36,558 nucleotides of DNA, taken from an uncultured Candidatus Bathyarchaeia archaeon. GTDB lineage: Archaea > Thermoproteota > Bathyarchaeia > TCS64. Under the pieces are notes generated by a model. It did no database searches. It was given only the letters and a program-made list of their open reading frames with translations, and was not told the origin of the DNA. The DNA is taken from assembly GCA_964499305.1 (NCBI GenBank), contig CAZCKR010000002.1, forward strand, positions 5,054 through 41,611, given 5' to 3'. Below are positions 1 through 36,558 of the stretch, in pieces (positions within the stretch are counted from its first letter, which is position 1; the number at the start of each line of letters is the position of its first letter). Both the position numbers and the translations under genes were made by a program.

Positions 1-54
1 GGCATCGCCGGGCTCTAGGGCCTTCTCCGCTTCCTTGTACCAGTTTTGCGTCAT
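1..54 (-). CDS. 5' end of an unidentified CDS leaving the window (MTQNWYKEAEKALEPGDA...)
   Basis: ATG at 54..52 on the minus strand, followed by an open frame to the window edge. Too short to assign. Confidence 0.3.
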   Translation of the reverse strand, partial: MTQNWYKEAEKALEPGDA

Positions 55-249
55 TTTTGGTCAGGATGGAGATTCAGGGGCCGTCCATTAAATGTTCTAG
101 TATTGTTGTATATACGCGTATATGGAATAATACGGGTGTCAACTTATTTTCATCGATGGTTGAGCTTTGAGTAGTACGTTAATCGTCATATCCGTGAGCG
201 GATCGGCTCAATCAAGTCATGGTGGAAGCTGAGGAGGTAACATTTGAGC

Positions 250-1269
250 CTAACTTTCCTCAGGCTTGTATGCTCTATCGATGATGATCTCTGCAATGTC
301 TGCGGCGTACTCGCTTATCCTCATGATGTTCTCCCTGATGGCGAAGAGCTCGAGAAACACGGCTCTGTCGTTGATCCCGAAGCTAGGAAGTGGGCTGATC
401 TTCCTCAGAAGCTGACGCACCTTCTCTTGGTTATTTATGATGTTGTTGGTATCATGTACCTTCTTTAAAATGAAGCACTCCACCGCCTTCTCGTAGGAGT
501 CGAACGAGAGGCGTGCCACCTCGATGAAGACAGCCCAAACACGCAGGGGTATAACGCCTTGGTGCTCGACCAAGTTTACCAGGTGCTGAGCGATGTTCGT
601 GGTGTGGTCGGCGACACGCTCTATCCTGTCAACGAGGTTCTGATAGTCAAGGCAGTCGAGAATATCCAGCCCCAGGTTCCCGGCGAGGGAGGGGGTAATG
701 GCGGCACACCGTATTAAACGGATCAGGTAGAACATGAACTGGTCCACGTCGTCCTCCAAGGACAGAACTGAGCCTGCGAGGTCGCTATCCCAACTCTCCA
801 TGGCCACGAGTATGTCCTCACACATCGAGAGGGTGATTAGGTGCATTCGGTCCAAGCCCTGCTCTACAGACGCCATGGACTCATCCATTAGGGTCTGGAG
901 GATTACCTCGCTTGCGTGGGACTCGATGATCCTCAGGTAGAGGGACTTCACGACGTACCTGATGGCTTTTTGTTGTTTAGTTGTGAAGATCTTCTTCGAT
1001 GTGAGCTGGATCGTGCTGTAGCCGTTGAGATAGCACCCTATAACGATGCGTATGATGGTGTCTTCTTCCTCGTCGGGCTCGATGACGACGATCTTCCTCT
1101 TCTCCCTTTCCCCCGTCCGCATGGTGGGGTGTACCACAAGCGAGAGGTCGCGAAGGATCTCGAGTGATACGACGTCTCCCCTGTCCACGTTGTTCATCTT
1201 CAGCCAGTCCTTGGGGAGAGAGATGACGAGAGACGACTTCCCCAGAGCCATGATCTTCCTGTTTTCCAT
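250..1269 (-). CDS. PhoU-family regulator with N-terminal AbrB/SpoVT-type domain
   Basis: 339-aa ORF. The N-terminus ALGKSSLVISLPKDWLKMNNVDRGDVV is a typical swapped-hairpin AbrB motif. The rest is helical with two PhoU-like repeats, an architecture common in archaea. Confidence 0.8.
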   Translation of the reverse strand: MENRKIMALGKSSLVISLPKDWLKMNNVDRGDVVSLEILRDLSLVVHPTMRTGEREKRKIVVIEPDEEEDTIIRIVIGCYLNGYSTIQLTSKKIFTTKQQKAIRYVVKSLYLRIIESHASEVILQTLMDESMASVEQGLDRMHLITLSMCEDILVAMESWDSDLAGSVLSLEDDVDQFMFYLIRLIRCAAITPSLAGNLGLDILDCLDYQNLVDRIERVADHTTNIAQHLVNLVEHQGVIPLRVWAVFIEVARLSFDSYEKAVECFILKKVHDTNNIINNQEKVRQLLRKISPLPSFGINDRAVFLELFAIRENIMRISEYAADIAEIIIDRAYKPEES

Positions 1270-1355
1270 CGCATGTATTCTATAAGGAAATACTAATATA
1301 ACCTATACTCATAGCCCCCTAAGCTGAAACAATATATATCGGTATAGATAAAACC

Positions 1356-2030
1356 CTATTTCTCAGACATAGTCCTGAGGATTCTATCAGCATCGCATAA
1401 ACGATCCTCAGTGTCGGTGTCGAAGAACGTGTACAGCTCCGGGTCAACGCTCCTCAACTGATCAACAGGGATCAGTGACACATCATCGAGGCTCAGGAAG
1501 ATCATCCGAACCCGTAGATCACCTTCTCTGTAGAGTCGCTCGGCCTCCCCGAGCGCGGACTCGACGTTATAGACTGCTACGAGAGGTTCTATCCAGCCGT
1601 TGGGTTTCTCGAACACAGCGCCGTCGCGGCCCTCAGCCTCGGCGAACAACATCTCCACCGCCTCGTCGCAGATGAACGGCATGTCACATGCGACGGCGAG
1701 CGCGTACTCACCCTTGCAGCATGATAACCCCGTCATAAGGCCGACGAGAGGAGAGCCCTCAGGGTACATGTCCGTGACGACGCCGTCTACGACTTGCCCA
1801 TATTTTTCCTTCTGCTCTTCCGAGGCAACGACGACGATGACCTCGTCTACATGGTCACGGATCTTGTCAACGATGTGGTTGACGAGGGGCTTACCCGCGA
1901 GGAGACGGAGACCCTTATCCTCCCCCAGCCTCGTGGAGGAGCCCCCAGCTAACACGATCCCTGACCTTGTCAATACGCGTCTATTCCTCCTCGTCCACAC
2001 GCAGGGTTTCCTCTCGATCCTTAAGGGCAT
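1356..2030 (-). CDS. mobA: Molybdenum cofactor guanylyl/cytidylyltransferase (MobA-like)
   Basis: Contains IVLAGGSSTRLG (nucleotide-binding loop) and ACDMPF motifs; about 200 aa. The ATG at 2030 overlaps the upstream ORF by 50 nt. A TTG at 1973 just before the GIVLAGG strand is an alternative start. Confidence 0.75.
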   Translation of the reverse strand: MPLRIERKPCVWTRRNRRVLTRSGIVLAGGSSTRLGEDKGLRLLAGKPLVNHIVDKIRDHVDEVIVVVASEEQKEKYGQVVDGVVTDMYPEGSPLVGLMTGLSCCKGEYALAVACDMPFICDEAVEMLFAEAEGRDGAVFEKPNGWIEPLVAVYNVESALGEAERLYREGDLRVRMIFLSLDDVSLIPVDQLRSVDPELYTFFDTDTEDRLCDADRILRTMSEK

Positions 2031-2274
2031 TGAAACCCAGAATTTTAACTTTAACAGATGAAGGGATCATATGCGTAGCAACGATCTTCAAACAAGTGTT
2101 CTTCCCTGAAATGCTCGTAGGATTCAACGCCGCTGGGGCGTATATCATCTCCTCGACCTCAATCGGAACGGGGATGGCTATTACCAATCTGCGGCTTTCA
2201 GGGATAACGGTTTTCTCTACGGTCACAGATATCTCCTCCACGTCCTTGAAGTTAATCTGAAGCATATCTTTCAA
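1981..2274 (-). CDS. Hypothetical small protein (97 aa)
   Basis: ORF co-oriented with and wedged between the flippase and MobA genes. No recognisable motif. An antisense ORF of equal length exists (1967..2260), so coding status is uncertain. Confidence 0.35.
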   Translation of the reverse strand: MKDMLQINFKDVEEISVTVEKTVIPESRRLVIAIPVPIEVEEMIYAPAALNPTSISGKNTCLKIVATHMIPSSVKVKILGFNALKDREETLRVDEEE

Positions 2275-3841
2275 TGATCCTAAGTACAGGCCTTACGAGA
2301 CCCGATATCGGGCCAATAGACTCGGTGATGATCCTTATATCGTGAACATCACTTTTCGATAAAGCCCCTAGGACGACCACCCCTGCAAGATAGATCACGA
2401 GGACAAGGACCCCGCCCGAGAAGAGTTCAAACCAGGGATTCCAAGATACCAGAGAAAACAAGTAAGTAGCCGCTACGAACCCGGCGAAAGACGGAATGAA
2501 CGTCTTCACAGTGGCCTGATAATCCGGGGAGAATCCAAACTCATTCTTTATCGACCAAAGTGTAAACATCGTCCCGACCCTAGGGGAGAGAAGTTCTGAT
2601 ACCAGAAGTCCAATTACTCCATATCGTGGAACGAGGACAATGTTTAATGGAATGGTGACAAGGTTCTGGACCAGATTAATTTTAAGGGTGGTCTTGGTCA
2701 TATGCTGGCTATTTAACAACCTATGATTACTTAGAGAGCCTAGGCCGGTGAAGAAGAATAGGGCGAGATAGAGCTTCATGTAGAGGGCGGCCTGAGGGTA
2801 GTCGTGCTCGTAGAGTATCTCGATGATCTGGGGCGACATGGCGATTATCGCCGCGACCATGGGGTATACGATGAGGGACGTGTACTTGATGGACGCCCTA
2901 TAGACGTACTCCAGGTCCTCCTGCTTGTTCTCGAACTTGGAGAACAGCGGCAGCATAGTCTGGGAAATAGGAGTAACGACGAAGCCCAGGAGGGCTGAGA
3001 ACCTCGTCGCGACGCTATAGTTTCCGATGAGGTTGTCGGCTACGAACTGGGAGAGCAGATAAATGTTTATGTGGGGCCTGATCCCGGCTACGATGTTGGA
3101 GAAGAACAGCGGGTAGCCGTATGCCATCAACATTTTAATGCCTTCCACATGGGAAAGATTGGACTGCGATTTCTTCACCGACTTCCATATCATATAGACA
3201 AACACTAGGCCCAGAACCCCGGCGAACATCATCGGGCCGGCTTCCCCCAACGCGGCCCCTACAGGCCCGTAACCCAGATAGACGAGGATAGGCCCGGTCA
3301 GGCTCTTCAGGATCGAGTAGAGGATAGAGTGGTAGCTCTTCAGGGACATTCGTTCGTAGCCGATTATCACCGCCCACGACGTGGTGACGAGGGATTGACC
3401 AAGGATCGCGATGGAGAAGACCTTGACTAGCACCTCTATCTCTGGCTCATGAAAGACCTGTTTCGCCAAGAATCCGGCCGAGAGGTATGTGGCGAATGAA
3501 TAGAAGAGGCCAAGGGCAACGCTAATGATTAGCCCAGATTCTATTAGGAGGCGCAGGTTCTCGTTCTTCCTCTCGTATCTGAACTGTGAGAGGTACTTGG
3601 TGAGGGCCTGATCTGTGCCAACGTTTATGAGGAGATACGCTACCCCTATCGGGGCCTGAGCGATCGAGACTATGCCGAAAGTTGTGGAGCCTAGGACCCT
3701 TGAGACGTAGATCATCCCAAGGGCGACGATGAGGGTCGACGCGACCTGCCCCATCACGAGTATGAGGCTTCCCCTTGCAGATCTCTTCAGAATCTTTGAG
3801 AGCTCACGGTCCAGAATTTTTCCCTGCCTGTTCCTCTTCAA
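2252..3841 (-). CDS. MOP-superfamily polysaccharide/oligosaccharide flippase (Wzx/RfbX-like)
   Basis: 529-aa ORF that is hydrophobic throughout (about 12-14 predicted TM segments), with the basic N-terminus typical of polysaccharide biosynthesis protein family members. Confidence 0.8.
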   Translation of the reverse strand: MKRNRQGKILDRELSKILKRSARGSLILVMGQVASTLIVALGMIYVSRVLGSTTFGIVSIAQAPIGVAYLLINVGTDQALTKYLSQFRYERKNENLRLLIESGLIISVALGLFYSFATYLSAGFLAKQVFHEPEIEVLVKVFSIAILGQSLVTTSWAVIIGYERMSLKSYHSILYSILKSLTGPILVYLGYGPVGAALGEAGPMMFAGVLGLVFVYMIWKSVKKSQSNLSHVEGIKMLMAYGYPLFFSNIVAGIRPHINIYLLSQFVADNLIGNYSVATRFSALLGFVVTPISQTMLPLFSKFENKQEDLEYVYRASIKYTSLIVYPMVAAIIAMSPQIIEILYEHDYPQAALYMKLYLALFFFTGLGSLSNHRLLNSQHMTKTTLKINLVQNLVTIPLNIVLVPRYGVIGLLVSELLSPRVGTMFTLWSIKNEFGFSPDYQATVKTFIPSFAGFVAATYLFSLVSWNPWFELFSGGVLVLVIYLAGVVVLGALSKSDVHDIRIITESIGPISGLVRPVLRIIERYASD

Positions 3842-4071
3842 TACCGATGTTAGCCATTTTATCTTTGTCTAGTCTCTTTGACGACGTTATTATAGTTATG
3901 TTAGTTTAGTGCGCCGTTTCGTCGCGAAATTGCGGCTTCTAGTGGGTTTTGTTTGTTCAGTTTGTTGCGAAGATGTGTTTCTCATGTTTTTTCTGGTTGT
4001 TTGGGTGGTATGTATTTAATTATATGTTATTTACTCTCATATGTTGAGGATAACGGTAGGGTTGTAGCATC

Positions 4072-5388
4072 ATGTACGGAGACCTTTCATCCGAAGTCGT
4101 TCACTGCCCAAACTGTAACGAGGACGTACCCAAGACGCTGTACTGCCTGAACTGCGGGTACCCCCTCTACAAGATAGAGCAGGAAGAGAAGGCCGAAGTT
4201 CAACCGGAAGCAGAGCCCGAGGCACTCGAAGTCGTAATCCCTGAGGAGCCGGAGGTCGATATGAGTATTGAGATTGAACAACCAGAGGAGACTTTCGTAT
4301 TAGAGGAACCAGAGCATGAGACGAAGCCAGAACCCGAGCTAGAACCAGAGCTTGCTGAACCTGAGCCAGATCTAGAACCGGAACCTGAGCCAGAGCTTGA
4401 GCCAGAACCCGAGCCGGAACTAGAACCAGATATCGAAATCGAGACGACGATAAAAGTAGAGGAAGTGGTGGCTGAGGAGGAGGCTCCGCCTGAGCAAGTG
4501 AAGCCAGAAATCCACGTCGAAAAACTTGAGGAGGAACCCATGGAGCCGACCGTGGAGGAAGAACCAGTAGAAGCCGAGCCTATGCTGGACATGGAGACCG
4601 AGGCAGACATAGTTATGGACGAGGAAGAGCTCGAAATGGAGCCAGAGCCTGAGGAAGAGGCCATCGAAGAGCCCCATGAGGAGGAGCTAGAGGTGGAGGA
4701 ACCCGTCGTAGAGGAACCAGAAATAGAGGAGGAGGCTCCCCTGCCTGAGGTCGACGAGGAGTCAGTTATTATGGAACCCGAGGAACCGGAAAAGATTGTT
4801 GAGTTCATGGAAGAGGAACCGGAGTTGATGGAAGCTATCAGACTTGAATTCGCGCCAGACCCCCTGACCAAAGAGGTCATGGACAACCTTGCCAAGAACA
4901 TCACCCTAAAGATTAGGCTCGTACGTCTGCTACGAGACGGCCAGGTGAAGGAGGAGACTTTCAAGAAGCTCTTCGACAGCTACGTCGAGCAGGGGCGGAT
5001 CTGGGTCAGCCGCCGGGACGACACCGTGAGACGGTTCAAGGCAGACATCGAGAGGATGGATGAGTCCCTGATAACCGCGCGTAAGGACTTTGAGCTGCTT
5101 GAGATCAGGAGGAATATTGGTGACGCCGACGATGAGGAGTATAAGGTTAAGGCGCCCGCCTATAATTGGGACATGGAGCACCTTGAGAGTGAGATAAAGA
5201 ACCGTAAGGGCGGCGTCCTTTATGTAGCGAACCTCAGGAAGCTTGTGCCCGAGGAGGAGATCGTCGAGCTTGAGAAGATGGCTGACACGGACTACGGCGA
5301 ATTGGACAAGTTAGAGGACATAACGGCTGACACGATAGCGAAGATGAAGGAGACCCTCGCGGAGTCCCTCAACATCCTCAACTCATAG
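4072..5388 (+). CDS. Zinc-ribbon protein with long acidic Glu/Pro repeat linker and C-terminal coiled-coil domain
   Basis: CPNC-x12-CLNC zinc ribbon at aa 12-28. About 220 aa of E/P-rich low complexity follow. The C-terminal 170 aa are helical, with ELLEIRRNIGDADDEEYKVK reminiscent of CdvA-type coiled coils (weak, by eye). Confidence 0.7.
   Translation: MYGDLSSEVVHCPNCNEDVPKTLYCLNCGYPLYKIEQEEKAEVQPEAEPEALEVVIPEEPEVDMSIEIEQPEETFVLEEPEHETKPEPELEPELAEPEPDLEPEPEPELEPEPEPELEPDIEIETTIKVEEVVAEEEAPPEQVKPEIHVEKLEEEPMEPTVEEEPVEAEPMLDMETEADIVMDEEELEMEPEPEEEAIEEPHEEELEVEEPVVEEPEIEEEAPLPEVDEESVIMEPEEPEKIVEFMEEEPELMEAIRLEFAPDPLTKEVMDNLAKNITLKIRLVRLLRDGQVKEETFKKLFDSYVEQGRIWVSRRDDTVRRFKADIERMDESLITARKDFELLEIRRNIGDADDEEYKVKAPAYNWDMEHLESEIKNRKGGVLYVANLRKLVPEEEIVELEKMADTDYGELDKLEDITADTIAKMKETLAESLNILNS
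4177..4837 (+). repeat. Low-complexity acidic (PEPELE-type) coding repeat region
   Basis: Degenerate tandem GAnCCnGAG-type repeats, clearest at 4318-4438 (EPELEPELAEPEPDLEPEPEPELEPEPEPELEPD). They create the spurious Ser/Gly-rich antisense ORF 4200..4964. Confidence 0.8.
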
Positions 5389-5485
5389 TCTTATACCATA
5401 AAAATCAAGTAAAACCACATTTTCAAGTAAAATCACATATTTTTTACTAATTTTAATCCAAATATCCGCATTAGGCAGTGAAAAA

Positions 5486-5821
5486 ATGGAGCGGGGATAC
5501 AGATATGGAATAGAGATTCACATTCCACGACTCGTAAATTCGATGGAAAGCGACCTCAAAGCAGCCATGGATAAAAGACACAGATCAGTGATCGTAAACC
5601 CAGGTGACGTAGAGTTCATCGACATAGTGAGCCAAGAACTTCTTGGTAACGACTGCTACGGTCTAGCCTCAGACATGATCATCACGTCTGAACAAAACAG
5701 ATCGAGTCATATGCCGGTCGAGGGATCTAAAGACACACTGAATCGACTGATGACTCTCCAGAAGGCTCTAAGACAGCAGGACATAAAGGTGGGCTATACT
5801 AAGAAGTTAAGCAGGATCTGA
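5486..5821 (+). CDS. Hypothetical protein (111 aa)
   Basis: ATG-initiated ORF preceded by an AT-rich region containing a 16-bp direct repeat. No motif recognised. Confidence 0.5.
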   Translation: MERGYRYGIEIHIPRLVNSMESDLKAAMDKRHRSVIVNPGDVEFIDIVSQELLGNDCYGLASDMIITSEQNRSSHMPVEGSKDTLNRLMTLQKALRQQDIKVGYTKKLSRI

Positions 5822-5828
5822 TCGGTGT

Positions 5829-6596
5829 TCAAGGCGTAGACGCCGAGTCGTCCAGTCTAGCTTCGGGTGGTACTTTGCTAGATGAATCCATTGTTCTCTG
5901 TTCATTATAGAAAAAGAATAGAGTCACAGACAAGATGACGACCGCCAGGACCCCTAGGACAAGGTAACTGTATGATATCCTAGAAATCGACGAAGCCAGC
6001 ATATTACTCACAAAGGGGATGGAAACATAGACCATTACGCTGAGTAAGGCGGAGGCAAACACGAGTCCAATCGTCAAGATGCTCTGTTTCACGAATATCT
6101 CCTGGACCCGACTATCGTCGGCTCCTCTCTCCACAAGCTCCCGGCTGGTCTCCTTGAATCTCGACGTGAAGAGAAGGGAGATGTAACCTACAAGTATGAC
6201 GACTCCTGTGAGGAAGACCATGGCTGGGCCCCGCGTGGGTTCAAGTATCTGAGGCTTCTTTATGAGGTTCATCCAGTTAAGCTTAGAGAAGCTCAACGCC
6301 TCAGGAGAGATGAGCACGAGGTTTATCTCGTATATATCAATCATGTTCTCCGGTTTCCCGATGGCGTAGTCGTAGATAACGACAAGGAACACTATTGCGC
6401 TTACCAACAAGGGTACGATCTTTGTAACATCCGTGGTGGATATCGTCAGGATGTCGTACATGGCTAAAACCCTGTTGATTAACTGGCTAACTGAGTCGTA
6501 CAGGGAGGATGCGAAGAAGGAGTTGATCGCGAGGTAGCTGCTCCCAATGGTAATCAGGACCTCGTATACCCTGATCAATGCGCCGCCCCTGTTCAT
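5829..6596 (-). CDS. Integral membrane protein, last gene of the MoxR/DUF58/transglutaminase operon
   Basis: 255-aa ORF with several hydrophobic helices. Its start overlaps the DUF58 stop by 4 nt (translational coupling). Confidence 0.65.
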   Translation of the reverse strand: MNRGGALIRVYEVLITIGSSYLAINSFFASSLYDSVSQLINRVLAMYDILTISTTDVTKIVPLLVSAIVFLVVIYDYAIGKPENMIDIYEINLVLISPEALSFSKLNWMNLIKKPQILEPTRGPAMVFLTGVVILVGYISLLFTSRFKETSRELVERGADDSRVQEIFVKQSILTIGLVFASALLSVMVYVSIPFVSNMLASSISRISYSYLVLGVLAVVILSVTLFFFYNEQRTMDSSSKVPPEARLDDSASTP

Positions 6597-8011
6597 CTCC
6601 TTCCCACCTGAGCGAGGAGCACCTCGGTGATCGATTGGCGAGTCGGGTGCCAGTTCACTGCCATCAAGCCGAGGCCTCTTAGCTTTTTCAGATACGCGTT
6701 CTCTTGGTACTCCAGAAGTTGGGCTGCGGTCTTGTCGCCTCTCTTCCTTACAGTGAGGCTGTAGCCGGAGACGTTGACGACCATGATGTTCGGGCTCTGC
6801 CTCCGCGCCTTCCTTGTGTACTTCGTGAGCTCCCTCACGCCGGAGACTAGGCTGTCAAAGTTATTGTCATGGACGCGGGTAACTATGACGAATAACGGGT
6901 TGGTGCCGTGGAGGTGACCCCTGACGTACCCCACGGTCTCATGGAGGCTGTAATATGTAGAGGACATCTCGGTGTCCAGCATCATCCTATGGACCCTATA
7001 CAGCTGTATCTTACCGGTTTCAGGGAAAAGCAGGACGCCCCTTCCGATACCTGTGTGTCCCGGCTTCTCCACTTGTACAGAGTCTCCCTGATCTTGTTCT
7101 CTGAACCTACCTGAGAGATGCCTTACTTTGTCGCCATCCCTTACACCGCTTTCGCTGTTGTATAGAGCCAGACCCAGCTTGCACTGTCTGGATATATAAA
7201 ACTCCGAGAGACCGAGCACGGCCTGGACGGCGTACTCGAAGCTATTACGCAGATCCGTCCCCAGGCTTAGCGAGGTTGATGTGTCGAGGAAGATGAAAAC
7301 TACGCGTCGTCCCTCTTTCTCGTACTCGTTGACTGTGGGTACGTGCTGGACGCCGCGGTAGTTCCTCGCCGTGGCCTTCCAGTTTATCTGCTTATAGGAG
7401 TCGCCCCAGTTGTAGTCCCTGAGCTCCTTGAAGTCGGTAGTGGGTACGCCGATCTTGATCCTGGACTCCGCGGGCATGGGAATCTTGGTGAAGATCTTCT
7501 GCTGGCGTATCCTCTTGATCCTTAGTCCCTTGGGCTTCACGATCAGCTCCTGTCCCATAGGGAAGACGCCTGACAGCGTAGGGGTCATGTACATGGGGTG
7601 CCTAGCCTCCCAGTTCAACCGGTTTAGCTGGTAGGTGCCCCTCCTGGTGCATTTCACCCTGTACCTCAGCTCGATCTCCGTGGGCCTGGGCTCCTTCCAG
7701 AACACCTGGAAGTTGTTGCCTCTGAGAAGCTCGAAGCTAGGTGGCAGCTCCTCCCCGAGGGTCACGAGGCCCCACCCCGCTCGGACGGTGACGCTTCTCG
7801 AGATCTCCAGCTCTTCGTCGACCTCGACGCTGATGGATTCCTCAAATGGAGGAATGGTGAGCTCCTCTGGGCTCTCTATGAGGAGGGAGATGACCACGAA
7901 GAAGAGAGGTATGAGCCCCAGATAGATCAGAATCATGTTACCGGTGGCCATCCCAGTCAGGATGAAGCCGAAGGAACTCAGGCTGAGCCTCAGGGGGACA
8001 CCTGTAAGCAT
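6593..8011 (-). CDS. DUF58-family protein (vWA-like, MoxR partner)
   Basis: N-terminal TM pair, then VVFIFLDTSTSLS (DxSxS MIDAS-like motif). Sits immediately downstream of MoxR, as is usual for DUF58. Confidence 0.8.
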   Translation of the reverse strand: MLTGVPLRLSLSSFGFILTGMATGNMILIYLGLIPLFFVVISLLIESPEELTIPPFEESISVEVDEELEISRSVTVRAGWGLVTLGEELPPSFELLRGNNFQVFWKEPRPTEIELRYRVKCTRRGTYQLNRLNWEARHPMYMTPTLSGVFPMGQELIVKPKGLRIKRIRQQKIFTKIPMPAESRIKIGVPTTDFKELRDYNWGDSYKQINWKATARNYRGVQHVPTVNEYEKEGRRVVFIFLDTSTSLSLGTDLRNSFEYAVQAVLGLSEFYISRQCKLGLALYNSESGVRDGDKVRHLSGRFREQDQGDSVQVEKPGHTGIGRGVLLFPETGKIQLYRVHRMMLDTEMSSTYYSLHETVGYVRGHLHGTNPLFVIVTRVHDNNFDSLVSGVRELTKYTRKARRQSPNIMVVNVSGYSLTVRKRGDKTAAQLLEYQENAYLKKLRGLGLMAVNWHPTRQSITEVLLAQVGRR

Positions 8012-8017
8012 GGCACT

Positions 8018-8992
8018 CTACCTGCGCACGATTTCCTTGGGGGCCTCCACCTTCTCCAGCACCGAGCTCACTATGGACTCGGGAGTGACTCTGTCATCGA
8101 GGGCATACTCGAGCTTCATTATCATGCGGTGGGCCAGGGCGTCGACGGCATACATCTTCACGTCGTCCGGTATGACGTAGTCTCTCCCATTCAACGCGGC
8201 GTTAGCCCTGGATACCTTGAACAGGCTGAGCCCGCCTCTTGGGCTGGAGCCCACCTCGACGTAGGGGCTCTGACGGGTGGCCCTCACGATCTTGGATATA
8301 TACAGGTATATCTGGTCGTCCACATAGACCTCGGTCTCTACATGGTCTTGAAGCTCCCTGAATGCCTCCGTGGTCATCACGCTGTTGATGAATTCGGTTG
8401 GATCATCCTGTCTCCAACTGGATCTCCGTCTCAGTATATCCGCCTCAAGCTCCTCCGAGGCCACGTAGCCTGTGGACAGCTTGAGTTGGAAGCGGTCGAG
8501 CTGAGCCTCGGGGAGTGGGTACGTCCCCTCCAGCTCTATAGGGTTCTGTGTGGCGACTACGAAGAAAGGGCGGTCAAGCGGGTATGTCTCTCCCTCGATG
8601 GTGACCTGTCTCTCCTCCATGCACTCCAGCAAAGCGGATTGAACCTTCGGCGGAGACCTGTTGATCTCGTCCGCCAGCAGTATATGGGTGAATACTGGGC
8701 CTTTCTCGAGGGAGAACTCTCCCGTGTTCATACGCCATATCTTCGTCCCGATGATGTCGGCTGGCATCAGGTCCGGCGTGAACTGGACCCTGCCCCAGTC
8801 ACACCCTGTGGCCTTCGAGAACACCTTTGCCAACAGGGTCTTACCCAGGCCGGGGTTGTCTTCGAAGAGTATGTGGCCGTTCGCTAGTGCAGCGGCCAGC
8901 ACCTTCTCAAGGAGCTGTCTGTCCCCGACGAAATATTTCTGCACAGTGTCGAGGATGCTGTCGCATGCGGTCTTGACTTCGTGGATCTGCAT
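8018..8992 (-). CDS. moxR: MoxR-family AAA+ ATPase
   Basis: Walker A (NPGLGKTLLAK), Walker B (ILLADEINR), TQNPIELEGTYPLPEAQLDRF and about 320 aa length are all characteristic of MoxR/MRP. Confidence 0.9.
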   Translation of the reverse strand: MQIHEVKTACDSILDTVQKYFVGDRQLLEKVLAAALANGHILFEDNPGLGKTLLAKVFSKATGCDWGRVQFTPDLMPADIIGTKIWRMNTGEFSLEKGPVFTHILLADEINRSPPKVQSALLECMEERQVTIEGETYPLDRPFFVVATQNPIELEGTYPLPEAQLDRFQLKLSTGYVASEELEADILRRRSSWRQDDPTEFINSVMTTEAFRELQDHVETEVYVDDQIYLYISKIVRATRQSPYVEVGSSPRGGLSLFKVSRANAALNGRDYVIPDDVKMYAVDALAHRMIMKLEYALDDRVTPESIVSSVLEKVEAPKEIVRR

Positions 8993-8995
8993 CCA

Positions 8996-10255
8996 TTATA
9001 CCTCCAACGATGGTTCTTCCTCGGCCTCCTCTGCTTCCCTCTCGCCCGTTAACGGTTTTAACTGTATGGAGCCGAGTACTGTGTTAATGATCTTCCTTCT
9101 CCTCTGGTTGTTCAGCTTGGCCACGTTGTCCGCCTGCCACGGTAGCCCTATCTTCGGTGGTTCCATGTCGCCGTACTCCACGAGCGGAGTGAGCGTGTTT
9201 GTGATTGCGTAAGCCTCTAAACCAGAGTTCCTGAGCAGGAGCGTGAGGTGGATTATCAGCTCGTTCTTCTCGCCGTGGACGATGAACCTCTCGACCAGGT
9301 CCGAGAGGTGGTCGAGCTGCGAGTCCGTGTGCATGTTAACCTGCTGCAGATGCCTCCGCCATGTCCCGGTAATGTCCTGCCTGACGAGTGATTCCTCCGC
9401 GTAGCGCTTCATGCTTCGGTAGCTAATATAGAACCCCAGGCATACGGCGGCCCACTCTCCGATCACAACGTACTGGGGATTAAGGCCTGAGAGCTCAAGG
9501 AAGTAATTCCGGACAAAGAAGAGGTAGTATATAAAGACGAAGTTGAGCAGCGTCACCTTCTCGATCTGGCCGCCTATCCTGCTGCCAAGATACTCTAAGT
9601 AGGGGTTGGGGTGGTTCTTGAAAACGCCCGTGAGGGAGAGCACCGCCGTTATGGCAGTGCTAGCTATGATAACGTTGTTCACTGGTTCAGCCAGCCCCGC
9701 TCTGATAATTGGCAGCAGGATGCCGGAGAAGGGTGAGTCTAGGACCAGGGCCTCGAAGAAAGGGTAGATGTTGAGCCAAGTCCGGCTCCCCAGAAACCCT
9801 ATGAATAAAATGTAGATGCTTGTGAGTATGGACTCGAAGATGTAATTGATGTCCCTGACGTACATGCTCAGTATGTCATGGAGAGCCGAGAGCATCGTCG
9901 CGAACAACAGGAAGGCCGTCAGGGGCTTCACCCAGCCCGGGACGAGGCTCCAGTCGGCCGCAAAGTAAAGGAAGGCGGTGTAAGCCACCGTGTTCAAGCC
10001 CTCGGACAGCCTATCCGTCGCCTTCCCGACGAGGAGCTTATCGGCGATGACGCTGGAGTACTTCATGCTAAGGAAAGCTATGAGGGGGACCCCAAGGAAG
10101 GAGAGGCTGAGCGTGACGTCGTACCCAAGTATGTCCAATGGAATAATGGTTTCCTGCAACACTAGGAACCAGATGGTCACCGTTAGAAACGCGACGTATA
10201 CTACCGAAGGCAGAACGATCTCTTTAGCTCTCTTCTCCATTAAAAGCCTCCTCAA
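8996..10255 (-). CDS. Polytopic membrane protein of unknown function (operon member)
   Basis: 419-aa ORF with about 8 hydrophobic segments followed by a soluble C-terminal region of about 130 aa. Overlaps the transglutaminase stop. An alternative ATG lies at 10240. Confidence 0.65.
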   Translation of the reverse strand: MRRLLMEKRAKEIVLPSVVYVAFLTVTIWFLVLQETIIPLDILGYDVTLSLSFLGVPLIAFLSMKYSSVIADKLLVGKATDRLSEGLNTVAYTAFLYFAADWSLVPGWVKPLTAFLLFATMLSALHDILSMYVRDINYIFESILTSIYILFIGFLGSRTWLNIYPFFEALVLDSPFSGILLPIIRAGLAEPVNNVIIASTAITAVLSLTGVFKNHPNPYLEYLGSRIGGQIEKVTLLNFVFIYYLFFVRNYFLELSGLNPQYVVIGEWAAVCLGFYISYRSMKRYAEESLVRQDITGTWRRHLQQVNMHTDSQLDHLSDLVERFIVHGEKNELIIHLTLLLRNSGLEAYAITNTLTPLVEYGDMEPPKIGLPWQADNVAKLNNQRRRKIINTVLGSIQLKPLTGEREAEEAEEEPSLEV

Positions 10256-13200
10256 ACTCTATCTTGGCGAGGTAGAATCTCTCGTAGCTTTCCCTCGCTA
10301 TGGGGTGAAGGCTGTAGTTAGCCTCCTCGAATATGAAGGTCATCTCCCCTAGCGCGCCATGTGTCTCCGCAGGTGTCTGGGTCTTAAGGTAGCCCAAGAG
10401 CTCCCGCGCAGTGTAGTTGTCCTCGATCTTGTCGAACCTCTTCCGCGCGTCCCTGAACTTGGTGTTGAAGAGGTCGATGATCTCCTCACGGTAGTCGACT
10501 ATCTTTACAGCGAGCTCAGTGTTAAGCTCCTCGACGCGGTAACTAGCCAATATTTTCAGGCTCCCAGTGGACGGGGTGACCGTGGTGATCGCCGACAGAC
10601 CCTCTTCTCCGGTGGATACCACTCGCGGTTCACTGTCTATCTCCATGTCTATCTGGGCGTTCACTATCGGGTAGCCCTCAACCGTGGTTAACTCCACCGA
10701 GACCTCAAGTTCCTCGTTGACACCCCAGACGTTGGGGAACGGGGTCTGTATCTGGGGCATCGAGATGGTCAACCGGGTCGACCCAGTCTCTGACTCGGCT
10801 ACGCTTATAGGCTGCTCCGGCGGCGCCCTCTGTTTCCTCCTCATCTGTAGATAGACTAGGGCGCCTACACCTACGAGGGCTAGGAAAACGGCTGCCGCCT
10901 GCAGGAACGGGAAAGATGTCGGCGCGAGCACCGTTAAAGTAGTCATTGCGGAGGCAGCCGTGTAGAGTTCTTCACCCGGATACGAAGCGGACAACGTCAT
11001 TGTGGTGTCCTCTGGCTCGGAAAGCCTGAAACTGAACTCCGCCACACCGGCGCCGTCCGTGGCTGCCGTGAGGTTCTCGGTATTTTCGCCGCAGAGGTAG
11101 AGAAGTGTCAAGGGTCTGCTCCACAAGGACTCGCCGTGGTCGTCCCTGAGCACCACCTTGACGACATGCTGCTGCCCAGCCTGGACCTGCTGTCTTGACT
11201 CAAGGCTGATCCTTGGCCTCGCCTTCACGACGGCGGATGAGTCTACTCTCTGTTGGTTGCTATGAAGCGTGAACCCCAGGGGGATCTCACCCAACTCGTG
11301 GTCGATGGGCGGCCTGTAGGAGATGAAGAACTCGCCCACCTCGTTAGTCACTGTGGAGATCTCCTTGTCCTCCAGCCGTAGGGTCAGTGTCTCTGAGTCA
11401 CCAGGGATCTCGTCGGCGTGGACCCTGCCTCTGATGACCGAGTTCTCGCCCCTGACCAAAACGATGTCTCTCGTGGGTGTGATGGTAAGGGGAATCGACT
11501 CAACATATGTACTCTCGGATGTTCCAAGATGGTACTCTGCGCCCTCGTACGTCATCTCCACCATGAATGCGCCTGGTTCATCGAAGATTCCCGTGAGTCT
11601 AATGCGGCCCTCGCCGTCGGTGACCTTGTTGTAGGTCTCTGCCCCTGCGGTGAATGTGCACTGGGCTTCAGGGAGAGATCTGCTGGTCTGCTTCTCCACT
11701 AGAGTGCAGGATATGTTGAAGGCTTGACCGGTGATGACCTTCTCGGGCACGTCGTATGTGAACTCGGTCTCCGTGTAGCTCACTATCGGTGGATCGCTCC
11801 AGGAGTCTAGGTACGCCTCGTTCTCCAGTGTGTGGGCGTCCACGTTGTACTCGCCCCCGGGGAGACCAAGTGGGAAGAGACAGGTGACGTTGAACCTGCC
11901 GTCGACAACCACTCCTCGACCAGTCAGGGTGCCGTCCCCGGATTTCTCCTTCTTCAGGTAGACGAGGACGTCTAGCCCCTCGACGTCGTTTCCTTGGTCG
12001 TCCACGACGGTGCCGGCCACGGTGAAGTATGAGCCTACGAGGACATACTCGTCCTGGTGTGTGATCGTGGTGTTTGTCGGTGTTCTGTTCGACGGCTCCT
12101 CGGGCGTCCAAGCCTCTCCGGCGGGGGTCGCATCGAAAACGATCCACCCGAGGTCGTCGAAGAGTACCTCCGTGTATGCATGAGCCTGAGTCGTCTCCAC
12201 GGACTGGGTCTCGGCGGCAGGGTCGACTAGGTAACCTGTCACGAGCCGCGCGGGCACACCTAGACTCCGGGCGAGAAGAGTCAAAGCCGTGTTGAAGTTG
12301 GTGCACACCCCCTGCCTCTCATGGAATAGGAACCACTCCACCGGGTCGACGCCGCTGGGAGATCGTGTGTAGGAAAGGTTGTAAGCGTAGTTGGTCTTCA
12401 GATGGCTCTCCAGTGCCTTCACCTTGAGGGACGGCGTCTCAGCGTTACGGGTTACCTGCTCCGCGAAAGGAGTTATCAAGTCCTCCAGGGTGTCCGGCAC
12501 CTGTAAATACAGCGTGCTGTTGAACGGCGTCGCCTGCTCCAGCGTCGTCTCATTGAACATATAGACCTCTGACTGCACCTCGTAGCTCAGGTTCAACGGA
12601 TCGTCCACGCGGAAGAGCCCATGCTCGGGGTAGAAAGTCATGTTCCAGTCGACGACGATCTGAAGCGGGTGAAGCGGCGAAGGTATGAAGCCGCCCAAGG
12701 CCTGGGCCGGCTCCACGTAGTAATGATGCTCCTGATAGCCGCTGTAGTTACCTATGACGGAGGCCACGTACTGGCCCCAGTACGGGACGGAGAGGGAGCC
12801 GTGCATATACCATGAGCCATTGTAGTAGTAGCCAACGCCGTCCCTCAAGTAGGGTGAGCCTGTGACCCCGTAGATCCTGAAGACCTCTTCACCCGTCGTA
12901 GGTACATCGCCTTCGACAGGTAACTCTTCGCTGTCGTCATAGGATGGTCCAGGAATTCCACCCGTCTCGTTGAAGCCTCCGAACTCCTCGATCATGGACA
13001 GCAGGTCTGCGCCAGGTGTGGCGTCGAAGATTATCCAGCCCAGGCCCTCGAAGGGGACCTCGGTAAAAGCGTGAGCCTGGATCGGGTAAACGTCTTGCAG
13101 CATGGTTTCGGGATCGATGTAGTAGCCTCCCACAAGCCTCGCGGTTATGTTCAGGCATCTGGCCATCATGGTGAGAGCCGTGTTGAAGTCGGTGCAGACC

Positions 13201-14060
13201 CCCTCCCCGCTCTCGTAGAGGAACCACTCAAGGGGGTCCACTCCGGGGGGAGCGTCCGGGCAGGTCAAGTTATAGTCGTAGTGGGTCTCAAGGTACTCCT
13301 CCAGGGCTCTAAGCTGCTCGTACGGCGTCGACGCGTTGCCGACTATCTCCTCGGCAAGCGCCGTTAGGTCGTCCTCGATCTCCTCGGACACTTCAAGGTA
13401 GTCGGGTAGATACACGACGTCGCATTCGTCGAGGAGGTCGTCGCTGTAGCTGTACTTTATGTAGGTGAGGTTATAGGCGTCTATGCCCGCCTCGCAGCTG
13501 AACACCATCTCGTCGCCGTAGTAGGTGACCAAATCGGTGAGGTTGAGGCCGATTGTGTTGGGAGCCGTCGGGATGTACGTGCCCAGATCTGTCAGCGGCT
13601 CGACGGTGAAGCTCACCCGCACGAGAGAGGCGTTAACATATATATCGGGCCAGAGAAGCTCACCCGTATATGTGATGGGGTCGGACGGCGAGGAGCCCCA
13701 GAGTCCGGAGAGATACTTGTCGTAGGCCATGAGCCTCAGGTACTTTGTGCCCGTGGAGCCCCTCACCCTGAAGATGGGATCGGCTTCACCCATCTCTATG
13801 TCCGGCTTCTCCAGCTTCGTGGACTCGGGGTTAGGCGTCGGGGATACCTCTGGCTTCAGACCGGGCAGGCTGGGCGTCTGGAGCTCCTCCAAGGTCGGGA
13901 CCTCGCCCAGCGAGTCGATGGAGAGGGATAACAGTAGGACGGATAAAACAATACACGCTAAGACGATAACGGTCTTGTGAATACGCTGCAAATAGCCCGT
14001 CCACCATGATATTCGAAGTCGAACGCGATATAAGAATTCTAGAGGAATGAAATAGATCAC
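10224..14060 (-). CDS. Giant membrane-anchored protein with two transglutaminase-like cores, Ig-like repeats, a late TM helix and a DUF4129-like tail
   Basis: N-terminal signal-anchor. Two copies of the core motif set: GVCTDFNTAL...QAHAFTEV...IFDATP (Cys codon 13196..13194) and GVCTNFNTAL...QAHAYTEV...VFDATP (Cys codon 12305..12303). Then beta-rich repeats, a TM helix at about 10845-10916, and a C-terminal YTARELLGYL...EANYSLHP region resembling DUF4129. GTG start. Confidence 0.85.
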   Translation of the reverse strand: MIYFIPLEFLYRVRLRISWWTGYLQRIHKTVIVLACIVLSVLLLSLSIDSLGEVPTLEELQTPSLPGLKPEVSPTPNPESTKLEKPDIEMGEADPIFRVRGSTGTKYLRLMAYDKYLSGLWGSSPSDPITYTGELLWPDIYVNASLVRVSFTVEPLTDLGTYIPTAPNTIGLNLTDLVTYYGDEMVFSCEAGIDAYNLTYIKYSYSDDLLDECDVVYLPDYLEVSEEIEDDLTALAEEIVGNASTPYEQLRALEEYLETHYDYNLTCPDAPPGVDPLEWFLYESGEGVCTDFNTALTMMARCLNITARLVGGYYIDPETMLQDVYPIQAHAFTEVPFEGLGWIIFDATPGADLLSMIEEFGGFNETGGIPGPSYDDSEELPVEGDVPTTGEEVFRIYGVTGSPYLRDGVGYYYNGSWYMHGSLSVPYWGQYVASVIGNYSGYQEHHYYVEPAQALGGFIPSPLHPLQIVVDWNMTFYPEHGLFRVDDPLNLSYEVQSEVYMFNETTLEQATPFNSTLYLQVPDTLEDLITPFAEQVTRNAETPSLKVKALESHLKTNYAYNLSYTRSPSGVDPVEWFLFHERQGVCTNFNTALTLLARSLGVPARLVTGYLVDPAAETQSVETTQAHAYTEVLFDDLGWIVFDATPAGEAWTPEEPSNRTPTNTTITHQDEYVLVGSYFTVAGTVVDDQGNDVEGLDVLVYLKKEKSGDGTLTGRGVVVDGRFNVTCLFPLGLPGGEYNVDAHTLENEAYLDSWSDPPIVSYTETEFTYDVPEKVITGQAFNISCTLVEKQTSRSLPEAQCTFTAGAETYNKVTDGEGRIRLTGIFDEPGAFMVEMTYEGAEYHLGTSESTYVESIPLTITPTRDIVLVRGENSVIRGRVHADEIPGDSETLTLRLEDKEISTVTNEVGEFFISYRPPIDHELGEIPLGFTLHSNQQRVDSSAVVKARPRISLESRQQVQAGQQHVVKVVLRDDHGESLWSRPLTLLYLCGENTENLTAATDGAGVAEFSFRLSEPEDTTMTLSASYPGEELYTAASAMTTLTVLAPTSFPFLQAAAVFLALVGVGALVYLQMRRKQRAPPEQPISVAESETGSTRLTISMPQIQTPFPNVWGVNEELEVSVELTTVEGYPIVNAQIDMEIDSEPRVVSTGEEGLSAITTVTPSTGSLKILASYRVEELNTELAVKIVDYREEIIDLFNTKFRDARKRFDKIEDNYTARELLGYLKTQTPAETHGALGEMTFIFEEANYSLHPIARESYERFYLAKIEFEEAFNGEES

Positions 14061-14298
14061 CTAAAGTCTAATTTATTTCGATCCATGAAGCTGATAGCCT
14101 CAGTTCTAGTGGTTGTCCTGCCAAGTACCTTTAGCTAATAATGTAAGAGGCGCGTTAATGTCACAATGATAAACGTGGATATCGTTCTCTACAAACGATT
14201 ACGGTGCATAAATATATAGAGCCGCTACTTTAGCCCAATTAACTAGCATCTTACCCTCAAGTTCATATTCTAACAACCATTAAGTATACGTGATTTAC

Positions 14299-15111
14299 AT
14301 GTCTGCAGGGGCGCGTAAGCTCTTCAATCCGTGGAACATAGCATTGGTTACGCTACTAGTGGGGTTGATGCTGGGGTATCAGGTCAACGATGTGTTATCG
14401 TCAGGCAAGATCAACAGTTTCCAGGAGACGGTTGACGATCAGAGCGCCACGATTACATCGTTGGAGCAGCAGGTAGCTGTGCTGCATGAGAACTACACCA
14501 AAGTTCAAGACGATCTAGCGCAGGTCACGAAGGTCTACGAGACCCTCCAGAACCACGCGGTCCTGAGGAGCATATACGACGAGCTGCTGGAGGACTACGA
14601 GGACGCGACCCAGGAGCTGGACGACGCCAATGACATGGTGTATGAACTCGAAGACCAGGTCAGCGATCTCGAGTACGAGGTAAACGAGCTCGAGGAAGAG
14701 TATGATGAGCTTCAGGAGAGTTATTTCAAGTTGTGGAACGAATACAACAAAATCAGGGTCTTGAGCTGGACATACCTCGTCGTGAACGGCTTGGAGGTTA
14801 ACCTCACCACCACAAAACTCGAGTACGAGGCAAACACAAACGTCGAGGGCATTATAAGAATTCACCACGTCAACGGGGAGCCTTTCAATGGTACCTTCGT
14901 ACTGAGAGTATGGAGTGACATTCTAAGTGTGGGCAGTAGTTCAGCCGAGAAACAGATCTACGGTGAAGCAGAATATATATTCGTTAATCCTTTCAAGTTT
15001 GGAGCGGGGTCGTATTCTCTCAGAGTCTCAACTATTAAGGACGCGGAAGGCAATGTCGTCGCCAGTTCTACACAGCTTAAGGATTACTCGATAGATGTAC
15101 AAGTAGGGTAA
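14299..15111 (+). CDS. Membrane-anchored coiled-coil protein with C-terminal beta-sandwich-like domain
   Basis: ATG at 14299 (in-frame GTG at 14290). TM segment NIALVTLLVGLMLGY, an acidic heptad-rich stretch, then a beta-rich C-terminus. Divergent from the transglutaminase operon. Confidence 0.6.
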   Translation: MSAGARKLFNPWNIALVTLLVGLMLGYQVNDVLSSGKINSFQETVDDQSATITSLEQQVAVLHENYTKVQDDLAQVTKVYETLQNHAVLRSIYDELLEDYEDATQELDDANDMVYELEDQVSDLEYEVNELEEEYDELQESYFKLWNEYNKIRVLSWTYLVVNGLEVNLTTTKLEYEANTNVEGIIRIHHVNGEPFNGTFVLRVWSDILSVGSSSAEKQIYGEAEYIFVNPFKFGAGSYSLRVSTIKDAEGNVVASSTQLKDYSIDVQVG

Positions 15112-15173
15112 CACCGAAAGGTTCGATAAATTATCGTGGCAGACTTCAAATATCATTGGGTGTAGCAACTCTT

Positions 15174-15632
15174 ATGCCTAGAAGGATTCTGCTTGAATGG
15201 CCTTCAGAGGATGTCACCGTACACGCGACGCTGCTTGATTATGAAGAGCCGGAACTATGTCAACTCCTATGGGGTAACCTCGAGAAGCCATTAAAGATGT
15301 TCTGCAGACACCCAGTCTCTACTGGTGAGGAGTTCAGCGCAGCCGCCCGACCACCCAAGCACCCAGTGAAGACAGGAGATGTACTCGGCAGGCACAAGCG
15401 AATGTTCTGCGAGATCGAGCCGGGGAGCATCAACTACAGCGTACACGGCGGCTACGGTGGCCTCAGCTGCTATTATGGCCCCTGCACTGAGCCCATCACG
15501 GTGAAGGGAGCGGTGGTGGCCAAAGTAGCAGACGAAGACATAGCCACCCTAAGGAGAGCCGGGGTGGCTGTGTGGAACGCCTACTACATGACACATGAGC
15601 CAATCACTATGGTGGTGAGGAGGGTGGAGTGA
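15174..15632 (+). CDS. Uncharacterised protein, possibly cyclophilin-like DUF3830 family
   Basis: ATG at 15174 (TTG at 15156 also in frame). The pattern ILLEWPSEDVTVHATLLDYEEPELCQLLWGNL resembles DUF3830 N-termini (recalled by eye, not searched). Confidence 0.55.
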   Translation: MPRRILLEWPSEDVTVHATLLDYEEPELCQLLWGNLEKPLKMFCRHPVSTGEEFSAAARPPKHPVKTGDVLGRHKRMFCEIEPGSINYSVHGGYGGLSCYYGPCTEPITVKGAVVAKVADEDIATLRRAGVAVWNAYYMTHEPITMVVRRVE

Positions 15633-16189
15633 TGGCTAGGGAATGGAGGAAGGTAAAGGAAGAGATAGAGGACGACTTGGACAGGATATTCTGGGAGGAG
15701 CCCATCGAGATCACCATGTGCAAACACGGTGTCTTCCCCAGCGGCGCCAGTGTCGGCGACCAGGTGCTCGGTAACCTCGTGTTCCTAATAGCGGACACGC
15801 AGGCGATGGGCTGGAAGTGCGCCGCACCGGCGTTGCGATCGGCTTTAGCTGACCCAGAGTTCAGCCTTGAGCAGTGCAAGAGGATGTGGAGGTACTCGAC
15901 GCTCCACATAGCGAGGATGCTGGGAGACGCGGCTCCGCCGGGCTGCCCAGCGCCGTGGCTCAACTTGCCCAACCTCTACAGGTTCGCTAAGGGAATCGAC
16001 GGGGCCCTTCATTCGGTGAAGACCAAGGAGGAGCTAGAGGATCTACTTTGGAGCTGGTTCAACTACGTTGACTGCCTCAACAGATGGTTCTTCCTCGTGT
16101 TCCCTTGGCACCTAGGCAAGATGTTCCCATTGGTGAAGCCAGAGGACGTAGAGAAACTAGATGCCCTCCAAAAGACGTGGAAGGAGTAG
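15629..16189 (+). CDS. Hypothetical helical protein, translationally coupled to the upstream gene
   Basis: The ATG at 15632 overlaps the upstream TGA (TGATG). 185 aa, Trp-rich and helical. No motif recognised. Confidence 0.55.
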   Translation: MMAREWRKVKEEIEDDLDRIFWEEPIEITMCKHGVFPSGASVGDQVLGNLVFLIADTQAMGWKCAAPALRSALADPEFSLEQCKRMWRYSTLHIARMLGDAAPPGCPAPWLNLPNLYRFAKGIDGALHSVKTKEELEDLLWSWFNYVDCLNRWFFLVFPWHLGKMFPLVKPEDVEKLDALQKTWKE

Positions 16190-16286
16190 AGGCAAAGAAA
16201 TGGTCACGCTGCCCCCTAGGTTATGGATCTGGGAGAAGACGTCTGGGGGAGCTGAAGGGTAGGCCTGGGTTAGATTCTTGCTGTGT

Positions 16287-16631
16287 TTATATCTCTATTC
16301 TGAGTTTCTTGATCTCCAGCTTCAACAGGTAAAGGGCATAGAAGATGAGGCTGCACAGGATGAGCAGCGTACCAAGGGTTAGAAAGGTGAAGGTGATCAA
16401 CGCCATGGGGACGCTGAAGTAGTTAGTCAGTTGACAGTCCCTCACGAAGAGATACCCCGAGAAAAGGGAAGTAAATATGAAGAGGAGCCCAGGGAGCCCT
16501 ATCATAGGCAGCGGTTTATCCTGCACCAAGAGCTTGAGGGCGACCATTATCAGCTCGAGTCCGTGGTATACCGGGTCTTTCTTGGAGGTGTTCTCCAAGC
16601 CCTCGTAGCGTATGGTGGCCGGGACCTCCAT
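16287..16631 (-). CDS. C-terminal membrane part of the same GT2 glycosyltransferase
   Basis: Same reading frame as 16668..17249. The stretch after the TAG reads QLSIARKFGLRVMEVPATIRYE, the expected continuation of GT2 DPM-synthase-like enzymes, followed by 2-3 TM helices. Confidence 0.7.
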   Translation of the reverse strand: MEVPATIRYEGLENTSKKDPVYHGLELIMVALKLLVQDKPLPMIGLPGLLFIFTSLFSGYLFVRDCQLTNYFSVPMALITFTFLTLGTLLILCSLIFYALYLLKLEIKKLRIEI

Positions 16632-16667
16632 TACGCGTAGACCGAACTTCCGGGCTATGGAAAGCTG

Positions 16668-17249
16668 CTAGGTCTCGACGCCGAACCCGTCCTCGCTCAT
16701 ATCGGTGAACAGCCTCAACGCGTCCTTGTTGAATGCGCGGAAGTCGCTCTGGGTGTCCTTGACGCCGTCATTCGCGGTCTGGCTGAACGCGTTCACGATG
16801 GACACCCCGACTCTACGGTAGAGCGGCGCGTCGGTGGAGGAACCTGCGACGTACCGGGAGCCTATGACGAGGCCTGCCTCACCGTCGAGTATAGGCGCGA
16901 CGAGGCGCGGGATGTCTTCTGGGTTATGCTGTCCGTCTGCGTCCATCATGACTATGACGTCGGGGGCTATCCTGTCCGCTAACCGGAAACAAGTATGGAG
17001 AGCTCTGCCTTTCCCCTTGTTGGATGGGTTTCTGACGACAGTAGCCCCTTTCCTTCTGGCTATCTCGTTGGTCTCGTCTGTTGACCCGTCGTCGCATACG
17101 ATGACATGCTCCACGTGTCTGAAGACCTGATCTAGTATTTTGCCGATGTTTTTTTCCTCGTTATAGGCTGGGATGCATACCAGGATGAATGGTTTGAGGC
17201 TCTCGTACTCGGAGTGCTGACTCATTACGTCTATGAACTGCTGGGACAC
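16668..17249 (-). CDS. GT2 glycosyltransferase (dolichyl-phosphate sugar synthase-like), catalytic part ending at an in-frame TAG
   Basis: CIPAYNEE, DDGSTDET, DADGQH (DxD) and GSRY motifs. Ends ...DGFGVET then TAG (16670..16668), in the middle of the conserved fold. Confidence 0.8.
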   Translation of the reverse strand: MSQQFIDVMSQHSEYESLKPFILVCIPAYNEEKNIGKILDQVFRHVEHVIVCDDGSTDETNEIARRKGATVVRNPSNKGKGRALHTCFRLADRIAPDVIVMMDADGQHNPEDIPRLVAPILDGEAGLVIGSRYVAGSSTDAPLYRRVGVSIVNAFSQTANDGVKDTQSDFRAFNKDALRLFTDMSEDGFGVET

Positions 17250-17272
17250 GTGGGATGCCTCGTCTCTTGGTG

Positions 17273-17317
17273 TTCGTGGAACAGTATTCCATATTAGAGT
17301 GTGAGTGTAATCAGGCG
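17273..17317 (-). promoter_or_regulatory. 45-nt conserved promoter/operator motif upstream of the GT2 gene (copy 1)
   Basis: TTCGTGGAACAGTATTCCATATTAGAGTGTGAGTGTAATCAGGCG matches 23042-23086 at 42 of 45 positions. On the minus strand it reads TAATAT (TATA-like), followed by the dyad TGGAA-N5-TTCCA. Confidence 0.6.
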
Positions 17318-17377
17318 TAACAACTAGGACGGTATGCGCCGCTTCTCTTTGGTTCAGATAAAAACGTTGGGGTCCGA

Positions 17378-17641
17378 TTAGCTGTCTGTTTCTTTGAATA
17401 CCTCGTCTCCTTTACGGACTCTGTCGCTTACCTTCAGCCCGATGGAGTCTCCGGCGCCCGCCTCCTCGACTGCTTCATGCATTATCTGCATGGATCTGAC
17501 CACCTGCGTGAACTCGGTGGTGGCGCCCCTCACTGTTATCTTATCCCCGACCTTCAACGTCGAAACCAGCTCAACTACTGCCACCCCTATGTTTGTGTAG
17601 TAATGGCTTACATCACCAATTTTCACTAAAGGTTCCGGCAT
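17378..17641 (-). CDS. Small EF-Tu domain-2-like beta-barrel protein
   Basis: ATG at 17641. The sequence MPEPLVKIGDVSHYYTNIGVAVVELVSTLKVGDKITVRG...GDSIGLKV..VRKGDEVF matches the translation-factor domain II-like barrel pattern. Confidence 0.6.
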   Translation of the reverse strand: MPEPLVKIGDVSHYYTNIGVAVVELVSTLKVGDKITVRGATTEFTQVVRSMQIMHEAVEEAGAGDSIGLKVSDRVRKGDEVFKETDS

Positions 17642-17792
17642 AGATAGAGATTGGTTGAAGGACGTTAAATGGTTTCCGGGAGATATCTCTGGTTTCCGAG
17701 TGCCTCTGATAAACACGATTTAGGTTTATATGCTCGGGAACTCAAGATTTGAGGATTTATTAAATTGAAAAAAGGAGGTTTTGTGAATCAGT

Positions 17793-19046
17793 TTACCATG
17801 CTTTTTTCAGCAGACTTAACCCGTTTCCCCCGATAACTTTGGCTATCTCTGTGTCGCCGTATCCGTTTTTTATCATCCAGCGGCAGACGTTCTGGAGGCA
17901 CTCGGTGGGGTTCTCCATGCCTCGGACGTACTTGAGCTTCTTGAGCTGCTCCACGTTCATGTCGATGCCGAGGTACTTGGCTTCCTTGCCTTTTCCTGGA
18001 TGTGTGTAGTGGCCGAGGCCCAGTTTGCCGTGCTGTTCTAGGTTGGTGAGGTAGAGGCCCACGTGGTCGCCGTAGTTGGAGTCGGGGCCGCAGCCAACGT
18101 GGTCGACGCCGACGAGGTCTATGCAGTACTCGATGTGCTCCATGTAGCTATCGATGCCATGCAGCGGGTGCTTCTCGGTGACGGTTAGGTTCGGCGCCGC
18201 CTCTATCGCCATGACGCCGCCGCGCTCGGCGAGTGCCTGGATGACCTCGTCGGGAAACATGCGGGTTGTAGGGGTGAGGGCCCGTGCGCCGGCGTGACTG
18301 ACTATTATGGGGTCTTTGCTTAGCTCGATGACCTCCAGCGCTGTCTGGTCGCTGGTGTGGCTGACGTCCACGAGGAAGCCGAGCTTGTTCATGCGGACTA
18401 GAGCGTCGTAACCGAAATCGGTGAGGCCTCCGTCCAGGTGCTCCTTGAGGCCGCTGCCGAGCATATTGCTCTCGCTGTAGTTGACGCCTATGCTGCGGAC
18501 TCCGAGGCCGTAGAGGACGTCGAGGCGGTCCACCTCGTTTTCGATGCAGCTGGCTGACTCGAGGACGGCTACCCACGCGAGCTTGCCTGTCATGTGGGCG
18601 CGCTCGATGTCCTCAACCCTTTTACAGTGGATTAGGAAGTCTTGGTGGGCGATGTCGCAGAGCCTCATGCCAAGGTCGTGGAGGGTGCTGTTCCAGTCCC
18701 AGCCGTGTTTGGTGTTGATGAAGCTGCTGCCGTCCTGCATGTTGTCGAAGACGCAGTCGAGGCCGCTGGCTGCGAGGGCCTCGTATGCGAGGAAGTTGCG
18801 GCCTTCCCTGTCGAAGTCCCTGTTCTCCAAGGGGTTCTCGGGGCTGACGTCGGGGTGGGCGTGGAGGTCTATGACGATGCTACTCTCCATGACTGCCTCG
18901 AAGCGTTCCTCCTCCGTCTTGCTGAGGGGGACGGGGTCCCACCACTCGGGGATCACGGCTCTGCGGAGCTTGAACTCCCGGTAGTCTCGGCTGGGCTCAA
19001 GGTACTGGTAGGCTTTGTAGCCGTCGTACTTCTTGTTTCGACCCAT
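17793..19046 (-). CDS. Membrane (renal)-type dipeptidase, peptidase family M19
   Basis: 417 aa. IVIDLHAHP, VDVSHTSD, VSHAGARAL and the later GCGPDSNYGDH region are consistent with the M19 amidohydrolase-fold dipeptidase family. Confidence 0.85.
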   Translation of the reverse strand: MGRNKKYDGYKAYQYLEPSRDYREFKLRRAVIPEWWDPVPLSKTEEERFEAVMESSIVIDLHAHPDVSPENPLENRDFDREGRNFLAYEALAASGLDCVFDNMQDGSSFINTKHGWDWNSTLHDLGMRLCDIAHQDFLIHCKRVEDIERAHMTGKLAWVAVLESASCIENEVDRLDVLYGLGVRSIGVNYSESNMLGSGLKEHLDGGLTDFGYDALVRMNKLGFLVDVSHTSDQTALEVIELSKDPIIVSHAGARALTPTTRMFPDEVIQALAERGGVMAIEAAPNLTVTEKHPLHGIDSYMEHIEYCIDLVGVDHVGCGPDSNYGDHVGLYLTNLEQHGKLGLGHYTHPGKGKEAKYLGIDMNVEQLKKLKYVRGMENPTECLQNVCRWMIKNGYGDTEIAKVIGGNGLSLLKKAW

Positions 19047-19165
19047 GTAAATCGGTGAAGCCTATGTTCGGAGACTTATTTAACAGGATAGGGGGCCTCG
19101 TCTTTTAGGTTCGTGTGCGAAGGTTAATCTTATTTCTATACCGGAGGATATGGAACTGATTCATC

Positions 19166-20821
19166 ATGCTTGACAACAATGTCGTAGAGAATATCGAGAG
19201 GTTCGTTGAGTCCGAGCTTGCCTGTAGAAAGCACCCTGGCTCCAGTTTATCGGTAATACAAGGCGGGGAGGTGGCGTGGGCCAAGGGTTTCGGCTACGCC
19301 GACATCGACGAAAAAGTGCGGGCCGAGCCAGAGACAGTTTACAGGTGCGCGTCGGTGACCAAACCCGTAGTCACCGTCGGCCTCCTCCAGCTCATGGAGA
19401 AGGGTATGTTCGATCTAGACGACGAGGTGAACAGCCACCTAGACGTCAAGATCAGCGACGTGCATGGGGAGGAGCCGACCATCAGGGACCTTCTGACTCA
19501 CCGCAGCGGCATGCCCACGCGGGTGCCGCCGATATACCTGATGGACGAAGAGCCCCTGACCATGAGGGGCTACATAGAGTCTGCGGCTCGTGCCGTGAGG
19601 CCCCGTGGGGAGAAGTGGGCTTACTGCAACACAGCGTACATGATAGCCGGGTACCTCATAGAGCTGTTCTCTGGGTTGACTTACGACAGGTACGTAGCCG
19701 AGAACGTGCTAGAGCCGCTGGAGATGAGCTCAAGCGCGTTCACCCTGACGCCCGGTATACGTGGCAACCTGGCTCAGGGCTACAAGCGGGCTGGGGGCCC
19801 GGAGAATCCCCTGATACCCGTCAGCCCCTACATCCTGGGCACCATGCCCGAGGACCCAGCGGGGAGCCTGTACTCCACCGTCCTCGACCTAGCCAACTTC
19901 GTCATAATGAACATGGGTGGGGGGAGGTTCAAAGGTAGGCGCATACTCAGGGAAGAAACTGTGAAGGAGATGCATCGGCTCCAAGCCCCCTCTGGTAACT
20001 CGAGGAGCGGCATGGGCCTCACATGGTTCTATAGCATCCACGATGGCCACGTCATGCTCAACCACACAGGTGGGCTGCCTGACTATACCAACAACGTCTG
20101 CTTCTACCCCCTGGAGGGGTTGGGAGTGTGCTGGCTCAGCAATCTTCAGGACGGCTCAGGCTGGAGGCCTCCGTCGCCCACGGTGCTGAGGATGGTTTTA
20201 GGAGAGAAGCCTACTTACGGCGCAGGCTTCCAGATGGTTCCCATTAACTGGGACAAGATATGCGGGGTCTACGGCGACGAGACCCGTCAAACCGTGTTGG
20301 GGGTTCGTAACGGGTATCTGACCATGGACAATACCGTGCTTCTGGATAGGATAGACGACGCGATTTACCTGGCCCACGGGCCTTCAAACGACGGGTACGA
20401 GGTTACCTTAGAGTACAGTGGGGATGGACAGGCGAAGAGCATCAGCTTCGGGACAACGACTATCCCGAGGTACACGCCGGAGACGCCCAAGGTAGACACA
20501 AGCGCCGACCTGAAGGGCAACTGGAGGGGCGAGTACTACGACTCGTCAGGGTTCCACATAGTTGAGATCAGCATAGAGGACGAGGAGAGAGCCATGGTCA
20601 AGGGGCCCCAAGGAGAGAGCGTCTCACCTAGCGATTTCGAAGCTAAGTCGGGTAAGGTCATGGGTACATTCAGTTACCGTATCCCGGAGGAGTACGCCCG
20701 CTGGGGGACCAAGGAGTACGGCAACGTCTATGTTGAGCTGTACGCCCGCGACGGTAAGCTGAAAGGAACGCTGAGCGTCGGGGCCGCGAAGACGCTCATA
20801 GAGCTGGAGAAAACCACCTAA
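19166..20821 (+). CDS. Beta-lactamase-fold serine hydrolase (PBP/esterase/D-aminopeptidase-like) with beta-rich C-terminal extension of about 200 aa
   Basis: SxxK motif (CASVTKP), YxN (YCN), and HTGG in place of KTG. The C-terminal half is beta-rich with no catalytic motif. Confidence 0.85.
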   Translation: MLDNNVVENIERFVESELACRKHPGSSLSVIQGGEVAWAKGFGYADIDEKVRAEPETVYRCASVTKPVVTVGLLQLMEKGMFDLDDEVNSHLDVKISDVHGEEPTIRDLLTHRSGMPTRVPPIYLMDEEPLTMRGYIESAARAVRPRGEKWAYCNTAYMIAGYLIELFSGLTYDRYVAENVLEPLEMSSSAFTLTPGIRGNLAQGYKRAGGPENPLIPVSPYILGTMPEDPAGSLYSTVLDLANFVIMNMGGGRFKGRRILREETVKEMHRLQAPSGNSRSGMGLTWFYSIHDGHVMLNHTGGLPDYTNNVCFYPLEGLGVCWLSNLQDGSGWRPPSPTVLRMVLGEKPTYGAGFQMVPINWDKICGVYGDETRQTVLGVRNGYLTMDNTVLLDRIDDAIYLAHGPSNDGYEVTLEYSGDGQAKSISFGTTTIPRYTPETPKVDTSADLKGNWRGEYYDSSGFHIVEISIEDEERAMVKGPQGESVSPSDFEAKSGKVMGTFSYRIPEEYARWGTKEYGNVYVELYARDGKLKGTLSVGAAKTLIELEKTT

Positions 20822-20909
20822 CTCCTTTTTCCGCGTCGAAGAAAATTTATTGGCTACGTGAATCTAGTTCTACGTGGTTTCTATGGGTAGCTAAGGTTAT
20901 GAGAGGTTC

Positions 20910-21728
20910 TTGTTGGCTGAGATGACTTGGTCCAAGGTCAAGGAGGCTTTGGGTGAGACGGACATGGCCATCGTCTCGGTGAGCTCGACGGAAAAGCACG
21001 GTCCGCATCTACCTGTGAAGACGGACGCCATCATAGGGTATGAGCTGTGTAAAAGGTCGGCTAAGAGGCTCTACGAGGAGACGGGGATCAGGGTGGTCAT
21101 CTCGCCGCCCATCCACTTCGGTATGTCGCTTCACCACATGTTGTTTCCTGGCACGGTGTCGCTGAAGCCAGAGACGCTGATGGAGGTACTGGCGGATGTC
21201 TTCTGGAGTCTCACGCACTACGGTTTTAGGAAAATAGTGATAGTGAACAGCCACGGAGGCAACAGGACGGTGCTGGACGCCGTCATGAGGAGGCTCTACG
21301 ACAACACAGACGCAATGATATTTGTGACTTCAGGCATCCGTCATGCGGACGACGAGCTGAACGTGGCGAAGAAGACGTTGAAGGCGGGGCCTGGGGGCTC
21401 TTCTCACGCGGGGGAGACGGAGACATCGCTGATGATGGCGCTGGACGAGCACGTCAGGGTGGAAAAGATACCGAAGAACCCGGTGCCGCCGAGGTTCCCG
21501 CTGCCAGAGTTCGTAGGGTGGGGCACAGCCAAGTACACAGGCATCAACTTCACTGGGAACTGGAACACCGATGAGCTGTCGGACGACGGGTACCTGGGGA
21601 ACCCGGCGAAGGCGAGCAGGGAGACGGGTGAGAAGCTGCTGGAGTACGTGGTCGGTAACATGGTTGAGTTCCTCAGGCAGGTCTCAGAGCTGGAGGCCGC
21701 TAAACGGGTAAGCCACCAGCCGCCCTAG
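20910..21728 (+). CDS. Creatininase-fold amidohydrolase (creatininase/ArfB/MftE family)
   Basis: STEKHGPHLPVKTD, VNSHGGN and SHAGETETS motifs. TTG start at 20910 (ATG at 20922 in frame). Confidence 0.85.
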   Translation: MLAEMTWSKVKEALGETDMAIVSVSSTEKHGPHLPVKTDAIIGYELCKRSAKRLYEETGIRVVISPPIHFGMSLHHMLFPGTVSLKPETLMEVLADVFWSLTHYGFRKIVIVNSHGGNRTVLDAVMRRLYDNTDAMIFVTSGIRHADDELNVAKKTLKAGPGGSSHAGETETSLMMALDEHVRVEKIPKNPVPPRFPLPEFVGWGTAKYTGINFTGNWNTDELSDDGYLGNPAKASRETGEKLLEYVVGNMVEFLRQVSELEAAKRVSHQPP

Positions 21729-21856
21729 ATTTTCTCATCTTTTTTTAAAGTTTGGAATGTTTATGAGCGCTTACATGGGTGAGTTTTTTCATTCAGGTGG
21801 TTTTATCCCATGTTAATGTGCTGGGCTCTGGAGCCTTAGCTGTTAAAGGCTGCTAT

Positions 21857-22093
21857 TCATTGCGTGGCATCTAAGGTTATCGGCTCTTCGTAAGACTTGG
21901 GGTCGTTTACCGTCTCGTAATAGGTGTCGGGGTCTTCCGGGTCGTAGAGCTCGCTGGTCCAGAATAGCATAAGCAGCTCTTCTTCTCCGACGTTGATCAG
22001 GTTGTGGGTGTGGAGGACCGATATATCTATGTAGGATGGTTTATCGCCGTCCAGAAAATAATCTTGAATGGTTTTGGTTCCCACCTTTCTCAA
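21857..22093 (-). CDS. Cupin C-terminal part of the same CapF-like gene (downstream frame)
   Basis: This frame is open from 22114. It reads LVQLRKVGTKTIQDYFLDGDKPSYIDISVLHTHNLINVGEEELLMLFWTSELYDPEDPDTYYE, the expected continuation of a CapF/WxcM-type cupin. Confidence 0.75.
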   Translation of the reverse strand: MRKVGTKTIQDYFLDGDKPSYIDISVLHTHNLINVGEEELLMLFWTSELYDPEDPDTYYETVNDPKSYEEPITLDATQ

Positions 22094-23012
22094 CTGGACT
22101 AGCCCGCCCCTTGACTATACTGAACCGTTCCACCTTCCTCCTGTGGTAGTGGTTGCCTCTCTCCACTCCCGGCTTCGTCGTCGAGAAGAAGGCTTGGCCC
22201 TGGTTGAGGGACCTTATTGCCTCGAAGAGGTAGCCCCGGTGGTCCTGTTTCACGTCGTATGGGACCGGGTAGTGGCCGGGCTCGAAATACGACCTGAAGG
22301 TGTTGAACAGCTTGAGGTCGAAGGGGTCCGAGAGGTCTGGGATGACTTTCTCCTCTATGTATTGCTGCTTGAAGCCCCGGAGCTTTTGCAGGAGGTCACT
22401 TAACTTTATCTCCAGGTTGGGCGGCACCAGCATCTCGTCGGATTCCAACTCGTACAGAATCACCCGTTGGATCTTCTGCAGCACGTCGTCGATGTAGATG
22501 AGGCCGATGGGCTGATCCTTTTTTTTTATCTCCGGCTCTTGGCCGTGTGTTAACTGGTGGCAGAACGTGGCGACCACGGAGTTGTAGAAGGGCCTGCAGA
22601 AGGGGCCATAGACGTTGGGGATGATGAGCCCCGTAAACTTGGCTTCGTCCTCGTGGGCCCACGCGGAGAGGGTCTGCCTCGCGTGGAGCTTGGATCTGCC
22701 GTAGGCCGTGTCCCGGGTCTCGTGGGTCGAGGAGCTGTATATCAGGTGGGGCGTGGATCCTGTTCGTTCGAACGACGACACGAGCCCCTCGGCTAGCTGT
22801 ACGTTGGTCTCGTAGACTTCTTCGTCTGGGCCGCGGTTGGCTCCGGCCAGGTGGACCACTGCGTCGCAGCGCTGGAGGAACTTGTCGAGCTCGTAGGCGT
22901 TCTTGAAGAACCTATTCTGGTAGGGGATCAGGGTCACGTCTTCGTCTGTCTTCAGGTAGCTGTGCAGGTGTGAGCCGATGAAGCCCGACTGACCTGTGAT
23001 CCCGACTCTCAT
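22041..23012 (-). CDS. CapF-like NAD-dependent epimerase/reductase fused to a cupin, upstream frame of a frameshifted gene
   Basis: Rossmann motif GITGQSGFIGSHL. The cupin start is RGNHYHRRKVERFSIVKGR. The frame then runs into 16 unrelated residues and a stop. Confidence 0.8.
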   Translation of the reverse strand: MRVGITGQSGFIGSHLHSYLKTDEDVTLIPYQNRFFKNAYELDKFLQRCDAVVHLAGANRGPDEEVYETNVQLAEGLVSSFERTGSTPHLIYSSSTHETRDTAYGRSKLHARQTLSAWAHEDEAKFTGLIIPNVYGPFCRPFYNSVVATFCHQLTHGQEPEIKKKDQPIGLIYIDDVLQKIQRVILYELESDEMLVPPNLEIKLSDLLQKLRGFKQQYIEEKVIPDLSDPFDLKLFNTFRSYFEPGHYPVPYDVKQDHRGYLFEAIRSLNQGQAFFSTTKPGVERGNHYHRRKVERFSIVKGRASPVEKGGNQNHSRLFSGRR

Positions 23013-23041
23013 GTTCGTGGCCCCTGTGGGTGTCTAGGGGT

Positions 23042-23086
23042 TTCGTGGAACAGTATTCCATATTAGATTGTGAGTGTAGTCACGCG
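23042..23086 (-). promoter_or_regulatory. 45-nt conserved promoter/operator motif upstream of the CapF-like gene (copy 2)
   Basis: TTCGTGGAACAGTATTCCATATTAGATTGTGAGTGTAGTCACGCG lies 30 nt upstream of the ATG at 23012. It matches copy 1 at 17273-17317. Confidence 0.6.
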
Positions 23087-23170
23087 CGACAATCATCGCC
23101 TGTCGGTTTGTGAATTTGTGTTGTGGCTGCTTCGACAGGATGGGTCTGCCGCGCCTTTGCTGTAAACTTC

Positions 23171-23821
23171 TTAATGTATCTGGGTGTCGTAGTCAACACT
23201 GCCGAAGACGGTTTCCAGGTGCTCCACTATGTCTGTCAGGTGTTTATCGACGGCTTCCACCTCGGCGCCGTTGGGGCACCACGCGAAGTACAGGGGATTC
23301 TGTGTGTCGGGGGCGATGGAGGTTCTCCGCGCCGGGCCGTAGAGGACGCTGGCCAGCACGCCTTCGTCGTCTCTGAGGACTACGTCGTTCTTCTTGAGGC
23401 TCTGTTCCTCACCGTTGAGCTTGGTGTAGGGCTCGCCCTCGTCGGCTAGGTCGAATACAGGGTCGCCTTTGACGGCTTCTTGGTCGTGGCCCGAGGTGAG
23501 TATCCTGTTGCCCAGCTCCGCCATGAACATGGCGTCTACGTGGACGGACACCCGTGGGAACTTCCTCCCGGCCTTCATGGACTTTATCTGGTACTCTATG
23601 GGGTAGGTCTTTTCCCATTTGCCGTAGTAGTCGTTGTAGCTCTGTATCACGGAGTCTTCCCGGGGGTCGGGGTAGGTGTCTCTTATTTGTTTCTCTAGAG
23701 CTCTTTTTCTGTCCTCCAGCCTCTGGTCTTGTTTGGTGTTTTTCTGGTTGTATACCTTTAGGCTCCCGAACACTGCTCTGGGGTAGAGCATCTTTAGCTC
23801 GGGTCTGACAGTTATCTTCAT
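23171..23821 (-). CDS. B3/B4 tRNA-binding-domain protein (PheRS beta-subunit-related)
   Basis: 216 aa. The overall pattern (..SVHVDAMFMAELGNRILTSGHD..VVLRDDEGVLASVLYGPARRT..) matches stand-alone B3_4 domain proteins (by eye). Confidence 0.7.
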   Translation of the reverse strand: MKITVRPELKMLYPRAVFGSLKVYNQKNTKQDQRLEDRKRALEKQIRDTYPDPREDSVIQSYNDYYGKWEKTYPIEYQIKSMKAGRKFPRVSVHVDAMFMAELGNRILTSGHDQEAVKGDPVFDLADEGEPYTKLNGEEQSLKKNDVVLRDDEGVLASVLYGPARRTSIAPDTQNPLYFAWCPNGAEVEAVDKHLTDIVEHLETVFGSVDYDTQIH

Positions 23822-23910
23822 CTCGATTATAGGTTACGTGTTTAGCATTAAAAATGCGTCATTTTGGTTTGGTACTTGATCGTGTCTAGTTTGGGGGTTC
23901 GGCGGTGTTA

Positions 23911-24245
23911 AACGTTACGTGGATCGACGACTTTGCTTTTCCCTTATAGTTGGTTACTTGCTATAAGCGTTTTTTCGGGTACGCGGCGGCGCCGTGGATC
24001 GACGACTCGGTGTTTCCCTTGTAATTGGTTACTTATTATAAGCGTTTTTTCCGGTAACTGATGTATCGGTTAAGTGTTTGAAACGGGTTTTACCGATATG
24101 TTCGGGCGGTGGGCGGTGTTCTGGCCTGGTTTTTTCCTTGTGGTGGTTGCTTAAGCTGTTTATGGTGCGCCTGTTTAGTTGGTTTTAGCTGTTGTCTCCT
24201 TGTTTGCTTTGCGCCGGTTCGCTTTAAGATTCCAGGTTACGTGGG
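23911..24245 (+). repeat. Structured non-coding module, copy A (two tandem hairpin plus T-run units and a conserved tail)
   Basis: Collinear similarity to 27541-27864. Hairpins at 23942-23966 and 24017-24041, each followed by CG and T6. A GTTAC core recurs. Confidence 0.8.
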
Positions 24246-24450
24246 AGAATTAGTAGTTCTGTGTGAGGTCTAATGTTCCATGTGCGGCGTCTCCGATGGT
24301 GCTCTGCACGCCTACGATCTTTGGGTTGTCTGGCTGCCTCGTAGGCGGTCTGGCTTGTATCTGGCTCGCTCGGCCGAGCCTGTTTCGGTTAGGCTCTTCC
24401 TCTCCACCTGTGTTTGCTCTGTAGCCTGTGTCCGACAGGGGTAGAAGACT

Positions 24451-24909
24451 CTATTCAATTGTATGGCTCCAGTCTCTTATCTTGAGCCCGTTCCACGGGG
24501 CTTCTCTGAGCCACTCGGAGCCTTTCAGACTCAGTATGTCGTGGTCCTCTGTGAGGAGGAGGCCTGCCTCCGCCGCCTGGGCGACTATGACGGCGTCGAA
24601 GAAGTCTATGCCCGGGGCTTTCGTGTATAACGTGTTGAATCTATGGTCGTCGGCTGGCGTGTACCTGTGGAACCGGACTTTTTCGTCTTCCTGTAGAACC
24701 TTGAGGTTGTCGCCGAAGCCTGTGTGGGCAGCCACGTAGTCCGGGTTCCTCGCGGCGAGTCTCTTTATCTTTGCCTTGCCTTCGTAGACGCTTATCTCGC
24801 TGAAGTGTATCTCGTCTACGTTAGAGAGGTACTCCTCGAAGCGTTTCAGCGTATAGTTTTCAAGTTCTATGTCTAGGCCGAGGAAGGGGAGCAGGTAGGT
24901 GGTGTCCAA
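24451..24909 (-). CDS. vapC: PIN-domain toxin (VapC-like)
   Basis: N-terminal (M)DTTYLLPF acidic residue and C-terminal DFFDAVIVAQAAEAGLLLTEDHD. Sits immediately downstream of an AbrB-type antitoxin gene. TTG start. Confidence 0.8.
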   Translation of the reverse strand: MDTTYLLPFLGLDIELENYTLKRFEEYLSNVDEIHFSEISVYEGKAKIKRLAARNPDYVAAHTGFGDNLKVLQEDEKVRFHRYTPADDHRFNTLYTKAPGIDFFDAVIVAQAAEAGLLLTEDHDILSLKGSEWLREAPWNGLKIRDWSHTIE

Positions 24910-24922
24910 GTGGACCCTGGCT

Positions 24923-25174
24923 CTATCTTTCCTTGAGGCGTTCAGAGAGATCCCTTCTGTGCTGCCTCATCTCCTCCGGGGTCACGGGGAGTGCCGTCCT
25001 TTTCTTCCGTAGTAGGGAGAGGCTTGTGGGCTTGGGCTCTATTATGAGTCTGCCTTCCTCTACGTGGGCGACTACTTTTTCTCCGGGGTGGAGGCCGGTT
25101 TTCTCGCGGATGATCTTGGTCGTGTATATCTCGCCTTTGGTGCCCACTGACAGCTCGGTTTTTTCCGACGACAT
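24923..25174 (-). CDS. vapB: AbrB/MazE-type antitoxin (VapB-like)
   Basis: 83 aa. VGTKGEIYTTKIIREKTGLHPGEKVV is a swapped-hairpin motif. Lies 13 nt upstream of the PIN gene. Confidence 0.8.
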   Translation of the reverse strand: MSSEKTELSVGTKGEIYTTKIIREKTGLHPGEKVVAHVEEGRLIIEPKPTSLSLLRKKRTALPVTPEEMRQHRRDLSERLKER

Positions 25175-25288
25175 CGTTCGTCAGATACTGATGGATCGTC
25201 GGAGAATATAAAGAGTCGGACGCCTCCGGTTCGGTTGCGCCATCAGGTTGCCCATAATCGATGCCATGAGCTACCTGTCTTTTGCCTT

Positions 25289-25452
25289 CTAAGCCTCGAG
25301 GCGCCTCAGGTCTCGCCTGAATAAGTCGTCGTAGTAATCGCAGATGCCCTGCACTACTGCTTCCTTGACGCTGGCGACTATTCCCTGCGCTTCAGCTCCC
25401 GAATCATCCGGGCATGCTCGCCTCTTATGACGCACGACGTTGACGATGCCAT
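25289..25452 (-). pseudogene. Frameshifted ribbon-helix-helix (CopG-like) gene, paralog of 32623..32811
   Basis: ATG at 25452. The first 23 codons are identical to the intact paralog, then a TAG follows after 24 codons. A 1-nt shift restores IVASVKEAVVQGICDYYDDLFRRDLRRLEA, which parallels the paralog. Confidence 0.6.
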
Positions 25453-25589
25453 CCTTCTCCGTCAAGGGGAGCCCTTCTCGAGGCGTCTAAGAACTGGCTT
25501 TGGCGGACATTGTGATTCTGGGATTAACTGCTGGTGGAGTATGTGGGAGGCCATATTGATTCGATATATTTATGGACGTGTTGGTCTAT

Positions 25590-25955
25590 TCACACATCGC
25601 TCTCGGGAGGAAATGGTGTCAGCTCTGTTCGAGCCCGTTCTATGAGTCTTGCCGTAAGGACTCTCCTGAAGGCTCTCTCGTCGGGAGCCTCGGGGCTGGG
25701 CAGGTACAGCCTCTTGTGGCCTCCCTTCGCGGTGACCTCCCTGTAGGTGAGGAAGCCCTCCTCGGCTATCTCGTTGAGGAAGTTGATGGCTGTGGCCCTG
25801 CTCATCGGCGTCGATGATTCCTGAAGGTGTAGGTAGGCCATCCTCGAGTCAACCTCCCCTTTGGCCTTCCAGATCCACCTCATGAGCTCCACTTGCCAGG
25901 GCGTAAATACCGTCTCCAGCCCCTCCTTATCGAGGTCGAACTTCATCGGAGTCAC
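25590..25955 (-). CDS. Winged-helix DNA-binding protein
   Basis: 121 aa. The pattern MSRATAINFLNEIAEEGFLTYREVTAKGGHKRLY is a recognition helix followed by a beta-wing. Confidence 0.65.
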   Translation of the reverse strand: MTPMKFDLDKEGLETVFTPWQVELMRWIWKAKGEVDSRMAYLHLQESSTPMSRATAINFLNEIAEEGFLTYREVTAKGGHKRLYLPSPEAPDERAFRRVLTARLIERARTELTPFPPESDV

Positions 25956-25958
25956 CCG

Positions 25959-26381
25959 TTAAAGGCCCAGCCTCTCCCTGGTCTTGTCCCAGGACTCATG
26001 GAACTCTCGTCGGCTGATCTCCTCTCTGAGAAGGAGGTCTTCGCCGTGTGTGAAGCTGAGGACCTGCTCGAGGGCGTGGAGGTACCCCTCGTGGTATGCT
26101 TGGGGGGTCGGGTCTCTGTTCCGGGTTTGGTCGTGTTGGGCTTGTGCGTGGAGTTCCTCTTGGAGTCTGGCTAGGGTGGGGGTGATGTTGCGGGCATGCG
26201 CCTCGTCCTGGAGGGCGTCTACTGTGAGCCATGTGAGGTAGTCGTGGAGGGTGGCTTCGGTGAGGCGGTCTTCGGGGGTTTGGGCTCGGTGGTGTCTGGT
26301 GGCGTGGGTGAGGATGCAGCGGAGGTAGAATAGGTCGTGGCGAAGGGTGTTCTGAGAGTTGTTGACTGTGGTGTATCTCAT
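25959..26381 (-). CDS. Hypothetical His/Thr-rich helical protein (orphan)
   Basis: 140-aa ORF ending 4 nt before the wHTH gene. No motif recognised. Confidence 0.5.
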   Translation of the reverse strand: MRYTTVNNSQNTLRHDLFYLRCILTHATRHHRAQTPEDRLTEATLHDYLTWLTVDALQDEAHARNITPTLARLQEELHAQAQHDQTRNRDPTPQAYHEGYLHALEQVLSFTHGEDLLLREEISRREFHESWDKTRERLGL

Positions 26382-26515
26382 TGTTTTTCAGGTCTCTCGC
26401 TTTGGTATGCTAAGTAATGGGTAATAAAATTTGTGCTACCATTATGTATACCTAAATTGTGTATCAGAAAAGATGAAGTTTAATATCGATTGTGATACCA
26501 GAAGAGGCTACCAAT

Positions 26516-26716
26516 ATGATCGAGGGAAAGGGCAGGTTCATGAACCGCCCCACGAAGACGGGAAACCGAGTCTACGACAAGTTCTTCATCTACGTACCCA
26601 CTGAGGTCGCCAGGGACGGGCTCTTCCCATTCAAGCCCGGTGAAGAAGTGACTATACGCATCGATCAGGGAGGGAATCAGATTGTGATATCAAGAAAGAG
26701 ATTTAACGAGTCTTAG
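26516..26716 (+). CDS. Small AbrB/SpoVT-like DNA-binding protein
   Basis: FFIYVPTEVARDGLFPFKPGEEVTIRID is a swapped-hairpin-like motif. The ATG at 26516 lies about 30 nt downstream of TTTAATAT. An in-frame GTG at 26492 is an alternative start. Confidence 0.55.
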   Translation: MIEGKGRFMNRPTKTGNRVYDKFFIYVPTEVARDGLFPFKPGEEVTIRIDQGGNQIVISRKRFNES

Positions 26717-26814
26717 GCTGATCCCTCCTGACAATTTGGAGTAAGGTTCATTTTGGGTTTAACGTGGTTTGCCCTGGTCTTCGTCGGTCGCGTCGCGCGT
26801 ATAAAAACATTAAA

Positions 26815-27015
26815 TCATAAAGTTACTTTTGACATGTCTCCGAGGATGAGCTTGTGGCCTCTTGGGAGGTTGTTTTCGTGGTTGAGGATGGTAACGTTCC
26901 GGCCTATTAGGCTGTCAGTTATTTTCTTTCCACAGTCGATTCGTGCGCCGCTCATCACGATGCTGTTCTCGATCTCGGTGTTCTGTATGGTGGTGGGGTC
27001 TAGGATGCGCGCTCG
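26815..27015 (-). pseudogene. 3' remnant of a sugar-phosphate nucleotidyltransferase (left-handed beta-helix C-terminus)
   Basis: ILDPTTIQNTEIENSIVMSGARIDCGKKITDSLIGRNVTILNHENNLPRGHKLILGDMSKVTL parallels the C-terminus encoded at 35663..35938. The N-terminal domain is absent. Confidence 0.65.
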
Positions 27016-27313
27016 TAACATAGTTAAACTCTTAAGATTATGGGGTGCAATCACCGTCTTCTGCAAGGTATGCGGAGTCGAGATACACTTCTTCGACAGG
27101 ACCCTGATGAACTCCGAGCTGAAGGAGGAGGTGACGCGGAGCAGAAGCACCCTGGCGCTCGCGTTGAGGGAGCTGCAGGAGGAGAGGCTCATCGAGAGAG
27201 AGGTCGTGGACACGAGGCCCGTGCAGACGAGGTACTCCCTGACAGGCCTCGGCGCGGAGGTCGCCGGACACTTATCCGAAATAAAGAGACTGATCTCGGG
27301 TCATCCTATATAG
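27005..27313 (+). CDS. Small winged-helix regulator (HxlR/MarR-like)
   Basis: RSTLALALRELQEERLIEREVVDTRPVQTRYSLTGLG is a typical recognition helix plus wing. The start is uncertain; ATG at 27005 was chosen. Confidence 0.5.
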   Translation: MRARNIVKLLRLWGAITVFCKVCGVEIHFFDRTLMNSELKEEVTRSRSTLALALRELQEERLIEREVVDTRPVQTRYSLTGLGAEVAGHLSEIKRLISGHPI

Positions 27314-27341
27314 GGGCCTACCGCGTCTCGATTTGTCTGAG

Positions 27342-27447
27342 TTCACTTCGACTTTATAGTAGTTGGACACGGTGTGTGCTGTGGGCCAGAAGGGGTTCAT
27401 TGTGGCGATTTGTTTGATGTCTACTGGTTGTAGCCCTGTTTCGAGTT
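27342..27447 (-). pseudogene. Internal remnant of a Nudix hydrolase gene
   Basis: About 105 nt collinear with 35363-35468 (roughly 80% identical by eye). Translates ETGLQPVDIKQIATMNPFWPTAHTVSNYYKVEVNSDK, versus ETGLQPTNITQISTMSHIWPTAHTVTTYFKVEVNSDK in the intact gene. Confidence 0.6.
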
Positions 27448-27540
27448 GTGGTTTTGGATGGCTTGTGCTGTCTGTATGGCTTGGGTGACTGTCTGCGACC
27501 TCTGTTCTGGGGGGTTTCTGGATTCTTTGGTCTACCTACC

Positions 27541-27864
27541 CGTTACGATAGTCGACGACTTGGCGTTTCCCTTATCGTTGGTTACTTACGATAAGCGTTT
27601 TTTTGGGTACGCGGGCGGCGCCATGATTCAACGACTTTGCTTTTCCCTTATAATTGGTTACTTATTATAAGCGTTTTTCCGGTAACCGATGTATCAATTA
27701 AGCGTTAGAAACAGCTATTTACCGATATAGGCGCGTTTAAGCAGTTTTCCGGCCTGGCCTCTTCACCTATTTTAGGCGTTTTATTGGACTTTTAGTTATT
27801 TTTAGCTGTTGTCTCCGGGTTTGTTTTTCACAGGTTCGCTTGAGGGGTTCCAAGTTACCTGGGA
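27541..27864 (+). repeat. Structured non-coding module, copy B
   Basis: Collinear with 23911-24245. Hairpins at 27571-27595 (CTTATCG/CGATAAG) and 27647-27671 (CTTATAAT/ATTATAAG), with the TGGTTACTT loop and T7/T5 runs. Confidence 0.8.
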
Positions 27865-27967
27865 TGAGTTTGAAACACCCTCTTTCATGCTAGCCGGTGT
27901 TGCCTTGTTTGATGATGGCGATGGTGCCTGTTCGAGTTCTCTTCTGTAGTGCGCTCATCGGTGAGTT

Positions 27968-28240
27968 TTATGCGGGGTTTGCTGCGGGTCTATCGAGAAG
28001 TGTGTCCACCAGGTCTCTTTTTTCCGTCGCTAGATCGACGAGGGTCTTGTAGAGGCCTCTCTTCGAGGCGTCCCATATCTCTAGGGCGACGAGCTCCCCT
28101 GATTGGTCTAGGCCCATGAGCACGTCGCCGTCGAGGAGCTTTTCGTCCGCGATCTCGCCTTCCCTGAGTTTCACCGAGAGTATGTCGGCTCTAGAGTCGT
28201 ATCGTATTATGGGATCCAGCGTCCACTCCTCCTTCGTCAT
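27968..28240 (-). CDS. DUF2283-family protein
   Basis: 90 aa. YDSRADILSVKLREGEIADEKLLDGDVLMGLDQSGELVALEIWDASKR is the characteristic DUF2283 pattern. Confidence 0.75.
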   Translation of the reverse strand: MTKEEWTLDPIIRYDSRADILSVKLREGEIADEKLLDGDVLMGLDQSGELVALEIWDASKRGLYKTLVDLATEKRDLVDTLLDRPAANPA

Positions 28241-28281
28241 TCTAATAGGATTATTTTCATGTAATAGTTCTATTGTACAAG

Positions 28282-28536
28282 TTATTTGTAGATGGATTTT
28301 CTTGGGCCTACATCTAGGAAGACGACCAGATGAAGAGAATCATCTATTATGTAGATTATTCTGTACTCGCCTATTCTCCAACGCCAATAACCTTGGAGTT
28401 CGCCTCTCAGTTTAACGCCATACGACGGATTGGCGATTATCTCATCTATGGCTCTCAGGGTCCTCTCTTTAACCTCGTCAGGCTGTTTCCTTAGTTCCCT
28501 TAAGAACTTCTTTGTGAGGGCAGGCCTATAATCCAT
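28282..28536 (-). CDS. relE: RelE/ParE-family toxin
   Basis: 84 aa. KKFLRELRKQPDEVKERTLRAIDEIIANP...GYWRWRIGEYRIIYIIDD..LVVFLDVGPRKSIY is the typical RelE pattern. Confidence 0.8.
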   Translation of the reverse strand: MDYRPALTKKFLRELRKQPDEVKERTLRAIDEIIANPSYGVKLRGELQGYWRWRIGEYRIIYIIDDSLHLVVFLDVGPRKSIYK

Positions 28537-28548
28537 CGGGCTCTCACT

Positions 28549-28749
28549 TTATAGTTTCTTCCTGATGTCGTCGCTGTTGTGTAGTGTGATATAATCTCCT
28601 TTTTGGTACTCTTCCTCGGCTGTTTTTATTCTCTCCAGCCCCTCTGTGTTCGCCAGCTCTTCTAGCGTTGCCAGAACCTCTTCGACCCTAACTAGTCCTT
28701 CTTGAAGCTCCTTTAGAAGAGCCGTGGGGATGTTTATGTACTCTGTCAA
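28549..28749 (-). CDS. Putative antitoxin partnered with RelE
   Basis: 66-aa helical ORF lying 12 nt upstream of the RelE gene. Assigned from position and size; no strong motif. Confidence 0.6.
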   Translation of the reverse strand: MTEYINIPTALLKELQEGLVRVEEVLATLEELANTEGLERIKTAEEEYQKGDYITLHNSDDIRKKL

Positions 28750-28848
28750 CTTTTGCGTCCATCATCCCTTCCTTATTGTACCTTATTTAATGTTTTTACT
28801 TCAGCCGCGGAGGATAGTAGGCTCAGCTAACGGTGGATAAGTTTGAAG

Positions 28849-29022
28849 ATGAAGGCGGTCCTCGACGCAGCCGCGACAAGGATTCTGCTGCACCTCTCCA
28901 AGATCGGGGACATCAAGATACGGCTACACAGGCCAATGGAGGAGAAGGCCACTACGCCACCCTCAGAGGCGGTGCAAGCCCATCCAGCGAAACAGGAAGC
29001 CTCCCTACTTGTAGGGAGGTAG
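28849..29022 (+). CDS. Candidate 57-aa ORF (below the track threshold), possibly a truncated HTH gene
   Basis: ATG at 28849, TAG at 29020-29022. Reads MKAVLDAAATRILLHLSKIGDIKIRL.... Sits in the otherwise unexplained 274-nt gap between two TA loci. Confidence 0.3.
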   Translation: MKAVLDAAATRILLHLSKIGDIKIRLHRPMEEKATTPPSEAVQAHPAKQEASLLVGR

Positions 29023-29023
29023 T

Positions 29024-29452
29024 TCACTCTGGTATCTGTAGGTTTCTGGGATCGATTCTTTCTATGCCCGAGATTTTGTCGTAAGCTTGATCTGTTGAGA
29101 GTATTGTGTGGTCGGGGACATGTGGTGTTAGGGAGGTTGCTGCGTAGATGGCGTCGAATATGGATTTGAGGTCATAGCTTGTCATGAGGTCGAGGGCGGA
29201 TAGAAGGATCTCTCGCGTTGGGTCTATGTATGTGATGTTCTCCAGGGTGGTTAGATTAGCGGCGTTGCCTAGTATGGTGGGTATTGGTGCGATGTCGCTG
29301 AAGACGTAGTATAGCTCATGGATTATGTCTGTTGAGGCCTGTATGTCTTGGAGGGTGTTGGTCTTTATGGCGTTGAAGATTTTTTCGGCTGTGGGTTTGA
29401 GCCAGTCTTCTTTTTTCAGGTATGCGATAAATAGGTCAGATTCGATTAGCAT
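29024..29452 (-). CDS. vapC: PIN-domain toxin (VapC-like)
   Basis: MLIESDLFIAYL (N-terminal acidic residue) and SIFDAIYAATS...ILSTDQAY. Overlaps the upstream AbrB gene by 17 nt. Confidence 0.8.
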   Translation of the reverse strand: MLIESDLFIAYLKKEDWLKPTAEKIFNAIKTNTLQDIQASTDIIHELYYVFSDIAPIPTILGNAANLTTLENITYIDPTREILLSALDLMTSYDLKSIFDAIYAATSLTPHVPDHTILSTDQAYDKISGIERIDPRNLQIPE

Positions 29453-29657
29453 TTTGTGTTTCCCTCTTTGCTTTTTCTTCTCCCATTTGCTTGAGTTCCT
29501 GCGTTGTGTGTTGGGTGTCTATTGGCGTGATCTCTTTAGGTATGGGTATCAGTAGGTAGTTTTGTCCTCGGGGGATGATTATCGCTTTTTCTGCTTTGAA
29601 GCCTAGTTCTTTTGGGAGGTATATGCGACGCTGGGAGTCAATGGAGACGATGGTCAT
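29436..29657 (-). CDS. vapB: AbrB-type antitoxin (VapB-like)
   Basis: VSIDSQRRIYLPKELGFKAEKAIIIP is a swapped-hairpin motif. 73 aa. Confidence 0.8.
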   Translation of the reverse strand: MTIVSIDSQRRIYLPKELGFKAEKAIIIPRGQNYLLIPIPKEITPIDTQHTTQELKQMGEEKAKRETQNANRI

Positions 29658-29661
29658 TTTT

Positions 29662-29696
29662 TACCAAATAGCAGGGTTGTTTGGTAGAATATATAG
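29662..29696 (-). promoter_or_regulatory. Promoter plus operator dyad of the vapBC locus
   Basis: The minus strand reads CTATATATTC (TATA-like), then TACCAAA-N11-TTTGGTA (29662-29686), ending 5 nt before the ATG at 29657. Confidence 0.5.
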
Positions 29697-30134
29697 TTTT
29701 ATGGTTAAAGTGTATTCTTGTGGTGTCTGCGTCCCAGCGTCTGGTTTGTTGTGTAAGGTACGCGGTACTGTATGAGGCGTGATTTCTGGTCCTTGAGCCG
29801 TTCAGGGTGGGTGTAGAAGCGTGAGATAGAACGCCGGGTTTTTTCTTGAGATTTTGAGTGAGAAAGTTATTATTTTATTGTGACGCTTTTCGCCAGGTTC
29901 CGTGGCTTATCCGGGTCTGCTCCGCGTCTACCCCCAGCCCGAACGCCTCGGCGACTCTGGCGTCCTCCTCGGAGAAGCGTCCGGGTCTTTACAAAGACGT
30001 TTATACGTTAATGTCGCTGGGAGAGTTAATATCATTGCTTGCATCATATAGCGGATCTTAATATTTATGAGGTTTCGTGCTGACTTGCTGCCCTAGAATG
30101 TAAGTGAAAAAAGGGATAATTAGGGTTTAAAGTG

Positions 30135-32138
30135 TTACTTCAGATACTTGTCGAACCATCTGAGAATGTGTCTTAGCCTGGCGGTGCGGTGGCTGGGCTT
30201 CCCCATGCGGCTGAGTCCATGGGGCTCGTTGTAGAACCTGACGAACTCGACCTCCTTCTTTAACCTCTTGAGGGCGACGAAGAGCTTCTCTCCTTCGGGT
30301 ATAGGGCATCTGTAGTCGTTCTCGGAGTGGATGATGAGCAGCGGCGTCTCGATGTCCTTGATGTACGTCAGCGGTGACCTGTCAAGGTACTGCTCTGGGA
30401 TGTCCCAGGGATCCAGACCACTCCCGACGCCTATCCTACCCCAGCCCATATCGCTGAGTGCAACCTGGCTGTACCAGCTGGCGACCGACCTCATCGTAAC
30501 TGCAGCCTTGAATCTTTTTGTGTGTGTGACGGTCCAGTTGGTCATGAAGCCGCCGAAGCTGCCGCCGGCGACGCCCAGCCGCTCTGGGTCAACGTAGCCA
30601 TAGTTTTCGAGGACGTGGTCCAAGGCCTCCATGAGATCTTGGAAGTCCCTACTCCCCCAGTTACCCTCTACGATGCCAGCGAACTCCTCGCCGTAACCGA
30701 TGCTGTCTCTGGGATTCGTATAGACGACAACGTAGCCGTTCCTAGCGAGGAGTTGGAACTCGTGCTCGGCTGAGTCTAGCTTGAATCCATAGGCTCCATG
30801 GGGACCACCGTGGATCTCCAGGACCAATGGGTACTTCTCCCCTTCCTTGTAGCCGTTGGGCTTGACTATCCACCCCTGCACCTTGACGCCATCGCTGGCG
30901 GTGAACCAGAACTCCTCCGGGGGGCTCACCTCCCAAGTCGCCATGATCTTGTCATGGACGCTTGTAAGGCGCTTCGTACTTTCCTCGTCTCGTATCCAGA
31001 CCTCGTTGGGCCAGAGAGCGTCGGTGGCGCAGAGGGCGAATAGGGACCCGTCCCCGCTGGAGCTGAAGCTGGAGACGGTTATTTTCCCCTCGGTCACAGG
31101 CTTGACCTTTCCGTTATGCGCGGTCACCTTGTATATCTGGGTTGTGCCGTTATTGGAGGCCCTGAAGTAAATTTCCCCGGAGTCGCCGCTCCAGAGCAGG
31201 CTCGATCTGTAAGCTCCAACCGTCCTATCGAAGTCGGAGGTCAGGTTCCTAGCCTCACCGCCGTCAGGTGGGATCACCCAGATATCGGTGTTGCCGTATC
31301 CTATCGCCACAGGGTCGGGGGGAATCCTACCTGCGTAGGCCAGGAGACCTCCGGCAGGGGACCATGAGACAGTGCTGATGATGGACTTCTCGTCCGTGAC
31401 CTTCCTGGGCTCACCGCCATCGGCTTTTATGATGTATATATCCTTCAGTCTCGTTAGGTCGCTCTCCTCCATGTTGGCGACGAACGCGACCTCGGTGCCG
31501 TCGGAAGACCAGGATGATGCTGAGACGTCGTAGGGTCCGCTTGTGATCTGAGCTGGTGTGCCACCCTTGGAGCTAACTGTGAACAGGTGGACCCTGGTAT
31601 AGGGAAAAAAGGACTCCCCGTCATACTTGTACCTGAGCTTGCTTATCCAGAGGATCTCAGGGTCTGTCTCCTCAGGGGTCTCTGTATCCTCCTCTATCCT
31701 GGATTGTAGGAGTATTTTCGAGCCGTCGGGGGATAGCTGGAAGCCGCGGATGCCGTGCTCGGCCTCGACGAGGAGCCTTGCCTCGCCTCCTTCGAGGGGC
31801 ATGGACCAGATGCGGGTCTTCCTGTTCTCCTTCTCCCCTGCCGTGAGCCTGTTCGAGTTGAAGTAAACGGTCTTCCCGTCGGGTGACCATCGGGGGTGAG
31901 TGTCCGAGTCCTCTCCGGAGGTGAACTGCCTGGGATCGCCGCCGTCAGTGGGGACAATCCAGATGTGGGTGTCATACGTGTCCTCCTCGATCTTGGTGAT
32001 CCTCCTGACGAAGAGAACGTTCCTCCCGTCGGGGGATATCTGAGTGTCATCCAGTGGGGTTCCGTGAATGAGGGGATCGACATCGTATTTCTTCAGTTTT
32101 AGCATATTATTACCGTGATTATATACTTCTCTGGACAC
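30135..32138 (-). CDS. S9-family serine peptidase (acylaminoacyl-peptidase/prolyl oligopeptidase-like): beta-propeller plus alpha/beta hydrolase
   Basis: Repeated propeller-blade motifs of the SPDG..xxF type. Nucleophile elbow GGSFGGFM, later ENDYRCP (Asp) and EPHGL (His). GTG at 32138; the ATG at 32105 (MLKLKKYDV) is an equally plausible start. Confidence 0.9.
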   Translation of the reverse strand: MSREVYNHGNNMLKLKKYDVDPLIHGTPLDDTQISPDGRNVLFVRRITKIEEDTYDTHIWIVPTDGGDPRQFTSGEDSDTHPRWSPDGKTVYFNSNRLTAGEKENRKTRIWSMPLEGGEARLLVEAEHGIRGFQLSPDGSKILLQSRIEEDTETPEETDPEILWISKLRYKYDGESFFPYTRVHLFTVSSKGGTPAQITSGPYDVSASSWSSDGTEVAFVANMEESDLTRLKDIYIIKADGGEPRKVTDEKSIISTVSWSPAGGLLAYAGRIPPDPVAIGYGNTDIWVIPPDGGEARNLTSDFDRTVGAYRSSLLWSGDSGEIYFRASNNGTTQIYKVTAHNGKVKPVTEGKITVSSFSSSGDGSLFALCATDALWPNEVWIRDEESTKRLTSVHDKIMATWEVSPPEEFWFTASDGVKVQGWIVKPNGYKEGEKYPLVLEIHGGPHGAYGFKLDSAEHEFQLLARNGYVVVYTNPRDSIGYGEEFAGIVEGNWGSRDFQDLMEALDHVLENYGYVDPERLGVAGGSFGGFMTNWTVTHTKRFKAAVTMRSVASWYSQVALSDMGWGRIGVGSGLDPWDIPEQYLDRSPLTYIKDIETPLLIIHSENDYRCPIPEGEKLFVALKRLKKEVEFVRFYNEPHGLSRMGKPSHRTARLRHILRWFDKYLK

Positions 32139-32434
32139 ATAAATCTAGTATTAAAAAACTTCGCACCTCTCTTAACCAACTCTTATCATTAGATATTACT
32201 CTCGAAAAAGAAAAAAGAGATTTAGGACTTATTGTATATTGGATCTCGACTTTTTTCAGGGAAATTGAAAAAACATATTGGTTCCTTGCCGGCGCCATCG
32301 CGATGGGCGTGTTGATTTGCATCGCTGAACCTCACAGTCAATATGATTGGAGAAAAGTGATGCTAATAAATGTGGTTGAGATTAGTAGGAAGAATGTGAT
32401 TAAGGGTAGATGTAGGGTATTGTGTTCTTAATAA

Positions 32435-32584
32435 TTTAGGTGTTCTACCCTCAGCGACGAGCTCATAAAGAAGATAGAGAGGCGCAGGGGGCTGGCGAAG
32501 AGATCCAGCTACATCGAGCACCTCATCGAGCGAGGGTTTGAAACCCAGAAAGGAGAGAAGGTGGAGACCCGTAGACTCAGCTGA
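32435..32584 (+). pseudogene. Start-less ribbon-helix-helix remnant
   Basis: Open frame reading ..CSTLSDELIKKIERRRGLAKRSSYIEHLIERGFE.. (RHH pattern). It is bounded upstream by TAA and has no ATG/GTG/TTG before the fold. Confidence 0.35.
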
Positions 32585-32622
32585 CTCTCTTAGTGCCCTG
32601 AGGCAATGATTTCGTTAGTCGT

Positions 32623-32811
32623 TTAATTGCTTGGGTCTCTCGATCCCTCTACTTCTAGTCGTTTCAGGTCGAGCTGTAGTATGGTGTCGTAGTAGGTGTA
32701 GATGCCCTGTACGATAGCTTGCTTGAAGCTGGTGACTGTGCCTCTGCGCTTCAGCTCCCGAATCATCCGGGCATGCTCGCCTCTTATGACGCACGACGTT
32801 GACGATGCCAT
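32623..32811 (-). CDS. Ribbon-helix-helix (CopG/Arc-like) protein, orphan
   Basis: 62 aa. TSCVIRGEHARMIRELKRRGTVTSFKQAIVQGIYTYY fits beta-strand, helix, helix. No adjacent toxin gene. Confidence 0.65.
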   Translation of the reverse strand: MASSTSCVIRGEHARMIRELKRRGTVTSFKQAIVQGIYTYYDTILQLDLKRLEVEGSRDPSN

Positions 32812-32989
32812 CCTTCTCCTTCAAGGAGAGCCCTCCTCGAGGCGTCTAAGAATCAACCAACTTTTCCCTTTTATGCTTCGAGAGGCTTTACCCTCGGTCA
32901 CGTGCCTCACCTTGTCTGGTTTTGGGTTCCGGATGGGCTTTATGAGTCATATGAAGGTTCAGTCGCTACCGAGAGTCAAGTAAAAGTGA

Positions 32990-33035
32990 AGGCCTCATGA
33001 GCGCGTCGCCGTCGAGGAGTTTTAGTCCGCGATCT
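32990..33035 (-). pseudogene. Short remnant of a DUF2283 paralog
   Basis: About 45 nt collinear with 28110-28155 inside the intact DUF2283 gene. Translates KLLDGDALM, versus KLLDGDVLM in the intact gene. Confidence 0.45.
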
Positions 33036-33209
33036 TATTGGCGGTAATAAGCCTTAACATATTAGATCTAGATTAACCCTAATAAATCAAGGCACGATAA
33101 AGAGGCGGGTTTTCACCTATTCTGGTTTCGATTCCATTACCTTCTTTGACCATGATCCTGCTCCGTAACACTTATTTTTACATATGTATATGTAGATGTA
33201 GACAGCGTC

Positions 33210-33452
33210 TTGACGTCAAAAACGGTATCAGTGTCGGAGGATGCCTACGAACTCCTCAAGAAGATGAAACTCAAGGGAGAGAGCTTCACGGAGACCATTA
33301 GGAGGCTCGCCAAACGCCGCAGGCTCGCGGACTGCGCCGGACTGTGGTCCGACGTCTCCGAGGAGGAGATGGAGGACTACTGGGGCAGCATAGCCGACTT
33401 GAGGAGAAGGGCTGCGGAGTCCATGGAGATGGGCCGTGTTGAAGGTCGTTGA
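33210..33452 (+). CDS. vapB: VapB-type antitoxin (putative-antitoxin family, DUF217-like)
   Basis: KTVSVSEDAYELLKKMKLKGESFTETIRRL is the characteristic N-terminus. Overlaps the PIN gene by 17 nt. TTG start. Confidence 0.75.
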   Translation: MTSKTVSVSEDAYELLKKMKLKGESFTETIRRLAKRRRLADCAGLWSDVSEEEMEDYWGSIADLRRRAAESMEMGRVEGR

Positions 33453-33837
33453 CTCAACCTTCCTGATATGCCTTCTCCGGAACGATCCTCTGACTCTCAG
33501 CAAGGCGGAGGAGCTGGACGGGGAGGGCGGCGCCGCGACCACCGTCGTCAACGTCTATGAGGCCTCGTATGGGGTGTACAGGGCGATGTCGGACCCGTCG
33601 AGGAGGATGGAAGCCTTCAAGCGTCTGGTCACGAATCTAGAGATCTTGGACCTCGACTACGAGGCTGCGATGAGGGCTGCCGAGATATCGGGGACGCTGG
33701 ACAGAGAAGGGAGAGGGATCGATCCCTTCGACTCGCTCATCGCGGGGATCACGCTCACCAGCGGCGCGGAGGCGCTGGTTACCAGGAACGCCTCACACTT
33801 CGTGAGGGTGCCGGGTCTAAAGGTCGAGGAGCACTGA
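33436..33837 (+). CDS. vapC: PIN-domain toxin (VapC)
   Basis: VVDSTFLI, YEASYG, DPFDSLIAGITL and LVTRNASHF are the conserved PIN acidic positions and layout. Confidence 0.85.
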   Translation: MLKVVDSTFLICLLRNDPLTLSKAEELDGEGGAATTVVNVYEASYGVYRAMSDPSRRMEAFKRLVTNLEILDLDYEAAMRAAEISGTLDREGRGIDPFDSLIAGITLTSGAEALVTRNASHFVRVPGLKVEEH

Positions 33838-33985
33838 GAGAAGGGCCCCGTCTTTAAAGTTCTCTATGTGGCTTACCGAGGCTCGGTTTTCCGTAGTTGT
33901 CAGCTATTTTCATTTTATTCTCTTCTCCGGGGTGTGTCTTGTGTGTTAATGGAGGTGGCGTTGGTGGATGGTGTGTACTTGCCTT

Positions 33986-34417
33986 CTACCCTAACACCTT
34001 AAGAAACTCTTCGGGGGTGAGCGAGGCGATGAAGAAGGAGGCTTTTTTAAACTTCTTGTCCTCGGTGATAACATGGCTGGCCCCTGAGATCACACCGGAA
34101 GCAGCGATGATGGCGTCTGGGAGCCTCATCCCGGTTTTAGCCCTTATCTTGCCGGCGAGCCCCGCCAACTCGATATCGACATCCACGATCGTGTACTCGC
34201 CTGTGGAGCGTAGGCGCAGGATGAAGTTCTTGAGCCCGGCCTCATCACCCGATGTGTGGTAGCCGACAGCGACCTCAGCGATGGTCACAGTTGAGATCAC
34301 GGCCATGGTTTTTCCCGTCTCAACCTGGTCGAGGATCTCAACCACGCTTTCATGCCCAGACTCCCGGTTGTACACCTTGAGTAGGACGTTTGTGTCGAGG
34401 ATTACTCTCGGTCCCAC
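33986..34417 (-). CDS. vapC: PIN-domain toxin (VapC)
   Basis: ILDTNVLL, TIAEV, LPDAIIAASG and VITEDKKF. Overlaps the upstream AbrB gene by 16 nt. Confidence 0.85.
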   Translation of the reverse strand: MGPRVILDTNVLLKVYNRESGHESVVEILDQVETGKTMAVISTVTIAEVAVGYHTSGDEAGLKNFILRLRSTGEYTIVDVDIELAGLAGKIRAKTGMRLPDAIIAASGVISGASHVITEDKKFKKASFFIASLTPEEFLKVLG

Positions 34418-34641
34418 TCTCTTCGTAGCCTCCTCTGGAAGGCTAGGCTTGACTCGCCGAGGGGCTTCGCCCTCATTAATATTTCGCTGAGCTTATCCTT
34501 CTGAACTTTCCTCAGCGTCACCGTGTCTCCATCAGCCTGGAAGATTACTTTATCGCCTTCAGACACGTCTAGAGCCTCCCGGATGTCCTTCGGTATTGTG
34601 ACTTGACCCTTTGATGTGACTGAGCTGACCCCTATCTCCAA
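34402..34641 (-). CDS. vapB: AbrB/SpoVT-type antitoxin (VapB)
   Basis: VTSKGQVTIPKDIREALDVSEGDKVIF is the canonical motif. TTG start about 30 nt downstream of CATATAAG. Confidence 0.85.
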   Translation of the reverse strand: MEIGVSSVTSKGQVTIPKDIREALDVSEGDKVIFQADGDTVTLRKVQKDKLSEILMRAKPLGESSLAFQRRLRREWDRE

Positions 34642-34976
34642 GACAAATCTCCGAGTAGACAGTTGACGTACTTACTTATATGCATTACATTTCATACTTG
34701 AAAATAAGGAAAGCAGGATCTTCGTGGAAATGGTCCGGCGGATTGGTGTTACAGAGTCGTGAGCGTGGGCGTAGCATAGTTTCTCGGGCACATGCATATT
34801 TTTTGGAGGCTTCGACTTTCCTCGGGATTCAAGTTCTAGCACGTGTAAAAGCGAGGTCTGATCGAGAGCCACCCCCGAATAGGGGTCTACCGTGTATCGA
34901 TCATCCTCTTATTTGCCGTCTTTACCCTCGGTCTCTTGCCTTAAATTGTCTAAAAGAAGCCTTTTATCAATATTTT

Positions 34977-35190
34977 ATGGTAGGTTCTGTTGTCTTGAAG
35001 GCGTTGGTCCTTGCCGGGGGTTTGGCTACCAGGTTGAGGCCTCTTAGCTTGGCCTAAGGTTCTTTTTCCGTTGGCTGACGTGCCTCTCATCGACTATGCG
35101 TTGAGTGGTCTCAGGGAATATGGTATTGACACGGTTATCATGGCTGTGAACTATCTTGCCGATATAATCGTCGATTATTTGGGTCATGCA
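34977..35190 (+). pseudogene. N-terminal fragment of a sugar-phosphate nucleotidyltransferase, frameshifted and truncated
   Basis: KALVLAGGLATRLRPLSLA (the GGxGTRL signature) runs into TAA at 35055. The +1 frame continues PKVLFPLADVPLIDYALSGLREYGIDTVIMAVNYLADIIVDYLG. Similarity is lost after that point. Confidence 0.6.
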
Positions 35191-35244
35191 TGCATTTCTT
35201 GGTTGAATAATAAGAGACAGGAGACTGGTGGGGAAGCTGATTAC

Positions 35245-35622
35245 TTATCTGAAGAGACCCGTGTTCTTGATCATTTCAACTAGGTAGGGGTGTAGATCGT
35301 CCTCCATGGTGTTGATCCATCTGTAGCCGCGGTGCTGTTCGTCTAGTTTCACTTTGTCGGAGTTTACTTCGACTTTAAAGTAGGTGGTCACGGTGTGTGC
35401 GGTGGGCCAAATGTGGGACATCGTTGATATCTGGGTGATGTTGGTTGGCTGTAGTCCTGTTTCCTCGGATAACACGCGTTTGACGGTGTCTTCAAGTTTC
35501 TCATCTTTGAAAATTCTTCCTCCGGGGGTGAACCAGAGATCTTTTCCGGGTTCGTTGTTTCTCAGCATTAATAGTAGGTTGCGCTTGTGGGTGACGAGGA
35601 GGTCTACGCAGGGTAGAGGCAT
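35245..35622 (-). CDS. Nudix hydrolase
   Basis: Nudix box GGRIFKDEKLEDTVKRVLSEETGL (Gx5Ex7REUxEExGU). 125 aa. Confidence 0.85.
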   Translation of the reverse strand: MPLPCVDLLVTHKRNLLLMLRNNEPGKDLWFTPGGRIFKDEKLEDTVKRVLSEETGLQPTNITQISTMSHIWPTAHTVTTYFKVEVNSDKVKLDEQHRGYRWINTMEDDLHPYLVEMIKNTGLFR

Positions 35623-35662
35623 AGATTTCTTTATCTTGTCGTTAGCTTGGGCTCTATCCTCG

Positions 35663-36044
35663 TCATATTACTACCTTTGACTGGTCGCCGATTATGAATC
35701 TCTTGCCTTTGGGGAGTTCGTTGTTTTTCGTGATCACTACGTTTCGTCCTATTACGCTGTCCGTTATCAGCTCGTCGCACTCTATTGATACGCCTTCCAT
35801 GACTATGCTGTTCTGGATCTCCGAGTTCTCTATCGTTGAGCCGTCTCCGATGCTCGTGTAGGGTCCGATGCATGTTTGTGGCCCGATGGTGCAGTTTTCA
35901 CCTATTATCGATGGTCCCTGTAGAACGGAGCCCTCCATTATGTGTGTGCCTTTTCCTATCCGGAGATTGTTGTTTACCCTTACATCTTTATCGATGGTAC
36001 CTTCGTTTTTGGGTACTAAGTCTCCGAGGATTAACTGGTTTCTC
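35663..36044 (-). pseudogene. 5'-truncated nucleotidyltransferase: left-handed beta-helix C-terminal domain only
   Basis: Hexapeptide-repeat sequence (IGENCTIGPQTCIGPYTSIGDGSTIENSEIQNSIVMEG...). The homologous frame stays open up to the TAG at about 36045-36047, with no start before the ATG at 35938. The nucleotidyltransferase domain is missing. Confidence 0.65.
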
Positions 36045-36131
36045 TAGAAGATGGGGAGTGTTGCCGGCCCTGGAGCAAGGGACTCTTCGCTTAGCATCTC
36101 CCTGCCCCGTGGCTTTCAGTCATTTTCATCT

Positions 36132-36558
36132 CTAACCCGAGACCGTGAATTCTATGGTCACCGGCGATCCTATCGACACTCCGCCGTGGGCGGGCCATGC
36201 GTCGAGGACCATCACCTTGGCCGTCCAAGTCCCAGCCGTATAGCCTGTAAGGGGTAGCACAAAGCCCAGGCCTGGTCCGAGGCTTTGTCCCGGAAGCAGC
36301 GTCATGCTTATGTAGCACGGAGCCAAGACGCGGTAGTCTGGATCCTTCAGCTGTACGACTATCAGCATCGACTGGCTTTCTGTTCCCACGTTGGAGACAT
36401 CCGCTGAGACTAGGACCGTCTCTCCCAACGCGAAGCTCGTCTTAGGAGCTCCGGTGGAGTCCAACGTCTCTTCCCCGCTTATCTCAGTAGGTAGTCCAGG
36501 CAGCACAACTGTGAAGGTCGTCGAGTCCGTAGCCCCGGCGATATTGGCATATACCGTG
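36132..36558 (-). CDS. C-terminal part of a secreted or surface beta-sandwich (CARDB/Ig-like) protein; 5' end outside the window
   Basis: The frame is open from the window edge (..TVYANIAGATDSTTFTVVLPGLPTE..) to the stop at 36132. Beta-rich sequence. Confidence 0.55.
   Translation of the reverse strand, partial: TVYANIAGATDSTTFTVVLPGLPTEISGEETLDSTGAPKTSFALGETVLVSADVSNVGTESQSMLIVVQLKDPDYRVLAPCYISMTLLPGQSLGPGLGFVLPLTGYTAGTWTAKVMVLDAWPAHGGVSIGSPVTIEFTVSG

Follow-up and report, generated by a model that had tools for sequence, protein, structure and literature searches.

Two hairpin/oligo-T modules of a Bathyarchaeia archaeon as probable copies of a dispersed, mosaic intergenic repeat

On balance, we favour the reading that two intergenic modules of an uncultured Bathyarchaeia archaeon, A and B, are copies of a lineage-restricted, multi-copy, non-coding mosaic repeat, which would be dispersed and non-autonomous in the manner of BIME, BOX or MITE sequences and whose hairpin units are predicted oligo-T terminators. 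The elements are dispersed in unrelated intergenic regions, gain and lose units, exchange heads and tails, and lie exactly at gene-order breakpoints between strains. They apparently make up a large, undescribed, dispersed intergenic repeat of one Bathyarchaeia group. Bathyarchaeia are among the most abundant archaea of sediments, are uncultivated, and their non-coding DNA is essentially uncharted. The repeat accounts for many contig breaks in Bathyarchaeia metagenome-assembled genomes (MAGs), is a lineage marker, and flags junctions of strain-variable gene order and toxin-antitoxin content.

Results

Two modules of common architecture on one strand

Modules A (23908-24246) and B (27541-27864) align end to end on the + strand of the window, the whole 36,558-nucleotide stretch of DNA that was analysed; about 70% of the columns are identical and the mean column identity is 85% in the pairwise alignment. 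A preliminary description of this DNA had reported a segment recurring collinearly and in the same orientation 3.6 kb downstream, and the alignment confirms it. Each module starts with two head-to-tail units placed 75-76 nt apart, and a repeat search of the window returned four copies of a 74-nt unit at 23913, 23988, 27541 and 27617 (spacings of 75 and 76 nt). The pattern TTTCCCTTNNNNTTGGTTACTTNNNNTAAGCG occurs four times in the window against 0.00 expected. Covariance model R1 recovered only the four units from the window, each on the + strand and at 81-89 bits, the next-best match reaching 15 bits. Recurrence of GTTAC, also pointed out previously, holds within the element, but GGTTAC alone is not enriched in the window (18 occurrences versus 13.8±3.4 expected); the recurrence is thus a property of the element and no independent signal.

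As delimited by alignment to module B, module A (+ strand) comprises a weak left half-site, two hairpin/T-run units, an M1 segment, a T-rich tail and a closing palindrome; module B, also on the + strand, has the same architecture. BLAST alignments of about 70 related loci to module A start at 23909-23925 and end at 24244-24246. Unit A1 (23917-23980, +; 88.8 bits with R1, E 2e-25) contains the box GATCGACGACTTTGCTTTTCCC, a hairpin at 23943-23967 with stem CTTATAGT/GCTATAAG and loop TGGTTACTT, GCG, and a T6 run at 23970-23975. Unit A2 (23992-24055, +; 85.9 bits) has its hairpin at 24018-24042, including a G·T wobble, and its T6 run at 24045-24050. Both hairpins had been recognised in the preliminary description and are real, but were placed one base too low: CTTATAG/CTATAAG occupies 23943-23949 and 23961-23967, and CTTGTAAT/ATTATAAG occupies 24018-24025 and 24035-24042. 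In module B, the hairpin of unit B1 (27545-27608, +; 85.3 bits) lies at 27571-27595, is compensatory with respect to A1 (CTTATCGT/ACGATAAG) and precedes a T7 run at 27598-27604; that of unit B2 (27621-27684, +; 80.7 bits) lies at 27647-27671 (CTTATAAT/ATTATAAG) and precedes a T5 run at 27674-27678.

Downstream of the units, again on the + strand, the M1 segment CCGGTAACTGATGTATCGGTTAAGTGTTTGAAACGGGTTTTACCGATAT of module A (24051-24105) holds a short imperfect palindrome (AACyGATrTATCGGTT) and a degenerate TAAGyGTT foot. M1 is kept in type-1 elements of many contexts, and an alignment of type-1 elements gave it no covariation support as RNA. The T-rich tail that follows (24106-24229, +) includes the conserved TTTAGTTGGTTTTAGCTGTTGTCTCC (24174-24199) and GGTTCGCTT; its sequence is kept across copies and its structure is not (covariation term -0.64). 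Module A closes at 24230-24246 (+) with the near-palindrome TTCCAGGTTACGTGGGA, termed the S site, which matches TTCCNNGTTACNTGGRA exactly and scores 17.9 bits against a position weight matrix (PWM). Its counterpart in module B, TTCCAAGTTACCTGGGA (27848-27864, +), scores 18.7 bits and is the best in the window. The modules also contain the conserved tail and close with CCAGGTTACGTGGGA / CCAAGTTACCTGGGA. In type-1 copies the left palindrome site is weak, that of module A (window 23908-24) having three mismatches and a PWM score of 10.6, which lies within noise.

A codon-usage gene call predicted no gene in 23822-24450. The genes nearest to module A, B3_4 (a B3/4-domain protein, 23171-23821) and PIN/VapC (24451-24909), are both on the minus strand, so the earlier statement that no + strand gene lies upstream is correct for this window. 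It also noted that no ORF is conserved between the two copies, and we found no conserved ORF in the elements of the family. The 3.6 kb between the two palindromes of the window hold vapBC and small ORFs, and 27865-36558, the 8.7 kb up to the right end of the window with further toxin-antitoxin genes, hold no module or strong palindrome.

A covarying hairpin of probable + polarity

Each unit combines a box TCGACGACT..TTTCCC, an 8-bp hairpin with the invariant loop TTGGTTACTT, and GCG followed by five to seven T. Along one strand and over about 55-64 nt, this reads as a single-stranded box (G)TCGACGACT-N6-TTTCCC and an A/U-rich stem closed by C-G around the 9-nt loop UGGUUACUU, the hairpin spanning 25 nt. 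The consensus of 144 distinct units is nCGTGGATCGACGACTTGGCnTTTCCCTTATAATTGGTTACTTATTATAAGCGTTTTTTCnGG. Columns 27-34 form the stem with columns 44-51, and 97.4% of the 1152 cells are paired; every slid register of the stem gives at most 57%. Changes on both sides of the stem were counted in 95 cells versus 34±16 in column shuffles, and none of 500 shuffles reached 95, a count that is partly inherited and overstates independent events since the sampled genomes are close kin. Pairs 33-45 (AU 72, GC 68) and 32-46 (AU 106, CG 25) both switch freely, and the four units of the window alone show AG/CT, CG/CG and AA/TT at variable pairs. Wobbles of the G·T/T·G kind far outnumber A·C/C·A mismatches (44 versus 14 in the 144 units), which indicates that the + strand is the folding strand; because the wobble pairs fit this strand only, we read the unit as a single strand of + polarity. 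Covariation of the hairpin speaks for a folded single strand and against protein sites on double-stranded DNA. Almost no variation is seen in the loop TGGTTACTT, the stem foot and the box, and the T-run is 5-7 nt long in 141 of the 144 units.

RNA structure beyond this one hairpin was rejected. A second, 3-bp helix around the box is weak (72.7% paired), and no covariation-supported structure was found in the T4 head (term +0.39) or the type-1 tail (term -0.64; 2 of 38 pairs compensatory). Whole modules fold no more stably than their shuffles: in module A, z is +1.1 on one strand and +0.3 on the other, and the + strand of module B has a z of -1.4. A promoter upstream of the units was also rejected, as AT content upstream of the first units is flat and no TATA/BRE-like signal occurs there at a fixed distance. 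Coding was rejected because unit spacings are not multiples of three, stem covariation is unexplained by coding, and the reading frame shows no particular tendency to stay open upstream (median open codons of 28, 15 and 21.5 across the three frames). Read as TCC CTT ATA ATT GGT TAC TTA TTA TAA, units vary mostly in synonymous or conservative ways, and a GTG start is possible in many of them.

Size and range of the family

An exact-pattern scan of one genome per prokaryotic species found 26 loci in 10 MAGs, eight of them labelled Bathyarchaeia, and a slightly relaxed pattern matched at least 120 metagenome contigs; each of the public loci retrieved contained the unit. Searched with a profile, the 932 kb of loci listed yielded 262 units in 158 arrays (61 single, 90 double and 7 triple). 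These units lie in 147 loci, all of them intergenic, and their spacing within arrays is bimodal at 54-57 and 73-77 nt. One MAG carries at least 11 units on 7 contigs. A quarter of the arrays among the loci listed (41/158) are no more than 300 nt away from the end of a locus or contig, which fits a repeat that breaks assemblies. The preliminary description had proposed to search relatives and to record what the copies flank; the pattern and profile searches, with the census of flanks, returned many copies in unrelated contexts. The suspicion in that description that the pair is more than a neutral duplication and that the hairpins are constrained is borne out by hundreds of copies and a covarying stem; neither a lack of further copies nor a lack of structure-preserving variation, by which it would have recognised such a duplication, was encountered.

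The other two MAGs are labelled Krumholzibacteriaceae and Pirellulales. Their contigs share DNA-level flanks or genes with Bathyarchaeia-labelled DNA or with the window (L011 with the Bathyarchaeia-labelled L009, L008 with the window), and we therefore take them as probably mis-binned. The repeat is lineage-restricted: orthologues of B3_4 with 64-68% amino acid identity sit in other contexts that lack units, and the sampled genomes are all close kin, their orthologous flanks being 83-96% identical in amino acid sequence. Rfam gave no match at the gathering threshold for the window and 15 loci, the sole match at E<=10 being a chance snoRNA outside the element, which agrees with the earlier remark that no named element class fits. 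A literature search found nothing on the repeat family. A virus or plasmid origin was rejected, as IMG/VR viral contigs, INPHARED phages and PLSDB plasmids gave no match; one match to the short palindrome pattern is within chance.

Interchangeable heads and tails

The arrays consist of one to three units, head to tail and 55 or 75 nt apart, with interchangeable heads and tails. Among the loci listed, all 97 of the 97 multi-unit arrays are head to tail; close convergent arrays, 330 nt apart, occur at one locus only, which was sampled twice (L072 is the reverse complement of L122). At least five tail types and several heads were distinguished, and locus L144 joins a T4 head to a type-1 tail. The type-1 tail, which is that of the window, runs CCGGTAAC..TTACCGATAT and then TTTAGTTATTTTTAGCTGTTGTCTC..; a short form goes straight to the TTTAGTTA motif of the window-type tail. 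Others are the 'T4' type, an AT-rich type, a GC-rich type, and a promoter-like type with TTATTTAAAAT..TTTATTTAAATTC ahead of a Shine-Dalgarno-like sequence and a gene.

Tails mostly close with a 17-24-bp palindrome centred on GTTAC, TTCCnnGTTACnnGGAA, whose near-palindromic form TTCCnnGT(T/A)ACnnGGAA can be extended to about 24 bp. The 932 kb of loci listed contain 82 such sites, compared with 9 in a reversed-sequence control, and 52 of the 82 lie within 500 nt downstream of an array, mostly at 100-400 nt. The T4-type element, of about 430 nt, was found in at least six unrelated contexts with the palindrome (17-19 bp) at both ends. Solo copies of the palindrome exist, with a further 20-nt extension, and its centre is found in either orientation.

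Elements at rearrangement junctions

Comparison with related contigs placed breakpoints inside or at the edge of the units. Starting at 27551 and running rightwards, 2.5-5 kb of two loci (L058 and L060) match the window at about 98% identity, and L048 is 94% identical over 0.6 kb from the same position, which is the first base of the box of unit B1; the left flanks of the three are common among themselves and unrelated to that of the window. Conversely, the match of L043, L049 and L055 to the window begins at 21609 and breaks off at 23975/6, where the T-run of unit A1 ends. In L043 a single hybrid unit (A1) leads into a B-type tail, so the intervening 3.6 kb are absent from it, and L049 lacks any tail. 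A common T4 element is found in L051, L115 and L092, of which one or the other flank differs. Unit number also varies at orthologous loci, with two units in the window and one in L043 and L049, and three in L127 and two in L042. No empty site was found: the B3_4 orthologues of 64-68% identity lie elsewhere, the contig of a 92% orthologue begins inside a unit, and contigs with an identical DUF2283 protein stop before the module. No target-site duplication was visible at T4 junctions. The mosaic, multi-copy and rearrangement-associated nature of the family, the main result of the analysis, had not been foreseen in the preliminary description.

Genomic neighbours

Immediate flanking proteins in the loci listed form 200 clusters. 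In a non-redundant Pfam census, 3' neighbours include IS5-like transposase fragments (9/103), HAD hydrolases, CoA-transferases and about ten toxin-antitoxin proteins, and 5' neighbours include aminotransferases, PCNA, NUDIX proteins and FMN reductases. This census of the loci listed contained no integrase, HUH enzyme or TnpB on either side of the arrays. Association with a particular gene was rejected, the IS5-like element being the only recurrent neighbour and lying at differing points of AT-rich tails (at least three contexts). Its ends, which start GAGAGT..AACCTCTGTTTT, are unrelated to the repeat. A type III toxin-antitoxin system with ToxI-like repeats was rejected too, since downstream neighbours are diverse, 57% of them are on the opposite strand, and no downstream gene is conserved.

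The orientation of the 5' and 3' neighbours relative to the unit, in 77 non-redundant contexts, is opposite/opposite in 28, opposite/same in 21, same/same in 17 and same/opposite in 11; the 5' neighbour thus opposes the unit in 49 of the 77 and is co-oriented with it in 28. There is a slight excess of divergent intergenic regions (27% versus 16% background). In the absence of an orientation rule across these contexts, termination of upstream genes was rejected as a general role, and terminator-like placement occurs in some loci, as where the stop codon of a PCNA gene lies inside the box of the first unit. Arrays that share a contig mostly have the same orientation (7 loci versus 2).

Discussion

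Dispersal, gain and loss of units, exchange of heads and tails, and coincidence with breakpoints indicate that the elements behave as non-autonomous, recombinogenic repeat DNA. They have probably spread and recombined as BIME, BOX or MITE sequences do, a mobility suggested by the distribution of the copies. No enzyme is encoded near the arrays in the flanks of the loci listed, and in these loci we found no target-site duplication, autonomous relative, transposase or recombinase for the family. New copies might arise by transposition, by site-specific recombination at the GTTAC palindrome, or by homologous exchange between units.

For archaeal RNA polymerase, a run of at least five T is an established intrinsic termination signal, and consecutive terminators are common in archaea. 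Each unit should therefore terminate + sense transcripts: judging from its sequence, a + sense transcript entering the unit would end at the T-run, and a module would then be a stack of terminators, one after the other, acting in one direction. Modules A and B could in this way stop only divergent or antisense transcription and not that of a gene. The likeness to archaeal terminators lies in the T5-7 run right after the stem and in the repetition of several on one strand. Ordinary terminators, however, are not conserved in sequence across loci and need no hairpin, whereas box, foot and loop are near-invariant here; and most copies of the repeat do not lie downstream of a co-oriented gene (28 of 77 contexts do; neither module of the window does). 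If the units do terminate transcription, they would be rare sequence-defined, hairpin-containing archaeal terminators that have been spread as a cassette.

Several points count against this preferred explanation: the orientation of neighbours follows no terminator rule; generic terminators would not need a near-invariant loop and box; neither an empty site nor a target-site duplication, autonomous relative or mobilising enzyme turned up in the loci listed; and the covariation count is partly inherited. The conservation of loop and 5' box implies a specific partner, protein or nucleic acid, and keeps two rival readings alive, one with an HUH-type enzyme acting on single-stranded DNA and one with a site-specific recombinase acting at the palindrome.

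In kind, the family resembles bacterial mosaic repeats, though its host is of another domain, its units are oriented otherwise, its stem and loop are built differently and its T-run is obligatory. BOX of Streptococcus pneumoniae (boxA-boxB(n)-boxC) is a modular non-coding intergenic repeat in which a variable number of tandem modules of about 45 nt stands between fixed ends and no transposase is encoded. Our family is likewise a dispersed modular repeat with a variable number of tandem modules and no encoded transposase; it has no sequence relation to BOX, however, and has at least five interchangeable head and tail types and a repeated module with a covarying hairpin and oligo-T. MITEs are matched in small size (about 200-450 bp), non-coding nature, multiple copies and lineage specificity, and T4-type copies carry the same sequence of about 18 bp at both ends. 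Unlike in MITEs, this terminal sequence is itself a palindrome and mostly in direct orientation, no target-site duplication is seen, and no parent insertion sequence has the same ends, those of the IS5-like element being unrelated.

REP families have been reported from bacteria only, have palindromes with a conserved GTAG or CGTC tag, unpaired, at their foot, and are mostly arranged as inverted pairs (PMC3733652). As in REP/BIME, short imperfect palindromes occur here in many extragenic copies, form mosaics of variable composition with other short motifs, are hot spots of rearrangement and of IS insertion, and could serve as RNA 3'-end structures. The host here is an archaeon, units are head to tail and not in alternating or inverted pairs, and an A/T-rich stem with a long invariant loop replaces the G/C-rich stem with its foot tag. 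That tag is absent, the foot being flanked by TTTCC(C) and (G)CG-T6 and the CGACGAC box lying 15 nt away. The T5-7 run is obligatory, and no RAYT was found among 176 flanking proteins or in the 932 kb. With integron attC sites, for example the Vibrio cholerae repeats, the family has in common that it was first seen between toxin-antitoxin cassettes and folds as a single strand. Sites of that kind conserve structure only, whereas primary sequence is highly conserved here; there is no cassette array, two modules lying in 12 kb with five to six genes between them; and most copies adjoin housekeeping genes, with no IntI. An attC array was rejected, the window having just two modules and two strong palindromes, and no integrase.

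Beyond the non-autonomous repeat that we prefer, the elements could belong to an undescribed archaeal mobilisation system, in which an enzyme acting in trans, of the HUH type or a site-specific recombinase, would recognise the GGTTAC-loop hairpin and the GTTAC palindrome, spread terminator stacks and shuffle genes, toxin-antitoxin cassettes included. We regard this as conceivable but rather unlikely. Such a system would be an archaeal analogue of REP-RAYT, differing in its head-to-tail units and obligatory oligo-T run, and if a dedicated enzyme does move the units, host-element partnerships of the REP/RAYT kind would reach into archaea. As the unit, its strand and its boundaries are now defined, with a covariance model, this possibility and that of termination are both open to experiment.

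A rival reading, which we judge unlikely, is a single-stranded-DNA hairpin element mobilised in trans by an HUH-type enzyme (IS200/IS605 TnpA- or RAYT-like) that recognises the GGTTAC loop and cuts at GTTAC, making the family an archaeal counterpart of REP/REPIN or PATE. Strand-specific folding with tolerance of G·T would fit it, the loop is as invariant as expected of a protein-recognised hairpin, the GTTAC core is common to the loop and to the centre of the terminal palindrome, and arrays on one contig are mostly co-oriented, at 7 loci versus 2. In a subset of type-1 copies, including both of the window, the first unit is directly preceded by GTTAC (CGTTAC|GTGGATCGACG). Some 25 nt separate this junction from the foot of the hairpin, and it resembles the TTAC left junction of IS608; in IS200/IS605 ends and PATE, too, a hairpin on one strand lies some 20-25 nt from a TTAC-containing junction. 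Most heads, however, lack a left GTTAC junction, and where present it may belong to the conserved head. No Y1/HUH gene occurs among the 176 flanking proteins or the commonest protein clusters of the 932 kb, nor was TnpA or TnpB seen in the loci examined. A distinct right-end hairpin was not found; the hairpins are in tandem, head to tail, while REPs are mostly head-to-head dimers and confined to bacteria (PMC3733652); and the invariant T-run is left unexplained. A single-stranded-DNA hairpin of the IS200/IS605 kind, one of the suggestions in the preliminary description, or of the REP kind may still apply, although no HUH enzyme, right-end hairpin or consistent TTAC-type junction was found in the loci listed.

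It is distinctly unlikely, in our estimate, that the modules are arm-plus-core attachment sites of small integrative elements, with the palindrome as crossover core of a recombinase encoded elsewhere, units and tail as accessory arm, and successive integrations building up the toxin-antitoxin island. The palindrome is shaped like a recombinase core, with inverted arms around a 5-7-bp centre; it stands as direct repeats at both ends of T4-type elements in at least six contexts, has solo copies, and marks the exact point beyond which flanks change. One T4-type element (L027) has tRNA-Met on one side and, on the other, a partial duplicate of the 3' half of that tRNA, and vapBC with small ORFs fills the interval between the window palindromes. 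Yet neither the window nor the surroundings of the 158 arrays yielded an integrase, strong sites in the window number just two, with none in the rest of its toxin-antitoxin island, and the L043 junction is inside the unit array and not at the palindrome. The palindrome occurs in viral contigs no more often than by chance, and its centre is found in both orientations.

Tandem small structured RNAs had been another suggestion. Taken as a row of genes for trans-acting RNAs of about 55-90 nt, each with the box as 5' seed, a protein-binding hairpin and a U-tail, we consider them highly unlikely. The covarying hairpin with + strand wobbles, the conserved single-stranded 5' box and a U-tail like that of Sm/Lsm-binding sRNAs are in keeping with such genes, and 64% of non-redundant contexts place the unit downstream of the promoter region of a divergent gene, from which a short upstream antisense transcript could arise. 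But the lack of a TATA/BRE-like or AT-rich signal upstream of the first units, together with a single hairpin and no further structure, makes self-standing sRNA genes unlikely, and self-promoted ones were rejected on these grounds; a promoter would not fit between the units of 55-nt arrays, the Rfam searches returned no matching family, and regulatory sRNA genes do not typically come as dozens of near-identical copies per genome within mosaic elements. The tandem small-RNA genes proposed earlier are not established, and a + strand RNA 3' end is still compatible with the data. Least credible, and in our view close to untenable, is the reading of the modules as intergenic DNA that was duplicated locally and neutrally, or as a protein-binding array on double-stranded DNA (iterons, a centromere or the origin of an integrated replicon). 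In its favour, the two copies lie 3.6 kb apart in one variable island, and each module has four to five TAAGCGTTTT-like motifs on one strand. It is contradicted by hundreds of copies in unrelated contexts and genomes and by compensatory stem changes for which double-stranded recognition does not account; dispersed copies beside housekeeping genes are far too many for origins or centromeres, the dozens of chromosomal copies do not fit the iteron- or centromere-like array of GTTAC sites put forward previously, and the flank census showed no Rep, Orc or Par genes alongside the arrays.

The tails of the preferred mosaic repeat hold several degenerate ..TAAGCGTT(T) feet on the same strand as the units, which suggests that the tails partly descend from old units.

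Genomic neighbourhood of the repeat

At locus L027, one of the loci carrying hairpin units, positions 1-625 contain an intact tRNA-Met (3-80), a T4-type element (the ~430-nt version of the repeat, with a GTTAC-centred palindrome at both ends) and then a partial tRNA copy (575-623). The partial copy is diverged and corresponds to part of the 3' half of the tRNA-Met, and the layout of tRNA gene, element and partial copy is a classical tRNA-gene integration scar.

An IS5-like insertion sequence encoding DUF772 and DDE_Tnp_1 (~273 aa, decayed in many cases) is inserted next to the repeat's AT-rich tail, at varying positions and in no fewer than three distinct genomic contexts. This arrangement was found at L079, L108, L138, L128 and L025 and in relatives.

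Positions 23800-36558 of the window form a dense toxin-antitoxin island, which contains PIN/AbrB (24451-25174), DUF2283/ParE (27968-28536), PIN (29024-29452), VapB/PIN (33210-33837) and a further PIN/AbrB pair (33986-34641). The island is broken by a core peptidase S9 gene (30135-32138), and close strains differ in its gene content.

Other sequence elements and genes

A solo element of ~40 nt, TTCCATGTGACAAGGATATTGAA(A)TTCTCAATATAAC, consists of two palindromes side by side and was found apart from hairpin units, at L042 (positions 103 and 1082), L046 (589), L109 (1236), L112 (2723), L127 (3396) and L129 (1005); reverse-complement copies are present at L041, L095, L101 and L130. The left end of T4-type elements is the same ~40-nt sequence. 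About 150 nt past the last unit, six loci (L034, L052, L091, L053, L073 and L089) share a conserved GC-rich segment, CGGTGGCCGCGTGCTAGCCCATAGCAAGTCGAGGCTACCC...GCGCGCCATGCAAAAGGCAT, which closes with the palindrome TTTTCGG..CCGAAAA and had no Rfam match at the gathering threshold.

At L010 (~6380-6470, oriented), the box of the first unit contains the end of a PCNA gene, ..GCCGTGCATCGGCGTCTAG, and the stop codon is followed directly by the hairpin and T-run in a terminator-like arrangement. Judged from the gene family, L070-type loci probably have the same PCNA end within the box. In several relatives, modules are flanked by intact NUDIX genes; a NUDIX relic lies on the minus strand of the window (27326-27442), ~100 nt left of module B, the copy at 27541-27864, and retains only residues 54-92 of an intact paralogue (35245-35622) at 69% identity.

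A 51-nt repeat, TTCGTGGAACAGTATTCCATATTAGAGTGTGAGTGTAATCAGGCGTAACAA, with an internal palindrome, GGAACAGTATTCC, is present at window positions 17273-17323 and 23042-23092. The copies are 90% identical. Each lies ~25-75 nt upstream of the start of a gene on the minus strand (at 17249 and at 23012), and the repeat may serve the two genes as a common promoter or operator. A small gene of 58-62 aa with no Pfam match also occurs twice (25296-25493 and 32654-32852), the copies sharing 109 nt at 97% identity and an adjoining 89 nt at 71%. The plus-strand gene at 4072-5388, which likewise had no Pfam match, encodes an acidic protein of 438 aa that contains degenerate 18-nt repeats of the Glu-Pro-Glu-Leu type.

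Follow-up and report, generated by a model that had tools for sequence, protein, structure and literature searches.

A dispersed mosaic repeat with covarying hairpins and oligo-T runs at synteny breaks in Bathyarchaeia

Introduction

The closest known kind of element to the repeat described here is the REP/BIME family of enterobacteria and pseudomonads. REP/BIME sequences are many short extragenic hairpin units, several types of which stand in fixed-order mosaics with other motifs; their stems remain paired through matched changes, the number of units varies between strains, and they have been proposed to act in termination or in protecting mRNA 3' ends, as well as in recombination. The archaeal repeat is similar in all of these respects, with many dispersed extragenic copies per genome and distinct hairpin types in mosaics. 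It differs in its archaeal host, in its A/T-rich 8-bp stems with an invariant 9-nt loop, and in the oligo-T found after every unit. Moreover, its units are arranged head-to-tail rather than in alternating orientation, the stem foot (CCCTT...AAGCG) carries no GTAG or CGTC tag, the 5' half of the unit resembles the 3' end of a PCNA gene, and tails of 150-280 nt belong to the element. No RAYT-type (Y1/HUH) transposase recurs among the neighbour genes in the genome fragments analyzed.

Integron attC sites (e.g. the Vibrio VCRs) and Xer-dependent pdif sites are also repeated imperfect palindromes that keep structure over sequence, and like our repeat they lie between variable, toxin-antitoxin-rich segments that are present or absent across related genomes. 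Unlike attC, the repeat comes with no integron integrase or attI that we could find, and no R''/L''/L'/R' layout was recognised in it by eye; unlike pdif, its spacer is too long for a Xer core site. It differs from both in its multi-gene cargo in both orientations, in the many copies beside housekeeping genes, and in duplications of 85-120 nt of gene ends.

Prokaryotic MITEs, which include the archaeal SM elements of Sulfolobus and MJRE of Methanocaldococcus, offer a third comparison. They share with our repeat a non-autonomous nature, a length of 250-450 nt, an intergenic location, multiple copies, sharp ends, and insertion polymorphism. Unlike MITEs, the long-type module of our repeat has neither terminal inverted repeats nor a short target duplication (the sole pair of empty and filled sites shows a duplication of ~109 nt), and no matching parent IS was identified. 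Nor do its ends resemble those of IS200/IS605 elements or PATEs, which have different subterminal hairpins on the left and right and insert 3' of a fixed tetra- or pentanucleotide with no duplication: here the hairpins are in tandem at one end only, and there is a duplication at the insertion.

A fourth comparison is with archaeal oligo-T terminators, in which 5-6 T residues are enough for termination (PMC2253867, PMC8716108). The repeat resembles these in having T5-7 on the coding strand, right after the stop codon in the PCNA loci, and in its serial T-runs. The described terminators need no hairpin, whereas in the repeat every T-run comes after a conserved hairpin whose loop is invariant, and the repeat itself is mobile or duplicated and found in all orientations.

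Our literature searches found no description of this repeat family. Here we report the family, its anatomy, the pairing constraint on its stems, its polymorphisms, and its resemblance to the PCNA gene end.

Results

Anatomy of the modules

The window, i.e. the whole stretch of DNA that we analyzed, comprises 36,558 nt of contig CAZCKR010000002.1 from a member of the Bathyarchaeia; within it, 324 bases (27541-27864) had been flagged in a first-pass annotation as the second copy of a hairpin-bearing module. By reading the sequence and with a repeat finder, we found four units of ~75 nt in the window, termed A1, A2, B1, and B2. Each unit begins with a conserved 5' half, after which come a stem of 8 bp rich in A/T, the loop TGGTTACTT, CG, and T5-7; its text is ..TCGACGACT..TTTCC and CTTNNNN-TTGGTTACTT-NNNNNAAG, then CG and the T-run. 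The stem sequences and coordinates quoted in the first-pass annotation, including the G.T pair of A2, were all confirmed by reading the sequence. Its statement that the loop and T-runs are retained also holds, given that the loop is identical in the four units, the T-runs of A1, A2, B1, and B2 are T6, T6, T7, and T5, respectively, and both features are nearly invariant family-wide. A degenerate pattern in which the inner stem letters were left free (CCCTTN4TTGGTTACTTN5AAGCG) matches the window exactly 4 times, against 0.00 expected from 100 shuffles.

Modules A and B (~330 nt each) align end to end with 83% column identity. Their tails hold three recognizable segments. S1 has the pattern CCGGTAAC.GATGTATC..TTAAG in both modules. 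S2 reads TTAGTT..TTTTAGCTGTT and has 2 matches in the window against 0.02 expected; its core, TTTTAGCTRTT, is common to the tail types inspected. S3 is a near-palindrome, TTCCnnGTTACnTGGGA, with 2 sites in the window, each matched on both strands (4 matches against 0.39 expected). S3 forms the right boundary in 13 contexts, and position 27864 is the true end of the repeat. The motif GTTAC recurs in S1, in S3, and in some left flanks, and the loop holds TTAC; together with the invariance of the loop, this recurrence hints that the hairpin may have a protein partner.

Table 1 Features of the repeat and its surroundings in the window.
Feature	Position	Strand	Description
Module A	23913-24246	+	A1 (type 1), A2 (type 3), and long tail
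Unit A1	23913-23986	+	Stem 23943-23949 / 23961-23967, CTTATAG / CTATAAG; T6 at 23970-23975; type 1 (ATAG/CTAT)
Unit A2	23988-24061	+	Stem 24018-24025 / 24035-24042, CTTGTAAT / ATTATAAG, with one G.T; T6 at 24045-24050
Inter-module segment	24247-27540		3.3 kb: PIN and MazE/AbrB pair, two unknown small genes, HxlR-type regulator, gene remnants
Nudix gene remnant	27326-27442	-	Residues 54-92 of the Nudix protein (gene 35245-35622); tblastn 69% identity, E = 2e-16; direct repeat D4 with 35346-35463
Module B	27541-27864	+	B1 (type 2), B2 (type 3), and long tail (S1, S2, S3); aligns with module A and with 13 long-type copies that have unrelated flanks
Unit B1	27541-27614	+	5' half GTCGACGACTTGGCGTTTCC; stem 27571-27577 / 27589-27595, CTTATCG / CGATAAG; T7 at 27598-27604; type 2 (ATCG/CGAT)
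Unit B2	27617-27690	+	Stem 27647-27654 / 27664-27671, CTTATAAT / ATTATAAG; T5 at 27674-27678; type 3 (ATAA/TTAT)
Tail segment S1	27680-27730	+	CCGGTAACCGATGTATCAATTAAGCGTTAGAAAC...TTTACCGATAT; holds a decayed palindrome; conserved in long-type modules
Tail segment S2	27792-27810	+	TTAGTTATTTTTAGCTGTT; second copy at 24175-24193
Tail end S3	27848-27864	+	Near-palindrome TTCCAAGTTACCTGGGA closing the module; second site at 24230-24246

The window is cellular DNA. Its first part (1-23 kb) carries housekeeping and cell-envelope genes, and the part from 24 kb on is an island in which small toxin-antitoxin genes (PIN, MazE/AbrB, ParE, DUF2283) stand with an HxlR regulator, Nudix, and S9 peptidase genes. 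The first-pass annotation placed a Nudix gene remnant directly against the second module; the remnant is real, but ~100 nt separate it from the first unit of module B. A second remnant lies at 26894-27011, and both are copies of genes located 8 kb rightward. No tRNA was found in the window, and Rfam 15 gave 0 matches at gathering score over its whole length; around module A, with E up to 10, the sole Rfam match was a chance miRNA (E = 7.7). The exact-protein look-up of a flanking gene returned no match. A bacterial promoter and terminator scan, which is uninformative for archaea, did not flag the units, whose stems are too poor in G-C pairs.

Several other identities were tried for the sequence and rejected. 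An ORF at 27446-27670 (74 aa) and similar ORFs running through the units were judged spurious. A CRISPR-like array does not fit because the 'spacers' are conserved, and the ORB boxes of archaeal replication origins do not fit because the TTCC...GGAA spacing differs and the element is multi-copy.

A repeat family of Bathyarchaeia

The degenerate pattern, run against one genome per species, yielded 27 loci, 25 of which are family members; the other two, L013 and L017, are chance pattern matches without the flanks. Nearly all family members are in Bathyarchaeia MAGs, often on several contigs per MAG, e.g. on up to 6 contigs in CSMAG_1075. At least 120 loci were found in a metagenome scan, and none in a scan of viral contigs, so the element is no known viral feature. 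Some of the contigs that carry it are filed under bacterial MAGs.

Among the matches listed by nhmmer with a unit profile, there are 258 units and 153 arrays; by array size, the listed matches comprise 63 single, 87 double, and 7 triple arrays. The unit periods cluster at 53-58 nt and 72-78 nt, and a module consists of 1-3 units, always head-to-tail. The arrays fall into at least 36 left-flank clusters and at least 79 far-right clusters. All of them are intergenic or overlap a gene end by at most 32 nt, and they lie beside genes of many kinds (among them diphthamide synthase, NADH dehydrogenase, methyltransferases, and peptidases), PIN being the commonest neighbouring family among the matches listed.

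The ends of the long-type module are sharp in 13 unrelated contexts, on the left ~10 nt before TCGACGACT and on the right at ..AGTTACaTGGgAT. After the last T-run we found at least 5 alternative tails, which are part of the element and share motifs, indicating that the element is a mosaic. One subfamily (iv) has terminal repeats of ~35 nt that are direct, not inverted, and paralogous modules are only 75-87% identical. The repeat is a dispersed, non-coding mosaic family that, as far as the scans show, is confined to a Bathyarchaeia lineage.

Resemblance to the PCNA gene end

At 10-12 loci, a PCNA gene (...YYLAPCIGV*) runs with its end into the first unit, whose hairpin begins 9 nt past the stop codon. 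The C-terminus YYLAPCIGV is kept in 120 PCNA homologues, down to 71% identity; in more distant Bathyarchaeia, PCNA genes finish with this coding end too, but no unit comes after it. Throughout the family, the 5' half of the unit and the long spacer GGCGCCGTGGATCGACGACTyGGCnTTT share ~77% identity with the PCNA end GGCGCCGTGCATCGGCGTCTAGGCGTCT, which is equally far from the hairpin. These similarities would be explained most simply if the 3' end of PCNA, together with the downstream hairpin and T-run, was duplicated and then spread.

Pairing and covariation of the stems

The first-pass annotation took A1 and B1 for one unit that had diverged between two copies, with an A-T pair replaced by C-G. 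Comparison with the whole family leads to a different assignment. The stem types are positional: arrays of three units read ATAG/CTAT, ATCG/CGAT, and ATAA/TTAT in that order (types 1, 2, and 3; L052 and L086), arrays of two units are type 1+3 in 23 distinct cases and type 2+3 in 13, and single units are mostly type 3. A1 and B1 are thus different members of an old three-unit set. Since the types are positional, the compensatory events are old and few; we estimate about 2-3 independent events (two clear, one or two minor), inherited by many copies. Taken alone, the double change between A1 and B1 is weak evidence, with roughly p = 0.05 given 10 differences in 74 nt, and the weight of the pairing argument comes from the family-wide counts.

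For these counts we used 139 distinct units, unrestricted by the scan pattern, and a hairpin of 8+2 pairs. Among all cells, 97.6% are paired, compared to 93.0 ± 0.4% in column shuffles (0 of 500 shuffles reach the observed value) and 28-66% in slid controls. In this larger alignment the stem positions do vary and complementarity is maintained, and three stem pairs covary: pair 21/33 (AU 68, GC 66, GU 3, other 2), pair 20/34 (AU 100, CG 22, other 17), and pair 22/32 (UA 102, UG 27, CG 2, other 8). The columns of the loop, stem foot, and T-run are at least 90% conserved, and T5-7 follows every hairpin at a fixed distance of 2 nt.

An internal control is provided by S1, whose palindrome lies 15 nt downstream of the unit hairpin. 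When both are scored in one set of 21 long-type modules, pairing amounts to 100% for the unit hairpin and to 77% for the S1 palindrome, which shows no compensation. This control bears on the possibility that the unit palindrome has no function and is kept by intra-strand templated repair or template switching combined with recent copying of modules, so that the covariation would reflect linkage and a mutational mechanism. Template switching in inverted repeats creates matched double substitutions and could have done so here; only 2-3 compensatory events are needed to give three ordered types, the arms are just 10-17 nt apart and inherited together, a mismatch class of 17/139 units persists, and the stability of the hairpin is modest. 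The decay of S1 argues against a neutral palindrome, as does the better conservation of the loop, stem, and T-run relative to the unit 5' half and the tails; furthermore, at 75-87% identity between paralogues, an unconstrained 16-nt stem should hold mismatches. We consider this explanation unlikely.

The first-pass annotation had proposed selection on the hairpin itself because pairing was preserved through double substitution. The pairing kept through two-sided changes in 139 units and the loss of pairing in S1 favour that proposal. Selection on a folded strand, be it RNA or single-stranded DNA, would account for the data with the fewest assumptions; less probable alternatives are intra-strand templated repair of the palindromes and linkage in recently copied units.

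Outside the constant G.U pair, the wobble-type cells comprise ~47 G.U on the T-run strand versus ~12 on the other strand (C.A-type). This excess mildly favours folding of the T-run strand, the events not being independent. Both strands were also folded in silico, which had been suggested as a check; the predicted folding energies of whole units are no better than those of shuffles on either strand (z from -0.7 to +0.9).

Hybrid stems and what is read

The main mismatch class, an A.G at pair 20/34 found in 12% of units (17/139), has the form ATAG/CGAT, i.e. the 5' arm of type 1 with the 3' arm of type 2; the reciprocal hybrid, ATCG/CTAT, was seen once. These ATAG/CGAT hybrids are best explained as the product expected of an unequal crossover that deletes between units 1 and 2, and their share of ~13% would fit crossovers distributed over the length of the unit.

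Single arrays can hold all three stem types, and so does this window, which argues that pairing is read rather than sequence. A dimeric protein that reads the sequence of duplex DNA is for this reason a poor explanation of the stems. Such a protein (a transcription factor, chromatin or partition protein), with the units as an array of sites, would account for an 8-bp symmetric pair of half-sites at constant spacing, for the regular periods of 55 or 75 bp, for the second, 17-bp near-palindrome (S3) at the module end, and for the lack of orientation preference relative to genes. Nevertheless, a dimer able to accept three half-site sequences in one array or genome would not force matched changes in the arms, binding to a duplex leaves unexplained why G.T exceeds C.A on one strand, and an asymmetric invariant 9-nt spacer followed by a strand-specific T-run is unlike a symmetric operator. 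This makes a duplex binding site very improbable.

An even more doubtful reading is that the units or modules are genes for small or structured non-coding RNAs, or that they carry a minus-strand promoter in which the A-run would serve as BRE and TTATAA as TATA box. A short plus-strand RNA would have its end at the T-run, transcription could pass through the A-rich strand, which is without T-runs, and in our own reading AAAAAACGCTTATAA on the minus strand resembles a BRE plus TATA. On the other hand, apart from the chance miRNA no Rfam family was matched even at E = 10, and RNAalifold on 21 long-type modules gave no supported structure (one compensatory pair, covariation term -1.8). The promoter is incompatible with the ATCG stem type, which destroys the TATA-like sequence, and minus-strand left neighbours are not enriched. 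A leaderless ORF start (GGAAATG, minus strand) was also discarded, its ATG being neither conserved nor, in L066, in frame. Finally, a C/D-box sRNA was dismissed because there is no conservation of the CTGATG that S1 has in copy A.

Rearrangements at the modules

The first-pass annotation placed the left edge of copy B at a rearrangement breakpoint and suggested checking whether copies elsewhere also sit at such points. That edge is a true synteny breakpoint. L057 is 98% identical to the window over 27551-32600 and unrelated leftward, and as a group L057, L058, and L048 are 94-98% identical to the window from 27551 rightward and unrelated to the left. Elsewhere, modules mark synteny breaks, changes in unit number, and the presence or absence of toxin-antitoxin-rich segments (L043, L049, L054, L066, L008, and L083). 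The site upstream of the gene at 23171-23821 occurs in three states: two units and a tail in the window, one unit and a tail in L043, and a solo unit in L049 and L054, where the break comes right after the T-run. L005 has one unit where module B has two. In L066, L008, and L083, the module adjoins a truncated hexapeptide-repeat gene that is cut exactly where its intact homologue in the window continues (36017). The 3.3-kb segment between modules A and B is missing from the related contig L043, in which a single module joins the left flank of A to a B-like tail.

A single empty site was found, all loci having been selected for carrying a unit: L059 has a 274-nt module that L115 is without, and at the flanks of this module the neighbouring gene's 3' end is duplicated over ~109 nt. 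In 12 loci, a duplicate of 85-120 nt of the left-hand gene end lies to the right of the module and its cargo, e.g. PCNA-unit-[HEPN+MNT]-PCNA'-three units in L052 and L112, and S9 peptidase-module-[DprA-like, antitoxin, PIN]-S9' in L142. Simple homologous recombination does not fully explain these gene-end duplications.

Such rearrangements raise the possibility that the units are single-strand DNA or cruciform recombination sites, read by an enzyme encoded elsewhere (a tyrosine recombinase as for attC and Xer/pdif, or an HUH/Y1 enzyme as for REP/RAYT and IS200/IS605), with the modules as cassette joints. A conserved loop and foot around a covarying stem is the pattern of hairpins read by proteins, and the TTAC of the loop returns as GTTAC in S1, S3, and some left flanks. 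In addition, the modules flank variable segments rich in PIN, MazE, ParE, HEPN/MNT, and DUF2283 genes, the cargo between modules in the window is absent from L043, and breakpoints occur at unit edges, e.g. just past the T-run in L049 and L054.

Several observations speak against this possibility. No recombinase or transposase is consistently linked to the modules among 149 neighbour families and spot checks: no integrase, Y1, or HUH gene recurs, and no integron integrase is present among the window ORFs scanned or the recurrent neighbour families. The only transposases found are IS5-family copies, located ~170 nt beyond one tail type, and IS66-family fragments; both are separate insertions. 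By eye, neither an R'' (RYYYAAC) nor an R' (GTTRRRY) box of attC was seen in the unit, and a GTTAAGT in S1 is found in copy A only and is not conserved. The cargo between modules is multi-gene, with genes on both strands, and insertions come with gene-end duplications rather than clean site-to-site joints. Lastly, the share of hybrid stems fits evenly spread crossovers rather than a fixed cleavage point, and head-to-tail units are unlike the inverted pairs of REPINs. Dedicated recombination sites thus seem a rather unlikely explanation.

Discussion

The reading that we favour, with a probability of roughly 0.45, combines a REP/BIME-like repeat, a strand-specific hairpin/oligo-T element, and passive recombination. 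The hairpin would form on the T-run strand, and the hairpin with its oligo-T would stop transcription or form the 3' end of transcripts. A terminator is the likeliest of these roles, as suggested by the position of the hairpin 9 nt after the PCNA stop codon. The many near-identical copies would then be substrates for unequal and ectopic recombination, which would change the number of units, make hybrid stems, and insert or delete toxin-antitoxin-rich segments beside the modules. Because no enzyme encoded by the element was found, its copying was probably passive or driven in trans.

Termination alone would leave the constraint on the stem and the invariant loop unexplained, given that in archaea it works without a hairpin. 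The orientation of the arrays relative to neighbouring ORFs is near random, which counts against a purely gene-serving role: among the matches listed, 67 arrays share the strand of their left neighbour and 47 lie opposite to it (20 versus 12 when counted once per context, p = 0.2), and for the right neighbour, with one count per flank cluster, the figures are 38 same-strand and 35 opposite-strand cases. In the window, the gene to the left of each module is on the minus strand, so neither module can be terminating an upstream plus-strand gene there.

A bolder prediction, which we regard as quite unlikely, is that the hairpins are the recombination sites of an unrecognised archaeal cassette-exchange system of PCNA-derived origin. 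A recombinase encoded elsewhere would read the folded hairpin and move toxin-antitoxin and accessory segments, leaving tandem units and duplicated gene ends behind. If this were true, archaea would have in these modules a system analogous in function to integron attC or pdif modules, with unrelated sites.

The Bathyarchaeia abound in sediments and are uncultured, and nearly all that is known of them comes from fragmented MAGs. A high-copy repeat located at synteny breaks helps explain why their assemblies are fragmented; it can also expose mis-binning, as with the carrier contigs filed under bacterial MAGs, and serves as a lineage marker. If the hairpin matters for termination, it bears on the contribution of RNA structure to archaeal termination, and should it prove to be a recombination site, it would reveal how archaeal toxin-antitoxin cassettes move. 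Under the combined reading favoured here, the family would be an archaeal counterpart of the bacterial REP/BIME elements, with an unusual origin in the end of a replication gene and an unusual build of ordered hairpin types, each with its oligo-T.

Element ends and neighbouring transposase genes

The long-type modules, in which repeat units are followed by a long tail, end in a 17-bp near-palindrome, TTCCwnGTTACnTGGrA, which is also found apart from these modules and could represent either a protein site or the terminus of a different element. In one subfamily, a version of about 35 nt (TTCCATGTGACAAGGATATTGAAATTCTCAATAT) forms direct repeats on both sides of the whole element. About 170 nt past one of the tail types lies a gene for an IS5-family transposase (DDE_Tnp_1 with DUF772), with the same orientation and a constant junction in most of the loci tabulated for it; L026 deviates by about 50 nt. 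At other loci, IS66-family fragments are located 38 nt away from the units.

Coordinates of the features in the window and at other genome or metagenome loci carrying the repeat (L-numbers).
Feature	Window	Other loci
Near-palindrome	24230-24246; 27848-27864	L004, L006, L016, L103, L120, L111
IS5-family transposase gene, right of units		L026, L056, L075, L102, L114, L123, L131, L139, L143
Further locus of the IS5-family/IS66-family transposase set		L096
ORFs across units	27446-27670 (+)	L117 3170-3472
MAG labelled Krumholzibacteriaceae		L006, L011, L012, L024
MAG labelled Pirellulales		L008
51-nt sequence	17273-17323; 23042-23092
~200-nt duplication	25296-25493; 32654-32852
438-aa ORF	4072-5388 (+)
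Direct repeats within it	4305-4442; 4620-4664
PCNA loci	compare 23988-24015	L007, L010, L052, L067, L082, L112
Truncated hexapeptide-repeat gene with module	counterpart 36017	L066 9189-9210, L008, L083, L133
Gene-end duplication at module insertion		L059 vs L115 (empty site); L052, L112, L142, L145, L136

Reading frames, contig assignment and other window features

Recurrence of the repeat alone accounts for the repeated appearance of ORFs that span the units (peptide ..HFPYNWLL.ISVF..). These ORFs almost certainly do not represent genes, but databases may list them as 'proteins'. The Bathyarchaeia-specific repeat, together with Bathyarchaeia-like neighbours, was also observed on contigs assigned to bacterial MAGs, probably reflecting mis-binning or contamination.

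Elsewhere in the window, a 51-nt sequence containing the palindrome GGAACAGTATTCC occurs twice (90% identity), immediately upstream of two minus-strand sugar-metabolism genes encoding a glycosyltransferase and an epimerase, for which it could be a common operator or promoter. A stretch of about 200 nt is likewise duplicated, with 109 nt at 97% identity adjoining 89 nt at only 71%; this disparity points to a recent gene-conversion event involving two small paralogues within the toxin-antitoxin island. The 438-aa ORF has a long acidic Glu/Pro/Leu-rich repeat region, with direct repeats, and no Pfam match.

Gene ends at module junctions

Together, the 5' half of each unit and the long spacer between units resemble the final ~30 nt of PCNA in Bathyarchaeia (..LAPCIGV*), and at the PCNA loci the stop codon and the first unit overlap. 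PCNA loci of greater divergence (L148-L152) do not carry the unit. Several related contigs have a hexapeptide-repeat gene that is truncated at the position corresponding to window 36017 and directly followed by a module; at this position the window has a longer gene and no module. Module insertions are accompanied by direct duplications of 85-120 nt of the adjacent gene's 3' end, each consisting of an intact copy and a decaying one. Such lengths exceed those usual for a target duplication; a Campbell-type or template-switch insertion is suggested.
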